DNA of 64,000 nucleotides, from positions 17,448 through 81,447 of the forward strand of contig PDRJ01000041.1 in the NCBI GenBank assembly GCA_002748065.1, in the 5' to 3' direction. This document shows positions 1-64,000 of the stretch, piece after piece. Below the pieces are notes generated by a model that saw nothing but the letters and a program-made list of their open reading frames with translations, did no database searches and had not been told where the DNA came from. This stretch comes from Bacteroidota bacterium (lineage in GTDB: Bacteria; Bacteroidota; Bacteroidia; Bacteroidales; BM520). The position numbers were made by a program, and so were the translations under genes. The stretch's first letter is position 1; each line of letters starts with the position of its first letter.

Positions 1-176
1 TGTATAGAAAGTATTAATTCACCAAGTCTCTCACAAGAAGACACCAGAACGAAGTTTGTAGGTCATACGATTAGGCCTTATCTCTTCGAAAGAGAAGACG
101 AAGAGAAAGGCTCACAAAGTCAATATAGCGACGAATTGGGTTGTTTTCATACAGAGACACATTAAAACTCACACAG

Positions 177-1376
177 ATGAAGAAACTATTTGTTACACTG
201 TTGGCCTTTTTAGTGGCTGCGCCAGTTCTCTTTGCTCAGGAAGAGAAAAAAGAGGAGAAAAAAGGGTATGAATTTACCGTCATCAAAGAGATACCGGTAA
301 CAGCGGTACGGGATCAATACCGCAGCGGTACCTGTTGGTCCTTTTCGGGGTTAGGGCTACTGGAAGCCGAACTTTTGCGCATGGGAAAAGGCGAATACGA
401 CCTTTCAGAGGCCTTTATCATTCGCAACTGTTTTGAGGAGAAAGCCAACCGTTATGTGCGTTGGCATGGAAACCTCAACTTCGGTGGCGGTGGAGCATTC
501 CACGACGTAACATGGGTATGGAAAAACTTCGGCATTGTGCCGGAAGGAGCCTACACCGGACTGCCGGAAGGAGAAGAGAAGTTTGTCCATGGCGAACAGG
601 AAGAGGTGCTCAAAAACTACGTGGAGGGTATCGTAAAAAATAAAAACCGCAAACTCACCAAGGTGTGGATGCAGGGGTACGAAGGAATCCTCGATGCTTA
701 TCTGGGCGAAACACCGGAAACCTTCCTCTACGAAGGAAAAGAGTATACCCCTCAATCCTTTGCCAAGGAGTTAGGACTCGACATGGATGACTACGTAGAA
801 ATTTCCTCTTTCACCCACCACCCCTTCTATGAGCCCTTTATCATTGAAGTTCCGGACAATTGGCTTCATGACGTGGTATACAACGTACCGTTAAATGAGA
901 TGATGGAGGTGATCGACTATGCCATCGAAAACGGTTACACCATTGGCTGGGGTGCTGACATAAGTAACAAAGGTTTTTCCTGGAAAAATGGCGTGGCCAT
1001 CTTACCGGAGAAACCCATCGAAGCAAGTGCCGGCTCCGAAGTAGCCAAATGGGATGAGATGAGCAAAAAAGAGCAGCAAAATAGACTCTACAATTTTGAC
1101 GGCAGTGTGGTAGAAAAAGAGATTACGCAGGAGATGCGCCAGGAACATTTCGACAACTACCTCACCACAGACGACCATGGAATGCTGCTGTGTGGTATGG
1201 CCAAAGATCAAAATGGCAACGAATACTATAAGGTGAAAAATAGCTGGAATATCACCGGCAACGACTATGAAGGATTCTTCTACGCCAGTAAACCCTTCGT
1301 GGCTCAACAGACCATCGATATCATGCTTCATAAGGATGCCATCCCCAAACACATTCGCAAGAAATTAGGACTATAA
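177..1376 (+). CDS. pepC: Aminopeptidase C (C1B cysteine peptidase, bleomycin hydrolase family), exported
   Basis: Catalytic motifs QYRSGTCWSFS (Cys), DDHGM (His) and VKNSW (Asn). Signal peptide begins at ATG 177 (MKKLFVTLLAFLVAAPVLFA). Confidence 0.88.
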   Translation: MKKLFVTLLAFLVAAPVLFAQEEKKEEKKGYEFTVIKEIPVTAVRDQYRSGTCWSFSGLGLLEAELLRMGKGEYDLSEAFIIRNCFEEKANRYVRWHGNLNFGGGGAFHDVTWVWKNFGIVPEGAYTGLPEGEEKFVHGEQEEVLKNYVEGIVKNKNRKLTKVWMQGYEGILDAYLGETPETFLYEGKEYTPQSFAKELGLDMDDYVEISSFTHHPFYEPFIIEVPDNWLHDVVYNVPLNEMMEVIDYAIENGYTIGWGADISNKGFSWKNGVAILPEKPIEASAGSEVAKWDEMSKKEQQNRLYNFDGSVVEKEITQEMRQEHFDNYLTTDDHGMLLCGMAKDQNGNEYYKVKNSWNITGNDYEGFFYASKPFVAQQTIDIMLHKDAIPKHIRKKLGL

Positions 1377-1402
1377 AGATTGCACGCCCTATTCCCCCAT
1401 AC

Positions 1403-1436
1403 AAAGGCTGTTTCCTACTGAAACAGCCTTTTTTTA
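1403..1436 (+). terminator. Rho-independent terminator after pepC
   Basis: AAAGGCTGTTTC-ctact-GAAACAGCCTTT hairpin followed by a T-run. Confidence 0.85.
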
Positions 1437-1504
1437 TGCCGTTCTCTACCGCAAAAACAACCACAACCTATTCCATGTTGGCTTCCCTATGCAATTGTTA
1501 ATTC

Positions 1505-1551
1505 GAGGCCGTATAGCACATTCGAATTCGAGGCTTTCCAAGACTGAAAAT
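1505..1551 (-). mobile_element. Degenerate fragment of the MITE family
   Basis: gaggccgtatagcacattcgaattcgaggctttccaagactgaaaat aligns with the interior of the copy at 30333-30483. Confidence 0.6.
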
Positions 1552-1702
1552 CGAACGCCCCACCCAAGAAAACAACTCAACACACTTATAATCAGTCTTT
1601 AAAAAAAAGAACAAGAAATACAATACGTATGAATTGGTGATGAAAAAATAGGATACCTTTGTAAGCGTAGGCTTATGGTGTAACTCAAAAAATGCACGAC
1701 CT

Positions 1703-2986
1703 ATGAACAGAGTCATTCTTATTGCAGCCCTGCTGATTCCGGTATGGCTACATGCACAGAAGAGGGATACGACCACCGTCCCTTCCCAAAGGATCTCCTC
1801 ACTGGAGGCACAAATTGATTCGTTGCGAAACAGGGTCATCGTAATGGACTCCGAGATACAAGCGCTAAAACAGGGCGTAACGAAAGGGAAAACGGACATA
1901 GAGGAGATGCTGGCCATCTTTAGCACAAGCGACACGGGAGAGGTTCAATTTGAAACACGCTCCCGGTATAAACGAATCGATGAACTTCTCAAAAAGATAC
2001 AACAGCGTCCGGGACAATTGATCTTCAATGGCAATGTAACCAACATCAATCAATTTACCCTCAAAAATAAGGAGACAAAAACCTTCGGAACAGGCTCATT
2101 CGATATCTTTGCAACAACCTCTTTTGGGAAAGGCACGCTGCTGTTTATCGACCTGGAGGCCATTGGAGGCGATGGCCCCGACCTCCACGCCCCCACCTTT
2201 TCGGGACTCAATGGCGATGCCGGCAGCACCCAATCGCCGGACGGTATCGATCGGCTCAACGTATTAGAAGCGTGGGGTGAATTTACCATGTTCAAAGAGA
2301 TCTTAACCGTCACCATCGGGAAGATCGATTTAACCAACTACTTTGATAACAATGCTTATGCCAACGACGAAACCACACAGTTCATCAGTGGCTCCTTCAT
2401 CAATAACTCCTCCTTTGCGGTTCCTTCAAACGCCCCAGGAGTGCATTTCAGAACCACCTTCTTCAAACGGTATCACCTTCAGGTGGGACTCTCCAGCCAG
2501 AGAAATGAAGGGGTTAACCTCTTCAACAACCTGTACAAAATCGCCGGCTTGGGATTTACCTTTGCTCCCGACTCCGATTTTGAAGCAAACATACGCATGT
2601 ACGGCTATCAGGTACCGGCCGCCCGCAATGACTATGGCTTTGGCGTAAGTCTTGACAAGGTATTTTTCAATAAGTTCAATGTCTTTGGACGATATGGGCT
2701 AAACCATGATTCTGTAGCCAGTTATTGGGGAATTAGGTCCTCCTGGAGTACCGGATTTCGATTTATACAAACCATTGGAGAACAAGCTTTTGCCATAGGA
2801 ATCGCCTATGGCGAGAACTCCCCTTCTAACCCAAGCCTCAAGGATGAAAAAATAGCGGAGTTCTATATTATCCGGAAGCTCAACAAATGGGTGCACCTGT
2901 CACCCCACATCCAATACGTTTGGAACCACAGGGGATCCCATGAAGAGTTTATGGTTTTTGGATTACGAACCCATTTTAACTTCTAA
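1703..2986 (+). CDS. Outer-membrane porin, OprB/carbohydrate-porin-like, with N-terminal coiled coil
   Basis: Signal peptide, coiled-coil N-terminus, GKIDLTNYFDNNAYANDETTQF motif, beta-strand pattern and terminal Phe. Confidence 0.7.
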   Translation: MNRVILIAALLIPVWLHAQKRDTTTVPSQRISSLEAQIDSLRNRVIVMDSEIQALKQGVTKGKTDIEEMLAIFSTSDTGEVQFETRSRYKRIDELLKKIQQRPGQLIFNGNVTNINQFTLKNKETKTFGTGSFDIFATTSFGKGTLLFIDLEAIGGDGPDLHAPTFSGLNGDAGSTQSPDGIDRLNVLEAWGEFTMFKEILTVTIGKIDLTNYFDNNAYANDETTQFISGSFINNSSFAVPSNAPGVHFRTTFFKRYHLQVGLSSQRNEGVNLFNNLYKIAGLGFTFAPDSDFEANIRMYGYQVPAARNDYGFGVSLDKVFFNKFNVFGRYGLNHDSVASYWGIRSSWSTGFRFIQTIGEQAFAIGIAYGENSPSNPSLKDEKIAEFYIIRKLNKWVHLSPHIQYVWNHRGSHEEFMVFGLRTHFNF

Positions 2987-3069
2987 CCCACCCTCCTACC
3001 GACGCGTGCAGGAAGTATCCCAAAATTCTATTATTTTTGTCCTACCACAAGAAAAAGTGTAGGCTCATC

Positions 3070-4482
3070 ATGGATTGGAGGTTAGAAAATAGAAGAGGAC
3101 ACATCTACCATTTGTCGGAACTCACTAGTGAGCTAAAGATGGTAATCCAGGATCATTTTCGCCGTCCGGTATGGATAAAAGCAGAGATCTCCTCCATCAA
3201 AAAAGGGCAAAAAGGGCACTATTACCTTGAGCTTGTAGAGAACCGCTACGGGATCATCGAGTCCAAGGCTCAAGCCATGGTATGGGCCAGCCATGCCAAC
3301 CGCATCATCCCGCATTTTGAGGCGGCCACCGGAACCCGTCTAAGCAAAGGGATGACCATCCTTTTTCAAGGGAGTGTGGTCTTCCACATCATCTATGGCT
3401 TCTCCATTCATATCCAGTTTATTGATCCGGAATACACCCTGGGGGAGATGGCCAGGGAACGAGAAGCTGTCATTGCCCGACTTAGAAAAGAGGGGTTTAT
3501 GGAAATGAACAAAGAGCTCCTGCCCCCCACTGTTCCCCAGCGGTTAGCCATCATCGCCGCTCCGGGAAGCAAAGGGCTAAACGATTTCACCAAAACCCTT
3601 CAGACCCATTGCCATGCCATTGCGTTTGAGACGACCCTGTTCGCCGCCATTATGCAGGGAGAGAATGCGGCACCGGACATCATCCGTAACCTACGCATTA
3701 TTGAGGCACAACATCAGGACTACGATGTCATCATCCTCATAAGAGGCGGTGGCGCCGAGTTAGACCTAACCTGCTTCGATGAATATGAGTTGTGTGCAAT
3801 CCTCGCCCAGGTGTCTCTCCCAGTCATCACCGGCATCGGACACACCGATGACGAAACCATCTGCGATCTTATTGCCTCCCAAAGGACCAAAACCCCCACT
3901 GATGCGGCCATGTTTATTTGTGGAGCCATCGCCGACTTTCAACAACGGCTTCAGACAAGTGAAGAGGCGCTCCACCGCCATGCACAGAGCGCCCTGGAAA
4001 TGGCCAAAACAAACCTCAAAGGAAACGAGCAGCGACTCCAAAGGGAACTAACCCATCGCATACACTTCCAAAACAGTTATATCCAAAACCTCTCCACCAA
4101 CGTAAAGCGTATCACACAAAGCATCCTTGACCAGGAAAAAGAGCAAATAGCGCGAACCACCGCTACCATCAAGCAGAAATCAAACCTAGCCCTATTCCAA
4201 CAGAAAAACCTTCTAACAAGAAACCATCTCCTTATGGAGAGCAACGTAAAAAACAGGCTACTCCGGGAGGAGGAACGAATCCGTAACCTACAAAAACTGG
4301 TTCAGATTCTTCACCCGGAAAACACCTTAAGGCGAGGTTTCTCCATCACCCTAAAGGAGGGAAAAGCACTTACCGACAGCTCTTCCCTCAAAGAGGGAGA
4401 TCAGGTGGAGACCACACTCTTCAAAGGATCCATCACCTCCATGATCATCCGTAACACCCACAATAATGACAAAGAAAATTAG
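3070..4482 (+). CDS. xseA: Exodeoxyribonuclease VII large subunit
   Basis: OB-fold N-terminus (GHYYLELVE), IRGGG and TGIGHTDD motifs, C-terminal LRRGFSI; adjacent to xseB. Confidence 0.93.
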   Translation: MDWRLENRRGHIYHLSELTSELKMVIQDHFRRPVWIKAEISSIKKGQKGHYYLELVENRYGIIESKAQAMVWASHANRIIPHFEAATGTRLSKGMTILFQGSVVFHIIYGFSIHIQFIDPEYTLGEMAREREAVIARLRKEGFMEMNKELLPPTVPQRLAIIAAPGSKGLNDFTKTLQTHCHAIAFETTLFAAIMQGENAAPDIIRNLRIIEAQHQDYDVIILIRGGGAELDLTCFDEYELCAILAQVSLPVITGIGHTDDETICDLIASQRTKTPTDAAMFICGAIADFQQRLQTSEEALHRHAQSALEMAKTNLKGNEQRLQRELTHRIHFQNSYIQNLSTNVKRITQSILDQEKEQIARTTATIKQKSNLALFQQKNLLTRNHLLMESNVKNRLLREEERIRNLQKLVQILHPENTLRRGFSITLKEGKALTDSSSLKEGDQVETTLFKGSITSMIIRNTHNNDKEN

Positions 4483-4663
4483 CTACGACGAAGCCATTCA
4501 AGAGCTGGAAACCATCGTATCAGAGATGGAAGAAGACATCAGCATTGATCAACTCAGCATACAGGTCAAACGAGCCACCGAGCTCATCGATATTTGCCGC
4601 AAAAAACTGTTAAAGACAGAGACAGAGGTCAACAAAATCCTCCATAAAGAGGAGGAGGAATAG
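4466..4663 (+). CDS. xseB: Exodeoxyribonuclease VII small subunit
   Basis: SYDEAIQELETIVSEME...CRKKL pattern; overlaps the xseA stop. Confidence 0.92.
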   Translation: MTKKISYDEAIQELETIVSEMEEDISIDQLSIQVKRATELIDICRKKLLKTETEVNKILHKEEEE

Positions 4664-4668
4664 CCTCA

Positions 4669-5832
4669 CTATAACACGCCCACCAGTTGGGCCAAGAGAA
4701 AGAAATAGTGCGCCAGGATGCCGGCAAACAACCCCCCAATGGTGTGGGAGAGCAGAGCCTTTGAGGTAAGTTGGCGATACCCCAAGGTATCGAGCATAGC
4801 CGTGTGCGTACTCAAATAGCCACTCCAACACATCCCCATGGCGGTAAAAACGGCAATCGCATTACCGTTGATAAGTCCCTCGGCGACATACATCTTCACC
4901 AGAGAGAGGGCAGCTCCCACAGCTCCAAGCGAGGTGATGGGAAAGGCGATAAGCTCAGGATCTTCGAAGCCAAAGAGAAGCTCAAATGCACCACTGATAT
5001 ACTGCGCCAACCACGGCAACACCGGCACCCCTTCGTAGGCAAGCCCTTGATAGCCCACCGCAGCATCTTTGGGTCCAAAGGTGAGAATCATTACGATGGT
5101 AGAGATCACCAAAACCCCGGGAATGATGGAGAGGCCCAACTGAACCCCCGACTTGCCGCCATCCAAAATGGAGTTCAACAACCGCATAAAGGAGGAGCCC
5201 TCCGACTTAAACGAGATGCAGGTATCATCGCCCTGAACCTCCTTTATGGATAATTTCTCCAGCTCTTTTTTTGAGAACCTCTGCATCAAACGGGTGGAGA
5301 TAATCGCACCACAGACCGCCCCAAGAAGCCCCACCATGGCCGGCATGAAGTAACCAAACCCACTCATAAAGGTGATCACGATCAGTCCCATGCCAAAGGA
5401 TGTTCCAAAGTTGGTCAGCGAAACCAACTCATAAGTCTTAAAGTATCGGCTGAAGTTTTTGTCATTGGAGAGGGAAATAATCGCAGGGTTATCGGAGAAG
5501 AAGGTCATCACTCCGGCCAATGCTGAAACTCCCGGAAGATTAAAGAGCGGGCGCATCAATGGTGCCAACAGGGCTTCCAAAAGACGTACCACCCCAAACT
5601 CGATCATCAAACGGGACAAGGCTCCTGTCAAAACCGTAATCCCCATCAAATAGAAAACGGTATTCATCAACAGATCCCAAGCCGTATTCATGATGGTGTT
5701 GAGCATATTAGAAACCCCCATCACCGAGCCCAACCCCCCAAAAAAGGCAAAGAAGAATAACAAAAAAATAAAAGCCTCGTAGCGTCTTTTCTTCAGAAAT
5801 AGGCTATTGCGGAGTTGTTTTAAGGCTGCCAT
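4669..5832 (-). CDS. Multi-pass membrane protein, nucleoside-recognition Gate domain (CD0519/CD1768-like)
   Basis: Many TM helices; PLMRPLFNLPG, FFSDNPAI, TNFGTSFGMG and WSGYLSTH motifs recalled from this family. Confidence 0.65.
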   Translation of the reverse strand: MAALKQLRNSLFLKKRRYEAFIFLLFFFAFFGGLGSVMGVSNMLNTIMNTAWDLLMNTVFYLMGITVLTGALSRLMIEFGVVRLLEALLAPLMRPLFNLPGVSALAGVMTFFSDNPAIISLSNDKNFSRYFKTYELVSLTNFGTSFGMGLIVITFMSGFGYFMPAMVGLLGAVCGAIISTRLMQRFSKKELEKLSIKEVQGDDTCISFKSEGSSFMRLLNSILDGGKSGVQLGLSIIPGVLVISTIVMILTFGPKDAAVGYQGLAYEGVPVLPWLAQYISGAFELLFGFEDPELIAFPITSLGAVGAALSLVKMYVAEGLINGNAIAVFTAMGMCWSGYLSTHTAMLDTLGYRQLTSKALLSHTIGGLFAGILAHYFFLLAQLVGVL

Positions 5833-5925
5833 GACAACTTAATTTACATTTCCCAATTAATCTATATATCAGGGCACGAAAGTAGTAAAAAATAGTGTAT
5901 GTTTGCCCGCGAAAATTTTTGAGCA

Positions 5926-6681
5926 ATGAAGCAACGGACAACCATTATTCTTGCCTTCTTATGGTGTATGTGTGCACCCTTTCTTTCCAAAGGAAACAAC
6001 GATGAGGAGAAGACCGCCCATACCACAAACATAAAAGGAGACCTTTCGCTATCGTTACAGAACCAACACTACTGGCGAGGCATAAAGACCGGACAAGGAC
6101 TGAGTCTGGAGTTGGGAGGTAATTTACAGATCACCAAATCCCTTCAAGCGGGAATATGGAATGGGATAGCTCTTAACAGCTCCTACAAAGAGGTTGACTT
6201 TTACCTCTCCTGGAATCAGAAAAACCTCACCATCACACTGTTGGACTACTATTGTCCCAGGGAGAGGATCTTTAGCGACGAATTTACCGACGTGAAAAGC
6301 CATACCACCCCCCACTTAACAGACCTACAAATTGCATACAACATTCCCAGGACGCCTTTTACTCTTATGGCAAGCACCCTGTTTTGGGGCTGCGACCTCA
6401 ATGCCAAAGGCAAAAACTACTACAGCACCTACCTAGAGCTGGGATACACCCAATCATTTGACGAGATGAACACCCGTATTCTACTAGGTTACAGTCTATG
6501 GGAAGGCATCTATGGTTCCAAAAGGGGCATTGTAAACATGGAAATTGCAGCAGAATACCCTCTCATCAAACGAGAGGCCTTTGCCCTGTTAGTCAACACA
6601 CACTTTATCTATAATCCCCTAAAAAAGAAGCTCTATTTTGGCGCGGGAGTCTCCCTAAAAAAGAGCAACCAGGGCTCATAA
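5926..6681 (+). CDS. Putative small outer-membrane beta-barrel (TorF-like porin)
   Basis: Signal peptide; HYWRG, KEVDFYLSW and STYLELGY strand motifs. Confidence 0.55.
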   Translation: MKQRTTIILAFLWCMCAPFLSKGNNDEEKTAHTTNIKGDLSLSLQNQHYWRGIKTGQGLSLELGGNLQITKSLQAGIWNGIALNSSYKEVDFYLSWNQKNLTITLLDYYCPRERIFSDEFTDVKSHTTPHLTDLQIAYNIPRTPFTLMASTLFWGCDLNAKGKNYYSTYLELGYTQSFDEMNTRILLGYSLWEGIYGSKRGIVNMEIAAEYPLIKREAFALLVNTHFIYNPLKKKLYFGAGVSLKKSNQGS

Positions 6682-6905
6682 AAGAGTGATCGGTTTTCTA
6701 ATACCCCCGCAAGAGGAGCAACAAGAGAAGAGCGGTAGTAGGCGTATGCTGATATGCCAACCAGAGGAATCTACCACGTAATAACATCCCCAACCGCTAG
6801 AGGGACAATGAGGAGAGGGCCTCTTCCTGAGAGGAGGTAAATTTTACAAGGAGAAGCGGAAAGAATCGAATATAAACCGTAACTTTGTTCATCAAATTAT
6901 CAACA

Positions 6906-7598
6906 ATGATTACGAAACTCTTTCCTGAACAACGCCTTGCAACTGCCATTGAAGACAACCCCTCGCTCTTGTTCATGCTTGAATATTTCAACATATCCCA
7001 TCCCATAAAACATAAAACCATTGCCAACATCTGCGCAGAGAGCCAAATTAATCCCCATCTAATGATTTTAATTGGTGATATGTACAATGGGGAAACCGGT
7101 CAACCTGATATCACGCATATTACCGAAGAAGACATCCCAACCATCCTCTCCTTTCTCAAAAACACCCATAAGCAATACATCAAAGAGAAATATCCAGAGA
7201 TAGAGACGCTTATCGGACGCCTCAAAGAGATCTCAAACCCCATTGAATTTACACAGATAGAAACTTTCTTCAGGGAGTACTTTGCCGAGGTTATTGAACA
7301 CTTGGATTATGAAGACAAATACGCGTTTCCCTACTTCTATGAGATGTTAAGCAACAACCGGGTAACAAACCACTCTTTCTCTGCTGCAGAGTACAAAAAT
7401 CACCACTCTGATATCGAGACCAAACTATCCGACCTTAAAACACTCCTGTTGCAACATATCAGTATGGAGAAAGGGATCTCTATTCGCCGAAAAATTCTCC
7501 TTAAACTCTTCGAACTTCAAAAGGATCTCACGGTACATTCAAGAATTGAAGAACAAATACTCCTTCCCATTGTTGAGAGACTGGAATATCGTCGTTAG
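6906..7598 (+). CDS. Hemerythrin (HHE) domain protein
   Basis: N-terminal TIANICAE segment; THKQY, EHLDYED...FP, HHSDIE and VHSRIEEQILLP metal-ligand pattern. Confidence 0.82.
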   Translation: MITKLFPEQRLATAIEDNPSLLFMLEYFNISHPIKHKTIANICAESQINPHLMILIGDMYNGETGQPDITHITEEDIPTILSFLKNTHKQYIKEKYPEIETLIGRLKEISNPIEFTQIETFFREYFAEVIEHLDYEDKYAFPYFYEMLSNNRVTNHSFSAAEYKNHHSDIETKLSDLKTLLLQHISMEKGISIRRKILLKLFELQKDLTVHSRIEEQILLPIVERLEYRR

Positions 7599-7650
7599 TT
7601 CCTAAACAGCTATGATCTAAAAACGAATATGCCTCCGCAAAAAATCAATC

Positions 7651-8232
7651 ATGGATAAAAAGATTCTTCGCATCACCATTACCGAACATTCTGAGATCCT
7701 ATCAGAAGGGTTGTTATCCATGCTAAAAGGACATAACCCAGCCTTGATCGTCTCTCGAATTGACCATTTCCAGGATCTCGAAAATCATTGCTTAAGACAT
7801 GATGTAGATATCATTTTCATCAACCCTTCCCTCATCCTAAATCAGGAAAAGAATTTCATTCGATTCAAGAAGAGTTATCCTGCCACGTCTGTGGTAGCCA
7901 TCGTATACCAACTCTTTCCCCAAGAGGTTCTCAGGCTCTTCGACGAGACCATTACAATCACCGACAACAGCTTGGCGATCATGGGGAAAATCGATCATCT
8001 TTTATCCACGGAACGAGAAACGACCCTCACCAATGATGACCTTACGGAGAGGGAATTGGAAGTTCTTATTGCCATTACCAAGGGATTATCCAACAAAGAG
8101 ATTGCCGACGAACTCAACATCAGCATCCACACCGTCATCAGCCATCGAAAAAACATCTCCGAAAAAACCGGTATTAAGAGCATCTCCGGCCTCACCATTT
8201 ACGCCATTTCACAAAAGATCATTCCGTTATAG
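7651..8232 (+). CDS. LuxR-family regulator with degenerate receiver domain (CdhR-like)
   Basis: LTERELEVL...GLSNKEIADELNISIHTVISHRKNI HTH. Receiver-like N-terminus has IFINP where the phospho-Asp is expected. Lies directly downstream of the hemerythrin gene. Confidence 0.85.
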   Translation: MDKKILRITITEHSEILSEGLLSMLKGHNPALIVSRIDHFQDLENHCLRHDVDIIFINPSLILNQEKNFIRFKKSYPATSVVAIVYQLFPQEVLRLFDETITITDNSLAIMGKIDHLLSTERETTLTNDDLTERELEVLIAITKGLSNKEIADELNISIHTVISHRKNISEKTGIKSISGLTIYAISQKIIPL

Positions 8233-8267
8233 GGCGTAGTGACACAAAGACTTAATATTACGACATT

Positions 8268-10580
8268 TTAAAAAGAGAAGGAGAGGATAAGTTTTATGTT
8301 CCTTCCCATTGCAGGGATGTAAGAGCCGAAAGGACGATAATCATCATCCAACAGGTTCTCACACACCAACCTTAACTGGGGATGTCCGGGCAGCAAATGA
8401 GAACGCAACTCCAAGGAGGCATTAATCACAAAATGTGCTTCTGAGGGCACATAACCCCAAGGCCCCCCTCCTGTCCCTTCCGGAATCTCAGCCACACGTT
8501 TTTGGGGAGCCGCATACGCTGGGTTCAATCTCACCACATAGCCTGTTAACCACCGATAAGAAGTAGTTCCCTGATATCGAAGGTCAAGTTTCACCGTAAG
8601 CGGCGGCATTCCAAACAGTGGTTTTGACTGATCATCGGATAGTTCAACCCCATACACGTACGAGGCTCCTCCCCGAAGGGTAAGTACCTGGCCTCCCCCG
8701 AAAACACGGGGAATCCGGTAGGCTAAAGAGAGTTCTCCCCCGGTCAGTTGCGCATTGGTATTCTCCAACGTAAAATCCACATCAGGATCATCAGATGGAG
8801 CTTCATTGATAAAACCATCCAACAGATTATGGAAAAGGGCTAGATCAAACTTCATCCGATGATCCAGAGCCTGGCCACGGAGGCCCAGGTCAAAATTCCA
8901 GCCATACTCCGGGCTAAGAGCAGGATTTCCCTGTTTAACTCCCTTACAACTAACCACTTTCACATAGAGCTCCTCGGCAGTAGGCATCCGAAAAGCCCTC
9001 CCCGCATTCAGCGAGATACGAAAGCTCTCCTTAGGGGCATAGACCACCCCCACATTGCCACTAAGCGCCTCCCTGTTGGCTCGGCGTGCCTGCGAAAGTT
9101 CTCCTTCTCCCTCAATCACCCGGTAAAGATCATAGCGAAGCCCCGTTATTAGACGGACCCGATCAAAAGCACTCCACTCATCGCGCACAAAGGCACTCAG
9201 GTTATCCTGCCCCGTATTCTTAGAACCCTCCACATATCCATGAGTATCATTATAAAAATCAAATAGTTCCAATGGATTATCCAAACGGAAATAGTAGCCG
9301 TCAACGCCCGTTGTAAGGGTATGATTCTCCGAGGGGCGAATCTTGGTAAAGATCCGGGTTCCACCATAGTCATTTTTATAATGGTGAAGATTTAATGAAG
9401 AGACCCGACCACTTACGGCACTAAACTTATATTGATAGTAGTCGCGCCAGCCATCATCATAAAAAAAGTTTACCCGCACAAACTCCACTATCTTATTTTT
9501 GGGAGAGTAGGTATACGACATATCGGCATGAAAACTCTGCTCCTTATTACGAATCTTCGTAAAAAACTTTGTAGGGCCATTAAATCCCCTTGGCTTTCCC
9601 CAATCCCCATAGTGATAGGTAGCATTGAGAAGAACTTTATGTACTTCTGAGAATTTATAACCAGTATTCAAGGCCACATCCCGATCTTCCACATCGCTAT
9701 TCTTTGCTATCTCACCGCCACCATATCTCATGGCTCCCGTCTTCCGGTACTTCCCATTCAGGGAAAATCCAAACTTCTCCCGCTTATGACGGACTTTCAA
9801 TATCTCCAAAAACTCATTATTGTTGGATCCATAACCGGAGTGAATCTGCACCCTATTCTCATTACCATCAAAGGGTTCGTCACTAATCACATTAATAATC
9901 CCCGAGATAGCACCACTACCATAAATCACGGACCCGGGTCCTTTGATCACCTCAACCCTTTTGGTATCGTAAATATTCATATCCTGGCCAAAATAACCAC
10001 CAGGAAACGTACCAATACGACGGTTCCCATCCTTTAGGATCAACAACCGGTTGGAGTTAAGGCCCCGTAAGATAATGGGAGAGTGATATTCCCAAACTTG
10101 GGTAAAACCGGGAATATCCGCCAAAAGATCGGCCATATTTGAGCGCATCTGAGAGACAATCTCCCTGGGGGGAATCAAGTGAGCTGACCGCGTGAGGTTC
10201 TTCATGGGCTGCTCATAGAGGCTCGCAGAGATCACCACATCTGATAGCTCCATACTCACAGGCTTCAAATAGAAGGTCTGAGGAGTCAACAACGCCTCCC
10301 TATGGATAACCAGCTTTTGAGGCTCATACCCTAGATGACTAATCACCAAAGTGGAACCTTCATGATCACGGAGCGATAACTGAAACTTCCCCTCTTCATC
10401 GGTGGTTACTCCCCGGGCACTCCCCTCCTCCAACACATGTGCATAGGCCACAGGGGCGTGAGAAGAGGCATCCAACACCACTCCCCGGAAGAAAAGTGAC
10501 TCTCCTTGCGCAAAGCCCCCCAAAGAAGCCATAAAAAGAGCCATACCCAAAAGCATCATAGCAAAAACCCTATTCCTCAT
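8268..10580 (-). CDS. TonB-dependent receptor
   Basis: CarboxypepD_reg-like N-terminus, VVISAS TonB-box region, plug motif VEVIKGPGSVIYGSGAISGIINVI, terminal Phe. ATG 10580 gives a signal peptide. Confidence 0.9.
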   Translation of the reverse strand: MRNRVFAMMLLGMALFMASLGGFAQGESLFFRGVVLDASSHAPVAYAHVLEEGSARGVTTDEEGKFQLSLRDHEGSTLVISHLGYEPQKLVIHREALLTPQTFYLKPVSMELSDVVISASLYEQPMKNLTRSAHLIPPREIVSQMRSNMADLLADIPGFTQVWEYHSPIILRGLNSNRLLILKDGNRRIGTFPGGYFGQDMNIYDTKRVEVIKGPGSVIYGSGAISGIINVISDEPFDGNENRVQIHSGYGSNNNEFLEILKVRHKREKFGFSLNGKYRKTGAMRYGGGEIAKNSDVEDRDVALNTGYKFSEVHKVLLNATYHYGDWGKPRGFNGPTKFFTKIRNKEQSFHADMSYTYSPKNKIVEFVRVNFFYDDGWRDYYQYKFSAVSGRVSSLNLHHYKNDYGGTRIFTKIRPSENHTLTTGVDGYYFRLDNPLELFDFYNDTHGYVEGSKNTGQDNLSAFVRDEWSAFDRVRLITGLRYDLYRVIEGEGELSQARRANREALSGNVGVVYAPKESFRISLNAGRAFRMPTAEELYVKVVSCKGVKQGNPALSPEYGWNFDLGLRGQALDHRMKFDLALFHNLLDGFINEAPSDDPDVDFTLENTNAQLTGGELSLAYRIPRVFGGGQVLTLRGGASYVYGVELSDDQSKPLFGMPPLTVKLDLRYQGTTSYRWLTGYVVRLNPAYAAPQKRVAEIPEGTGGGPWGYVPSEAHFVINASLELRSHLLPGHPQLRLVCENLLDDDYRPFGSYIPAMGRNIKLILSFSF

Positions 10581-10605
10581 AGAAAAATCAATTTTAGAAG
10601 TCATC

Positions 10606-10700
10606 AAAAAAAGCAGTGGCGACAAAAAGATGTTGATGATCCGTTATTCAAGCAAAATAGATGAACAACTCCTCCACCGGGCTCCTTCTGCTGCCACTGC
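10606..10700 (-). promoter_or_regulatory. Long leader hairpin with U-tract (candidate attenuator/terminator)
   Basis: On the minus strand GCAGTGGCAGCAGAAGGA pairs with TCTTTTTGTCGCCACTGC, with an inner GTTGTTCA/TGAATAAC stem, then T7, ending about 25 nt before the receptor ATG. Confidence 0.5.
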
Positions 10701-10760
10701 AACAAGTGTCAAGCTCACACGACTCTCCTCTCTATGCGAGCACTACACAACGCTTAATTA

Positions 10761-10936
10761 GCGTCTGTCTATAAAGTCCGACTTCTTCGTTACGCTTCTC
10801 TTCCAAAGGGTTCTTTCGGCTTTGCTCAACACATCGCATTTACCTCAGTAAACTCCCCTATTTCAACCTTCGCAAGCCTCGAATTCAGACTTTCTATACA
10901 GCCGCTGCTCAAAACTCCGACTTTATGGAGAGAGAG
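10761..10936 (+). mobile_element. MITE copy A
   Basis: Ends GCGTCTGTCTATAAAGTC and GACTTTATGGAGAGAGAG; TAATTA on both flanks; homologous to the other copies. Confidence 0.8.
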
Positions 10937-10946
10937 TAATTATAAA

Positions 10947-11663
10947 CTAGTCCGCAAGGAAATCCCACTCAATGGCCACATACCCCCGGGGAGTAGGTGC
11001 CGGATTTGCCGGAAAGTCAGTCACAATAAATTTAACGATCTTACCTTCACGGGTCTTTATAATCCACACAGGTTCGTCGCCTTCAACATTGTTATTAGCA
11101 GGCACTTTCCATTTACAACCAATAACCAACTTGGCATACTCTTCCTTCAAAGCACTCATCAAGGGAGCCCCAGTGGTTCCGGTAGGCAGAGAGGAGAGGT
11201 CGAAATCAGCTGCATCCGATGCCAACAGATACTCCTGAATATTTTCCGCAGTAAGAGCTTCAAAAGCATCACGCCCCTTACAGGTCGTATCCACTTGCGA
11301 ATAATTTACCGCCTGAACGTCGTCGTGCAGACGAATAAAAGGAGCTCCCCCCATTTGTCCATTGGGTTTTTCCCCTTTTATGGTACGAATCTTAAGATCA
11401 TACGCAAAATCATCCATGTGCAAAGAATCCATATTGTTTGCACCACCCTTTTGATCCTTGTAAAGGAAATCAAAGCCTACGCCGCCGGGATTTCTACCGG
11501 CACAGATGAGGAAGGGAGACTCCACACCCAAAAACTCAACAGCCGGAGGAGTTGGCGGTGGTTTCGGCGGATCCACAGGTTTTTCTTCTTCACATGCTAC
11601 AAACAAGAAACTCATAACTCCTACTAACAGAAGGAGCAAGAAACCATTTTTTTTCACATTCAT
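10947..11663 (-). CDS. Surface lipoprotein, divergent HmuY-like
   Basis: Lipobox FVAC followed by an acidic EEEK export signal and Pro-rich linker. C-terminal VWIIKTREGKIVKFIVTDF...GYVAIEW resembles the HmuY C-terminus at 19761-20372. Confidence 0.6.
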   Translation of the reverse strand: MNVKKNGFLLLLLVGVMSFLFVACEEEKPVDPPKPPPTPPAVEFLGVESPFLICAGRNPGGVGFDFLYKDQKGGANNMDSLHMDDFAYDLKIRTIKGEKPNGQMGGAPFIRLHDDVQAVNYSQVDTTCKGRDAFEALTAENIQEYLLASDAADFDLSSLPTGTTGAPLMSALKEEYAKLVIGCKWKVPANNNVEGDEPVWIIKTREGKIVKFIVTDFPANPAPTPRGYVAIEWDFLAD

Positions 11664-11724
11664 CGCTTTTATTCTCTTTTGGTTATTAATGGCGTAATAT
11701 TCCGATATATCTTCACACGAGAAA

Positions 11725-11774
11725 ACCCCCACTAATAAGGATAACACACCCCCAAAACCCCTACAAATAGGGAT
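11725..11774. promoter_or_regulatory. Paired 18-bp operator boxes (32-bp spacing)
   Basis: ACCCCCACTAATAAGGAT (11725) and ACCCCTACAAATAGGGAT (11757); same motif and spacing as at 23199 and 24169. Confidence 0.65.
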
Positions 11775-11802
11775 AAATCACAAAGAGAAGAAAAGAGCTA
11801 TT

Positions 11803-12129
11803 CTAATCGGGGATATAGATAATTTCACCGTTCTCCAGCTGATATGCGGTACCTACCCTTTTCCCTTTATTTCCAGTGGTTTCCTTCTTATCCGATGCCT
11901 TATAGGACTCAATCTTCTCCCCTTTCTTGGTAATAATTTCCATCTGCTCGGTTCCCGGGTTTTTCACCATGGTAAAATCTTCCTTGGAGAAGATCTCATT
12001 CATGTTGTATCTCGAGACCAAAGCAACCATCAGGGCTACAGCGAAAACCATCGCCACATCAAACAGATTGGAAACCGTTGCCATCGGATCGATCTCTTCC
12101 TGATCAAAAAAGTGTCTTTTCCGTTTCAT
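11803..12129 (-). CDS. hmuV: DUF2149 family protein (HmuV)
   Basis: DPMATVSNLFDVAMVFAVAL and GTAYQLENGEIIYIPD motifs; last gene of an hmuSTUV-type block. Confidence 0.85.
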   Translation of the reverse strand: MKRKRHFFDQEEIDPMATVSNLFDVAMVFAVALMVALVSRYNMNEIFSKEDFTMVKNPGTEQMEIITKKGEKIESYKASDKKETTGNKGKRVGTAYQLENGEIIYIPD

Positions 12130-12130
12130 C

Positions 12131-12727
12131 TTATTGCTTTTGATCCATCAACAGTTCCACAATAAAATCCAGGTTATTGACATCAGCAGTGTACCAGCGA
12201 CGTTTTACTTGTGTAACCACAAACCCCACGGCACCACTCAACAATCCAATCACCGTAGTGGCAAAAGCCACCTGCATATTCATGGCCATAGAAGAGATAT
12301 CTCCAGAGGCTAAGCCCACCAAAGCCGGCCCCATGGGGATCAAGGTTCCCATCAAACCAAGAATGGGTCCCACCTTAGCCAGCGTCTGGCTCATAGAGAG
12401 ATCTTTCTGACAGGCAACCTCAAAATCACTTAACAGCTTCTCATAGTAGACCCGCTCAGACTTGGAGTCCCTCACTTTTCCAATAAACTCGGACAAAAGT
12501 AATTTCCCACCGGAGGGAAACTCCCCCAACACTTGCCGCACATTTTCCCTGCTCAACGTTGCGATACGGTCCCTAAACTTTTTATTAAACCGCATTTTAT
12601 GAATGTACATGCCGTAAAAAGTCCCAATTAAGATCAAGGATCGCAGAAAAAACAGAATCAACAAAATCAACACAGGGATCAGTAACCCCGTGGATATCCA
12701 GTACAAAATTTCACTAATCTGATTCAT
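12131..12727 (-). CDS. hmuU: MotA/TolQ/ExbB proton-channel family protein (HmuU)
   Basis: GPILGLMGTLIPM and VAFATTVIGL motifs; start at MNQISE. Confidence 0.87.
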   Translation of the reverse strand: MNQISEILYWISTGLLIPVLILLILFFLRSLILIGTFYGMYIHKMRFNKKFRDRIATLSRENVRQVLGEFPSGGKLLLSEFIGKVRDSKSERVYYEKLLSDFEVACQKDLSMSQTLAKVGPILGLMGTLIPMGPALVGLASGDISSMAMNMQVAFATTVIGLLSGAVGFVVTQVKRRWYTADVNNLDFIVELLMDQKQ

Positions 12728-13421
12728 ATACTCTTTTTTTATTTCTAATTCTACATTGATAGGGATAATATACCACCCCCGATAAGATGATAAGGAACGC
12801 CGCTGCAAAGAGAACCCCCAACTCCCTCCACGGCAAGGTGATCAACGCATAGCGAACGGGGAGACTAAAGGCCATCACCGAAACCACCACCGCGATCACC
12901 AACTGAAAGATATGGAGGATAAACTTGATCTCCAACCGCAAGTCTTCCACAGGGAGGAGCCACTTCATCAACCAGGAGAAGCCCCAAAGGGCAAGGGGGA
13001 TAAGGAATACCATCATCCAGGCGAGAAGGTTATAGCTTATGCCTCTTATCTCCAGAAAAAGGGATGACTGTAGATAGAAGAGGGAGAGAAACACCACGAC
13101 CCCGGGGAAATAAGAGGCATAAGCTAAGATCTTACGCTCCCGACTTCCATAATGAAGCCTGATGAAGAAGATACTAATAAGCAGTCCAAAGAACACCTCA
13201 AAGATCTGAATAACAAGGAAGTCACCTATAAAGGTCGCATCATTCAGCCGACTCATAATCTCCGTATTGCTTATCTCCAAAGCATACGGATAGAACAACC
13301 GCAAGGCTACGCCGGAGAGGAGGAGCCAAAAAAGGACAAATGCCTTCCTCTTCATAAAGGTAAACTGCAGTGAAAACAGGAGACCTGCCAATACCAGTAA
13401 AACGATGATTAATGAATGCAC
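12714..13421 (-). CDS. hmuT: Multi-pass membrane protein (HmuT-like)
   Basis: Highly hydrophobic; lies between hmuS and hmuU. Confidence 0.7.
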   Translation of the reverse strand: MHSLIIVLLVLAGLLFSLQFTFMKRKAFVLFWLLLSGVALRLFYPYALEISNTEIMSRLNDATFIGDFLVIQIFEVFFGLLISIFFIRLHYGSRERKILAYASYFPGVVVFLSLFYLQSSLFLEIRGISYNLLAWMMVFLIPLALWGFSWLMKWLLPVEDLRLEIKFILHIFQLVIAVVVSVMAFSLPVRYALITLPWRELGVLFAAAFLIILSGVVYYPYQCRIRNKKRVYESD

Positions 13422-13439
13422 AGCCTTTCCAAATTAAAT

Positions 13440-16400
13440 TTATCCTCTATTTCTTCTACGAATATAAAATACAAGAAGCAGCAAAATTCCTACCACCACC
13501 AACGCGGGGATCAAGGCATTACTCCTCTTCTTTACGCTTCGTTCCGGCTGCTCATCCGCACGATTCTCTTTCTCCAGCACCACCGACTCTTTATCCGAAA
13601 CACTCTTTTTCTCTCTCACCGAAGCGATCTCCGTCTCGTAAGCTTTTTGAAGTTCCGGGGTCAATTTCTGCTGGATATAACTCTTCAACTTTGCGTTATC
13701 ACACACAAAGCCACTACATCCTGCTTCATGCTCTTTGACCAGTTCTGCATGCAGGGTTGCCAGTTTGGCAATTTGCTCCTGAGAGGCCTTCCACATCCCC
13801 TTTCTTGCGGTCTCAAGCATCACCGCCGACATCTCCTGCATCGCATAAGGGTTCTCTCGCTTAAAGAAGTCCTGGACACCCAATTGCTGTTTATCTTCCA
13901 CATAGGTATCATACAGATCGTCCCACAGGCGATCCTCAATAACGGAAGGTTTCATCACATTCCATCCAAAGGTGTTTCTAAAGGTCTCTGCAAAGGTCTC
14001 CGCCGAGGAGGCTCCTCCCTTCATATACTCCTTGATATAGCGAGGGTTGAGCAGGGTGGTGCGGGTTTCGACCCAAACAGCCTCTTTCAAGCCCTGAACC
14101 CTTGCGTGAGAAGCATTGCGGAAATCATTAAAATAGGACTCCGCATCATTCCCGGTAACCTCTTTTACGGCCAGGTTCATCCCCCCCATAAACTCATACA
14201 CATGATCCAGGCTCAAGGCGCCCCATGTGTTACTCTGCCGGGGTTGAACCACCGCTTCGGTATTCAGCAAAGCCGCCCGGAAAACGCCATCCTCATATTC
14301 GCCCCAATCTTCAGCGTCGGAGTACCTTGCGCCCATATTTTGGATATAGGTCTTAGCCACCATACGGGAGGAGTCCCAACGGCCGGAGTTCTCCACCATA
14401 CCCATAATACCGGTTCCATAGTTCCCATTAACGCCGCCAAAGATGCGTTGGGAGGAGAGTTTTCGTGCATCCTTGGGTGAGAAGCCGGCATCCACCAACT
14501 GTTGTTCCGCATCGCGCACCCCTTTCTTCACAAAGTTCTCTTCATCGCCCCCCTCCATGGCCACCTTTTGAATGGCTCTATTAATGAGGAAAAGGCGAGA
14601 AGCTGCCAGATCACGCAACTGTCCGGAGGTCTGAACCAGTACATCAATACGCGGCCGCTTCAACTCCTCCAAAGGAATCATTCGCACATCATAAACCCGA
14701 CCAAAGGCATTCCATATGGGCTCCACCCCAAGCAGGTAGAGAATCTGAGCGATGGTAGCACCCTCCGACTCAATAAAACTACTTGACCATAGGGTAAAAC
14801 TAATCTTCTCCGGATATTGACCATCATGCTTCGAGCGATAGTCTTCCAACAAACTTTCGCCCAACTTCTTTCCAACCCTCCAGGCCTCCGGTGTAGGAGT
14901 CTGCTCCGCATCAATGGAATAGAGGTTCCTTCCGGTGGGAAGGGATGCTGGGTTTGCAATGGGATCACCTCCCGGACTGGGAGAGGTATACCCCCCTTCC
15001 AGAGAGTTCAAGATAGCCACAAACTCCTCTTCCGGACTCTCCCGAAGCGCTTTCTGCTTTTTCAACACATCTTCAAGTGCATGTTTCACCATCTGAACCG
15101 CACGCGAGAAGTCCTCTTCCAGCGTTTCAAGTCGAGCAATCTCTCTTCCAGCTGCCTCCATAAGGGGAGCCAGTTGGGTATCCATAAAAGCCACTAATGC
15201 CTGCTCCTCTTTGGAAGGAGAAGCTATCTTTCCAAGGATCGCATGCAGCTCGTCTTTATGCTTCTCCAGGTAATTCAAGGCCGTATTTTTCCCACGGAGG
15301 TCCTCCAGAGAGAGGAGAAGACACTCTTCCACGGAAAAATCAGCTACCTCTTCCTCAAAATAGAGAAGAGCCTGCAAGCGAATCGCCTCTTCCTGACGAC
15401 GCTCCTCAGCCTCCACATCTTTCATAAGTCCCTCGTCATGGAGATAATGTAGCGCAAGGTTACGCATGGAAGTGTCTTCGACCATCTCTATAATAGAGAA
15501 GACAATACTATCGGTGGCCACCTCTAAAGCCTTCGCCATGGGAGGCACCACCTTTGCCAGGTTCTTCACCTTACGAAACTTCTCCTTATCCAACAGAGCA
15601 ATGGCCTTTTCGTAAGATTTATCCGACTCCAGTGTCATCAAGAAAGACTTCTTCTCCTCATCCGGTAAGCAACGGATAATCAATCCCCGGAGTTTCAAGC
15701 TATCCTCCCGGGACAAACCTGTATGCTCTTCGTGCGAGGCTTTAGCCCCCATCATACCCATGGTGGCCATAGGCATTGCCATAAAATCTTTCTTCTGATC
15801 CTCCCAACGTTGTGCCCGTGCACGATCTTCCGAAGAGACGATCCGTTGAAAGACAGCAAGCGGATTCTTCGTACGCAACACCTCTCCAAGATACCTTTCG
15901 GAAGGATGAGTATACCTGTCGTTAAAGAATTTCTTATCCTCGATCCGTTCTCTATCTATTTTTTTCTTAAGCACATCCAGCTCCGCCAGATTATAGGCAA
16001 TGGCATCCACCAACATCAGCTGAACGGTCTCCTCCAACTTATCCTTGGGATAGGGTACTCCCATGGTGTAGAGGCCACCGGTCACCTTCTCATGCTCTAT
16101 CTCCTCTAAGTAGTTGGCCAACTTCATCATATCCGCCTCAGAGTAGGGCTGATCCAGGATACTGTCAAGCCCCAGGTCCAAATGAATTTTCGCCTTCACA
16201 GCCATCGCTTTTATGGAGAGGGCATACTCATTCTTCACCGCACCCTTGGCCTGCTCATATTTATGCAATTTGGTATGCATAATCTCACGGTTAGAAAAAG
16301 CCTGAGCCTCAATAAAGGGAGGGGTAAGATAGGTTTGTGTAACGGCATAACTTCTACGTTTGGCGATCATCCCCTCACCCACATTGCTGATGGTATAGAT

Positions 16401-18131
16401 GTAAAAATGGGGGGTGGTTCCAATGAGAGGATCGGTCCAGTCGTACTGGGAGAGTGCAATCTGTTTTCCGGGGGTAAACTCCAGGGAGCCATGGGTTCCA
16501 AAGTGGAAAATGGCATCGGCTTGAAACCCTTGCTGAATCCAGAAGTAGGGCGCAATATAAGCGTGGGGCGGAGCCGTCTTAGCGCCGTGCACCAGGGCAA
16601 ATTGGTTCTCTCCGATCCCGGGGAGAGGCTGTGGCAAAAGCACCACATTCCCAAAAGCGACGCGTGCCACGGCCAGGTACTCCGTTGAATCCTTATAAAC
16701 GGACATAAAACTTCCCGGAGCTTTTCCATATCGATTGACCACCTCCTCATACATGGAAGATGGCAACAAATCCTCGCACCACTGCTCATAGGTCACCGCC
16801 TCAATAAGCTCAGGTGAACCCTCCTTCAGAAACGTATCAAAAGCGCCCTCTGCGTAAGGCCCCAATACCGGCCCCATACGCATAACCACCTCTTCAAAAG
16901 CCTCATATGTCTCCGGAAGTCCTTCCACATTATAACCTTCCCGCTTCATGCGCTTCAACAGGTTGTACAGAGAAGGTAGGACCTCCATGTTGGAAGCCTC
17001 CAGGGCATTTTTTCCCGGGCCCTTGAAATAGACAATAGCCACCTTCTTATCGTGGTTATGAAGTTCTTTCAGGTTCAAATAATTGGAGACAATTTCGCCA
17101 AACTTCTCCAGACGCTCAGGAACAGCCTGAAAGACCAGAAGCCCCTGTTCCGTTTTATACTGAGCGAAAACGGCATAGGGCACAATCCCTCCGTCAAACT
17201 CAGGCATGGTCACACTCTGGCTCAAAAGGCCACCAAACATCCCCTGTTTATCCTTTAACCACTTCTCATACTCACTAAATACGCTTACAGGGCATAACAC
17301 AGGAACATCCTGCTCCTCCAACCAATCGATCACAGCCTTGGTATCCCCACTCATATCCAAACGACCATGGGGAAGGTATACAATAAGATCGGGTTGTATC
17401 GTTTGCATCTGTCTCAAACGACTTTGCCACCCCGCCACAGGATAGACATTCAGGTTCCGTGATTCCAATTCGACAATTAGGCTGTCAATATGCTCCCTAT
17501 TGGCGTTAAAAGGTCCCGGAACACTGGTAAAAAGCAACACCCGACGGTTCTTTTTTTGGTGGACTCCCGTCTTTAGAGCCCACTGTTGAAACTCCTCCAC
17601 CGTATTGAAAATGGCATCCTCTCCCAGATAAAAGAGCACATCGGAGTTGATCTTACGGGGCGGACTGACACTATCTGCGCTACCCCGCTTACCATCAAGT
17701 TCGTAACGGATATATTTAAACATATTCCGATAGTTAAAACGCCCCCCATTCTCCAGGTAACCGGAGATATTATCCAACTGATGTCCAGCGATATTCGTTA
17801 ACTGTAACGCTGGATTTGTCGCCGCATACATAAAGATATCAGCACCCTTCTCTCCCGCACGAACAATCTTCTCTTTCTGATCTTCGGGCAGTTCTAAACC
17901 CATACCAAAGACAAAAAGCGCATCATACTTCCTCAGTGAGGGGAGGGAACGCGGATAAAGTTTGTCGATTTTCACGGCCTTCTCTTCGTTAGCCGTTACG
18001 ATCTTCGCATACATAAAATCGGGAAAATTGATAAGACCTACCCGAGTTGGCGCATAATGTTTGTGGTAATAAAATCCCACAAATACCACCACAACGAAGA
18101 GAGTCAATCCTACAACTATTTTTTTCCGCAT
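13440..18131 (-). CDS. hmuS: CobN/chelatase-family protein HmuS (heme de-chelatase type)
   Basis: HFGTHGSLEFTPGK, LPTGRNLY and SLDHVYEFMGG motifs; N- and C-terminal TM anchors; hmu operon context. Confidence 0.9.
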   Translation of the reverse strand: MRKKIVVGLTLFVVVVFVGFYYHKHYAPTRVGLINFPDFMYAKIVTANEEKAVKIDKLYPRSLPSLRKYDALFVFGMGLELPEDQKEKIVRAGEKGADIFMYAATNPALQLTNIAGHQLDNISGYLENGGRFNYRNMFKYIRYELDGKRGSADSVSPPRKINSDVLFYLGEDAIFNTVEEFQQWALKTGVHQKKNRRVLLFTSVPGPFNANREHIDSLIVELESRNLNVYPVAGWQSRLRQMQTIQPDLIVYLPHGRLDMSGDTKAVIDWLEEQDVPVLCPVSVFSEYEKWLKDKQGMFGGLLSQSVTMPEFDGGIVPYAVFAQYKTEQGLLVFQAVPERLEKFGEIVSNYLNLKELHNHDKKVAIVYFKGPGKNALEASNMEVLPSLYNLLKRMKREGYNVEGLPETYEAFEEVVMRMGPVLGPYAEGAFDTFLKEGSPELIEAVTYEQWCEDLLPSSMYEEVVNRYGKAPGSFMSVYKDSTEYLAVARVAFGNVVLLPQPLPGIGENQFALVHGAKTAPPHAYIAPYFWIQQGFQADAIFHFGTHGSLEFTPGKQIALSQYDWTDPLIGTTPHFYIYTISNVGEGMIAKRRSYAVTQTYLTPPFIEAQAFSNREIMHTKLHKYEQAKGAVKNEYALSIKAMAVKAKIHLDLGLDSILDQPYSEADMMKLANYLEEIEHEKVTGGLYTMGVPYPKDKLEETVQLMLVDAIAYNLAELDVLKKKIDRERIEDKKFFNDRYTHPSERYLGEVLRTKNPLAVFQRIVSSEDRARAQRWEDQKKDFMAMPMATMGMMGAKASHEEHTGLSREDSLKLRGLIIRCLPDEEKKSFLMTLESDKSYEKAIALLDKEKFRKVKNLAKVVPPMAKALEVATDSIVFSIIEMVEDTSMRNLALHYLHDEGLMKDVEAEERRQEEAIRLQALLYFEEEVADFSVEECLLLSLEDLRGKNTALNYLEKHKDELHAILGKIASPSKEEQALVAFMDTQLAPLMEAAGREIARLETLEEDFSRAVQMVKHALEDVLKKQKALRESPEEEFVAILNSLEGGYTSPSPGGDPIANPASLPTGRNLYSIDAEQTPTPEAWRVGKKLGESLLEDYRSKHDGQYPEKISFTLWSSSFIESEGATIAQILYLLGVEPIWNAFGRVYDVRMIPLEELKRPRIDVLVQTSGQLRDLAASRLFLINRAIQKVAMEGGDEENFVKKGVRDAEQQLVDAGFSPKDARKLSSQRIFGGVNGNYGTGIMGMVENSGRWDSSRMVAKTYIQNMGARYSDAEDWGEYEDGVFRAALLNTEAVVQPRQSNTWGALSLDHVYEFMGGMNLAVKEVTGNDAESYFNDFRNASHARVQGLKEAVWVETRTTLLNPRYIKEYMKGGASSAETFAETFRNTFGWNVMKPSVIEDRLWDDLYDTYVEDKQQLGVQDFFKRENPYAMQEMSAVMLETARKGMWKASQEQIAKLATLHAELVKEHEAGCSGFVCDNAKLKSYIQQKLTPELQKAYETEIASVREKKSVSDKESVVLEKENRADEQPERSVKKRSNALIPALVVVGILLLLVFYIRRRNRG

Positions 18132-18135
18132 ACTA

Positions 18136-19674
18136 CTATTTCCTTTTCAATTTAACATACCAATAATCAAACACACCGGAAAGTATGACAAAAAGCCCCA
18201 TACTTCCCAAAAGAGGAATTATCAGGATATACAATGCTCCCAACAATCCCTTAAAGATTCGAGCATTGTGAAGCTCGAACAAAAAATTCCACAAAGGCAT
18301 CCTGTAAGCACGCGACAAGGATTCCGGCATGATCAATTGACCATATATCGGCTCACCGGAGGCATCACACAACCCTTTATAATGGCCGCAAATGTACTGA
18401 CAATTATCCTCATATTCAACGAAACCGGTCACAAGTAGCGAAGCCGGCATTCCCTTATGTTTTGGAGGTGACACATGAAGGAGAGACTGTTTATGCTCCT
18501 CTCTTACATCGTAGAGCAGCAACCCTCCAAAGGAGCCTACCAGCCACTCTCCTGGCACCTTTTCTTCAAAAACAGTCGTTCCCATGGCAAAAATGGAGAA
18601 GGGAAGCTCCAATTTCTTAAAAACAGCCATTTCACTCACCGCTCCAGCCCAGATTCCATCGGAACACTCCAGCACCAAACGATGAGCATCATGATCGTAC
18701 AACGCATTGTTAATTTTCTCGTGCCAGGGATTCCGGGAAAAAGAGGGGAGCCATCGTTGGCTCACAGAACCATCGGCAATGGCAAGAATCAACGGAGGGC
18801 GAAGAAAAATCCCGGTGGCAAATATGACCGTAAGGAGTACGGCCACATACCATCCCCATTTCTTATGATAACGAAGGAAGAAGGCGTACCGCTTTTTCTC
18901 TTTTCTCCCGGGTTTCACGCCCCCTTTTTTGTAGCCCCTTCGCCACCTCTTTGGGTAGAACCAAATGTAGAATGCCGAAACGGCAAGAAACAGCAGGATA
19001 AGGCCTGCCAAATCCCACAAAAGTTTTCCCGCCCCTCCCAAAATGGAGCCGTCATGCAGCGATAAGAAAAACCGAAACAGCGGCAGACGTAGGTTCTCCT
19101 CGTCCCTATGGGGAATTACAAGGGAAAATTGCTCTTCCGAAGAGAGTGGCTTTTGGTAAATGGCCGACTCGGTCACCACCAGGTAATGGCCATCCCCCGT
19201 TACAATCTTTTTCACCGCGGAGCGATTCTCCGGCAGGGGAATCGCAACCCACTGCTTCGTATCGCAATCCACTTGAAAGAGTCCACCGTTGGTAGCAGCC
19301 CACACCAATCCGCTGGAGGAGTCAGCCAGCAGGTGGTTGGTTCTTCTTTTCCAGGCAGCATCAGGAAAATCCCCCTCCATAAACGGCTCAAAATGAAGCC
19401 CATTATCCTTGGAAAGAAAAACGCCCTGATTTCCCCAAACCATCAACTTACGAGAATCGAAACGAAGCATCCCCTTCAAGGAACTCCGATTCCAATTGAC
19501 AGGATGGTAATGCTTCGGCACCCACCTTCCAGGAATAGAGAGGTCACGGATCAATCCCGGATGGTTGAGCAATATACCGGAAACAGCCATCCATCCCACA
19601 AAGAGGATTAGGAGCAACCCCGGATACTTATGATACCACTTGCTTAATCGAAAAAACCGTTTCCCTATACCCAT
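18136..19674 (-). CDS. PepSY-associated TM-helix protein (putative heme-b ferric reductase type)
   Basis: WYHKYPGL...SGILLNH, LSLHDG, RYHKKWG and ELHNAR helices carrying His residues; duplicated architecture. Confidence 0.8.
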   Translation of the reverse strand: MGIGKRFFRLSKWYHKYPGLLLILFVGWMAVSGILLNHPGLIRDLSIPGRWVPKHYHPVNWNRSSLKGMLRFDSRKLMVWGNQGVFLSKDNGLHFEPFMEGDFPDAAWKRRTNHLLADSSSGLVWAATNGGLFQVDCDTKQWVAIPLPENRSAVKKIVTGDGHYLVVTESAIYQKPLSSEEQFSLVIPHRDEENLRLPLFRFFLSLHDGSILGGAGKLLWDLAGLILLFLAVSAFYIWFYPKRWRRGYKKGGVKPGRKEKKRYAFFLRYHKKWGWYVAVLLTVIFATGIFLRPPLILAIADGSVSQRWLPSFSRNPWHEKINNALYDHDAHRLVLECSDGIWAGAVSEMAVFKKLELPFSIFAMGTTVFEEKVPGEWLVGSFGGLLLYDVREEHKQSLLHVSPPKHKGMPASLLVTGFVEYEDNCQYICGHYKGLCDASGEPIYGQLIMPESLSRAYRMPLWNFLFELHNARIFKGLLGALYILIIPLLGSMGLFVILSGVFDYWYVKLKRK

Positions 19675-19675
19675 A

Positions 19676-19718
19676 AAAATATAAAAGCGGGACGGGTATT
19701 ATTTACCTACCCATCCCG
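19676..19718 (-). terminator. Intra-operon hairpin/terminator after hmuY
   Basis: Minus-strand CGGGATGGGTA...TACCCGTCCCG followed by CTTTTATATTTTT. Confidence 0.6.
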
Positions 19719-19760
19719 AATAAACTAAAACCAGTTTCTAATCAAACACAAAAGTGTCTA

Positions 19761-20372
19761 TTAGTCCAATTTTGTAGAACCATCTGGTTGATAACTGTAC
19801 TTCATGGTTACATGTCCACTTTCGCCATCGGCATTAAAGTAATCTTTCAGCCATACCTTCGCGTATTTACCGTCGGCTGTTTTCACCACAAAGATTTCGT
19901 TGCTGTAGGTATACTCAGGACCCTGCTGGCCATAGGTCATCGTCACCCAAGTAGCCAGGACCTGGTCACCGGGTACATGTTCCATCACCGGAGGCATCAC
20001 CGTAACATCAACAGCTACATCAATAAAGTCGTTCGAGACATAACCGCTCTCAGGAGCCGTAGTAACTGCTGCGAAATTGTTCTCACCAGTAGCAAAAGTC
20101 CCCCCTTCGCCAGGGCCTGCTTCTCCTCCATTTACACGCAAATCGTAACGATGGAATCCGATATCCCATGCCGTAGAAGTAGCAAAATCAGCTACCTCAA
20201 CCACTTCACCCTCTTTGAAGCTGAAATAGACCCAAGCGTCGTATGCCGTAGCATCAATAGTGATGGTATTAACGGATACAGGATCTTTAGGTTTATCCTT
20301 ATCTTTACAAGAGGTAAAAACTAAACCAATGCCTAAAACGGCAAGAAGTGTCAAAAAATGAATTTTTCTCAT
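19761..20372 (-). CDS. hmuY: HmuY-family hemophore-like lipoprotein
   Basis: Lipobox FTSC; IDATAYDAWVYFSF, WDIGFHRYDLRVNGG and FVVKTADGKYAKV motifs. Confidence 0.92.
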   Translation of the reverse strand: MRKIHFLTLLAVLGIGLVFTSCKDKDKPKDPVSVNTITIDATAYDAWVYFSFKEGEVVEVADFATSTAWDIGFHRYDLRVNGGEAGPGEGGTFATGENNFAAVTTAPESGYVSNDFIDVAVDVTVMPPVMEHVPGDQVLATWVTMTYGQQGPEYTYSNEIFVVKTADGKYAKVWLKDYFNADGESGHVTMKYSYQPDGSTKLD

Positions 20373-20396
20373 AACAAATTAGTGTTTATTTCTTAA

Positions 20397-22727
20397 TTAA
20401 AAGTTATACGTGAATGATACAAAGAAACGTCTTCCCACACTGGCCGTCGTATTCATCGTCACAGTGGGAGCCGTATAGTTCAAGAGGTTTCTCACCCCAA
20501 GCCCCAACATATAATGTTTTCCATACCGCTGGTTTACCGTTAGATTAAAAATAGCATACGCAGGATAACGCGCTTCGTACACTTTGCCATACAAAGGACT
20601 CTCTTCGATCATGTTCGTTCCCTTAACAACTTTTGTACTCAAAAGTTTTCCCGAAAGGTTTGCAGTCAAGTGATACTTATTCTTCTCATACAAAAATTCC
20701 AACTGAGCGGTAAGCGCATGAGGGCTTATATCCGAAAGGGCTACCACATCACGGTCTTTTATGTGATGCGAATAGACATAGCCCGCCTTCAAGTTAAACA
20801 GCGTATGAAGACGCCATTTCAGCATCGCCTCAAGGTTCACCACCTTCACCTTACTAATGTTAATGTAGTTAACCATAGAGTCATTCACCCAAATCCCCTC
20901 AATCTTATGATCAATCTGATTATACGAACCGATTAAGGTGGCATTCAGTTGGTGATCCAGGTTCAGGTAATCCAATGACACGCTGCAATAGTTGTTTGTC
21001 TCCGGCTTCAAGTCTGTACTTCCCACTATCTGGAACATGCCCAAATGGCTCCAGTTCATATAGAGCTCCTTAAGGGTAGGCGAACGATAGCCCCTGGCGT
21101 AATTCAAGCGCAGATTAAACGGTTTTAAACGATACCTCAGCGTGATGGAGGGAGAAGCATGAAAGGCAAAGGTGGAGTGATAACCTCCTCGCACACCAAT
21201 GACGGCGGAGATATCGTCAGAAATCGTATACTCATCTTGTGCCACAAAAACCAAGTCGTTGGTCGACTTTGATTGAATCTCACTGGCATCCCAAACAAAC
21301 ATATCCGCCGAAAGGATCTCATATAAATTCTCTATTCCCACAAACAGGTTATGTTTTGCCCCCAAGCGAGTGGTATAATTCAACTTTGCATTATGAAAGG
21401 TATTACGGTAATAGCGTACGGCGGTATCGTTTTTCCGTTCTTTCACATCATACTTATCAAAGATATCCGTGTTATAAGAGAGTTGAATATTGTCATTGGC
21501 CGACATGCGGTACTTCGCAAAACCACCAATAGAGTAGTTTTTAAACATATCATGCTGCCAGTTGTAAACCCGGGTCAAAAACTCTTCATGGCGATAGTGA
21601 TTACCTCGTAATTCAAAGGCCCATCTCTTCCCATCATCATAACCAATTTTCTGTGTAATGGTATAATCCTGAGAGCCATTAATTGCCGTTTCATGCAACT
21701 CTTCCACTAAGGTCGTATCCAATTCAGGGTAGTAAAACCTCATTCCCTCACGATCAGATAGGACATATCCATCGGTACTCTTGGCATTCAGGAAGGTATT
21801 ACTATAGAAGTTTCTATTACGAAACCCCAGGGAGAGGTTCCCATTCAGGTTAGGTTTATCCATATTCCGATAAAACTTATCCTCATAGTCCTCGTAGTAG
21901 GTATCATCAGGAAAATAGTTCTTCTGGTTTCTTTGTCGATATTTTACATTAGCAGAAATATCAAACTTATGGCGGGGCTTTCGCGTAATAATATTGATTA
22001 CACCGCCCATGGCATTGGAACCGTAAAGAGCCGAGCTTGCCCCACGCACAATCTCCACCCGTTCGATGTTTGCCGCATTAATACGCGAATAGTCAATATT
22101 CCCTCCTGTCTCGCCGGCCAGTCGTTCCCCATCCACCAGAATTAAGGTATATTGAGGCTCCAGCCCCTGCACACTCATGGTCTGCCCAAAGCCATGCCGA
22201 GCCAACTCAATCCCCGGAACTTCCGTTTCAAGAATATCTGTAATGGTAGCTGCATCGGCTCGTGCAATCTCTTTTTGTGCAATCATCTGCGTAAGCACCG
22301 GAGCTTCCTTCAAAATGTGAGGAGTTCTTGTGCCGGTAACTGTAACCTGTTCCAAATTCAATACATCCTCCTCCATGAAAAACGTATGCCCCTGCTCCAC
22401 ACGCAAGGTATCATTCACCACCTTGAAACCGATGGAACTAATGTGAATAATCAGGTCACTTCCCGGAGTTACCCCCATCTGAAACTTCCCTTTCTCATCA
22501 GAAATACCATTCCCGCTGGAGCTATTATCCAACGTTTGCCAACAGATGTTGGCATAGGGTACAGAAGCCCCACTCTCCTTCTGAAGAAGGGATATGACTG
22601 TTGACTGTCCATAAATCCAAAAGGAAGAAAAAAGCAACACCCCCACAAGAAAGAGCCTATGAGTGTTACTTACTATGCTATTTATACCTCTGTTCATCTT
22701 TTTTATCATCTTTTTTCTTTTTCTCAC
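20397..22727 (-). CDS. hmuR: TonB-dependent heme receptor HmuR-like
   Basis: VTVTGTRT, IERVEIVRGASSALYGSNAMGGVINII, YRSPTLKELYMNWSHLGMF and DLKPE motifs; adjacent to hmuY. The true start may be ATG 22709 or 22697. Confidence 0.85.
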   Translation of the reverse strand: MRKRKKMIKKMNRGINSIVSNTHRLFLVGVLLFSSFWIYGQSTVISLLQKESGASVPYANICWQTLDNSSSGNGISDEKGKFQMGVTPGSDLIIHISSIGFKVVNDTLRVEQGHTFFMEEDVLNLEQVTVTGTRTPHILKEAPVLTQMIAQKEIARADAATITDILETEVPGIELARHGFGQTMSVQGLEPQYTLILVDGERLAGETGGNIDYSRINAANIERVEIVRGASSALYGSNAMGGVINIITRKPRHKFDISANVKYRQRNQKNYFPDDTYYEDYEDKFYRNMDKPNLNGNLSLGFRNRNFYSNTFLNAKSTDGYVLSDREGMRFYYPELDTTLVEELHETAINGSQDYTITQKIGYDDGKRWAFELRGNHYRHEEFLTRVYNWQHDMFKNYSIGGFAKYRMSANDNIQLSYNTDIFDKYDVKERKNDTAVRYYRNTFHNAKLNYTTRLGAKHNLFVGIENLYEILSADMFVWDASEIQSKSTNDLVFVAQDEYTISDDISAVIGVRGGYHSTFAFHASPSITLRYRLKPFNLRLNYARGYRSPTLKELYMNWSHLGMFQIVGSTDLKPETNNYCSVSLDYLNLDHQLNATLIGSYNQIDHKIEGIWVNDSMVNYINISKVKVVNLEAMLKWRLHTLFNLKAGYVYSHHIKDRDVVALSDISPHALTAQLEFLYEKNKYHLTANLSGKLLSTKVVKGTNMIEESPLYGKVYEARYPAYAIFNLTVNQRYGKHYMLGLGVRNLLNYTAPTVTMNTTASVGRRFFVSFTYNF

Positions 22728-22781
22728 TATACCCTGGAAGCTACAAAGAGAAACACCTCTACGGTTTTATACCAACGGGGA

Positions 22782-23117
22782 TTAATTCAAGGTAAGTTTA
22801 TCAATCAGTACATGTGTCGGCACCTCACTACTCCCAGCTTTAAATGAAAGGAGCTCCTTCAACTCTAGAAACTCGGCAGGAGTCACCGCAAAATAAACCC
22901 CCTCTTCTCCTAGATGCAGCAGCAGTTTCCGGCGATTCACCGCATCACGGTTTCTATGAATATAAAATTCATAATCAATAGAATGGACATACTCAGAGAA
23001 GCGACGCATCTCCTCCTCCGACATATTCAGAAAAAGATTACCAAACTCCAGGCTGACCCTCTTTTTACAGGGACAAGAAAAGATCTGGCCATTTTGCGTC
23101 CTACTCAATATCTTCAT
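22782..23117 (-). CDS. Small conserved protein (DUF6686-like)
   Basis: NGQIFSCPCKKRVSLEFGNLFL pattern; first gene of the hmu transcription unit. Confidence 0.6.
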   Translation of the reverse strand: MKILSRTQNGQIFSCPCKKRVSLEFGNLFLNMSEEEMRRFSEYVHSIDYEFYIHRNRDAVNRRKLLLHLGEEGVYFAVTPAEFLELKELLSFKAGSSEVPTHVLIDKLTLN

Positions 23118-23198
23118 TCTTTTTTTTCAACGATCAACTCTGCTCACCACAAAGCCGAATTTGCGGTGCAAAGGAAAGGAGAGGGATACAGATCCACA

Positions 23199-23248
23199 AT
23201 ACCCATTTGTGGTGATTTTGGGAAACCCATATCACAACAAGGAGTGAG
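23199..23248. promoter_or_regulatory. Paired 18-bp operator boxes upstream of the hmu operon
   Basis: ATACCCATTTGTGGTGAT (23199) and ATCACAACAAGGAGTGAG (23231); 26 nt from a minus-strand TTTG -7 element at 23169-23172. Confidence 0.65.
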
Positions 23249-23282
23249 AAGAATAATTTATCCCCACTCCTTGTCGCTACAC

Positions 23283-23993
23283 TTACTCTCCCTTCATCTT
23301 ATAAAAGGTCTGTACATCAGCATTCTTCTCCCCAAACTTTTCCCTAAGTTTTTCAATAATTTCCCCACGGTCTACCCCTTTCTCCTCCATCTTTTTCACG
23401 AGAAGATAGGCGCCAAAGAGCGCTGAAGAGCCTATCTCTGAAGCAAAATAACCCACTCCTTGATTCCACGCAAACAGGGCAAAAATTTCATCGAAAGCCT
23501 CTATGGGAACACCTATAGAATAGGCCTTCACAAACTCACGTACCGCCTGACGCATTCTCCCGGCACCTACTCCATTGGCAAGCGATAGGAGTAAACGGGT
23601 CTTCATATCCAACACATTATCTTCACGGCCCCAGATATACGTCCAAAAGTTAACCACGTTGGAGGCCAAACGGGGATCAATGGTGTTGAAATTCACAATA
23701 GCGGTAGGCTTAAAAGGCAATGCCCCTTCATCAGCTTCAGCGGCCTCCGGCACACTACTTTTATAGAAGTAAACCCTATATTCCACCTCAGAGACCACCT
23801 CCAGAGAGTGCTCAAAGCCCAACTCCGCCATGGCTCCGTACAGTGGAACCGGTTCAAAACTTTGTACAATACAGATTCCCGTATGAAGCGGCATCTTTTT
23901 TGCCTTCTGTAAGATAGACGGGAGAAAGTTACCCTTTAACGATCGCACATCCCGTACTTCAAAATCTTCTTTGCTTATGTTCCAGTTTTTCAT
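23283..23993 (-). CDS. DUF2249 domain fused to an AhpD/carboxymuconolactone-decarboxylase-like domain
   Basis: DVRSL...SFEPVPLYGAMAELGFEH...YRVYFYK N-domain; LDMKTRLLLSLANGVGA helical C-domain. Confidence 0.6.
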   Translation of the reverse strand: MKNWNISKEDFEVRDVRSLKGNFLPSILQKAKKMPLHTGICIVQSFEPVPLYGAMAELGFEHSLEVVSEVEYRVYFYKSSVPEAAEADEGALPFKPTAIVNFNTIDPRLASNVVNFWTYIWGREDNVLDMKTRLLLSLANGVGAGRMRQAVREFVKAYSIGVPIEAFDEIFALFAWNQGVGYFASEIGSSALFGAYLLVKKMEEKGVDRGEIIEKLREKFGEKNADVQTFYKMKGE

Positions 23994-24062
23994 AATAGAT
24001 CATGCTTTTAATAAAACGATTCATTTGGTTTTGCAATCATACACAACATGGTTGACACCAAG

Positions 24063-24078
24063 TGTAACCAATGTTACA
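24063..24078. promoter_or_regulatory. GTAAC-N4-GTTAC palindrome (HcpR-type Crp/Fnr site)
   Basis: TGTAAC-CAAT-GTTACA perfect inverted repeat 70 nt upstream of the DUF2249 gene. Confidence 0.6.
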
Positions 24079-24168
24079 AGCGCAAAAAACGCGAACCATC
24101 AGGAAACAGAGAAAACCCATATAACAAACTAATTAACAGCAAATTAACAGAGATTACAAGATAAAAAA

Positions 24169-24218
24169 ATCACCACAAATAGGGATAACCAGCCAAAAAT
24201 ATCCTCATTTCTAACGAT
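24169..24218. promoter_or_regulatory. Paired 18-bp operator boxes upstream of flavodoxin
   Basis: ATCACCACAAATAGGGAT (24169) and ATCCTCATTTCTAACGAT (24201); 26 nt before TTTG at 24245. Confidence 0.65.
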
Positions 24219-24275
24219 TGTTCCCCTTCGCCTGACACAGGATATTTGCCATCAGAATAAAAACTAATCAGAGAT

Positions 24276-24785
24276 ATGAAAAAAGTTGGAATTTTTTACG
24301 GATCTACCACCGGTAACACACAAGGTGTAGCGGAGCAAATCCAAGCCATATTTGGAGAAGACAATGCTGATATCATGGAGGTTTCAGGCGCGAAAAGTGC
24401 AGACCTTGAAGGGTACGAAAACCTTATATTAGGGTGTAGTACCTGGGGTATTGGAGATATGCAAGATGACTTTGATGACTTCTTGCCGGAGCTTCAAGGG
24501 GCAAACCTCGAGGGCAAAAAGGTAGCGCTCTTCGGTTGTGGTGATCAGGAATCTTACGCAGACTCTTTCGTTGATGCCATGGGGGAGATCTACGCTACAG
24601 TGAAGGATAAGGGATGTCAACTGGTAGGTAGTGTACCCACAGAAGGATATGAGTATGATGAGTCTCGTGCAGTAGTAGATGGTAACTTTGTAGGTCTTCC
24701 CATTGACGAAGATAATCAGAGTGATCTCTCTAGTTCAAGAATTAACCAATGGGTTGGTGATCTGAAAAACAATTTTGGTTTATAA
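24276..24785 (+). CDS. fldA: Long-chain flavodoxin
   Basis: FYGSTTGNT, GCSTWGIG, FGCGDQESYADSFVDA and FVGLPIDEDNQ motifs. Confidence 0.95.
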   Translation: MKKVGIFYGSTTGNTQGVAEQIQAIFGEDNADIMEVSGAKSADLEGYENLILGCSTWGIGDMQDDFDDFLPELQGANLEGKKVALFGCGDQESYADSFVDAMGEIYATVKDKGCQLVGSVPTEGYEYDESRAVVDGNFVGLPIDEDNQSDLSSSRINQWVGDLKNNFGL

Positions 24786-24990
24786 ATCCCCTCCCATTAT
24801 TTAATAAAGAAAAACCTTGCTTTACTACATCTCCTTATTTTTGAATCGTTCATTACATTACAGCAAGGTGGTTTTTACCCATTATTGAATCAAAATAGCG
24901 GCAGGAGCATCCAACCTTATTTGTTTCTGCCGCTTATTTTCAATGGGTTTATAGAGAAATATACGTATCGTGATCCAAGAAGTATTGAAG

Positions 24991-25368
24991 ATGAAGGGAG
25001 ACAAAAAATTGCGTCCTGAGATCAACTGCAGTGACTACAAAAGTGCAGAAATGCAGGTGTTGCTTCACCACATTTATGAGTACAAAAAGGGATTACGAAG
25101 TTTGGTCTTGCATACCATGAGTAAAGAGGAGCAATACAAAATGGAGGAGTTGCTCACACGCAAAAAGATCCCTTATGTGCTTCAAGTGGTCAATGACAAA
25201 AAGGTTAACGTCTTCTTTGGAAAACAGGAATGCATCAAAATTGTAGAGGGATTTGGAGATAAGTCGTTGAGTGATTTTTCCGATGAAGAAGATTTTATGC
25301 TCGGAATTATGCTAGGTTATGACCGAACACAACAGTGTGAAAGATATCTAAAGAGAAAGTTTACGTAA
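24991..25368 (+). CDS. DUF2023 family protein
   Basis: HHIYEYKKGLR and EEDFMLGIMLGYD...QCERYL motifs; usual neighbour of flavodoxin in anaerobes. Confidence 0.85.
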   Translation: MKGDKKLRPEINCSDYKSAEMQVLLHHIYEYKKGLRSLVLHTMSKEEQYKMEELLTRKKIPYVLQVVNDKKVNVFFGKQECIKIVEGFGDKSLSDFSDEEDFMLGIMLGYDRTQQCERYLKRKFT

Positions 25369-25405
25369 AAGCCATAGTACGGTTTCTCTTAAGTGTTTAG
25401 CGATG

Positions 25406-25437
25406 AAAGCAGGCAATGAACGTTGCCTGTTTTTTTT
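25406..25437 (+). terminator. Rho-independent terminator after DUF2023
   Basis: GCAGGCAAT...GTTGCCTGT hairpin followed by a T-run. Confidence 0.75.
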
Positions 25438-25441
25438 ATAT

Positions 25442-25474
25442 AAAAAAAAGGGAATGCTCCTAAGCTGCATTCCC
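25442..25474 (-). terminator. Terminator of the tRNA operon
   Basis: GGGAATGC...GCATTCCC hairpin followed by T8 on the minus strand. Confidence 0.75.
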
Positions 25475-25482
25475 ATGTGATG

Positions 25483-25555
25483 AGCGGAAGACGGGACTCG
25501 GACCCGCGACCCCAACCTTGGCAAGGTTGTGCTCTACCAACTGAGCTACTTCCGC
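25483..25555 (-). tRNA. tRNA-Gly(GCC)
   Basis: Cloverleaf GCGGAAG...CTTCCGC-T; anticodon loop TTGCCAA. Confidence 0.95.
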
Positions 25556-25560
25556 AAGCG

Positions 25561-25645
25561 TACCCGGAGTGGGACTTGAACCCACACGGCCGCAATGGCC
25601 AAAGGATTTTAAGTCCTTCGTGTCTACCAATTCCACCATCCGGGC
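25561..25645 (-). tRNA. tRNA-Leu(TAA)
   Basis: GCCCGGA acceptor stem, CTTAAAA anticodon loop, long variable arm, GTTCAAGTC T-arm. Confidence 0.95.
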
Positions 25646-25687
25646 AGACCTTTTAAAAAAAAGCCTCCTATAAACGGAGGCCCTCTG

Positions 25688-25760
25688 AGCGGAAGACGGG
25701 ACTCGGACCCGCGACCCCAACCTTGGCAAGGTTGTGCTCTACCAACTGAGCTACTTCCGC
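25688..25760 (-). tRNA. tRNA-Gly(GCC)
   Basis: Identical to 25483-25555; upstream minus-strand TATATTTGCA -7 element. Confidence 0.95.
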
Positions 25761-25850
25761 GTTTCGTTTGGGAATGCAAATATAGGGTGATTTTTCCATT
25801 CCACACAATATCCGCCAAAAAAAATTATTTTTTCTCCCCCCAAGCGCCCC

Positions 25851-26963
25851 TCAATGGCTATTCTTTTTTAAAAGAGCGCGCAAACGGGCGAAGAATTGGT
25901 TAGAGAATGAGCGATGTTCCCCATATACATTGGGCGGAATTTCACAAATACGATCCATCTCCTTCTCCGAAAGGTGCAACGCATCCAGCACCTCTTTGAA
26001 GTCACTATGCTGCTGTTTTTTCTCATCTTCAGCGACCACCCTAAGGGCCTCCTCACGGGTCATCTCTTCATTTCTAATCATATTGCATAGCTGCGGCACA
26101 CGACGGGAATTGCCAAATCGCTCCTCCCGGACAAAATTGGTAAAGGGTTCGGCGATACAATCGAAATGCCGGGTATAATCCGAGTGGGTAGGCTCCACCC
26201 AATTCATCTCCTTTTTCAAGAGTACACTAATCTCCTTATCCGAAAGAGGTTTCTGGTAATAGAGCATATTCACTTTCTTGCCAAAACGGCCTGTCTTAGT
26301 AAAGAGGAAACTGCTGATATAGTTTAAGCGGGGGTATAGCAGAAAGCGCCTAATCTCACGCTTTCCAATTTTTCTGTTCTTACGAAGGATCACCTTTAAC
26401 CTTTTTTGGTCATAGATCTCTTCCGAGGAGAAGGAGTTCTCCTCGTTAGCGGTGTGTCCCAACAGGATCAGTGGCGTTTTATAGGCTTCAGAAACCTTGA
26501 GCATACTCCGCTCTATGCCCACGCCACACACGCCGCAGATCTCACCCGACTCCACCAATGCGGTTCGGTACAATTCATACAACATCTTCTGACTTTGATG
26601 AACCCAGATATGGTCAACCCCACACGCTTTTACCGCACTGGCAATATTCTCACGGGCAAAGTCGCTCAAAAAACCGTTGTCATAGGTATAGGTCAATACG
26701 TTGAGGTCATATTTTTGCACCGCCAGGTAGAGCACATAGGTACTATCTTTCCCTCCACTCAGGGGAACAAGGGCATCGTAAGTTCTTCCCTTGCGCCTGG
26801 CCTTTTTCAAAATGTGAATCAATTCCGACTCATCATAAGGCTCAAAAGGTTGATGATCATTACAGAAGTTACAATGGCCATTCTCCTCAATAACGACCCC
26901 CTCAATCTGATCACTCATGATACACTTCTTACAAAGGTGCTCCGTCTTCTCCATATTATCCAA
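25851..26963 (-). CDS. PP-loop ATPase, N-acetyl-sugar amidotransferase (WbpG-like) family
   Basis: CKKC and CNFC pairs, YDALVPLSGGKDS PP-loop, CGVC, HFDC and IRNEEMTREEAL motifs. Confidence 0.75.
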   Translation of the reverse strand: MDNMEKTEHLCKKCIMSDQIEGVVIEENGHCNFCNDHQPFEPYDESELIHILKKARRKGRTYDALVPLSGGKDSTYVLYLAVQKYDLNVLTYTYDNGFLSDFARENIASAVKACGVDHIWVHQSQKMLYELYRTALVESGEICGVCGVGIERSMLKVSEAYKTPLILLGHTANEENSFSSEEIYDQKRLKVILRKNRKIGKREIRRFLLYPRLNYISSFLFTKTGRFGKKVNMLYYQKPLSDKEISVLLKKEMNWVEPTHSDYTRHFDCIAEPFTNFVREERFGNSRRVPQLCNMIRNEEMTREEALRVVAEDEKKQQHSDFKEVLDALHLSEKEMDRICEIPPNVYGEHRSFSNQFFARLRALLKKNSH

Positions 26964-26997
26964 TTTGGTGGGCGCTCACTCGGAAAGGATCACGAAC

Positions 26998-29610
26998 CTA
27001 TCCACCCAACAGTTTTTTAATTTCATTCAATTTCATCAGGGCCTCAACGGGGGTCAACGAGTTGATATCCGTATGCAGGATCTCATCACGAATCTGGTAA
27101 AGCAACGGATCATCAAGTTGAATAAAAGAGAGTTGCATGGCTTCGCTATCGCTGCTGCTCTTTTGCCCTATCCCCTCTCTTTGGTGGCTATCTTCCAACT
27201 GTTTAAGCAGTGCCTCTGCCCGGCGTGTAACCATGGCAGGCATCCCGGCAATTTGTGCCACATGGATTCCAAAGCTATGCGCCGTGCCCCCCTTGGCCAG
27301 CTTCCGGAGAAAGATCACCTTATCGTTGATCTCCTTCACCGAAACATGGTAATTCTTAATCCGTTTCATGGTGGTAGCCATCTCATTTAATTCGTGATAA
27401 TGGGTGGCAAAAAGCACCTTGGGGCGATACAGCTGATGATTGTGTAAAAACTCAGCAATGGACCAGGCGATGGAGATACCGTCATAGGTAGAGGTTCCCC
27501 GGCCAATCTCATCCAACAGGATAAGACTTCTGTTGGAGATGTTGTTCAGGATGGAGGCTGTTTCATTCATCTCAACCATAAAGGTAGACTCCCCCGAAGA
27601 GATGTTATCCGAGGCTCCCACACGCGTAAACACCTTGTCCACCAAGCCAATGGAAGCGTGTTTTGCCGGAACAAAAGAGCCCATCTGAGCCATCAGGACA
27701 ATAAGGGCCACCTGCCGCAGCAGCGCAGACTTACCCGACATATTAGGCCCGGTAATGATCATTATTTGCTGTCGTTGGTTGTCCAGGTAGACATCGTTTG
27801 CCACGTACTTATCCCCCGGAGGCAACTGCTTCTCAATCACCGGGTGGCGTCCATTCTTGATATCAATTTCAAAACCATCGGTCAACACAGGGCGCGTATA
27901 GCCATTCTCTTTGGCCAACAGGGCAAAAGAGTGCAGGCAATCGAGCTGAGCCAACAACTGCGCATTCAATTGTATGGGCTGGATATAGCCGGCCACCACA
28001 CTAATCAGCTCCTCATACATCCGGGTCTCCAGCGCTAAGATCTTCTCCTCCGCATTAAGGATCTTCTCTTCCAACACTTTAAGCTCCTGGGTGATGTAGC
28101 GTTCAGAGCTCACCAAGGTCTGTTTCCGCACCCACTCTTCGGGCACCTTCTCTTTGTGGGTATTCCGCACTTCAAGGTAATACCCAAACACATTGTTATA
28201 CCCTATCTTCAAGCTGGGGATTCCTGTGGCCTCCGACTCTCGCTGCTGAATTTGGGTCAAGTAATCCTTACCACTATAGGCCAGTTTGCGCAATTCATCC
28301 AACTCCGCCGAGACCTGATCACGGAAGACACTCCCCTTCTGGACATGGGAGGGAGGGTCATCCACCAATGCATCCTGAAGGCGTTGGCGCACCACCTCAC
28401 AGGAGTTCAGCTGGTCTGCAATGCGTGCCAGAGCCTCATTTCCCGTGGAGAGACAAGCCTCTTTCACCGGGTCTATGGCCAAAAGGGCATTTTTCACCTG
28501 CAACAATTCCCGGGGGTTAATCCGCCCCGTGGCTACCTTGGAGATCAATCGCTCCAGGTCGCCCACCTGACGTAGCCGGGAGGCAATCTCTGAGGATAAC
28601 GGCTCGTCGTCTAAAAAGGTATCCACCACATCATGTCGTTCCGTCACAGCCTGTATCTCCTTGAGCGGAAGCACAATCCATCGGCGGATCAACCGGCTTC
28701 CCATGGGAGAAATGGTCCTATCCATAACGGAGAGCAACGTGGTCGCATTCTCTTGCGGCGAATGCAATAGCTCCAGGTTTCGGATGGTAAAACGATCCAA
28801 CCACACATAACGATCCTCCTCGATACGAGAGAGGTTGGAGATATGTTGCACCTTGTCGTGACGTGTTTCAAAAAGATAGTGCAATGCTCCTCCCGCAGCG
28901 ATCACCCCCTGTTCCATCTCCTCCACGCCAAACCCCTTAAGCGATTGGGTCTGAAAATGACGGGTGAGGTTTTCATAGGCAAAATCGTACGAGAAGACCC
29001 AGTCATCGAAAGTGGAGAGGTAGTAGTGGTTGCCAAAAACCGACAGGAAGGCCTCCCTTTTATTTCGCTGAAGGATCACCTCACTGGGCTTGAAACTCTG
29101 CACCAGCTTCTCCACATAGCTTAAGGCCCCTTGAGCACAGAGGAACTCCCCGGTGGATATATCCAGGAAAGCAACACCACATACGGTGTCCGTCAGGTGA
29201 AGAGAAGCCAGGAAGTTATTCTCTTTTTGATCCAAAATCTTGTCGTTGTACGAAACCCCGGGCGTCACCAGTTCCGTAACCCCACGCTTCACAATGCTCT
29301 TGGTCAGTTTAGGATCTTCCAACTGGTCACAGATAGCCACCTTTTGGCCGGCCTTCACCAATTTAGGAAGGTAGGTATCCAAGGCGTGATGGGGAAACCC
29401 GGCCAAGGCCATGTCTGCCGCCGCACCATTGGAGCGTTTCGTCAAGACAATCCCCAAAATCTCCGATGCCTTCACGGCATCATCGCCAAATGTCTCGTAA
29501 AAATCCCCCACCCGAAACAACAACATCGCATCAGGGTATTTACCCTTTATATGGTTATATTGCTTCATCAAAGGGGTATCCGACTTTCCTTTTCCCTTCT
29601 TCTTCGCCAT
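26998..29610 (-). CDS. mutS: DNA mismatch repair protein MutS
   Basis: [25 protein letters not shown] and DEIGRGTST motifs. Confidence 0.97.
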
Positions 29611-29697
29611 ATTCTTACTGTAAACGGACAAAGGTACTTATTCCCCCAAAAGATAAAAAGAAAATCTCCCTACCTTTGTGGGAAAAAGAGATCTTTC

Positions 29698-30234
29698 ATG
29701 CGAAAACTGAAAAACGAAGAGCTGGGGCGACCGGATCTGGAAGCCTACAAAAAGCAACCCAAATATCCTTTAGTTGTAATCTTAGATAACATTCGAAGTC
29801 AAAATAATACCGGCTCCGTATTCCGCACCTCCGATGCTTTTCTCGTGGAAAAGATCATATTGTGCGGCTTCACAGCAACACCCCCACACCGAGAGATTCA
29901 CAAAACGGCACTGGGAGCCACCGACGCCGTAGCATGGGAATACCAGGAAGAGACCATCGTCGCCGTCAAAAAACTTCAAGCAAAAGGGTATAAGGTCTTT
30001 GCCATCGAACAGACGGAAGAGAGCATCGACCTCGCATCTTTTTCCATTGCCCAAGGGGATCATATTGCTATTGTCCTGGGCAATGAGATCAAAGGAGTCT
30101 CCCAGGAGGTAGTGGATGCCTGCGACGGAAGCATCGAACTGGCCCAATATGGCACAAAACACTCCCTCAACATCTCCGTCTGTGCCGGGATTGTCATCTA
30201 TCAACTCTTCCATAAGATGAAATCCACCCCATAA
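29698..30234 (+). CDS. TrmH/SpoU family RNA methyltransferase
   Basis: LDNIRSQNNTGSVFRTSDAF, GNEIKGV and KHSLNISV motifs; start at MRKLKNEEL. Confidence 0.9.
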   Translation: MRKLKNEELGRPDLEAYKKQPKYPLVVILDNIRSQNNTGSVFRTSDAFLVEKIILCGFTATPPHREIHKTALGATDAVAWEYQEETIVAVKKLQAKGYKVFAIEQTEESIDLASFSIAQGDHIAIVLGNEIKGVSQEVVDACDGSIELAQYGTKHSLNISVCAGIVIYQLFHKMKSTP

Positions 30235-30332
30235 TTCCCCGCCTACGCCAACAAGAGAAAGCCCCCACAGGGTGGTAAGCACGCCAAAAGGGAAGAAACA
30301 GGGTAAACCAACGATAACTTCTCCCTTGAATG

Positions 30333-30483
30333 GTGTCTGTCCATAAAGTCAGCGTTTTGAGAAGAGGCTGTATAGAACGTTCGAATTCGAGGCTTGCGAA
30401 GGCTGAGAAATGTGAGTTTACTGGGGTAAATGACCATTTGGAAGAGAAGCATCACAAAGAAGTCGGACTTTATAGACGGGCTC
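30333..30483 (-). mobile_element. MITE copy B (short form, reversed)
   Basis: GTGTCTGTCCATAAAGTC...GACTTTATAGACGGGCTC TIRs; interior homologous to the other copies. Confidence 0.8.
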
Positions 30484-30667
30484 TAGATAGGCCTATTCTA
30501 CCATCCCCCCTAAAAAAAAGCAGGAAAATCCCCCCTTGAAAAAGATGGAAATTCACCCCCTTCGAAAATCTTCCATAAAGGATATTTTCTATATTTGCAC
30601 AACAGATAAAGTCTGACAAAAACACTTTTCGCGATTTCATATTACTAACAATAAAAGTCATCTCACT

Positions 30668-32359
30668 ATGAGAAAAAATTACATCAAGTTTTTACCTATT
30701 TTTATTCTTACCGTAGGAATGATGTTCGGTTGTGTCTCCACCAAGATGCCCAAATCCTACACCTTAGACCCTTCCACCTTGGAAAACAATGGAGGGAAAA
30801 TAGCGGTTAACATAGCGGGTTCTATCCCCAAACGCTCTTTCAACAAAAAGGATATTGTGGAGTTCACCCCCGTATTGACATACAATGGCAAAGAGAAAGA
30901 ACTCTCGTCCATGATCCTCAAGGGAGAAAAGGCAAAAGGCACCGGGACAATCATTCCTAAAAAGGGAGGCGATTTCTCTTATAGTGATGAGATAACATAT
31001 GAGCCGGGCATGGAAGAGGGGATACTTACCGTCACCCCCAAGATCATCAAACGAAGAAAAACAATCCCGGGAGAAGAGGTAACCCTTGCAAAAGGAGTTG
31101 TGATGACCTCGCAATTCGTGATGCACAACGAAAAGGTTTGGTTTGCCTCTCGCGAAAATGCCGAAAAATTGGGCATGGACACCGACGGCTACTATGAGTT
31201 AATCACCCAGGAGAGCGGCAAGGCAACGTTCTATTTTCTGGTGAACCGCGCTAACATAGACTACAACCTGAAACTCAACAAAACGTTAAACGTAGAAGCC
31301 GACCTGAAAAAACTGAAAGACTTTATCAACAGAGGGTGGGATGTGAAGGACATTGAGATCAATGCTTACGCTTCCCCTGAAGGAGAAGAGTCGTTCAACG
31401 AAGGGCTCTCGGAAAAACGCGCCCAGGCGGGAATGAAGATCCTCAACAAGATCTACCTTGAACTTCTCAGGGATCCTGGATTCATCTCCGCTGTCGAGCA
31501 GTCCAACCTCAAGGATAAAAATGCCATCCTCAATGTGGTAAAATCGCAAACAACGCCCCTAAAGAAAGAGCAAGAGATCCGAAATATGACCCTCATCTAC
31601 AGCGAGCTTACGGAGGAAATTCTCCCTCCATTGCGTCGTGTGGAGATCAGCGTAAACTGCTACGAGCCCAAGAAAGACGATAAGCGCATCGCTTCACTCG
31701 CTATTCTCTCGCCCCAGGACCTCTCCCTTAAAGAGCTGTTATATGCCGCGGAAAAAAGAAACGATCTCAGCGAGAAACTGGAGATCTACAAATCTGCAGC
31801 GACCCTGTTCCCCAACGACTGGAGGACACATAACAACGTAGCAGCAACCTACCTGAGCATGTACAATGCCAAGGAGGCGGAGCCCTACCTTGAAAAGGCC
31901 AACGAGTTGAGCCCCAACAACCCCATCATCACCAATAACATGGGGGTCGCAGCCAGCAAAAAGAGAGCCTATGACAACGCCCTATCACTTTTCAAAAAGG
32001 CAGAAGACTTGGGAGTTGATGCCGCCTACAACATCGCCATCATTGACATTGTCAAGGGAAAATATCAGGCGGCAAAGAGCGTCATTAATGCCAAAGATTG
32101 TACCTATAACAAGGCACTCATACAGCTTATTGAGAAAAAATACGAGGAGGCTTCCCGCACCCTCAAATGCAGTGAGGAGTCTTGCATGAAAAACTATCTT
32201 TTGGCCGTAATTGCAGCAAGAACCGACAACAAATCAGCCATGGGAGACTACCTCTCCAAGGCGGTAACGATGAACCCTAAACTTGCAAAGAGGGCTGCCT
32301 CTGATATGGAGTTCGCCAATTATTTTGACGATCCCATCTTTATTAAGGCTCTCAAATAG
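30668..32359 (+). CDS. TPR-containing lipoprotein with OmpA-like central domain
   Basis: Lipobox MFGC; AYASPEG...NEGLSEKRA OmpA-like motif; C-terminal TPRs. Confidence 0.75.
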   Translation: MRKNYIKFLPIFILTVGMMFGCVSTKMPKSYTLDPSTLENNGGKIAVNIAGSIPKRSFNKKDIVEFTPVLTYNGKEKELSSMILKGEKAKGTGTIIPKKGGDFSYSDEITYEPGMEEGILTVTPKIIKRRKTIPGEEVTLAKGVVMTSQFVMHNEKVWFASRENAEKLGMDTDGYYELITQESGKATFYFLVNRANIDYNLKLNKTLNVEADLKKLKDFINRGWDVKDIEINAYASPEGEESFNEGLSEKRAQAGMKILNKIYLELLRDPGFISAVEQSNLKDKNAILNVVKSQTTPLKKEQEIRNMTLIYSELTEEILPPLRRVEISVNCYEPKKDDKRIASLAILSPQDLSLKELLYAAEKRNDLSEKLEIYKSAATLFPNDWRTHNNVAATYLSMYNAKEAEPYLEKANELSPNNPIITNNMGVAASKKRAYDNALSLFKKAEDLGVDAAYNIAIIDIVKGKYQAAKSVINAKDCTYNKALIQLIEKKYEEASRTLKCSEESCMKNYLLAVIAARTDNKSAMGDYLSKAVTMNPKLAKRAASDMEFANYFDDPIFIKALK

Positions 32360-32868
32360 CGCGCTCTATCTACATTCCCGAGTCGCTCCACCTTCATACG
32401 GTCTTCACAAAGCCCCAGCAGTTGGGTAATGGTTTTGTGTAGTTTTGGATGCACAAAGTCGGGCATCAACTCCTGTAGAGGCACCAACACAAAGCGGCGT
32501 GCGGGGATACCTTTATGCGGAATCACAAGATCCTCCTCCTCGTAGATCACATTGTTGTAGAAGAGGATGTCAATATCCAGGGTACGGGAGTGATAGTGGG
32601 CTGTCGCCTTATCTGTCCTCCCTAAATCCCTCTCTATACGTTGGGTTCGTGCCAGAACCTCACGCGCTCCCTTGGCCGTAAGCAATACCACCACACAGTT
32701 CCAAAATGGAGGCACATCAGACTTAAACCCCCAGGGCTCCGTTTCATACACCCCGGATAGCGCCTCTATGGTACCCACTTGCGAAACCAACTGCGCCAAA
32801 CACTGCTCCAGAATCAGACTGCGCTCCCCCAAGTTACCCCCCAATAATAGAACGACCCTATTTTCCAT
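32320..32868 (-). CDS. folK: 2-amino-4-hydroxy-6-hydroxymethyldihydropteridine diphosphokinase
   Basis: LLLGGNLG, YETEPWG, SRTLDIDIL, IPH and RRFVLVPL motifs. Confidence 0.93.
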   Translation of the reverse strand: MENRVVLLLGGNLGERSLILEQCLAQLVSQVGTIEALSGVYETEPWGFKSDVPPFWNCVVVLLTAKGAREVLARTQRIERDLGRTDKATAHYHSRTLDIDILFYNNVIYEEEDLVIPHKGIPARRFVLVPLQELMPDFVHPKLHKTITQLLGLCEDRMKVERLGNVDRARYLRALIKMGSSK

Positions 32869-33132
32869 ACCCAAAGTTACATTTTTTCCCCAATCTACTT
32901 TGAGGTACGCAGCCTTGGGGTACTTTTTATCGAAAATTGCACACAACAGCACGCGGGATAGTTGCAAAATCAGAAAAAATATAGTATATTTCGCAAACTC
33001 CTTGTGAGGCGTGTTTTGTTCTATCGCATAATGGTGATTCGAAAATGGCCGTTAACGGGTTCTGCGGTCTTTTCGCGTCCAAAAGAAAAAGCAATCATGG
33101 TCAGGATCCGCAATAACCAAATCTTGCATGCT

Positions 33133-34059
33133 ATGAAAAAGATTACTCTATGGTGCCTTTTTGGGGGGCTCTTCCTTATATTTCCAAATACCCTGAAAGG
33201 TCAGGATTACTTCCCTTTTCCTTCTGATAGTGCCACTTGGTATTCCATGCGTTCGCAGTATGAAATGATTCCTCCATACATATCCTACTATACAATAAAA
33301 TACGAGATAATTGGCGATACCATCCTGAATAATAAGACATACCATAAAGTTTACCAAAGTAGTCCAGATAGTACCAATTCACATTTATCATATACGGGCG
33401 CCTTACGGACAGAGCCTGATAGTTTACTGGTTTACTATATCAATAGGGGGGATAGTGGAGAAAGGTTACTGTATAATTATAACCTACTCCCAAATGACAC
33501 CCTTATAATGAGGGGTTTCCAACACATATGTATAGATACCGGGTCTATCATACTAAATAATAACATCAAACACAAGATACAATACATGTATATACCTGAA
33601 AATGATTGTCTACAAACATGGGTTATGGGAATAGGAAGTTTAGGAATTCCTTTATTAGAACCTTATTGGGCCTACTGTGCTTATGCATCTGAAATAGCCT
33701 ATGACTTGACATGTTTTAGCTACAAGAATGAACTCATCTATGAATGGGATATGAACCCGTATTTTACCGGATGTATTGGGGATAATACTGGTGGAATTGA
33801 GGAGCATTCCATTGAAAGTTTGCAGGTAGTACCAAACCCCGTACAGGGAATATCGAGGTTATCGGGTTATGGCAAAGGTACAGAAAAAGTCAACTATCAG
33901 GTGCTGGATATTACCGGCCGCACTCTTTATGAGCGCCACAATGTTTCATACATGGATATTGAAATTAAGGGGTCGGATTACAGGTCGGGGATCTATTTCC
34001 TACAGCTTTATAACGCTACCATGGAAAAACCACACATCTTAACGTTTCAAATCAGATAG
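33133..34059 (+). CDS. T9SS type-A sorting-domain protein
   Basis: Signal peptide; ERLLYNYNL...DT and WVMGIGS motifs; CTD VVPNPV...DITGR...SGIYFLQL. Confidence 0.78.
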   Translation: MKKITLWCLFGGLFLIFPNTLKGQDYFPFPSDSATWYSMRSQYEMIPPYISYYTIKYEIIGDTILNNKTYHKVYQSSPDSTNSHLSYTGALRTEPDSLLVYYINRGDSGERLLYNYNLLPNDTLIMRGFQHICIDTGSIILNNNIKHKIQYMYIPENDCLQTWVMGIGSLGIPLLEPYWAYCAYASEIAYDLTCFSYKNELIYEWDMNPYFTGCIGDNTGGIEEHSIESLQVVPNPVQGISRLSGYGKGTEKVNYQVLDITGRTLYERHNVSYMDIEIKGSDYRSGIYFLQLYNATMEKPHILTFQIR

Positions 34060-34074
34060 AGGAAGAGGGTAATA

Positions 34075-35688
34075 ATGAAAAAACAAACCCTGTGGATGGC
34101 TCTTTTTCTGTTGTTGCACGCGGTGGGTTATGCCCAGTTTCGGATTGATTGGCAACAGAGTTACGGCACGATGGCCTCGGATATAGCCTACGACATTGTG
34201 CAAGTTGATGACGGCTATTTCGTAACCGGTTTCGCCGGCGCAGGAGGAGGGCAGGTAACCTGCTCCAAAGAGGGCGCCGGTTGGCTCCTCCGGTTTGACA
34301 GTTCCGGAAACTTGTTATGGCAAAGATGTTACCCCCGACGATCAGCAATTCGCATGGTTAAAGCCATTGGATCCCCCTATTTCTACATGATAGGCGGATG
34401 TACCCTCGACCCCTATCCCGATACCTACAACCTGTGGATAGCAAAAATCGACAGCCTGGGAAGCATCCTGTGGGAGAGGGTACTGGGAAACACCATTGGC
34501 ATATTAGGTGGCGACCAATATGGCGAAGCCACTCCCGACGGTGGGGTGATCGCCTCAGCACAAATCGACTCCCAGGGAGGAGATATCACCCATTGGCATG
34601 GGTGGTATGATGGCTGGGTGATCAAACTGGACAGCCTGGGAAATACGGAGTGGGATCAATCCATTGGTTCATCCTTTATTGAGTTTATCAATGTGATTAT
34701 ACCAACCAGTGACGGGGGATATCTTGCCGGTTTGTACGGGGAGCCCAATGGCATTGACGGAAATGTGGAGTGTGTTGTTTTCTCCAATGATGCCGATGCC
34801 ATTGTTTATAAAATGGATAGTACCGGAAACCGCCAATGGGATCAGTGTTACGGAGGAAGTGCCCTGGAAGGGGTCGTTAACCTATTGGAAGTAGAAGATG
34901 GCTACCTGGTGGCCGGTATCGGAAGCTCTACCGATGGCGACCTTCTGGGAGCCGGATGGCATCCGGGATGGGAGGGTAATCACTATCCAGACCCAACAAT
35001 CGATATATGGCTCGTAAAAATCGATTTCCATGGAAATATTATCTGGCAAAAATGCTATGGCGGTACTCAAAACGAATCCTCAAGAAAAATTTTTCAATCG
35101 GAAGATGGTGGATTTGTGATTTTTGGGGAGACGCATTCCTTTGATTGCGATGTAGAGGGCAATCCTTCATGCTGTAAAGAAAAACCCTCCATCTGGATTT
35201 TTAAGGTTGACCCTATGGGAAATTTTCTCTGGCAACAGTGTATTGGGGGATCGGGCTCTGAGAGTCTGTATAATGGCGTGGTGAGACATAGCGATTACCG
35301 ATATGTAGTGGCCGGTGAAATGAATTACAGCCCCTCAGGAGATGTGAATTGTTCAAATTTTGTCCCCCTCTCCGGACCAAATTTCTGGGTATTTAGTATT
35401 TCGGATACCACCGAAAATATCGCTGAACACAACCCGTGGATGGACAAGGTTAACATTTACCCCAACCCGACAAGCGCCGTGTTGCACATTGATTTCCCTG
35501 CCAACACGCCCATACCGCATGCACTTCTTGAAATCCTCGATATCAATGGGAGGGTCGTATTGAAACAAGAAAAGCTCTCCCACACCAACAACCTTGCTAT
35601 TGAACAGCTTCCCCCCGGCCTCTTTTTAGTACGAATCAGGGACGACGCACGGTTAATGACGAAGCGAATCATTCGTAAAAACTTGTAA
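34075..35688 (+). CDS. T9SS type-A sorting-domain protein with beta-propeller-like repeats
   Basis: Repeated W-x-x-K-x-D-x-x-G-x-x-x-W-x-x-x-x-G-G units; CTD IYPNPT...DINGR...PGLFLVRI. Confidence 0.82.
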   Translation: MKKQTLWMALFLLLHAVGYAQFRIDWQQSYGTMASDIAYDIVQVDDGYFVTGFAGAGGGQVTCSKEGAGWLLRFDSSGNLLWQRCYPRRSAIRMVKAIGSPYFYMIGGCTLDPYPDTYNLWIAKIDSLGSILWERVLGNTIGILGGDQYGEATPDGGVIASAQIDSQGGDITHWHGWYDGWVIKLDSLGNTEWDQSIGSSFIEFINVIIPTSDGGYLAGLYGEPNGIDGNVECVVFSNDADAIVYKMDSTGNRQWDQCYGGSALEGVVNLLEVEDGYLVAGIGSSTDGDLLGAGWHPGWEGNHYPDPTIDIWLVKIDFHGNIIWQKCYGGTQNESSRKIFQSEDGGFVIFGETHSFDCDVEGNPSCCKEKPSIWIFKVDPMGNFLWQQCIGGSGSESLYNGVVRHSDYRYVVAGEMNYSPSGDVNCSNFVPLSGPNFWVFSISDTTENIAEHNPWMDKVNIYPNPTSAVLHIDFPANTPIPHALLEILDINGRVVLKQEKLSHTNNLAIEQLPPGLFLVRIRDDARLMTKRIIRKNL

Positions 35689-35858
35689 AAAAGATAAGAT
35701 TGGAGGGATTTTCTCATAAATGTAACCTCCCTGCATATCAAGCGTCATACGGAGTATAGGGGGTACCGGAGGATCTCTCGATGTCGCGCCACAAAGGGAA
35801 GATCGAGCCCCTAAGATGCTATTGATTATTTTCCCTAACTTTGTCAAAAAATAATGCC

Positions 35859-37628
35859 ATGAAAGACTTTTTCAAGTACACCCTTGCCACCATCACCGGA
35901 ATTGTTATCACATTCCTTATGCTCTCCTTGATCTCAACCCTCCTCTTTGCCTCCATGCTTGCCTTGGCCGATAAGCAGGAGGTGGTTGTGAAACAGGGAA
36001 GCGTCCTACAGATGAACCTTAACTACCCCATTAAGGACAGGACTCCCCAAAATATGCCCAACTTCTTCTTTTCCGATATGGTTACCCCCATTGGCCTCCA
36101 CGATATTTTGGAGACCCTTGACAAGGCGGAAAAGGATGACCGGATTGAAGGAATTTTCCTCAATGTGAGCAATCTTGCCGCAGGGTCGGCTACCATTACC
36201 GAAATACGCGATGCCCTTGAGGACTTCAAGAAAAGTGGAAAGTTTATCTACGCATACAGCGAGGTTTATACCCAAAAAGCCTACTACCTGGCCTCTGTAG
36301 CCGACAAGGTCTTTCTCAACCCTGTGGGATTCATCGATTTTAAAGGATTGAATGCTCAGGTGATGTTCTACAAAAATTTCCTCGATAAAGCCGATATAGA
36401 GGTCCAGATACTCCGTCCCGAGGGGAATAAATACAAAAGTGCCGTTGAGCCCTTTTTTATGGACAAGATGTCAGAAGCCAACAAAGAGCAGACCTCCAAA
36501 TACCTTGATGCCATATGGAACACGTATTTGGCAAAAATCACCAAATCACGAAAGATATCCATGGCTCAACTCAACGAGTTTGCAGACAACTTAGTGGGGA
36601 TGGATGCAAAAAGAGCCTTGGGAGCCAACCTGGTGGATGAGTTAGCCTACTTAGATCAGGTGTATGAGGCCATTAACGAGGCAACAGGAAACCCCAAAGA
36701 GGGAAAGATCACCGCCATCACACTGGCCAAATATAAAACAGCCAAGTTGGAAAACGAAAAAAAGCATACCTCAAAAGATCGCATTGCCGTCATTTACGCT
36801 TCCGGGCAGATTGTAGACGGCAAAGCCAGCGATCAAGTGGTGGGTTCCATCCGATTTGCCAAAGCCATTCGGAAAGCACGACTGGATAAAAAGGTAAAGG
36901 CCGTAGTGCTACGGGTCAACTCTCCCGGAGGAAGTGTAATCGCCTCCGACGTCATTCTCAGAGAGATGAGACTCCTTAAAGGCGTGAAGCCGGTGATTGC
37001 TTCCTACGGTGATGTGGCCGCATCCGGAGGATACTACATCAGTTGTTTTGCCGATAAAATCGTGGCTATGCCCAACACCATCACCGGATCCATTGGTGTT
37101 TTTGGAATGATTCCCAACTTCGAAGGCCTGCTAAACAAAAAGATCGGTATCACCACCGACCATGTGAGCACCAACAAAAATGCGGGATTTCCCAATCCTT
37201 TCAAACCGCTTAACACTTTTGAAGCAGCCGAAATGAAGCGGCACGTTACAGATACCTATTTCAATTTTACCCGCTTGGTTGCCGAAGGAAGAGGCATGCA
37301 ACGGGAGGAGGTAGACCATATCGGACAAGGCCGCGTATGGGCCGGATCCGATGCCATACAGATCGGTCTTATTGATGAATTTGGCGGACTGGAAAAAGCC
37401 ATTGAGATAGCCGCAGAAGCAGCAGCCCTTGAGGAGTACCGAATCAAAAAACTTCCCAAGAACAAAAGCCCAATGGAACAACTTCTGGATATGGTCAGTG
37501 GCGAGCAGAGTTTCAGCAAGCTGGAGAAGACCATGGGACCCTACTTCCGCTATATCGAAACCCTAAATAATGTCCAAAAGATGCAGGGGATTCAGGCGCG
37601 TTTGCCCTATGATATCTACATCGACTAA
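35859..37628 (+). CDS. sppA: Signal peptide peptidase SppA (67K type)
   Basis: KYKSAVEPF, LRVNSPGGS, AASGGYYIS, TGSIGVFG and GRVWAG motifs. Confidence 0.95.
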   Translation: MKDFFKYTLATITGIVITFLMLSLISTLLFASMLALADKQEVVVKQGSVLQMNLNYPIKDRTPQNMPNFFFSDMVTPIGLHDILETLDKAEKDDRIEGIFLNVSNLAAGSATITEIRDALEDFKKSGKFIYAYSEVYTQKAYYLASVADKVFLNPVGFIDFKGLNAQVMFYKNFLDKADIEVQILRPEGNKYKSAVEPFFMDKMSEANKEQTSKYLDAIWNTYLAKITKSRKISMAQLNEFADNLVGMDAKRALGANLVDELAYLDQVYEAINEATGNPKEGKITAITLAKYKTAKLENEKKHTSKDRIAVIYASGQIVDGKASDQVVGSIRFAKAIRKARLDKKVKAVVLRVNSPGGSVIASDVILREMRLLKGVKPVIASYGDVAASGGYYISCFADKIVAMPNTITGSIGVFGMIPNFEGLLNKKIGITTDHVSTNKNAGFPNPFKPLNTFEAAEMKRHVTDTYFNFTRLVAEGRGMQREEVDHIGQGRVWAGSDAIQIGLIDEFGGLEKAIEIAAEAAALEEYRIKKLPKNKSPMEQLLDMVSGEQSFSKLEKTMGPYFRYIETLNNVQKMQGIQARLPYDIYID

Positions 37629-37631
37629 ATA

Positions 37632-37851
37632 GAGTCCGTCTATAAAGTCCGACTTCTTCGTTACGCTTGTCTTCAAAAATAGTGCAAACCGAAAGCAAAA
37701 GTAAGCTTGCTTATATTTTGCTGAGGTGAAGCCTATTTTATGTAAAATGGTCATTTACCCCAGTAAACTCACATTTTTCAGCCTTCGCAAGCCTCGAATT
37801 CGAACGTTCTAGACGACCTCTTCTCAAAACGCTGACTTTATGGACAGAGAC
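37632..37851 (+). mobile_element. MITE copy C (long form)
   Basis: 18-bp TIRs; TAAATA on both flanks. Confidence 0.85.
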
Positions 37852-37857
37852 TAAATA

Positions 37858-38076
37858 GAGTCTGTCTATAAAGTCCGACTTCTTCGTTACGCTTGTCTTC
37901 AAAAATAGGCTGCACCTCAACAAAAGTACGCTTGCTTATATCTTGCTGAGGTGCAGCCTATTTTATGTAAAATGGTTATTTACCTTAGTAAACTCCCCTA
38001 TTTCAGCCTTCGCAAGCCTCGAATTCGAACGTTCTAGACAGCCTCTTCTCAAAACGCTGACTTTATGGACAGACGC
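37858..38076 (+). mobile_element. MITE copy D (long form, tandem with C)
   Basis: GAGTCTGTCTATAAAGTC...GACTTTATGGACAGACGC; flanks TAAATA and TAAACA. Confidence 0.85.
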
Positions 38077-38103
38077 TAAACAGCGTTCGAGGGGGCACAA
38101 TCT

Positions 38104-38916
38104 TTAGTGAAAACCCTTTAGCGCAGCGCGTCTCAACTGCGCTTTCTCTTGTGGCGATTTGGCATAATCATAGTCATAGATCGCCCCTTCCCAGTCGCCA
38201 TAGGTAGGATTGGGAAGGACAAAGAAGCGTGACCCGAAGTCGGCGGCATATTTATCCACGATTTCAAAACGCTCGCTAATGCTCTTATGCTCAAAAAGCG
38301 TCGTAAAATCTGCCAGGTTATCCCCAAAGAACATAAGGATCTCATACTTTTGTGCCACCACTTTTCGTCGGGGCTCTTTTCCCGAGGTGGTCGTCCTAAG
38401 CAAGAGGGTCTCCTCTTTCACATTGGGAAATCCCATCTCACGAAGGTTGGCCATGGTGGCCTCCCTGGTGGCCTCCTTACGGTTACTAATATAAAAGAGA
38501 GCCACCCCCTTTTGATGCGCATAATTCAAAAACTCCAGGGCTCCCGGGATCGGCCTTGCCTCCCGTTTATCCACCCACTCCTTCCATCCTACGGGATAGG
38601 AGGTTCCATCCAAAATCGATTGAGCGGCATGGGGACTATTATCCAACACGGTCTCGTCAATATCTACCACAATGGCATACTGCCTGGAGAGGTTCATACC
38701 CATTCTTCTCAGGTAATCATCCAACCGTAATCGCCCAAAATTAAAGGTTTGATAGCACAGTGCCCGGTACTCTGCCGAGGTCTGCATAAAGAGTACTGCT
38801 TGTGTCGCTTCCGACTTCTCCAACGTGTGGGTTCCTCCCTCTTCCGACTTGTAATGGTGTACGCTACAAGCGAAAAAGAGGGGCAATGCAAGCGCATAAA
38901 AAAGGATTCTTCTCAT
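38104..38916 (-). CDS. 5'-nucleotidase / acid phosphatase, lipoprotein e(P4) family
   Basis: Lipobox FFAC; DIDETVLDNS, ISNR, GDNLADF and LPNPTYGDW motifs. Confidence 0.92.
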   Translation of the reverse strand: MRRILFYALALPLFFACSVHHYKSEEGGTHTLEKSEATQAVLFMQTSAEYRALCYQTFNFGRLRLDDYLRRMGMNLSRQYAIVVDIDETVLDNSPHAAQSILDGTSYPVGWKEWVDKREARPIPGALEFLNYAHQKGVALFYISNRKEATREATMANLREMGFPNVKEETLLLRTTTSGKEPRRKVVAQKYEILMFFGDNLADFTTLFEHKSISERFEIVDKYAADFGSRFFVLPNPTYGDWEGAIYDYDYAKSPQEKAQLRRAALKGFH

Positions 38917-38969
38917 AGGTTTATCTTTTGTAGCCTTTGGCCGGGTTTAATCGCAAAGGTAGCATTTCT

Positions 38970-39005
38970 AAAAAAAAATGCCACCCCCAATACGAGGGCA
39001 GCATT
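38970..39005 (-). terminator. Terminator after nifJ
   Basis: Minus-strand AATGCTGCCCTC...GGGGTGGCATT followed by a T-run. Confidence 0.7.
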
Positions 39006-39036
39006 AATATTGAATCAACACACAAGGTGGTTTTTG

Positions 39037-42000
39037 CTATTCGTCATCGTCTTCAAAGCTCATGGCTGCATAGCGCAAGTAGCTCTTATAGCGCCATCTT
39101 GCATTCTCTTCCGCAGCGGCAAAGAGTTCAAAGGCCTCTTCGGGGAATGATTTAAGCAAGGAAGTATAGCGTACCTCGCTCTTCAGGAAACTCTGGAACT
39201 TGCTCCAATTGGGTTCCTTACTATCGAGGGTAAACGGATTCTTCCCTTCTTCTTCCAAGAGAGGATTATAACGGTACATCTGCCAGTAACCGCATTCGAC
39301 GGCCAGCTTCTCTTCCATCTGTGATTTTCCCATTCCGGCACGAAGACCGTGGTTAATACAGGGAGAGTAAGCGATAATCAATGAGGGTCCCGGATAGGCT
39401 TCGGCCTCACGAAGAGCCTTCAACCATTGTGCCTGATTTGCCCCCATAGCCACCTGAGCTACGTAGACATAACCATAGGTCATAGCCATTGCTCCAAGGT
39501 CTTTCTTACGAATACGCTTTCCGGCGGCGGCAAACTTTGCTACAGCAGCAACAGGGGTCGCCTTGGACGACTGGCCACCGGTATTGGAGTACACCTCCGT
39601 ATCCATACAAAGCACATTCACATCTTCCCCACTGGCCAGCACATGATCCAAACCACCATATCCGATGTCATAGGCCCAACCGTCACCACCAAAGATCCAG
39701 ATAGACTTCTTAATCATAAAGTCCTTCAACTCCTTCAACTCTTTTGCAACGGGGTGTGTTTCATTCTCCAACGCGGCCATCACCTTAGCTGAAGCCTCTT
39801 TGGAACCTTCGGCACTGTCTTTCTGTTCAAGCCACATCGCAAAAGCAGCTTTGGTCTCCTCATTGACGGCATCCATAGCGCCTTCCATACGAAGTTTGAT
39901 ACGATCGCGCAACTTGTTTACCCCAAGTGCCATTCCCATACCATACTCGGCGTTATCCTCAAAGAGTGAGTTCGCCCAGGCGATTCCTTTCCCCTCACTG
40001 TTCCTGGTGTAAGGGGTAGAGGGAGCAGATCCTCCGTAGATAGAGGAACATCCGGTGGCGTTGGCAACCATCATGCGGTCACCAAAGAGTTGGCTAACCA
40101 GCTTAACGTAGGGCGTTTCACCACAACCGGCACAGGCTCCGGAAAACTCAAAGAGCGGTTGTGCAAACTGCGAGTTCTTCACCGATTTATCTTTCGGCAT
40201 AAGCGTATCCTTATAGGTTACGTTTTGCACCATGTAGTTCCAGTTCTCAATCTCCTTCTCCTGCGTTCCCAAATACTCCATCTTAAGAGCCTTGGTCTTG
40301 GCGGGACAAACATCCACACAGTTTCCACATCCGGTACAATCGAGGGTACTCACCTGAATACGGAATTGCAAACCACTAAGGGGCTTACCATTAGCCTTCA
40401 CCGTACTGACACCTTCGGGCAATCCTTCCATCTCTTTCTCGTCGAGCAGGAAGGGACGAATTGCAGCGTGGGGACATACATATGCACACTGGTTACACTG
40501 GATACAGTTCGCAGCAACCCATTCGGGAACGCTTACCGCAATACCCCGCTTCTCATACGCCGTAGTACCTGCCGGGAACGTTCCGTCTTCACGTCCCACA
40601 AAAGCACTTACAGGAAGGTCGTCACCCTTTTGGGCATTAATGGGATCCACCACATTACGAATAAAGTCGGGACGTGTTTGATCCACCGCTACCTCTTCAG
40701 CCTCTAAGGAAGCCCACTCGGCGGGGATATCCACCTTCGTCACTTGACCTCCACGGTCAACAGCGGCGTAGTTCATCTTCACAATCTCTTCTCCCTTACG
40801 GCCAAAGCTCTTTACAATCGCTTTCTTCATCTGTTCCACCGCCTTATCGTAAGGAATCACGTTCGCAATCTTAAAGAAGGCAGACTGCATGATGGTGTTA
40901 ATACGGTTTCCAAGCCCTATCTCTTCGGCTATTTCCGTAGCATTGATGATATAAAAACCGATCTCTTTCTTTGCCATATAGGCCTTCATGCTGTTGGGCA
41001 GGCGACGTTTGGTCTCCTCCACATCCCAGATTGAGTTAAAGAGGAAGGTTCCCCCTTTACGCAATCCTTTTAGCATATCGTATTTATCAAGATACGAAGG
41101 CACGTGACACGCCACAAAGTCGGCAATATTCACGTAATAGGTTGAACGGATGGGGTGGTCTCCGAAACGCAAGTGAGAAACGGTAAATCCACCCGACTTC
41201 TTAGAGTCATATTGGAAATAACCCTGACAATATTTATCGGTACTCTCTCCAATAATCTTGATGGAGTTCTTATTGGCACCCACGGTACCATCAGAACCGA
41301 TACCGTAAAACTTAGCCTGGATTGTCCCTTTAGGGGTCACATCAATATCTTCAAGCAGGGGAAGTGACTTAAAGGTCAAGTCATCTACGATTCCCACCGT
41401 AAAGTGGTTCTTAGGCTCTGCCAATTTCAGGTTCTCGTATACCGAGCGAATCATCGCTGGTGTAGTATCTTTGGAAGACAAACCGTAACGCCCACCCACG
41501 ATCATAGGACGCTCTTCATGGGGCATGTCATAGAACAGATCTCGCACATCCAGGTAGAGGGGTTCTCCGTTTGCACCCGGCTCTTTAGTACGGTCAAGTA
41601 CGGCGATACGTTTCACGCTCTTGGGATAAACCTTAAAGAAGTATTTTGCAGAGAAAGGACGATAGAGATGGCAAGTTATCAAGCCCACCTTTTCGCCTTG
41701 TGCTCTCAGGTACTCTACCACCTCTTGCGCAGCCTCTGTCACAGAAGCCATAGCCACAATCACATTTTCAGCCTCGGGATCACCGTAGTAGGTGAAGGGG
41801 TGATATTCACGTCCGGTAAGTTTGGACATCTCCTGCATATACTCCTCAACCACATCCGGAACTATCTCATAAAACTTATTTGCCGACTCTTTTGCCTGGA
41901 AGAAGATATCCGGGTTCTGCGCTGTACCACGGGTCACCGGATGCTCCGGATTAAGGGCATTCTCACGAAATGCACGCACACCATCCCAGTCCACCAACTT

Positions 42001-42579
42001 ACGCATATCCTCCATGTCAAGAGCCTCAATCTTCTGAATTTCATGTGAAGAGCGGAAGCCATCAAAGAAATGGACAAAAGGAACACGCGTCTTTATAGTG
42101 GTAAGATGCGCTACACCGGCCAAATCCATAATCTGTTGTACCGAACCTGAAGCAAGAAGGGCAAAACCCGTTTGGCGTGTTGCATACACATCACTATGGT
42201 CTCCAAAAATGGAGAGGGCATGTGCGGCAACCGAACGGGCACTCACATGAAATACAGCAGGCAATAACTCACCCGCCACCTTATACATATTAGGGATCAT
42301 CAACAGCAATCCCTGAGATGCTGTAAATGTAGAGGTCAATGCCCCTGCCTGTAACGAACCGTGTACCGCCCCGGATGCTCCACCTTCCGACTGCATCTCA
42401 CTCACTCGAACCGTCTCGCCAAAGATGTTCTTCCTTCCATGAGCAGCCCACTCATCCACATATTCCGCCATGTTAGACGATGGAGTAATCGGATAGATAG
42501 CTGCCACTTCACTAAACATATATGCAATATGCGCAGCAGCCATGTTCCCATCACAGGTAATGAAATTCTTCTTTTTCAT
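39037..42579 (-). CDS. nifJ: Pyruvate:ferredoxin (flavodoxin) oxidoreductase
   Basis: YPITPS, two ferredoxin motifs (CIQCNQC, CTGCGNC), SGACAGCGE and GGDGWAYDIG. Confidence 0.97.
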   Translation of the reverse strand: MKKKNFITCDGNMAAAHIAYMFSEVAAIYPITPSSNMAEYVDEWAAHGRKNIFGETVRVSEMQSEGGASGAVHGSLQAGALTSTFTASQGLLLMIPNMYKVAGELLPAVFHVSARSVAAHALSIFGDHSDVYATRQTGFALLASGSVQQIMDLAGVAHLTTIKTRVPFVHFFDGFRSSHEIQKIEALDMEDMRKLVDWDGVRAFRENALNPEHPVTRGTAQNPDIFFQAKESANKFYEIVPDVVEEYMQEMSKLTGREYHPFTYYGDPEAENVIVAMASVTEAAQEVVEYLRAQGEKVGLITCHLYRPFSAKYFFKVYPKSVKRIAVLDRTKEPGANGEPLYLDVRDLFYDMPHEERPMIVGGRYGLSSKDTTPAMIRSVYENLKLAEPKNHFTVGIVDDLTFKSLPLLEDIDVTPKGTIQAKFYGIGSDGTVGANKNSIKIIGESTDKYCQGYFQYDSKKSGGFTVSHLRFGDHPIRSTYYVNIADFVACHVPSYLDKYDMLKGLRKGGTFLFNSIWDVEETKRRLPNSMKAYMAKKEIGFYIINATEIAEEIGLGNRINTIMQSAFFKIANVIPYDKAVEQMKKAIVKSFGRKGEEIVKMNYAAVDRGGQVTKVDIPAEWASLEAEEVAVDQTRPDFIRNVVDPINAQKGDDLPVSAFVGREDGTFPAGTTAYEKRGIAVSVPEWVAANCIQCNQCAYVCPHAAIRPFLLDEKEMEGLPEGVSTVKANGKPLSGLQFRIQVSTLDCTGCGNCVDVCPAKTKALKMEYLGTQEKEIENWNYMVQNVTYKDTLMPKDKSVKNSQFAQPLFEFSGACAGCGETPYVKLVSQLFGDRMMVANATGCSSIYGGSAPSTPYTRNSEGKGIAWANSLFEDNAEYGMGMALGVNKLRDRIKLRMEGAMDAVNEETKAAFAMWLEQKDSAEGSKEASAKVMAALENETHPVAKELKELKDFMIKKSIWIFGGDGWAYDIGYGGLDHVLASGEDVNVLCMDTEVYSNTGGQSSKATPVAAVAKFAAAGKRIRKKDLGAMAMTYGYVYVAQVAMGANQAQWLKALREAEAYPGPSLIIAYSPCINHGLRAGMGKSQMEEKLAVECGYWQMYRYNPLLEEEGKNPFTLDSKEPNWSKFQSFLKSEVRYTSLLKSFPEEAFELFAAAEENARWRYKSYLRYAAMSFEDDDE

Positions 42580-42854
42580 AGTGCGAATTGTTAAATTCTT
42601 ATATTTATAGCCTTAATTTTTCTCCTTGAAAACTTGTGCGAAATTATAAATTTCCAACCAATAAAGGCACGATATTGACAAAAGCACCCCCTTAACATCC
42701 CAATTTAAATCTATTCTAAATTAGAAGTTTGTATTTAAATCAAAAACCACTACTCCCCCTCACGAAAACAGCAATTCCATCCCCAAAAAAACACCATACG
42801 CCATCGCCAATACACATATTTTAAATAAGTTTGTCCCTGTAAACTTTTCACAAA

Positions 42855-44045
42855 ATGGAGACGATTCGCACCCTATACAAGATCGGGCATGGCCCTTCGA
42901 GCAGCCACACCATGGGACCGGCGCGCGCGGCGGAGAAATTTCGGAGAGAGTACCCCGAGACCCTCTACCGTGTCACCCTACTAGGATCACTGGCGGCCAC
43001 AGGAAAGGGGCATCTCACCGACAAAATTCTTCACAAGACACTGGGTAAAGGATTAAAGGAGATCCTTTGGAAACCCCATATCGTCCCTCAAGAGCACCCC
43101 AATGCCCTGATTTTTGAAGCGCTATCAAAAACAGGAGAGCTCCTCAAGTCGGAAACATGGTTTAGCATTGGAGGAGGAGAGATCACACAAAATCCCAAAC
43201 AGAAAAACGCTAACGCCATTTATGGGCTGCATAAAATGGATGATATCTTGCTATGGTGCCAGAAGAGGGGGTTAAACCTCTGGGAATACGTAGCAGATCG
43301 TGAAGATGACGACCTTTGGGATTACCTGGAAGAGGTATGGCACGTCATGGAGAGTGCCATCAAAAACGGATTGGATCATGAAAGTCGTCTCCCCGGCCCC
43401 CTAAGTATTGCCAGAAAGGCCTCGGCTTACTTCACCAAAGCGCAACAACAAAACAATCATGTACGCCCTAGAGTTCAGCTCTATGCTTATGCTCTCGCCG
43501 TTGCGGAAGAGAACGCTTCAGGGGGCAAGATTGTAACCGCTCCCACATGCGGATCCTGCGGTGTCGTACCGGCAGTACTCTACCTACTGCAAGAGTATCA
43601 CCAATTTAGTAAGAAGAGAATCCTGCATGCGTTAGCCACAGCAGGACTCATTGGCAACCTAATCCGTACCAATGCCTCCATCTCAGGGGCAGAAGTAGGT
43701 TGTCAGGGGGAGATCGGTTCTGCTTGCGCCATGGCCTCCGGAGCGGCAACACAACTCTTTGGAGGATCACCGGCTCAGGTAGAATACGCCGCAGAAATGG
43801 GCCTTGAACACCATCTGGGCCTAACCTGTGACCCGGTAATGGGCCTTGTCCAGATTCCCTGCATCGAACGAAATGCCTTCGCTGCCACCAGAGCCCTCGA
43901 CGCCAAAGACTACGCCCTGTTATCTGATGGAATCCACCGAATATCCTTCGATAAGGTAGTCACCGTTATGAATGAAACCGGACATGATATCCCGGCGCTA
44001 TACCGAGAAACCGCCCAGGGAGGATTGGCAAAAAGAGAGAGATAA
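42855..44045 (+). CDS. sdaA: L-serine ammonia-lyase, Fe-S dependent, single chain
   Basis: GPSSSHTMGP, VTAPTCGSCG, GCQGEIG and LGLTCDP...QIPCIERN motifs. Confidence 0.93.
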   Translation: METIRTLYKIGHGPSSSHTMGPARAAEKFRREYPETLYRVTLLGSLAATGKGHLTDKILHKTLGKGLKEILWKPHIVPQEHPNALIFEALSKTGELLKSETWFSIGGGEITQNPKQKNANAIYGLHKMDDILLWCQKRGLNLWEYVADREDDDLWDYLEEVWHVMESAIKNGLDHESRLPGPLSIARKASAYFTKAQQQNNHVRPRVQLYAYALAVAEENASGGKIVTAPTCGSCGVVPAVLYLLQEYHQFSKKRILHALATAGLIGNLIRTNASISGAEVGCQGEIGSACAMASGAATQLFGGSPAQVEYAAEMGLEHHLGLTCDPVMGLVQIPCIERNAFAATRALDAKDYALLSDGIHRISFDKVVTVMNETGHDIPALYRETAQGGLAKRER

Positions 44046-44051
44046 CGACTG

Positions 44052-44240
44052 CGGGAGACGGGAGTCGGAAGACCGAAGACGGAAGACCGAAGTCGGAAGA
44101 TGGGAGACCGAAGTCCGAAGACGGGAGATGGAAGACGGGAGACGGAAGAGTGAGGTTGGAAGTTGAAAGTTGAGCGACAACCTTTTGCAAACGTTGCGGT
44201 CAACCCAAACCAAAGGCTACGAAGCACAAACAGATAAAAA
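44052..44240 (+). repeat. Heptamer tandem array (about 18 degenerate CGGAAGA-type units) plus conserved tail
   Basis: cgggaga cgggagt cggaaga ccgaaga...; the tail resembles the one after the 54148 array. Confidence 0.85.
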
Positions 44241-44321
44241 CAATTAGAAAATGCTCACAAGTTGCCCAAAGCGCATAAACGTTAGGTTAGCACTTAAGCG
44301 GAGTATCCAAAGAGACAAAAC

Positions 44322-45044
44322 CTACGACGGCCTCTTCAACCCTTTCAGCACCTTCTCGGCATCTCTCCAATAAAGATTATCCTCGTTATCCGAGATCTTT
44401 TGTAGCAGATAAATTGCCTTCAAGGGCTTGGACTCCTTCAAATAACACATCGCCAGATACCACTCCGCATGCTCAACATAGAGGTTATCCTTATGGTCAA
44501 GAACCGCCTTAAAGGATTTGATCGCATCATCATACCGCGCTGTTTCAATGTAAGAGATTCCGCCATAAAAACGAAGGGCAACATTAGCGGGATCTTGCGC
44601 AAGACCTTCCTCAAACATCAGCGTAGCCTCCTCATAATCCCCCTCACGAAACTTCACCAAAGCCTGATTCATATCCCCCTCTCCTCGTACCGTACTCCCT
44701 ACGATCATCACATTTTCGGGATGATAGTATCTATCAAACATCTGTTCAGAAGAGTACGAGCGGGGAGTGAGCAACAGGGATCCGGCTGTAATCAAAAGTC
44801 CCAGACTAGCTGCCACAAAAGAGTATCTCCAATAGGGATTCTTTATCATCCTTCTCATCCCTAGAAAACGAGTGTGAGCGGGCTTTTTCAACGCATCCAA
44901 CTTCATCTTTAAATCAAGAAGTTCAAAATCATTCAAAATCGTATCCAGCTCCTCGTTAAGAGAGGGACAAGAGCCTCTATAGTTTGAAGCAACCCCCTGG
45001 GGAACGGTCTCAATAGTTCCTTTTACAACCTCATGAATCTTCAT
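44322..45044 (-). CDS. Single-pass membrane TPR protein, putative anti-sigma factor
   Basis: Short N-terminus, TM helix (YWRYSFVAASLGLLITAG), then TPRs with AEWYLAMCYLK; overlaps the sigma-factor stop. Confidence 0.72.
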   Translation of the reverse strand: MKIHEVVKGTIETVPQGVASNYRGSCPSLNEELDTILNDFELLDLKMKLDALKKPAHTRFLGMRRMIKNPYWRYSFVAASLGLLITAGSLLLTPRSYSSEQMFDRYYHPENVMIVGSTVRGEGDMNQALVKFREGDYEEATLMFEEGLAQDPANVALRFYGGISYIETARYDDAIKSFKAVLDHKDNLYVEHAEWYLAMCYLKESKPLKAIYLLQKISDNEDNLYWRDAEKVLKGLKRPS

Positions 45045-45648
45045 ATTCCTTTAATTCTTTGTATGATGTATCACCTTCAATTCGCTTTTTCAACAACTCC
45101 TTACAGCTATACTTACGCGCTTTGGTATAATCCTCACTAGCATATCCCATGACCTTGGTAATATCGCGTATCGACTTCCCTTTGGCAAACAACGATAATA
45201 CACGCTGGCAGTCCGATGACAAAGAACCGAAGTGCTTCAGGTAGATCCGCCTCCGTTCCGATTCAGGATTAAAGAGATCATACTCTCCCAGGTTATCATC
45301 CGAAAGGGGCAAAAAACCTTCAACCTCAGTAACATCAACTGTACGCTCGTCAAAACGCTTATTCTTGTTAAGGTGTTGCAGCCAAAGATTGCGACAAATA
45401 CTGTAAAAGAACGTCTTGAAAGAACTCGTTAGCGAGAACTCCTCTCCTCTAACCTTTTCGTAAACGACGAAAATAGCATCCTGGAATAGATCCTCAGCAT
45501 CCTCCGGAGTACCTGAATTACCCTCCACGAAACGTCTCACGAGACCGATATACTCACGATAAATCGACTCTATGACCTCCGTTCGGCGCTCCCTCAATCC
45601 CTCAAGGTAATCCAAATCACCGTTTACAGAAATTCCTCTCTTCTTCAT
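45031..45648 (-). CDS. ECF-type RNA polymerase sigma-70 factor
   Basis: Region 2 DAEDLFQDA...SSFKTFFYSICRNLW; region 4 LSSDCQRVLSLF...SIRDITKVMGY. Confidence 0.9.
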   Translation of the reverse strand: MKKRGISVNGDLDYLEGLRERRTEVIESIYREYIGLVRRFVEGNSGTPEDAEDLFQDAIFVVYEKVRGEEFSLTSSFKTFFYSICRNLWLQHLNKNKRFDERTVDVTEVEGFLPLSDDNLGEYDLFNPESERRRIYLKHFGSLSSDCQRVLSLFAKGKSIRDITKVMGYASEDYTKARKYSCKELLKKRIEGDTSYKELKEYEDS

Positions 45649-46240
45649 CCAGTTTTCCCAAAAAAGTAATACAAAATCCCCAATTTTTTTTATATTTTGT
45701 TCAGGAGATATCACTTAAACCATTTATTCCCAAGAAGATAATAAAAAACCCGGAAAAAAGGTATAACGTCCTCCTTTCCCGTTTCCCTTACCTCTTTTCA
45801 CTGCTATCCGATAAAAACAGGAGAAGAAAGAAGACGACACCCTCATCCTCCTCTCTTTCTCCATCGCATTTTGGTTTCCCTCAAACCGAATTGCAATGAA
45901 TAAAAGTACACATTTTTTTTGAACGTTTCGCTCTTTAAGGAGTGATTTTGTTCATTAATTCAACAATCACTTCAAAAAAAATAAAAAAAATACACTTTCC
46001 TCTCCCAGACACAAATAAATCATAAAAAACTAATAATCAACCACAAAAGCACCTTAAAACCGCTATTCACATGGTTTTTATTACGCAATAGTGACATTTT
46101 TTTAAAAAAAAGTTCAAAAGAGGGTATTACCTTTTTCGGAAAAACGGATTAAGGGATAGACACGACGAGAAGAGAGTGTGACTGAGGAGAAGGAGTGGTG
46201 TCGAAGTTGTGGTGTTAATGTTAATTTCATGTATAACGAG

Positions 46241-47563
46241 ATGAGAAAGTTGTATTTTCGCTTATTAGGTATTAGTATGGTTGTTGTTTTGCTGGGTTCG
46301 ACGCTTGGCGTGACAGCTCAGAACTCTTTTTCAGGAAAGGTTCTCTATCATGGAAATCCAGATAAGCCCGTACATTCTGTAACCGTGACCATGCAAAATG
46401 CGGATAACTCATTTTTCCAGACAGTGGAGACAGCATCGGATGGTTTTTACGAATTTACTGATATCCCCAACGGGACCTTTACTATAACAGCGGAAACTGA
46501 ACTCGCTACGAGAGAGCCGGAACTCATGGATGCCTTTATGATCATGCAGCACCTGCTGGGAGCGATCAACCTGGAAGGTTACGAAGCAATGGCCGCAGAT
46601 GTGAATGACAATGGCACCGTTGATTGGGAAGACTACTGGGACATCATGATTGGATGGATTGTATACCAACTCCCCTTTGAGAGTGATCCCTGGTTGTTTG
46701 ACACATTAGAGCACACCTTCTCTGCCAGCAAAGAAGAGGGTAACGGTAATGGCAATGGGAACGGCAATGGGAATGGTAACGGTAACGGAAATGGCAACGG
46801 CAATGGAGGAGGAAATAACACATCCTCAGGAAATGAGCTTGGATGCACCACTTCGGGAGATGTCTCAGGCGTATACATCATTCCCGATGACAAAAATACA
46901 TCGAGCATTATTGCAACACAAGTTATTGATGCTCAACCCGGAGAGACTGTAGAGCTCACCTTCAGCTCACAGGAAGAGCTTACTGTTTTGGCGCTCTATT
47001 TAGGACTCCAGTACGATGCCAACCTCTTGACCATTGAGGGCTACGAAACCTATCCCCAGGCAATGGCTCCCCGCACGGAGGAGGCAGAGGGAATACTCGG
47101 GTTCAACTGGATGGCGGAAAGCAAGGATGAGGCAAAGTCTCTTACAGACGCACAACCCATCATCACGCTGAGCGTGACCATTGCAGAAGATGCTGCTCCT
47201 CAGGAAATCAACTTCACACTGGATCAGGAATCCGGAGCCATCTTTGCCGGACAGAATGTGAATTTTGCTCCGATGCAACTGACAACTCAATCGATCCGTA
47301 TCTCGGAAAAGGGAGCTACCGGTATAGAGGAGGTGAACTCCTCGGTAGAGATCTATCCTAACCCCACATCAGACTATGTGGTAGTGGTGGCACAAGAGGA
47401 TGAGATCATCCTCCGTGATATGACAGGAAAAACTGTGCTGAGGACCGAGGTAAACGGAAAGAAGCAGATTGATCTTTCTTCTTTAGCTCCCGGATACTAC
47501 TTTTATTCCCTTTCAAAAGCTACTCATGAAAAAGCAGCAGGAAAGCTGTTAATCACAAGATAA
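46241..47563 (+). CDS. T9SS-secreted protein: Ig-like domain, dockerin-like, Gly-Asn repeat, cohesin-like, CTD
   Basis: Signal peptide; TASDGFYEFTDIPNGTFTI; AADVNDNGTVDWED Ca-binding loop; (GN)11; LQYDANLL cohesin-like strand; IYPNPT...PGYYF CTD. Confidence 0.75.
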   Translation: MRKLYFRLLGISMVVVLLGSTLGVTAQNSFSGKVLYHGNPDKPVHSVTVTMQNADNSFFQTVETASDGFYEFTDIPNGTFTITAETELATREPELMDAFMIMQHLLGAINLEGYEAMAADVNDNGTVDWEDYWDIMIGWIVYQLPFESDPWLFDTLEHTFSASKEEGNGNGNGNGNGNGNGNGNGNGNGGGNNTSSGNELGCTTSGDVSGVYIIPDDKNTSSIIATQVIDAQPGETVELTFSSQEELTVLALYLGLQYDANLLTIEGYETYPQAMAPRTEEAEGILGFNWMAESKDEAKSLTDAQPIITLSVTIAEDAAPQEINFTLDQESGAIFAGQNVNFAPMQLTTQSIRISEKGATGIEEVNSSVEIYPNPTSDYVVVVAQEDEIILRDMTGKTVLRTEVNGKKQIDLSSLAPGYYFYSLSKATHEKAAGKLLITR

Positions 47564-47598
47564 TATCTCCTAATTAATACAACAACGTAACACCGCTT

Positions 47599-47638
47599 AA
47601 AACAGGTCAACTCTCCCCGGGTTTGACCTGTTTTTATT
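47599..47638 (+). terminator. Terminator after the secreted-protein gene
   Basis: AAAACAGGTCAA...TTGACCTGTTTT hairpin with T-tail. Confidence 0.8.
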
Positions 47639-47640
47639 TA

Positions 47641-47864
47641 GAGGCTGTATAGAAAGTCCGACTTCTTCGTTATGCTTCTCTTCAAAAATAGTGCAAACCG
47701 AACGCAAAAGTAAGCTTGCTTATATTTTGCTGAGGTGCAGCCTATTTTATGTAAAATGATCATTTACCCCAGTAAACGCACCTATTTCAGCCTTCGCAAG
47801 CCTCAAATTCGAACGCTCTATACCACCACGGCTCAAAACGCTGACTTTATGGGCAGAAAGACAC
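47641..47864 (+). mobile_element. MITE copy E (long form)
   Basis: Left end GAGGCTGTATAGAAAGTC; TATTTA on both flanks (47635-47640, 47865-47870). Confidence 0.8.
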
Positions 47865-47950
47865 TATTTAGAGAGGCTTCTTTCTTATTGGCACCAATTT
47901 ATTTTATACTTTTGCTGCGCGTACAACGTTGTTAGCTTTTTCAATCTTCC

Positions 47951-50900
47951 ATGGCAAAACCAACACACTCGATTGTCTCGGCTCTGCTGATTGCAGGTCT
48001 TTTGTCTTTTCAGGCACTCTTTTGTCATGCCATAAGTCAGGATCAAGACTACACGAAACAGATACGGAAGGCCTACACGTTACTGCATCAAGATCAATAC
48101 CAAAAAGCCAAAGAGATCTTTCTGGCATTGGAGAAGGAACCCATCGGGCATAAAGAAATAAGCTTTCAGATCGAAGCAGGAAAAGCCATTACTTGCTACT
48201 TTACGGAGGATAAGATCCTCTCTGACGCTGCTGCAAGAGCGCTTCTCGACCCCATACCCCAAAGCTATCATAAGTCTCCTCTCGTTGCTCCTGTCTTTTA
48301 CGCGATGGCCGGCTATGCAAAACAACGGAAAGATTTTGTACTGGCACTGCACTATCTCGATACAGCCTCCATCCTTATGGGCAGAAAAAAGGCTGTGGAT
48401 ACCAGCTTCATGGAACGCATATACAACCTACAGGGACAATGCTTTTTTCATCTATCCAAAATGGAAGAGGCCTTAAATGCTTATCAAAAGGCCTTAACAC
48501 TCGCCACCAACTACACCAAACAGCATCCCAACCATCTTCTAAAATATACCCTGGCCGTAGGAACCGTTTATGCCAAAAAAGGAGAGATCGACCAGGCCAA
48601 CCGTTACTTCGAAGAGGCCATAAACCTACAAAAAGAGATTGACCGTCCGATAACCTACTACGACATCATCTCTCTCAATAACATGGGAAAGTTATATTTC
48701 GACAACAAACGGTTTCGGGAAGCCTCCAACATGTTTGACAAAGCCATTCGCCTTGCCACCCAGATGGATCCACCCAACCAACAGTTACTGGGAGATATCT
48801 ATATTAATCAGGGGAATATTTACCTCCAGATCACCGACTTTCCCAAGGCAAGAGAGTACTACCTGAAGGCAGCCTCCCTAAGTTCTATTGGCGACACAAA
48901 AGCGCAAATCCTAATCAATAATATTGGATACACCTACTATCGGCAACAGAACTACGAAGAGGCCATCCCCTATTTCCAAAAAAGCATCGATCAGGCTCCC
49001 AGCCAACCGGATGCCATCAAATCCATGCGAAGCCTCGCCCAATGTTACGAAGCTTTGAAACAGCTTGACAAGGCGGAACACTTCTTTGTAGCGGCCATCG
49101 CTCATACAAAGCAAGATGATGGCACTGTCACCATGGAGCATATCCTCTCCCTTCAAGATTACGGGCAGTTCCTGCTCAAAACCGCGCGAACCGCCGAAGG
49201 GATCGCTCTTCTTGACCAATGCATCACCTACTATGAAGAGCAGCGAGGAAACAAAAAAGATAATGAGGCGGAGCTCCACACCAATCTGGCAAAATCTTAT
49301 ATCCGCCAAGGCCAGCTCTCGACGGCCCTTTTTCATGCACAAAAAGCACTGATGCTTCTGGAGTCCAATTTCAGCGGTGACAGCATCATGAACGATTCCG
49401 ATATTTTCCAGTCAGAATCGCCCTATGAACTTTTAGGTGTTTTAGCCTTAAAGGCCCATATATTGCATAAAATGGGGGATCAACAGGAAGATAGCACCTA
49501 TTGGCATCAGGCTGAAAACACCTATGCCCTTGCCACAAGCATCTTCAAAAAGGTAAAAATCGCCTATCGCTACGACGAGAGCAAACTCCTTATCGCCAAC
49601 CAAAGTCACCAACTTTTCCGCGATGCCATCGAATTGGCGTACAAACGCTACTTAAAGAGTGAGGATCGTCATTTTTTAGAAATGGCTTTCACCTACCTGG
49701 AAAACATCAAATACTCCACCCTTTTAGAGGCCTACCGAGAAAAGGCCCTCATGGAAAAGATAATTGGATCCGAAGAACATACAGAACTACAGCGCATTCA
49801 GAAGGAGATAGAGAAAAACACCCACCTGCGCTCCTCAATGCTACCGGAAGCAGAGAGGCACCCTCAATGGCTCAAAGATAGTCTCAATGCAACCATCTTC
49901 AACCTGAACAGAGAAAGGGAGAAGATCGAGAATCAGCTGCATAAGCTATACCCCGAATTCTCCCGCCTCAACAAACGACTCAATGTAATCACCCCCCAAA
50001 AGATTCAGCAAAACCTTAGGAGAGGAGAAGTCCTCTTAGAGTATGGCCTAAGAGACTCCACTGTTTACACTTTCTGTATCTCCAGGAAGTCTATTCTTAT
50101 GCAATCTAACCACATTGACCACACCTATCTGGACTCGCTACGAATGGCGATAAACGCCAAAGATCCCTCCCAAAATCATAATCTCAAAGAGTTTCAACAA
50201 TTTATTCGTGCATCGTCGTACCTCTATGACATTTTAATTCGACCTTTTGAAAAAGAGATTGCAGGAAAATCGATCATCATCATTCCCGACGGAAAATTGG
50301 GCTATATCCCCTTTGAAGCCCTCATCACCAATAAACCTTCCCTGGAAAAAATGGATTATCGGAAGGCCCATTACTTAATAAAAGATCACGGCATTAGTTA
50401 TGCTTACTCTTCAACCATCCTACTGGAAAACGATAGACAACCCCAAAAAGGAAAAAAAAGAGCGGTTCTGGCTTATGCTCCCAGGTATCAGAATTTTCGT
50501 CACAAGGATTCCACGCTAAACCATTTATCACCCATTCCGGGTACGTCGAAAGAGGTTGAGACCATCTGCAAAATCTATGGTGGAAAGGCTATTATTGGCG
50601 ATGATGCGACAGAGGATTCCTTCAAAAGCATCTCACAGGATTACCAAATCATTCATTTGGCCATGCACACGCTAATCAACCCACAACAACCCTCTTTTTC
50701 CAAATTGGTTTTTGCCCCTCCCCATACCGATGCACAGGAAGATGGGGTTCTCTTCACCGATGAGCTCTTTCACCTCTCGTTGAAAGCCGATATGGCGGTA
50801 CTCAGTGCTTGTCAAACAGGAGATGGAACCATTCATGAAGGGGAGGGAATCCTCTCTTTAGCACGGGGATTCTTTTATGCCGGCATCTCCAGTGTTGTCA

Positions 50901-51184
50901 TGACACTATGGCCAGTGGACGATGGAAGTAGTCCTGTTATTATGGAAGCCTTCTACCGTTACCTGAGAAAAGGATACACCAAAGAACAGGCACTGCAACG
51001 GGCGAAACTTGATCTTCTGAAACACAATGACCCGGTATCCTCTCACCCTAAATATTGGGCAGGATACGTCACCATTGGGAACCAGGCTCCATTACGAAGA
51101 GGCCCTCAATCATGCTACATGATTGGCCTAATAGGAGTGTTAATTTTGGGAAGGCTCTTTCAATACATCAAATCCCACGCTTAA
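47951..51184 (+). CDS. TPR-CHAT (caspase-like) protease with signal peptide and C-terminal TM anchor
   Basis: TPR array; IIIPDGKLGYIPFEAL, IIHLAMH (His), LSACQTG (Cys), TLWPVDD and HPKYWAGY motifs; hydrophobic N- and C-termini. Confidence 0.9.
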   Translation: MAKPTHSIVSALLIAGLLSFQALFCHAISQDQDYTKQIRKAYTLLHQDQYQKAKEIFLALEKEPIGHKEISFQIEAGKAITCYFTEDKILSDAAARALLDPIPQSYHKSPLVAPVFYAMAGYAKQRKDFVLALHYLDTASILMGRKKAVDTSFMERIYNLQGQCFFHLSKMEEALNAYQKALTLATNYTKQHPNHLLKYTLAVGTVYAKKGEIDQANRYFEEAINLQKEIDRPITYYDIISLNNMGKLYFDNKRFREASNMFDKAIRLATQMDPPNQQLLGDIYINQGNIYLQITDFPKAREYYLKAASLSSIGDTKAQILINNIGYTYYRQQNYEEAIPYFQKSIDQAPSQPDAIKSMRSLAQCYEALKQLDKAEHFFVAAIAHTKQDDGTVTMEHILSLQDYGQFLLKTARTAEGIALLDQCITYYEEQRGNKKDNEAELHTNLAKSYIRQGQLSTALFHAQKALMLLESNFSGDSIMNDSDIFQSESPYELLGVLALKAHILHKMGDQQEDSTYWHQAENTYALATSIFKKVKIAYRYDESKLLIANQSHQLFRDAIELAYKRYLKSEDRHFLEMAFTYLENIKYSTLLEAYREKALMEKIIGSEEHTELQRIQKEIEKNTHLRSSMLPEAERHPQWLKDSLNATIFNLNREREKIENQLHKLYPEFSRLNKRLNVITPQKIQQNLRRGEVLLEYGLRDSTVYTFCISRKSILMQSNHIDHTYLDSLRMAINAKDPSQNHNLKEFQQFIRASSYLYDILIRPFEKEIAGKSIIIIPDGKLGYIPFEALITNKPSLEKMDYRKAHYLIKDHGISYAYSSTILLENDRQPQKGKKRAVLAYAPRYQNFRHKDSTLNHLSPIPGTSKEVETICKIYGGKAIIGDDATEDSFKSISQDYQIIHLAMHTLINPQQPSFSKLVFAPPHTDAQEDGVLFTDELFHLSLKADMAVLSACQTGDGTIHEGEGILSLARGFFYAGISSVVMTLWPVDDGSSPVIMEAFYRYLRKGYTKEQALQRAKLDLLKHNDPVSSHPKYWAGYVTIGNQAPLRRGPQSCYMIGLIGVLILGRLFQYIKSHA

Positions 51185-51235
51185 CAGGAGGGGCAAATGC
51201 AATACCTTTTCGTTTAATATGCTAAGAAAGAATAC

Positions 51236-53695
51236 GTGATCTATCCAGATAATTTTGAAGAGAAGACCGGCTTCGATAAGATTCGACAAATCATCATTGA
51301 CCTATGTATCAGTGATACCGGGGCATTAGTCGCAAAAAAGATGAGACCTTTTTTCACCTATGAAAAGATCATCCATCAACTAAATATCACGGAAGAGTAC
51401 CGCACGCTACTTCTTTTAAGTGAAAAGATCCCCACACAGAATTACCTTGACCTCACCGATACCTTTAAAGAGGTTCTGTTGCCGGGAACCTTTTTAGAGA
51501 CGGAAGAGTTAGGCATTGTACGAGCTTCTTTAGAAACGCTAACCGCACTTTTTCACTTTTTTGAACCGGAAGAGCGGGCAGAGCAATATCCCCTACTCAC
51601 AGAACTGAGCAAACACCTCTACGTATCTCCGGAAATTCCTCAGGAGTTAAACAAACTGCTCGATGAAAAGGGGCAGATTCGATCCGATGCATCGGAGACG
51701 CTTTATGAGGTTCGTCAAGAGATCACAAAAAAACAGCGAAGCATTGACCACCGTATTCATAAAATTGCCCATGAAGCCCGTCAACAAGGGATTTTAAAAG
51801 AGGATACAGAGATTACTATCCGCAATGGAAGACCGGTAATTCCTGTTCCAGCGGCTCATAAACGGAGGCTCAAGGGGTGGATTCATGATGAATCGGCGAC
51901 AGGACAGACGGTCTACATTGAACCCACAGAGATTTTCGAGGTCAACAATGAGATTCGGGAGTTAGCGTTGCTCGAGCGACGCGAGATTGTTAAAATCTTA
52001 ACTGCCTTCACCGACTATCTCCGTCCCTTTATTCCGGAGCTCAACAAAGCCTATTGCCACCTGGGGGAGTTTGACTTTATTGGAGCTAAAGCAAAACTGG
52101 CACTACAAACGGCAAGCATCCGACCCATCGTGCGTCGGCGGCCCGTTATCAACATCCGCCATGCCCGACACCCGCTACTCTACCTCTCCTTCAAAAAACA
52201 GCAGCGAAAGGTCGTTCCCCTTACCCTATCCCTATCCCATAAGGAGCGAATCCTTGTCATCTCAGGTCCTAACGCAGGAGGAAAGTCCATCTGCCTAAAG
52301 ACCATTGGTTTACTACAATATATGCTCCAATGTGGACTTCTTATCCCCACCAACGAAAATTCAGAATTCGGAATTTTCCGGCATATTCTTATTGACATTG
52401 GCGATGAGCAATCGTTGGAAAATGATCTCAGTACATACACCTCCCATCTTCAAAATATGAAGACCTTTCTGCGAAATGCAGACAGGCACACCCTATTTCT
52501 CATTGATGAATTTGGAACGGGTACAGAACCCAACCTGGGAGGAGCCATTGCCGAGGCTACGTTGGAAAAACTCAACGAGCAAAAGGCCTGGGGGGTGGTG
52601 ACCACCCACTATGCCAACCTCAAGCTTATGAGTGGAAAACACCCGGGAATTATCAACGGAGCCATGCTTTTTGATACCCATAAGCTACAACCCCTATTCC
52701 TATTGGAAACAGGAAAGCCGGGTAGCTCCTTTGCCTTTGAAATTGCCAGAAAAATCGGTTTCCCCAACGAAATTCTAAAAAGGGCGGAAACAAAAACCGG
52801 CAAGAAACAACTGGACTTTGACCAACAATTGCAACAACTGGAGATTGAAAAAAAGCACCTCACAAAGCGACAAACAGAGGTATCTCTGGCAGACGATCTC
52901 CTCAAAGAGCTCATCGAGAAATATAAGAAAAGGGTGCTTGAGTTAGAGCAAAAGCACCACCAGATCATTGCTCAGGCCCACGAACAGGCAGAAGAACTCA
53001 TTGAGAAAGCCAATACCCGCATTGAACATACGATCAAAGAGATCAAGGAGGCACAAGCGGAAAAAGAGAAGACAAAAAGGCTAAGAAAGCAGCTTAAGGA
53101 GAGTGCCAGCCAACGCATAAAACAGAACCACGAAGCACTCCACAAACTCAAAAAAAGATTAGAAGAGGTGGAGGAGACCAAAGCAAAAAAGGCCCCGGAA
53201 CAAAAACGCCCCAAACCGGTAACCTTCCATGTGGGAGATTATGTAAAATTACGAGCACAAAAAAGCATTGGGATCATCACCCAGATTCGAAACCAAAAGG
53301 CCACCGTCGAGGTCAACACCCTATCTATCCACGTAGATCTAAAGAGTCTTGAACCGGCTACTCCCCCAACCACTACCCCCAAACAGGTACGCCTCACCAC
53401 CTCCTCTTCGGGAAATATTGTCCACGACCTAAGCAGCAAAGCGGCCAACTTCAGGATAAGCATTGACGTACGAGGACAACGAGCAGAAGAGGCCCTCGCC
53501 AATCTCACCAAATATGTCGATGATGCCATTTTACTCAACATACCGGAGATCAAAATCTTACATGGCAAGGGGAATGGTATTCTAAGGGATGTCATTCGGG
53601 ATTACCTTAGGAGTATTCCGGAAGTACAAAGATACCGCAATGAGGCCTTAGAGTTAGGAGGAGATGGTATTACTGTAGTCTCTCTTCGTTATTAA
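51236..53695 (+). CDS. mutS2: Endonuclease MutS2
   Basis: HDESATGQT, GPNAGGKS and DEFGTGTEP motifs; C-terminal Smr domain (ILHGKGNGILR). Confidence 0.94.
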   Translation: MIYPDNFEEKTGFDKIRQIIIDLCISDTGALVAKKMRPFFTYEKIIHQLNITEEYRTLLLLSEKIPTQNYLDLTDTFKEVLLPGTFLETEELGIVRASLETLTALFHFFEPEERAEQYPLLTELSKHLYVSPEIPQELNKLLDEKGQIRSDASETLYEVRQEITKKQRSIDHRIHKIAHEARQQGILKEDTEITIRNGRPVIPVPAAHKRRLKGWIHDESATGQTVYIEPTEIFEVNNEIRELALLERREIVKILTAFTDYLRPFIPELNKAYCHLGEFDFIGAKAKLALQTASIRPIVRRRPVINIRHARHPLLYLSFKKQQRKVVPLTLSLSHKERILVISGPNAGGKSICLKTIGLLQYMLQCGLLIPTNENSEFGIFRHILIDIGDEQSLENDLSTYTSHLQNMKTFLRNADRHTLFLIDEFGTGTEPNLGGAIAEATLEKLNEQKAWGVVTTHYANLKLMSGKHPGIINGAMLFDTHKLQPLFLLETGKPGSSFAFEIARKIGFPNEILKRAETKTGKKQLDFDQQLQQLEIEKKHLTKRQTEVSLADDLLKELIEKYKKRVLELEQKHHQIIAQAHEQAEELIEKANTRIEHTIKEIKEAQAEKEKTKRLRKQLKESASQRIKQNHEALHKLKKRLEEVEETKAKKAPEQKRPKPVTFHVGDYVKLRAQKSIGIITQIRNQKATVEVNTLSIHVDLKSLEPATPPTTTPKQVRLTTSSSGNIVHDLSSKAANFRISIDVRGQRAEEALANLTKYVDDAILLNIPEIKILHGKGNGILRDVIRDYLRSIPEVQRYRNEALELGGDGITVVSLRY

Positions 53696-54047
53696 TAAGC
53701 TCCTGGATCGCCCCTCTTTGACTTTTTGTCAAACGTGCCACCACTAAATCATAAGAGTGATCTATCAACGCACGAATAAAAGAATCATCCAGAGAACCAT
53801 CCACAAGAATCGTATTCCAATGTTTCTTATTCATATGAAATCCGGGAGAGATAGCGGGATAGCGCATCCTTATTCGAAGAGCTCTCTCGGGGTCACACTT
53901 TAGGTTTATGGAAAAGTCACCTTGCATACTTGTCAACGCAAAGATCTTACCCATAACTTTAAATACCAACACATTATCATCAAAAGGAAAACTCTCACTC
54001 GCGGCCGGTTTCGCCAAACAGTAATCCCTAAATTCTTCGATATTCAT
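53670..54047 (-). CDS. MmcQ/YjbR family DNA-binding protein
   Basis: FKVMGKIFAL, NLKCDP and PGFHMNKKHWNT motifs. Confidence 0.92.
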   Translation of the reverse strand: MNIEEFRDYCLAKPAASESFPFDDNVLVFKVMGKIFALTSMQGDFSINLKCDPERALRIRMRYPAISPGFHMNKKHWNTILVDGSLDDSFIRALIDHSYDLVVARLTKSQRGAIQELINNEERLQ

Positions 54048-54147
54048 CCCTTAAAAATCAAGTTTCACGCCACGAAGGTAAAACGTATGCGGCATATATG
54101 AAACATCCATGACCGATTTTAGACACACAGCGGAATGATTGTGGGGA

Positions 54148-54335
54148 GGGGAGACGGGAGACGGGAGACAGAAGATGGGAGACCGAAGACGGAAGACCGA
54201 AGTCGGAAGACCGAAGATGGAAGACAGAAGACGGAAGATGGAAGATGGAAGATGGGAGATGGAGGACAATTTTTTATGAATGTTGCCATTAACCCAAGCT
54301 AAAAGCCCAAAGCTACAACAGAGAAACAGATGGAA
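54148..54335 (+). repeat. Heptamer tandem array (about 17 units) plus conserved tail
   Basis: cgggaga cagaaga tgggaga ccgaaga cggaaga...; same unit and tail as at 44052. Confidence 0.85.
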
Positions 54336-54404
54336 AAGGGGGAGAAAAACCATTTAATGAAAAAGATGTATCTTTGCTTTATGTAGAACAAATATGTTCA
54401 CCCT

Positions 54405-55991
54405 ATGAATGAAACAGACAAGACAAATGCTAAGAAGCAAGATTCCGGCCTAAGCCGATCGAAAAATATTCTTCAAGTACGGAAAAAGATTGCCTTGCAA
54501 GGGGGTGGAACCAAAGCCATTGAGAAACAAAAAGCCACGGGAAAACTAACAGCCCGCGAGCGTATTCTTGCACTGGTTGACAAAGGTTCTTTCCATGAAT
54601 ATGACCTATTTGTGGAACATGCAGGACGTGATTTTGATATGGATAAGAAATACCTACCGGGCGATGGTGTAGTTACGGGAACGGGAACCATAAATGGATA
54701 TCCTGTGTGTGTATTTGCTCAGGATTTCACTGTTGCCGGGGGATCGCTGGGTTATATGCACGCCAAGAAGATCACTAAAATCATGGATCATGCCATGAAA
54801 TTGCAAGTCCCGCTAATTGGGATTAATGACTCCGGGGGAGCCCGAATCCAAGAGGGGGTTAACTCCCTGGCAGGGTATGGTGAGATCTTCTACCGCAACA
54901 CTCAGGCCTCAGGCGTAATCCCACAAATTTCTGTCATCCTTGGGCCTTGTGCTGGTGGGGCGGTATACAGTCCCGCATTGACCGATTTTGTCTTTGTAGT
55001 AGATAAAATCTCCAAAATGTTTATCACCGGACCCGAGGTTATCAAAACGGTTTTGGGCGAAGAGATCTCCATGGAGGATCTGGGAGGAGCCAAGGTACAT
55101 GCAGAGCTAACAGGGAATGCACACTTCTATGCGGAGAGCGAAATAGAGTGTTTTGAACAAATCAAGAATTTGGTCTCCTACATCCCCTGGAACAACAACT
55201 CTATAGCCAAACCCTTCCCCAAGAAACCCCCTAAAACAAGGCACTACAAGATTGAGGATATCTTTCCGGAGAACCCTAAACAGCCCTACGATGTACGCAA
55301 TATCATCAGAGCCCTCTCTGACAGTTCTGAGTTCATGGAGATTCAGGAGAAATTTGCAGCCAACATCACCATTGGATTTGGACGGATGGAGGGGAAAACT
55401 GTAGGATTTGTCGCCAATCAACCGCTGGTTCTGGCAGGGGTTCTTGACGTAGACTCCAGCGACAAGGCGGCTCGGTTTATCCGCTATTGCGATGCCTTCA
55501 ACATCCCCTTAATCACCCTCGTCGACCTACCGGGTTATCTTCCCGGGATTGACCAAGAGCATTCGGGTGTGATTCGCCATGGTGCTAAGATATTGTACGC
55601 CTATAGTGAAGCCACCGTACCCAAAATCACACTCATCATGCGAAAAGCTTATGGTGGAGGCTATATTGCCATGTGTTCCAACCACCTCCGTGCCGACTTC
55701 GTCTTTGCATGGCCCACCGCAGAGATTGCCGTTATGGGACCTGAGGGGGCTGCGAATATCATTTTCAGGAATGAAATCAGAAATGCAGAGAACCCCGAAG
55801 AGGTACGCCAACAAAAAGTGAAAGAGTACAAGGATAAATTTGCCAACCCCTATGTGGCAGCAGCCTATGGGTATGTGGATGCCGTTATTGAACCGGAGGA
55901 GACAAGAAATATGCTGATCCATGCACTTGACATCTCAGGAGAAAAGAGAATTCATACCCCTCCTAAAAAGCATGGGATTCCCCCATTTTAA
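54405..55991 (+). CDS. Acyl-CoA carboxylase carboxyltransferase subunit (propionyl-/methylmalonyl-CoA type)
   Basis: GKLTARERI, DSGGARIQEG, GPCAGGAVYSPA and KKHGIPP motifs. Confidence 0.92.
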   Translation: MNETDKTNAKKQDSGLSRSKNILQVRKKIALQGGGTKAIEKQKATGKLTARERILALVDKGSFHEYDLFVEHAGRDFDMDKKYLPGDGVVTGTGTINGYPVCVFAQDFTVAGGSLGYMHAKKITKIMDHAMKLQVPLIGINDSGGARIQEGVNSLAGYGEIFYRNTQASGVIPQISVILGPCAGGAVYSPALTDFVFVVDKISKMFITGPEVIKTVLGEEISMEDLGGAKVHAELTGNAHFYAESEIECFEQIKNLVSYIPWNNNSIAKPFPKKPPKTRHYKIEDIFPENPKQPYDVRNIIRALSDSSEFMEIQEKFAANITIGFGRMEGKTVGFVANQPLVLAGVLDVDSSDKAARFIRYCDAFNIPLITLVDLPGYLPGIDQEHSGVIRHGAKILYAYSEATVPKITLIMRKAYGGGYIAMCSNHLRADFVFAWPTAEIAVMGPEGAANIIFRNEIRNAENPEEVRQQKVKEYKDKFANPYVAAAYGYVDAVIEPEETRNMLIHALDISGEKRIHTPPKKHGIPPF

Positions 55992-56032
55992 GAAGAGAAT
56001 GAATCTTTTTTCTGACCGAAAACAAACACGAT

Positions 56033-56359
56033 ATGAGATATAAAGAAGCCCCCAAGGAGTGTAAACCATTTGTCGTAGAAAATGGCCAATATAACACCAT
56101 GCTTACCACCAAATATGTATCCAGGGAGAAGTATGCCCCCCACGACCCTAAAAAGATCTCAGCCGTCATACCAGGCACCGTAAGAGAGATCTTTGTACGC
56201 GAAGGGAAAAGGGTAAAAAAAGGAGATAACCTCTTGATCCTGGAAGCGATGAAAATGATGAACAACATTGTTTCCCCAATGGATGGGATCATTAAATCGA
56301 TACACGTAACCAATGGAACGGTGGTACCCAAAGCGCACCTCCTGTTGGAGTTTGAGTAA
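56033..56359 (+). CDS. Biotin carboxyl carrier protein
   Basis: LEAMKM biotinylation motif. Confidence 0.9.
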   Translation: MRYKEAPKECKPFVVENGQYNTMLTTKYVSREKYAPHDPKKISAVIPGTVREIFVREGKRVKKGDNLLILEAMKMMNNIVSPMDGIIKSIHVTNGTVVPKAHLLLEFE

Positions 56360-56390
56360 AAAAAGGCCTATCCGATGATAGGGATGAGAT

Positions 56391-57011
56391 CTAAAGCGTA
56401 TCGCAGGGCGAATCGTAGAAAAGCGTATTCGTCTCTGCGATATAGGAAAGCACCTCCTCTTTCCCACTGGTGGTAAGACTGCTCGTTGCAATATGAAGCG
56501 GCATCTCTTCCCACGATTGTAGGAGTGTTTTTTGGTAAAAGGCTATGTTTGCAGGAAGTTGATTTTTTCGTAGTTTATCTATCTTCGTAAAGAGGATCAC
56601 AAAAGGGATCCTACTGATTGCCAACCACTCCATAAAAGAGAGGTCATTCTTCTGAGGCTCTAAACGAGAATCCACAAGCAGGAAGAGCGTCATCAGGTTG
56701 GTACGCTTAAGGATATAGTTTCGAATCATCGAATCCCACTTGGCCACCTCTTTCTTGGAGACTTTAGCGAAACCATAACCCGGCAGATCCGCCATATAAA
56801 AATTATCATTCAACAGAAAATGATTAATCAAGCGGGTTTTGCCCGGTTTTCCACTAATCTTTGCCAATCCCTTATGTCCCGTCAACATGTTAAGAAAAGA
56901 AGATTTGCCCACATTGGAGCGACCAATCAACGCATACTCGGGAAGCGATGGATTGGGACATTTATCGATGGAAGGGCTACTACAAAGGAAGCGGGCTGTA
57001 TGCACTTTCAC
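56391..57011 (-). CDS. yihA: Ribosome biogenesis GTPase YihA/YsxC
   Basis: GRSNVGKSS, DLPGYG and TKIDK motifs. Confidence 0.95.
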   Translation of the reverse strand: MKVHTARFLCSSPSIDKCPNPSLPEYALIGRSNVGKSSFLNMLTGHKGLAKISGKPGKTRLINHFLLNDNFYMADLPGYGFAKVSKKEVAKWDSMIRNYILKRTNLMTLFLLVDSRLEPQKNDLSFMEWLAISRIPFVILFTKIDKLRKNQLPANIAFYQKTLLQSWEEMPLHIATSSLTTSGKEEVLSYIAETNTLFYDSPCDTL

Positions 57012-57958
57012 GACGACTCCCTTTCATTTCTAATCTCCAGATAGGAGGTTACATAACGCTTAAATTTCCCCTCCATAATATCCCTTATGGTCACCAGAAT
57101 GCCGGTCTCTTCAACCTTTCCAAAAGAGTCGTTCACAGAGGTACCAAATACACGCATGGTTAAGGAGAGATTCATATAGGCATTCACCAGCGGAGGGATA
57201 TTTTCTTCCCGTTCCCTTACCTCCTTAACAAGCTGCTTATAATCCTTGTCATAATCATTTCCCACAAATAGCTCCTTTAAGAAGGGGGCCTCCCAATCCA
57301 CAGAAACCGCCTTATAGGGGACCACCAACTTCTCTCTATCCCCAAAATAGAGATTCATGAATTTAAGCAGAATATCCCTTGCTTCCCGGTTGTAATGGGG
57401 ATACATGGTAATCTTTCCAAAAAAGAAGTGCGTATCGGGATAATCCACATGAAGTGTTCCTACCCCATCCCACAAATTATCAAGGGCAAAAAGGCCTTTC
57501 CGCTGATCCTTGGATACCTGGAATAGAGGCTGAACGAAAGAGCGTCCCAGCTCCACGGTATAGGGAAGATAATCGTTCACAAACTGTGTCGAGAAACGAA
57601 AAAGTTTACCCGTGGGCGTGTTAGAGTATCCTTTCTCATCGGTCTTTACATCCTTTCCATGAATAAACCGATATCCTCCTACCACCTCCCGTTCTTCAGG
57701 ATTCCAGACAATAAGCTGGTGAAACGGCTTTTCACAGGTATCAAACCTATCGATGTCGGCAGCCAATCCGGTTCCTCCTCCTGCACTCCTAAAGGTCTCT
57801 TCCCTCAAACGGCCAACCTCATCCATCAATATCGGGGAGTCCTGTGCCGTAAAAATATAGATTTCGTTATTCCCCGCATTGGTTTTTCGCACAAAACGAA
57901 CCTTTGAAAGCTCTTTCTCTATAAGATCCCTATCAATTTTTTTAATTATCTCTTTCAT
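57008..57958 (-). CDS. glsB: GNAT-family N-acyltransferase (glycine-lipid GlsB type)
   Basis: EVGRLREETFR, VGGYRF, ELGRSFV and IPPLVNAY motifs; paired with an acyltransferase and divergent from mraZ, as in Bacteroides. Confidence 0.75.
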   Translation of the reverse strand: MKEIIKKIDRDLIEKELSKVRFVRKTNAGNNEIYIFTAQDSPILMDEVGRLREETFRSAGGGTGLAADIDRFDTCEKPFHQLIVWNPEEREVVGGYRFIHGKDVKTDEKGYSNTPTGKLFRFSTQFVNDYLPYTVELGRSFVQPLFQVSKDQRKGLFALDNLWDGVGTLHVDYPDTHFFFGKITMYPHYNREARDILLKFMNLYFGDREKLVVPYKAVSVDWEAPFLKELFVGNDYDKDYKQLVKEVREREENIPPLVNAYMNLSLTMRVFGTSVNDSFGKVEETGILVTIRDIMEGKFKRYVTSYLEIRNERESS

Positions 57959-57963
57959 ATCTC

Positions 57964-58833
57964 TTACTCTTGATCAAACGAAGCCTCCGCATTTTCTTTA
58001 AGCCGATAGACGTGATCCTTCACGCGTTGAGCCCATTCTCTATCGCTATATCTTTTGTCAAAAGAGGCGTAAGGAATGGGCTTTCCAATCACCATCTTCA
58101 CATTTTTATCCTCTAACCGGTAGGCTTCATCCACCAGAAACATCATTTCAATATTAAACTTTATCCGGAAGAACTTTCGAATCTTAGCCAACCGATAAAA
58201 CCGCTTTGAATTTCTTCCGTGAATATAGACCGGTATCACATCACGCTGCATACTCCTCGCCCTCGTCACGAAGGTCTTCTTCCACTCCAGGTCACAAACC
58301 ACGCCATCCCTCTTTCGGGAACAAAGCCCGGCAGGAAACATGATAATCGCTTCCTCCCCCCGAAAGGCCTTTTCCAACTGACGCACATTGGCCATATTGG
58401 ATCCTATTTTATTCACCGGCAGGAAATACTCCCGCATATTCTCCAGATACATCAAAAAATCATTGGCCGGCACCAAGATATCCTCTCTTCGTTTTCCCAC
58501 CACATTAAAAAGAGCCAACCCATCAAAACCGCCAAGGGGATGATTTGCCACCACGATAATCCGCCCCTCCCGAGGAATGTTTTCCAAGCCACTGGCAGAC
58601 ACCGAAGCGCGGAAATCCTCCAACAACATTTCAGAAAATGCAACCCCCCTACGTCCCCCCGCTCTCTTGAAAAGGTTATTCAACAAATCCAGGTGAATTA
58701 TCTTCCTCAAATAGCGCTTCAAAAAACCGGGCAATTTAGCATACAACCCGGGAGAACGAGCCTCCACCACCTCACGAAGGTCTATGGAATAAACCTGTTC
58801 CTCCTCCACAAGACAATCTTTTTTCCCTTGCAT
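57964..58833 (-). CDS. glsA: PlsC-family O-acyltransferase (GlsA type)
   Basis: NHPLGGFD and FPAGLCSR motifs; synteny with glsB. Confidence 0.72.
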   Translation of the reverse strand: MQGKKDCLVEEEQVYSIDLREVVEARSPGLYAKLPGFLKRYLRKIIHLDLLNNLFKRAGGRRGVAFSEMLLEDFRASVSASGLENIPREGRIIVVANHPLGGFDGLALFNVVGKRREDILVPANDFLMYLENMREYFLPVNKIGSNMANVRQLEKAFRGEEAIIMFPAGLCSRKRDGVVCDLEWKKTFVTRARSMQRDVIPVYIHGRNSKRFYRLAKIRKFFRIKFNIEMMFLVDEAYRLEDKNVKMVIGKPIPYASFDKRYSDREWAQRVKDHVYRLKENAEASFDQE

Positions 58834-58897
58834 CTCTCAACTATTTTTGACAAAAGTAACGAATAATCTGCAACAATATCTCTCTTTAGGCTAATTC

Positions 58898-59020
58898 ATG
58901 CCTGTACATAATGCCAGGGGGTTAAGAACCCCTGTGTAGACGGTTCCGATTTGTGGCTCGCAAAAGTCGGAAAATGAGCGTTTACAGAGCGACAAACTCC
59001 TTTTGAGGAGATGCATAACA
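58898..59020 (-). mobile_element. Degenerate MITE relic
   Basis: ctgtgtagacggttccgatttgtggctcgcaaaagtcggaaaatgagcgtttac... aligns colinearly with copy B. Confidence 0.55.
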
Positions 59021-59140
59021 TTTTCATTATTACGGATTACCCCCAAAAAATTGACCATAGAAACTTCTTTTTCAAACATCATCATCCTTTTTCTCAGATC
59101 AAAAGCCCCCCTCTTTCTACCAAAAACACCCTTTGTTGAT

Positions 59141-59176
59141 AAAAAAGTGGTAAAAAGTGGTAAAAAGTGGTAAAAA
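59141..59176 (+). promoter_or_regulatory. MraZ-binding direct repeats (dcw promoter)
   Basis: Three AAAAAGTGGT units at 10-bp period directly upstream of mraZ. Confidence 0.8.
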
Positions 59177-59202
59177 ATACCCTATCTTTACCCTTTGAAA
59201 AA

Positions 59203-59658
59203 ATGGAGACTAGTCTATTCATCAGCGAGAATCATGGGTGCAAGATCGATTCAAAAGGTCGTGTACTTCTTCCTGCAAAGCTAAAGAAGCAGCTTGCAGG
59301 GAGTTTGGATGATGGATTTGTCTTAAAACGCAGCGTGTTCAACAACTGTCTTGAACTATACCCCATGCAAGAGTGGAAGAAAGAGATTGCAGGAATTGAT
59401 AAGCTGAACCGTTTTGTGGAGAAGAATGTACGATTTATCCGCCGTTTCATGGCCGGTGTAACGATTGTTGAGTTGGATAACCAAGATCGTTTTTTGATTC
59501 CCAAAGAGTTGATCAAGGTAGCCTCTCTAAAAAAAGAGATTATGCTCTCTTCAGCGGTAACAAAAATTGAGATATGGGATAAGGATCTTTACGAACAAGA
59601 TCTTGCCGATATCGATGACTTCAAGTCCCTTGCAGAGGAGGTAATGGGAGATCTTTAA
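59203..59658 (+). CDS. mraZ: Transcriptional regulator MraZ
   Basis: KIDSKGRVLLP, LDNQDRFLIP and IEIWD motifs; first gene of the dcw cluster. Confidence 0.93.
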   Translation: METSLFISENHGCKIDSKGRVLLPAKLKKQLAGSLDDGFVLKRSVFNNCLELYPMQEWKKEIAGIDKLNRFVEKNVRFIRRFMAGVTIVELDNQDRFLIPKELIKVASLKKEIMLSSAVTKIEIWDKDLYEQDLADIDDFKSLAEEVMGDL

Positions 59659-59672
59659 TCAAAAAACAGACG

Positions 59673-60566
59673 ATGTATCATAAACCTGTCATGCTTCAAG
59701 AGTGTATCGACGCATTAAACATACGTCCCAATGGGATATACGTGGATGCTACTTTTGGTGGTGGCGGGCATGCAAAGGCAATTTTGGAGCACCTTTCTGA
59801 CGGCAAGCTATTCGCCTTTGACAGGGATCCTGATGCCATTGCCCGCCACACGGGCGATGAGCGACTAACCCTCATCCAGCAAGACTATCGTTACATGTTG
59901 CACTACCTCACCTTTCACCGGGCCATCCCTGTAGATGGCATTCTCGCAGACCTGGGAATCTCAAGCCATCAAATTGACCGTCCGGAGAGAGGATTCTCCA
60001 CCCGCTACGAAGCACAGCTTGACATGCGCATGGATCAAAAAGGGGCACGCACTGCGGCAGACCTCCTCAACAGGGCCTCCCTCGAGGAGCTCAGCCATCT
60101 CTTCAAGCAATATGGAGAGGTAAAGAATGCGTACAATTTAGCGAAGAAGATCGTTGCAACACGTAACCATACCCCCATAACCACCACACAGCAGTTGAAC
60201 GAAATTGCCGCGCCCTTCTCCCCAAAGAAGAACCCGTCCAAATACCTGGCACAAGTTTATCAAGCGCTTCGTATTGAAGTAAACGACGAACTAAATGGAC
60301 TAAAGGAACTTCTCCGGCAGGCGGAACAGGTGTTGGCCAAGGGGGGACGTCTGGTGCTGATGAGCTACCACTCCTTAGAAGATCGGTTGGTAAAGAATTT
60401 CCTCAAAACGGGAAACTTTGAAGGAGTATTACAGAAAGATTTTTTTGGCAATGTGATTGCCCCCTTTCAAGCAACACAAGGAAGGGTAATTACCGCTTCC
60501 GAAGAGGAGGTTGCGGAGAACCCAAGATCACGGAGTGCACGATTACGAATAGGAGTAAAACAGTAG
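59673..60566 (+). CDS. rsmH: 16S rRNA (cytosine1402-N4)-methyltransferase
   Basis: HKPVM, DATFGGGGH, DLGISSHQ and YHSLEDRLVK motifs. Confidence 0.96.
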   Translation: MYHKPVMLQECIDALNIRPNGIYVDATFGGGGHAKAILEHLSDGKLFAFDRDPDAIARHTGDERLTLIQQDYRYMLHYLTFHRAIPVDGILADLGISSHQIDRPERGFSTRYEAQLDMRMDQKGARTAADLLNRASLEELSHLFKQYGEVKNAYNLAKKIVATRNHTPITTTQQLNEIAAPFSPKKNPSKYLAQVYQALRIEVNDELNGLKELLRQAEQVLAKGGRLVLMSYHSLEDRLVKNFLKTGNFEGVLQKDFFGNVIAPFQATQGRVITASEEEVAENPRSRSARLRIGVKQ

Positions 60567-60935
60567 ATGAATCAATTTAAGCAACATAGCAAGAAGGAGC
60601 AGCCGGGTTCAAGCGGGGGATCTTTTGCGACACACATGCGCAAAGCGATGGAGTTCACCTCCCATCGTCCATCGAAGAATGCCGTATTCCTCTCCATCAC
60701 CCTTTGTATTCTGGGCATCATCTATATCATGAACGCATACAAAGCCGAAAAGAAGGCCATTGAGATCAACAAGCTAACCGTTGAAAACAAGGAGTTACGT
60801 GCGGAATACCTCCTTTTGAAAAGCAAGATGATGTACTATAGCAGCCAGGGGAACCTGGCGCGCAAGCTTCAAGAGCGGGGCATAAAAGAGGCGATGAATC
60901 CTCCCACAAAGATCACCAAAAAAACAGAAGAGTAG
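60567..60935 (+). CDS. ftsL: FtsL-like cell division protein
   Basis: Single TM helix plus coiled coil (KELRAEY); lies between rsmH and ftsI. Confidence 0.8.
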   Translation: MNQFKQHSKKEQPGSSGGSFATHMRKAMEFTSHRPSKNAVFLSITLCILGIIYIMNAYKAEKKAIEINKLTVENKELRAEYLLLKSKMMYYSSQGNLARKLQERGIKEAMNPPTKITKKTEE

Positions 60936-60939
60936 CACC

Positions 60940-63048
60940 ATGGGAAAACAGCGAAGCTCCATATCGACCCAAAGCTACCTGGTATTTGCCGCCATCGCAA
61001 TTATCGCATTGGTGATTTTTGCCAGGGTATTCTACCTTTTTCTCGGGCCGGGATCAGATCTTCGCGCTATGGCCGAAAAAAACGCCTATCGTTCCAGGGA
61101 GGTAACCGGCATCAGGGGCAACATTTTTAGTACCGACGGGGAACTCATTGCCACGTCTGTTCCGGTCTTCTCCCTCCATTGGGACTACAAAGTGATCCGA
61201 GACAGCCTCCCCGCCCCCTACTACGACACCCTCTCTTCGGGCCTGGCCTCTGTATTTCCTAAAACAAAAGGCCATTTTCTCCAACTCCTGGAGAAGGCAC
61301 GATCCACCAACAATCGATACCTCAAGATCTACCACGAGGCAAGTTATGAACAACTCAAAAAACTGAAACAGCAGCCTCTCTTTTGCCAGGGACGCTACAA
61401 AAGTGGGCTCATTGCCGAGGCCTTCTACCGGAGGGAATATCCTTATCAGGAATTAGCGCTTCGCACCATTGGGCGATACAAAGAACAGGCAAAAGAAAAC
61501 AGCGTAGGCATAGAAGGAGCTTACAACCATTTCCTTTCGGGTGAGAAGATCTCACGCTTGGAGAAGCGCATCTCCGGGGGTATGTACCGCCCCATAGAGT
61601 TCAACGACAACGTGGAACCACATAACGGCTACGATATCATCACCACACTAAACATGAAGTATCAAGATGTGGCGGAGAATGCATTACGTCGCCATCTCAC
61701 GGAGCACAAAGCCACCGAAGGCTGTGCCGTACTCATGGAGGTACACACCGGCCATATCCTCGCCATTGCCAATCTCTCCACAAGAACAGGAAGGGAGAAT
61801 CAATGGAGTAGCACATTCGATGAGTCCTACAACGTGGCACTGGGCGGATCCATGGAGCCGGGCTCCACCTTCAAACTGGCTACGACCCTGGCCCTATTGG
61901 ATGATGAGAAGGCCGATATCAATGACACGGTCATCATCACCAACGGAGTCAAGTACTACCACCGGCAAAAAATGATCGACTCACACATTGAGAAAGGAAA
62001 ATTCACCTTCACCCTCAAAACAGCCTTTAAGGAGTCTTCCAACGCCGCCATCTCATGGTTTGCCTATAAGCATTATAACGATCATCCGGAGGCATTCATC
62101 AAGAAGCTAAAACAGTTTAACCTAATGCAAAAACAGGGTATTGAGATTGCCGGGGAGCCAACGCCCCTCATCAAAGATACCAAAGATCCCCAATGGTCGG
62201 GCGTCAGCCTACCCTGGATGGCCATAGGATACGAACTGTTATTAACGCCCCTGCAAGTGCTGGGTTTCTACAACGCTGTGGCCAATAATGGAACCTACGT
62301 AAAACCGCTCTTAGTTAAACAGATTCGTGAGGGAGATCAGGTTATCGAAGAGTACGACACGGAGATCCTTAAAAACAGGATTGCCGGAAAGGAGGCACTA
62401 TCCAAAGCACAGAAGCTACTGGAAGAGGTGGTAAGGGATGGGACTGCCGAACGAGCATTTATAAACAACCCCTACCCGGTAGCCGGAAAGACTGGGACGG
62501 CACAGATTTATACGACGCATGGCTATAGCAAAAAGGAGTATAACGCCTCCTTTGTGGGCTATTTCCCTGCTGATAACCCCAAATACTCCTGTATTGTAAC
62601 CGTGAATCATCCCAAAGCAGGAAGGTATTATGCCTCTTCAGTGGCCGTGCCGGTGTTTAAGGAGATTGCCAATAAAGTTTACGCCTCCGACCTCTCCATC
62701 CATAAGGACCTCACCGACACGGTATCACGCTATAGCACATGGGCATACGGCTATACGGATGACCTCAGAGAGATTCTCTCTACGATGCACTATCCGGCAA
62801 TGAGGGATTCCAGCACCTGGACCAGCCTCACCCTCAAACCCAGGAAGGAGATTGTCACCCAAAAAAGCCAACCCCAACGGGGAGTGATTCCCAACCTTTT
62901 GGGACTAGGACTGCGCGACGCTATCTACATGGCGGAAAATACAGGCATGAAGGTCAAGATCACAGGGGAGGGCAAAGTGAAAAAACAAATCCCCAAAGCC
63001 GGGACAAAAATAGATCCATCACAGACCATATCCATAACACTACAATAA
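60940..63048 (+). CDS. ftsI: Penicillin-binding transpeptidase FtsI with PASTA domain
   Basis: RGNIFS, EPGSTFK, SSN and KTGTAQ motifs; C-terminal PASTA domain. Confidence 0.92.
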   Translation: MGKQRSSISTQSYLVFAAIAIIALVIFARVFYLFLGPGSDLRAMAEKNAYRSREVTGIRGNIFSTDGELIATSVPVFSLHWDYKVIRDSLPAPYYDTLSSGLASVFPKTKGHFLQLLEKARSTNNRYLKIYHEASYEQLKKLKQQPLFCQGRYKSGLIAEAFYRREYPYQELALRTIGRYKEQAKENSVGIEGAYNHFLSGEKISRLEKRISGGMYRPIEFNDNVEPHNGYDIITTLNMKYQDVAENALRRHLTEHKATEGCAVLMEVHTGHILAIANLSTRTGRENQWSSTFDESYNVALGGSMEPGSTFKLATTLALLDDEKADINDTVIITNGVKYYHRQKMIDSHIEKGKFTFTLKTAFKESSNAAISWFAYKHYNDHPEAFIKKLKQFNLMQKQGIEIAGEPTPLIKDTKDPQWSGVSLPWMAIGYELLLTPLQVLGFYNAVANNGTYVKPLLVKQIREGDQVIEEYDTEILKNRIAGKEALSKAQKLLEEVVRDGTAERAFINNPYPVAGKTGTAQIYTTHGYSKKEYNASFVGYFPADNPKYSCIVTVNHPKAGRYYASSVAVPVFKEIANKVYASDLSIHKDLTDTVSRYSTWAYGYTDDLREILSTMHYPAMRDSSTWTSLTLKPRKEIVTQKSQPQRGVIPNLLGLGLRDAIYMAENTGMKVKITGEGKVKKQIPKAGTKIDPSQTISITLQ

Positions 63049-63049
63049 A

Positions 63050-64000
63050 ATGCAACAACCGAAAGAGATATTCATACATAGCCGGGTGGTCAAGGTTCTT
63101 GGCCAGTGGAAAGGAATGCCCAGAGGGGTTTGCATTGACTCAAGGAAGGTTCGGGAAGGATGGGCTTTTGTAGCCATCAAAGGGACATTGACCGACGGAC
63201 ACCAATACATTAGCCAAGCGATCGCCCAAGGAGCGACCACCCTCATCTGTGAAAAAGAGCCCAAGGAGGCGTTTCCTGAGTCGACCTGTGTTGTGGTGGT
63301 TGAAAAGAGCAGTGTTGCCGCGGGAGAACTTGCCGCTGCCTTTTACAAACACCCGTCCAAACAGCTCAAATTGGTAGGCGTCACCGGAACAAATGGAAAA
63401 ACCACCATCGCCACCCTGCTACACCATCTCTTCACTGCATTGGGGTACAAAACAGGCCTGATCAGCACCATCCACAATAAAATTGGGGAGCGGGTGCTAC
63501 CCTCAACCCATACCACTCCCGACGCTATCACCCTTCAAGCTACCATCGCCGACATGGTGGCAGAAAACTGCTCCTATTGCTTTATGGAGGTAAGCAGTCA
63601 TGCCATTGCACAAGATCGGGTGGCGGGGCTCTCCTTCGACGGGGGGATCTTCACCAACCTAACCCATGACCATTTGGATTATCATAAAACGTTCAGTGCC
63701 TACCTCAGCGCCAAGAAATCCTTTTTTGATCACCTTCCTCACACAGCCTTCGCCCTTACCAATGCAGATGACAAGAATGGCCTGGTAATGACGCAAAATA
63801 CAACCGCAACCGTGAAGCGGTATGGCGTACGCAACATGGCTGACTTTAAGACAAAGATTCTGGAGAACAGCTTTACGGGGTTGCACCTCAACCTTGACCA
63901 AACAGAATTATGGAGTAGGTTGTGTGGTAGTTTCAATGCCTGGAATCTAACGGCCGTTTATGGGGCAGCTGTCCTTTTAGGACAACAGAAAGAAGAGATT
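63050..64000 (+). CDS. murE: UDP-N-acetylmuramoyl-tripeptide ligase MurE (truncated at window end)
   Basis: Translated from ATG 63050: DSRKV, GVTGTNGKTT, HTTPD, MEVSSHA and FTNLTHDHLDYH motifs. Confidence 0.93.
   Translation, partial: MQQPKEIFIHSRVVKVLGQWKGMPRGVCIDSRKVREGWAFVAIKGTLTDGHQYISQAIAQGATTLICEKEPKEAFPESTCVVVVEKSSVAAGELAAAFYKHPSKQLKLVGVTGTNGKTTIATLLHHLFTALGYKTGLISTIHNKIGERVLPSTHTTPDAITLQATIADMVAENCSYCFMEVSSHAIAQDRVAGLSFDGGIFTNLTHDHLDYHKTFSAYLSAKKSFFDHLPHTAFALTNADDKNGLVMTQNTTATVKRYGVRNMADFKTKILENSFTGLHLNLDQTELWSRLCGSFNAWNLTAVYGAAVLLGQQKEEI

Follow-up and report, generated by a model that had tools for sequence, protein, structure and literature searches.

Three promoters in the heme/iron island of the window (the whole 64,000-nt stretch of DNA analysed, from the Bacteroidota bacterium assembly GCA_002748065.1) carry 18-bp boxes that are likely the site of a CdhR-type regulator encoded at 7651..8232 (+), predicted to activate transcription when its di-iron partner, encoded at 6906..7598 (+), signals iron starvation. 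The sequence-only reading had already proposed this LuxR-family protein as the activator reading the box, and the predicted assignment is indirectly supported by the fixed distance between box and -7 element, by the co-occurrence of the box with the regulator pair and not with Fur, and by the match of the targets with the CdhR-dependent and low-iron gene sets. The functional unit is likely composed of two proteins, the LuxR-family regulator and a paired or fused di-iron protein. As far as the accessible literature goes, the regulator pair and most targets were already known, and the full palindrome, its 26-nt promoter geometry, the 32-bp tandem and the order-wide regulon appear to be new. The text available from the CdhR papers gives no binding sequence and none of these features (PMC11018363, PMC10434189), although Boutrin et al. 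guess half-palindromes as the CdhR site (PMC11018363). No paper defining the operator was found among the titles, abstract openings and passages covered.

Six 18-mers form three pairs, each exactly 32 bp apart (11725/11757, 23199/23231 and 24169/24201), just as first described. Scored with a matrix of 124 sites that includes none of the window's own (123 come from other genomes, one from contig C24 of the same genome), these pairs take genome ranks 1, 2 and 3 with 28.4, 28.3 and 23.0 bits, the fourth-ranking pair reaching 4.1 bits. With leave-one-pair-out matrices, each held-out pair came third among 2,325,559 genome positions, after the two training pairs. The expectation that the motif is not scattered at random was thus borne out by the genome scan, and a repeat family is likewise ruled out, since the genome holds three 32-bp pairs only. 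Further single boxes with high scores, among them C41:15495, C33:15260 and window 18852, were left uncounted, being located within ORFs or without the -7 geometry. The only structured RNAs that Rfam recognised in window positions 5000-26000 were three tRNAs.

At the hmu promoter, the proximal box (23199..23216, minus strand; 20.9 bits, genome rank 3 with the matrix from other genomes) is followed, after exactly 26 nt, by the TTTG of the -7 element (23169..23172, minus strand). The same exact gap, which had been claimed for both promoters, recurs at the flavodoxin gene between the proximal box (24201..24218, plus strand; 6.2 bits, rank 4 with the same matrix) and the TTTG at 24245..24248 (plus strand), with the strongest box of the window (22.2 bits) lying distally at 24169..24186 (plus strand). 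The third promoter, which precedes a lipoprotein and a second TonB receptor, has a proximal box at 11725..11742 (minus strand, 12.0 bits) and a distal one 32 bp upstream at 11757..11774 (minus strand, 16.4 bits); its -7 element is degenerate, with ATTA at 26 nt and no canonical element there. In the same-genus genome G004, the orthologous promoter preserves the 32-bp spacing of its two boxes, and its TTTG stands at precisely 26 nt.

Across 124 sites the consensus is ATMCCYAY-WW-RTRGGKAT, an 18-bp palindrome built as a 7-2-7 inverted repeat. What stays constant is a single box that stops 26 nt short of TTTG, with 126 matches in 76 of the 151 genomes of the order, as against 12 matches for the reversed control. 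When the spacer was left free (20-32 nt), exactly 26 nt was found in 38/103 cases from 19 hemerythrin-positive genomes and in 4/40 from 8 hemerythrin-negative ones, both counts being among the matches listed, to which 65 of the 215 matches do not belong. Positions left free in the pattern are conserved as well: T (91%) and G (69%) right after the box, and T (77%) and A (76%) at the TA of TAnnTTTG (124 sites). The final T of the box thereby starts a TTG at the expected -33 element (box positions 18-20, 20 nt before TAnnTTTG), so that the box stands at a fixed position abutting the upstream promoter element, as in class II (promoter-adjacent) activation. The distance from box to promoter presumably cannot vary because the regulator would contact the adjacent RNA polymerase: a GerE-type HTH dimer on the 7-2-7 repeat would sit beside the polymerase and recruit it.

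The 32-bp pairing, presented earlier as part of the operator, is real at all three island promoters but does not define the site. A second box 31-33 bp upstream accompanies only 12 of the 123 sites elsewhere, and two further boxes on contig C24 (43646 and 53539), with the same 26-nt geometry as in the window, are both single. The earlier picture is therefore amended, and the pairing is likely an optional booster at a minority of promoters, all three island promoters included. There, a second dimer 32 bp upstream, that is three helical turns away and on the same face of the helix, may give a stronger response.

The box tends to occur where the regulator pair does. The motif occurs in 66/97 genomes encoding the hemerythrin protein with the pseudo-receiver LuxR protein and in 10/54 genomes without the pair (p=4e-9), and all 31 genomes with at least two sites carry the pair. 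Among 124 genomes unseen in the design of the pattern, the figures were 51/78 and 7/46 (p=4e-8), with p=0.43 for Fur; the genomes being kin, such p-values overstate the association. The strict pattern has no match in 31 of the 97 pair-positive genomes.

The same counts bear on the conserved Bacteroidota Fur, which might occupy the box, either repressing from the -33 region or activating in its apo form. The genome encodes one Fur, next to a purA-like ORF, the targets are a classical Fur-type gene set, and the box does overlap the -33 position; furthermore, FeoAB is the second commonest box target, and feoAB of B. fragilis is reported, in the accessible text, as classically Fur-dependent (PMC5552952, PMC6460266). 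However, the motif is found in 54/111 Fur-positive and 22/40 Fur-negative genomes (p=0.58), the negative class being defined by one protein query at E 1e-30, which may hide divergent orthologues. Neither does Fur make a difference among pair-positive genomes (46/68 vs 20/29), while the pair still predicts the motif within Fur-positive ones (46/68 vs 8/43, p=6e-7). A repressor would not be expected to keep a base-exact distance to the -7 element, and the 18-bp 7-2-7 repeat is unlike the Fur box, which is 19 bp long. Heme dechelation in B. fragilis is, according to the available part of PMC6460266, iron-regulated and Fur-independent. Fur as the reader of the box is thus improbable. The CdhR-type system has the same output as Fur regulons (iron and heme uptake, flavodoxin replacing ferredoxin) with the opposite logic (the predicted activator stands at a fixed position), another motif and no association with the Fur orthologue.

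The 7651..8232 protein belongs to the NarL/VraR type: it has a GerE HTH (PF00196, E 2.4e-17) and aligns over its full length to VraR (E 3e-21). It is the sole cytoplasmic NarL-type HTH protein found in the genome, which has four GerE matches. The Response_reg Pfam model found no match in it; the phospho-acceptor position is Asn58 (Asn in 18 of 25 orthologues, Asp in 4) and the acidic pocket reads E-P-S. The usual Asn suggests a receiver switched by its partner and not by a kinase. Regulators of the NarL/NarP/VraR group share with it the receiver-like domain, the GerE HTH and the 7-2-7 operator, and differ from it in the phospho-acceptor, the pocket, the recognition helix (S-x-H-T-V-x-[TS]-H-R-[KR]-N in the CdhR type) and the neighbouring gene, which here encodes a di-iron protein instead of a kinase. 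The NarL operator is a 7-2-7 repeat of the heptamer TACYYMT; of the 124 sites, 19 fit it in the left half and 11 in the right. This heptamer was not found in PMC1274295. Judged by these sequence features, the protein would work like a NarL-type activator and yet is not a canonical response regulator.

Directly upstream lies the hemerythrin-domain gene, an arrangement also seen in relatives and in the CdhR system, where PG1236 and CdhR (PG1237) of P. gingivalis and BT0519-BT0520 of Bacteroides thetaiotaomicron follow the same order (hemerythrin gene, then LuxR-family gene; PMC11018363, PMC10434189, accessible text). The CdhR-type assignment of 7651..8232 accordingly rests on architecture and target set, and 6906..7598 would be the sensor partner of the PG1236/BT0519 type. 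The latter resembles the RIC proteins ScdA/YtfE: its profile matches ScdA from end to end (E 1.5e-11), the His/Glu motifs are kept, with the first His offset by one residue, and the di-iron ligands H88, H132, E136, H167, H211 and E215 are invariant in 25 sequences. Unlike these proteins, it scores far below the cut-off of the NCBIfam RIC model (49.8 vs 204.7 bits), has the N-terminal FCCGG motif replaced, and comes paired with, or fused to, a transcription factor, an arrangement that points to sensing and not repair. A fused hemerythrin-LuxR form is described for Prevotella intermedia in the available parts of PMC11018363 and PMC10434189, and fusions also occur among the relatives studied here; nine fusions of hemerythrin with the HTH alone, lacking the receiver domain, were found in 8 genomes, with both Pfam domains confirmed in one.

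The predicted complex of the two proteins scored 0.49 (best control 0.24), with contacts agreeing by at least 97% across runs and a partner pLDDT of at least 80. The mark applied to this score was reached by 116/157 solved and 2/215 mismatched pairs, and at or below 0.60 it covers 18 solved pairs and both mismatches. The model lends weak support to a two-protein complex, a score in this range being more often wrong than right when taken without a prior.

This bears on a reading in which the LuxR protein binds the box and the input is not iron: the partner would sense NO or O2, or only stabilise the regulator, and iron control would come from elsewhere, for instance from Fur or heme acting on the expression of the pair. 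Besides the weak complex prediction, the homology of the partner to ScdA/YtfE fits this, as do published data, as far as accessible, that NO induces the P. gingivalis pair and that mutant effects are larger under NO. On the other hand, the targets are iron uptake and iron-sparing genes and not NO detoxification genes, the published record, as far as accessible, shows iron depletion alone inducing both pair and targets in three species, and in the fusions the di-iron domain is joined straight to the HTH. We regard such a non-iron input as unlikely. Under the preferred reading, with an iron signal, the partner would act positively on the regulator, most simply when iron-free or NO-damaged.

The predicted targets in the window are the hmu operon (11803..23117, minus strand; by Pfam and ORFs, DUF6686, an HmuR-like TonB receptor, HmuY, PepSY-TM, a CobN-like HmuS, a membrane protein, MotA/ExbB and DUF2149), the flavodoxin gene fldA with a DUF2023 gene (24276..25368, plus strand) downstream of the 24245 TTTG, and the lipoprotein and TonB receptor genes (8268..11663, minus strand). 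The 238-aa lipoprotein has no family in Pfam or NCBIfam, and the best NCBIfam models for the receptor are heme/hemoglobin receptors, below cut-off. The proposed regulon of hmu, the second receptor pair and flavodoxin would extend beyond the island, as the C24 boxes are located at TetR/MMPL and methyltransferase/ABC loci. In other genomes, 110 first genes after the box include those for 20 TonB receptors, 16 FeoAB/FeoB, 5 hemerythrin partners, 5 OprB porins, 4 flavodoxins, 4 DUF2249/DUF1858 proteins, 3 TetR, 3 PepSY and 2 DUF2023 proteins; overall, the targets serve iron uptake and iron sparing. The hemerythrin-partner genes among them point to autoregulation of the regulator operon; in the present genome, no box was found ahead of either this operon or feoAB.

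The top sites of the genome precede hmu, TetR/MMPL and the lipoprotein-TonB receptor genes, which is the CdhR target set; the two systems also share the fldA-DUF2023 and SAM-methyltransferase loci, as judged from the available text. That CdhR controls hmu in Porphyromonas gingivalis, as the sequence-only reading stated, agrees with the accessible part of PMC11018363, where deletion of cdhR or PG1236 lowered hmuY, PG1178-81 (TetR/MMPL) and PG1019; the PG1236 mutant continued to express cdhR. In the same text, Boutrin et al. were unable to confirm that recombinant CdhR binds the promoter of hmuY, and they cite Wu 2009 as positive. The low-iron stimulon of three species matches the CdhR-dependent loci (PMC10434189, available text).

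Some other regulator that merely co-occurs with the pair (the regulon's TetR, an ECF sigma factor or a HaeR-type response regulator) might instead read the box. Ten pair-negative genomes do have the site, and in two of them, G048 and G064 (each assembly being about 92% complete), feoAB-containing operons follow it. For G064 a search for the partner came up empty even at E 0.001, as did a more sensitive search in five pair-negative, motif-positive genomes. TetR genes belong to the regulon, and HaeR shifts both the hmuY and the hmuS region of P. gingivalis (PMC3764172), the examined text of which contained no HaeR consensus. Against this, the downstream element is the housekeeping TAnnTTTG and not an ECF promoter, and TetR is itself a target, its P. 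gingivalis locus depending on CdhR in the published text available. Moreover, receiver-LuxR paralogues with a nearly identical recognition helix adjoin near-identical boxes before sulfur genes, a different regulon, in genomes G032 and G015. An alternative reader of this kind is thus highly improbable.

A CdhR-type site would explain the Fur-independent switching on of iron uptake, and the hmu operon, fldA-DUF2023 and TetR/MMPL, which are also induced in colitis, are among the strongest iron-induced genes in Bacteroidota of the gut and mouth (PMC10434189, accessible text). A defined operator with fixed geometry and a candidate sensor would make the regulon predictable from sequence. Chances are about even that, widely in Bacteroidales, the iron-starvation switch is not Fur but a repurposed RIC-like di-iron protein directly activating a kinase-less NarL-type regulator, which recognises the 18-bp palindrome in its base-exact place and switches on uptake (heme, ferrous-iron and TonB), flavodoxin, further iron-sparing enzymes and, in many cases, its own expression. 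If so, a pseudo-receiver activator gated by such a protein would represent a way of sensing iron that differs from those of Fur, DtxR, IscR, RirA and Irr.

Between hmu and fldA lies a DUF2249-like gene (23283..23993, minus strand; weak domain match, E 3e-4), divergent from fldA. The distal hmu box (23231..23248, minus strand, 32 bp upstream of the proximal one) is weak (2.1 bits) and shares sequence with the 3' arm of a hairpin (-26.7 kcal/mol) directly after this gene, so that it may also serve as a terminator. The 24169..24186 box, taken in the minus-strand direction, stops 25 nt short of a TTTG (24140-24143) that faces the DUF2249-like gene, and DUF2249/DUF1858 genes follow the box in 4/110 cases elsewhere; the gene is a possible further target.

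The six 18-bp palindromic boxes noted in the sequence-only reading were found at 11725/11757, 23199/23231 and 24169/24201 with a spacing of 32 bp in each pair, and the claimed gap of 26 nt from the end of the proximal box to the TTTG of the -7 element was exact at the hmu and fldA promoters. The -7 element at the 11725 promoter is degenerate. A matrix of the six boxes gave strong pairs at 32 bp only (spacings of 18 to 59 were tried), which were the three pairs of the window, and each pair held out from training still ranked third among 2,325,559 genome positions. The genome scan suggested by that reading, run with a matrix of 124 sites including none from the window, ranked the window pairs first to third with 28.4, 28.3 and 23.0 bits, the next match having 4.1. 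The orthologous 11725-type promoter of genome G004, whose proteins at this locus are 64–67% identical to those of the window, retains both boxes at 32 bp around a different spacer and has its TTTG at 26 nt. At 2.1 bits the distal hmu box is a weak one; it falls within a hairpin of -26.7 kcal/mol (23225-23290, minus strand) directly 3' of a DUF2249-like gene, likely a terminator insulating the hmu promoter.

The 23199 promoter precedes, on the minus strand, genes for DUF6686, a TonB receptor, HmuY, PepSY-TM, CobN-like HmuS, a membrane protein, MotA/ExbB and DUF2149; the 11725 promoter, also on the minus strand, a lipoprotein and the second TonB receptor; and the 24201 promoter, on the plus strand, flavodoxin and DUF2023. 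The 238-aa lipoprotein (10947-11663), which has no Pfam or NCBIfam family, is paired with the TonB receptor and 67% conserved in G004, is possibly an HmuY-like ligand-binding partner. Genes of a di-iron hemerythrin-domain protein (the partner, 6906-7598) and a LuxR-family regulator, probably of the CdhR type (7651-8232), converge on this iron island, one edge of which is marked by three tRNA genes (25483-25760) just past fldA-DUF2023. Judged by its gene content, the genome would belong to the Bacteroidales. The distal flavodoxin box may serve both directions, since a TTTG 25 nt away (the two together span 24140-24186, minus strand) faces the divergent DUF2249-like gene; single boxes flanked by two divergent TTTG elements were also seen in G110:C17 (26/26) and G023:C367 (26/29).

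Across genomes, the defining unit is a single box at a fixed distance from the -7 element. In a search of 41 genomes with a free spacer of 20–32 nt (215 matches, 65 of them outside the matches listed; seven rows from this genome were excluded), the gap was 26 nt in 38 of the 103 matches listed for hemerythrin-positive genomes and in 4 of the 40 listed for hemerythrin-negative ones. With the spacer fixed, the 151 genomes of the order Bacteroidales gave 126 matches in 76 genomes, compared with 12 for the reversed control. In the 124 sites analysed, which leave out C24:53539 and 23199 of this genome, the unconstrained positions showed AAA 5' of the box, TG 3' of it (91%, 69%) and the TA opening TAnnTTTG (77%, 76%); the box therefore abuts the -33 position of a housekeeping promoter. 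An upstream second box of at least 6 bits was present at 31, 32 and 33 bp in 3, 8 and 1 of 123 sites, with 8 matches at the other 99 offsets combined; the 32-bp tandem is thus real and recurrent, albeit optional. Beyond the order, the pattern occurred in 8/26 genomes of the class (control, 3 matches) and in 7/91 of other classes (control, 2 matches).

The regulon had been proposed as hmu, the second receptor pair and flavodoxin. Boxes do stand there, but contig C24 carries two further single boxes, likewise with a 26-nt gap, one upstream of a methyltransferase/ABC cluster and the other upstream of TetR-MMPL-LolA-like genes. When this genome was scored with a matrix of box plus promoter built from 123 sites of other genomes, the four best positions were C24:53539, C24:43646, 23199 and 24201, and 11725 came 25th of 28; a search of its own regulator operon and feoAB found no box. 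The C24 region (L228, 42500-61500) is a second iron-type island, under these two single boxes, with five SAM-methyltransferase genes, a PEMT-family gene, two ABC transporters, TetR, MMPL, a LolA-like protein, DUF1302 and a cation efflux protein.

Which protein reads the box was approached by co-occurrence. Alignment of the partner, whose gene is adjoined by the LuxR gene, sorted the 151 genomes into two well-separated groups (E below 1e-40 or above 1e-33); the 96 genomes below 1e-40 and G055, with two fusions, were counted as pair-positive. The motif was present in 66/97 pair-positive and 10/54 other genomes (p=4e-9). Every one of the 31 genomes with at least two sites has the pair. Fur, a rival reader with an orthologue in 111/151 genomes at E 1e-30, was not associated with the motif (p=0.58), nor within strata. 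Since the pattern had been tuned on G000–G040, the test was repeated on 124 later genomes, with the motif in 51/78 pair-positive versus 7/46 pair-negative ones (p=4e-8; Fur, p=0.43); the p-values are inflated by kinship, yet most genomes represent different families. The strict pattern had no match in 31 pair-positive genomes, and in G048 and G064 boxes lie upstream of feoAB-containing operons with no pair detected. Published work on B. fragilis describes feoAB as Fur-dependent (PMC5552952, PMC6460266) and heme dechelation, by the same group, as Fur-independent (PMC6460266). The hmu DNA of P. gingivalis is also bound by HaeR (PMC3764172). Overall, the order-wide operator is real, and it most likely belongs to an activator of the CdhR type whose partner is a di-iron sensor.

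The LuxR profile aligns with VraR over the full length, but 18/25 orthologues have Asn at the phospho-acceptor position. The partner aligns with ScdA/YtfE with invariant metal ligands, albeit scoring below the RIC family cut-off. Nine di-iron domain-HTH fusions were found, all without a receiver domain; such a fusion is already recorded in P. intermedia (PMC10434189). In certain fusions (L210-L213) the di-iron domain is shortened or has partly degenerated, so that metal sensing may be altered or lost. The predicted partner-LuxR complex scored 0.49 against 0.24 for the best control, in a range that also holds 18/157 solved pairs and both passing mismatches, and hints at complex formation. Of the remaining GerE matches in this genome, two were sigma-factor-like ORFs and the third was a 335-aa protein whose N-terminus is hydrophobic and whose helix differs.

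A downstream ORF was present at 110/124 sites. By Pfam (E 1e-8), the first genes were 20 TonB receptors, 16 FeoAB/FeoB, 5 hemerythrin partners, 5 OprB porins, 4 flavodoxins, 2 DUF2023, 3 TetR, 3 PepSY-TM, 4 DUF2249/DUF1858, 2 Trep_Strep and 2 enolases; CobN, MMPL, ABC, lyase and aldolase once each; further singles; and 25 without family. The regulon matches the low-iron stimulon described for P. gingivalis, P. intermedia and B. thetaiotaomicron, comprising hmu, fldA-DUF2023, TetR/MMPL/ABC, a SAM-methyltransferase locus and the hemerythrin-regulator pair (PMC10434189). Two recurring families directly 3' of the box, a secreted protein of ~400 aa (L100, L114, L141, L144, L146, L182, L192) and a membrane protein of ~120 aa with an H-x-H motif (L127, L132, L140, L154, L177, L180, L197), had no Pfam match at E 1e-8 and are candidate iron-uptake components. 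Enolase follows the box at two loci, and a class II fumarase-like lyase and class I aldolase at one each (L125, L130, L137, L189), suggestive of a metabolic arm that spares iron or metal.

Activation is the role indicated by the base-exact placement of the box next to the -33 element. In P. gingivalis, deletion of cdhR lowered hmu, PG1178-81, PG0495 and PG1019, and deletion of PG1236, the adjoining hemerythrin gene, lowered hmuY, PG1181 and PG1019 with cdhR apparently still expressed (PMC11018363); the partner would thus act positively. Its iron-free state would be the active form, judging from low-iron induction. CdhR binding at hmuY was not confirmed by Boutrin et al. (PMC11018363). Earlier papers already describe the regulator pair, its fusion and most of the targets; a prior description of the operator, its geometry or the order-wide regulon was not found in the titles, abstract openings and text passages searched.

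Two pair-negative genomes encode a receiver-LuxR paralogue in which the Asp looks intact and the recognition helix (S-x-H-T-V-N-T-H-R-K-N-I) is nearly that of CdhR. Its genes adjoin near-identical boxes with sulfur-assimilation genes downstream, which ties the helix to the palindrome in a second context. These boxes (L220:3361 and 10416 in G032:C1; L221:1583 and 1606 in G015:C590) have the form ATACCT-N6-AGGTAT and lie upstream of cysK, sulfite reductase, ThiF and Cys/Met lyase genes, marking a candidate sulfur-assimilation regulon that would share the same DNA code.
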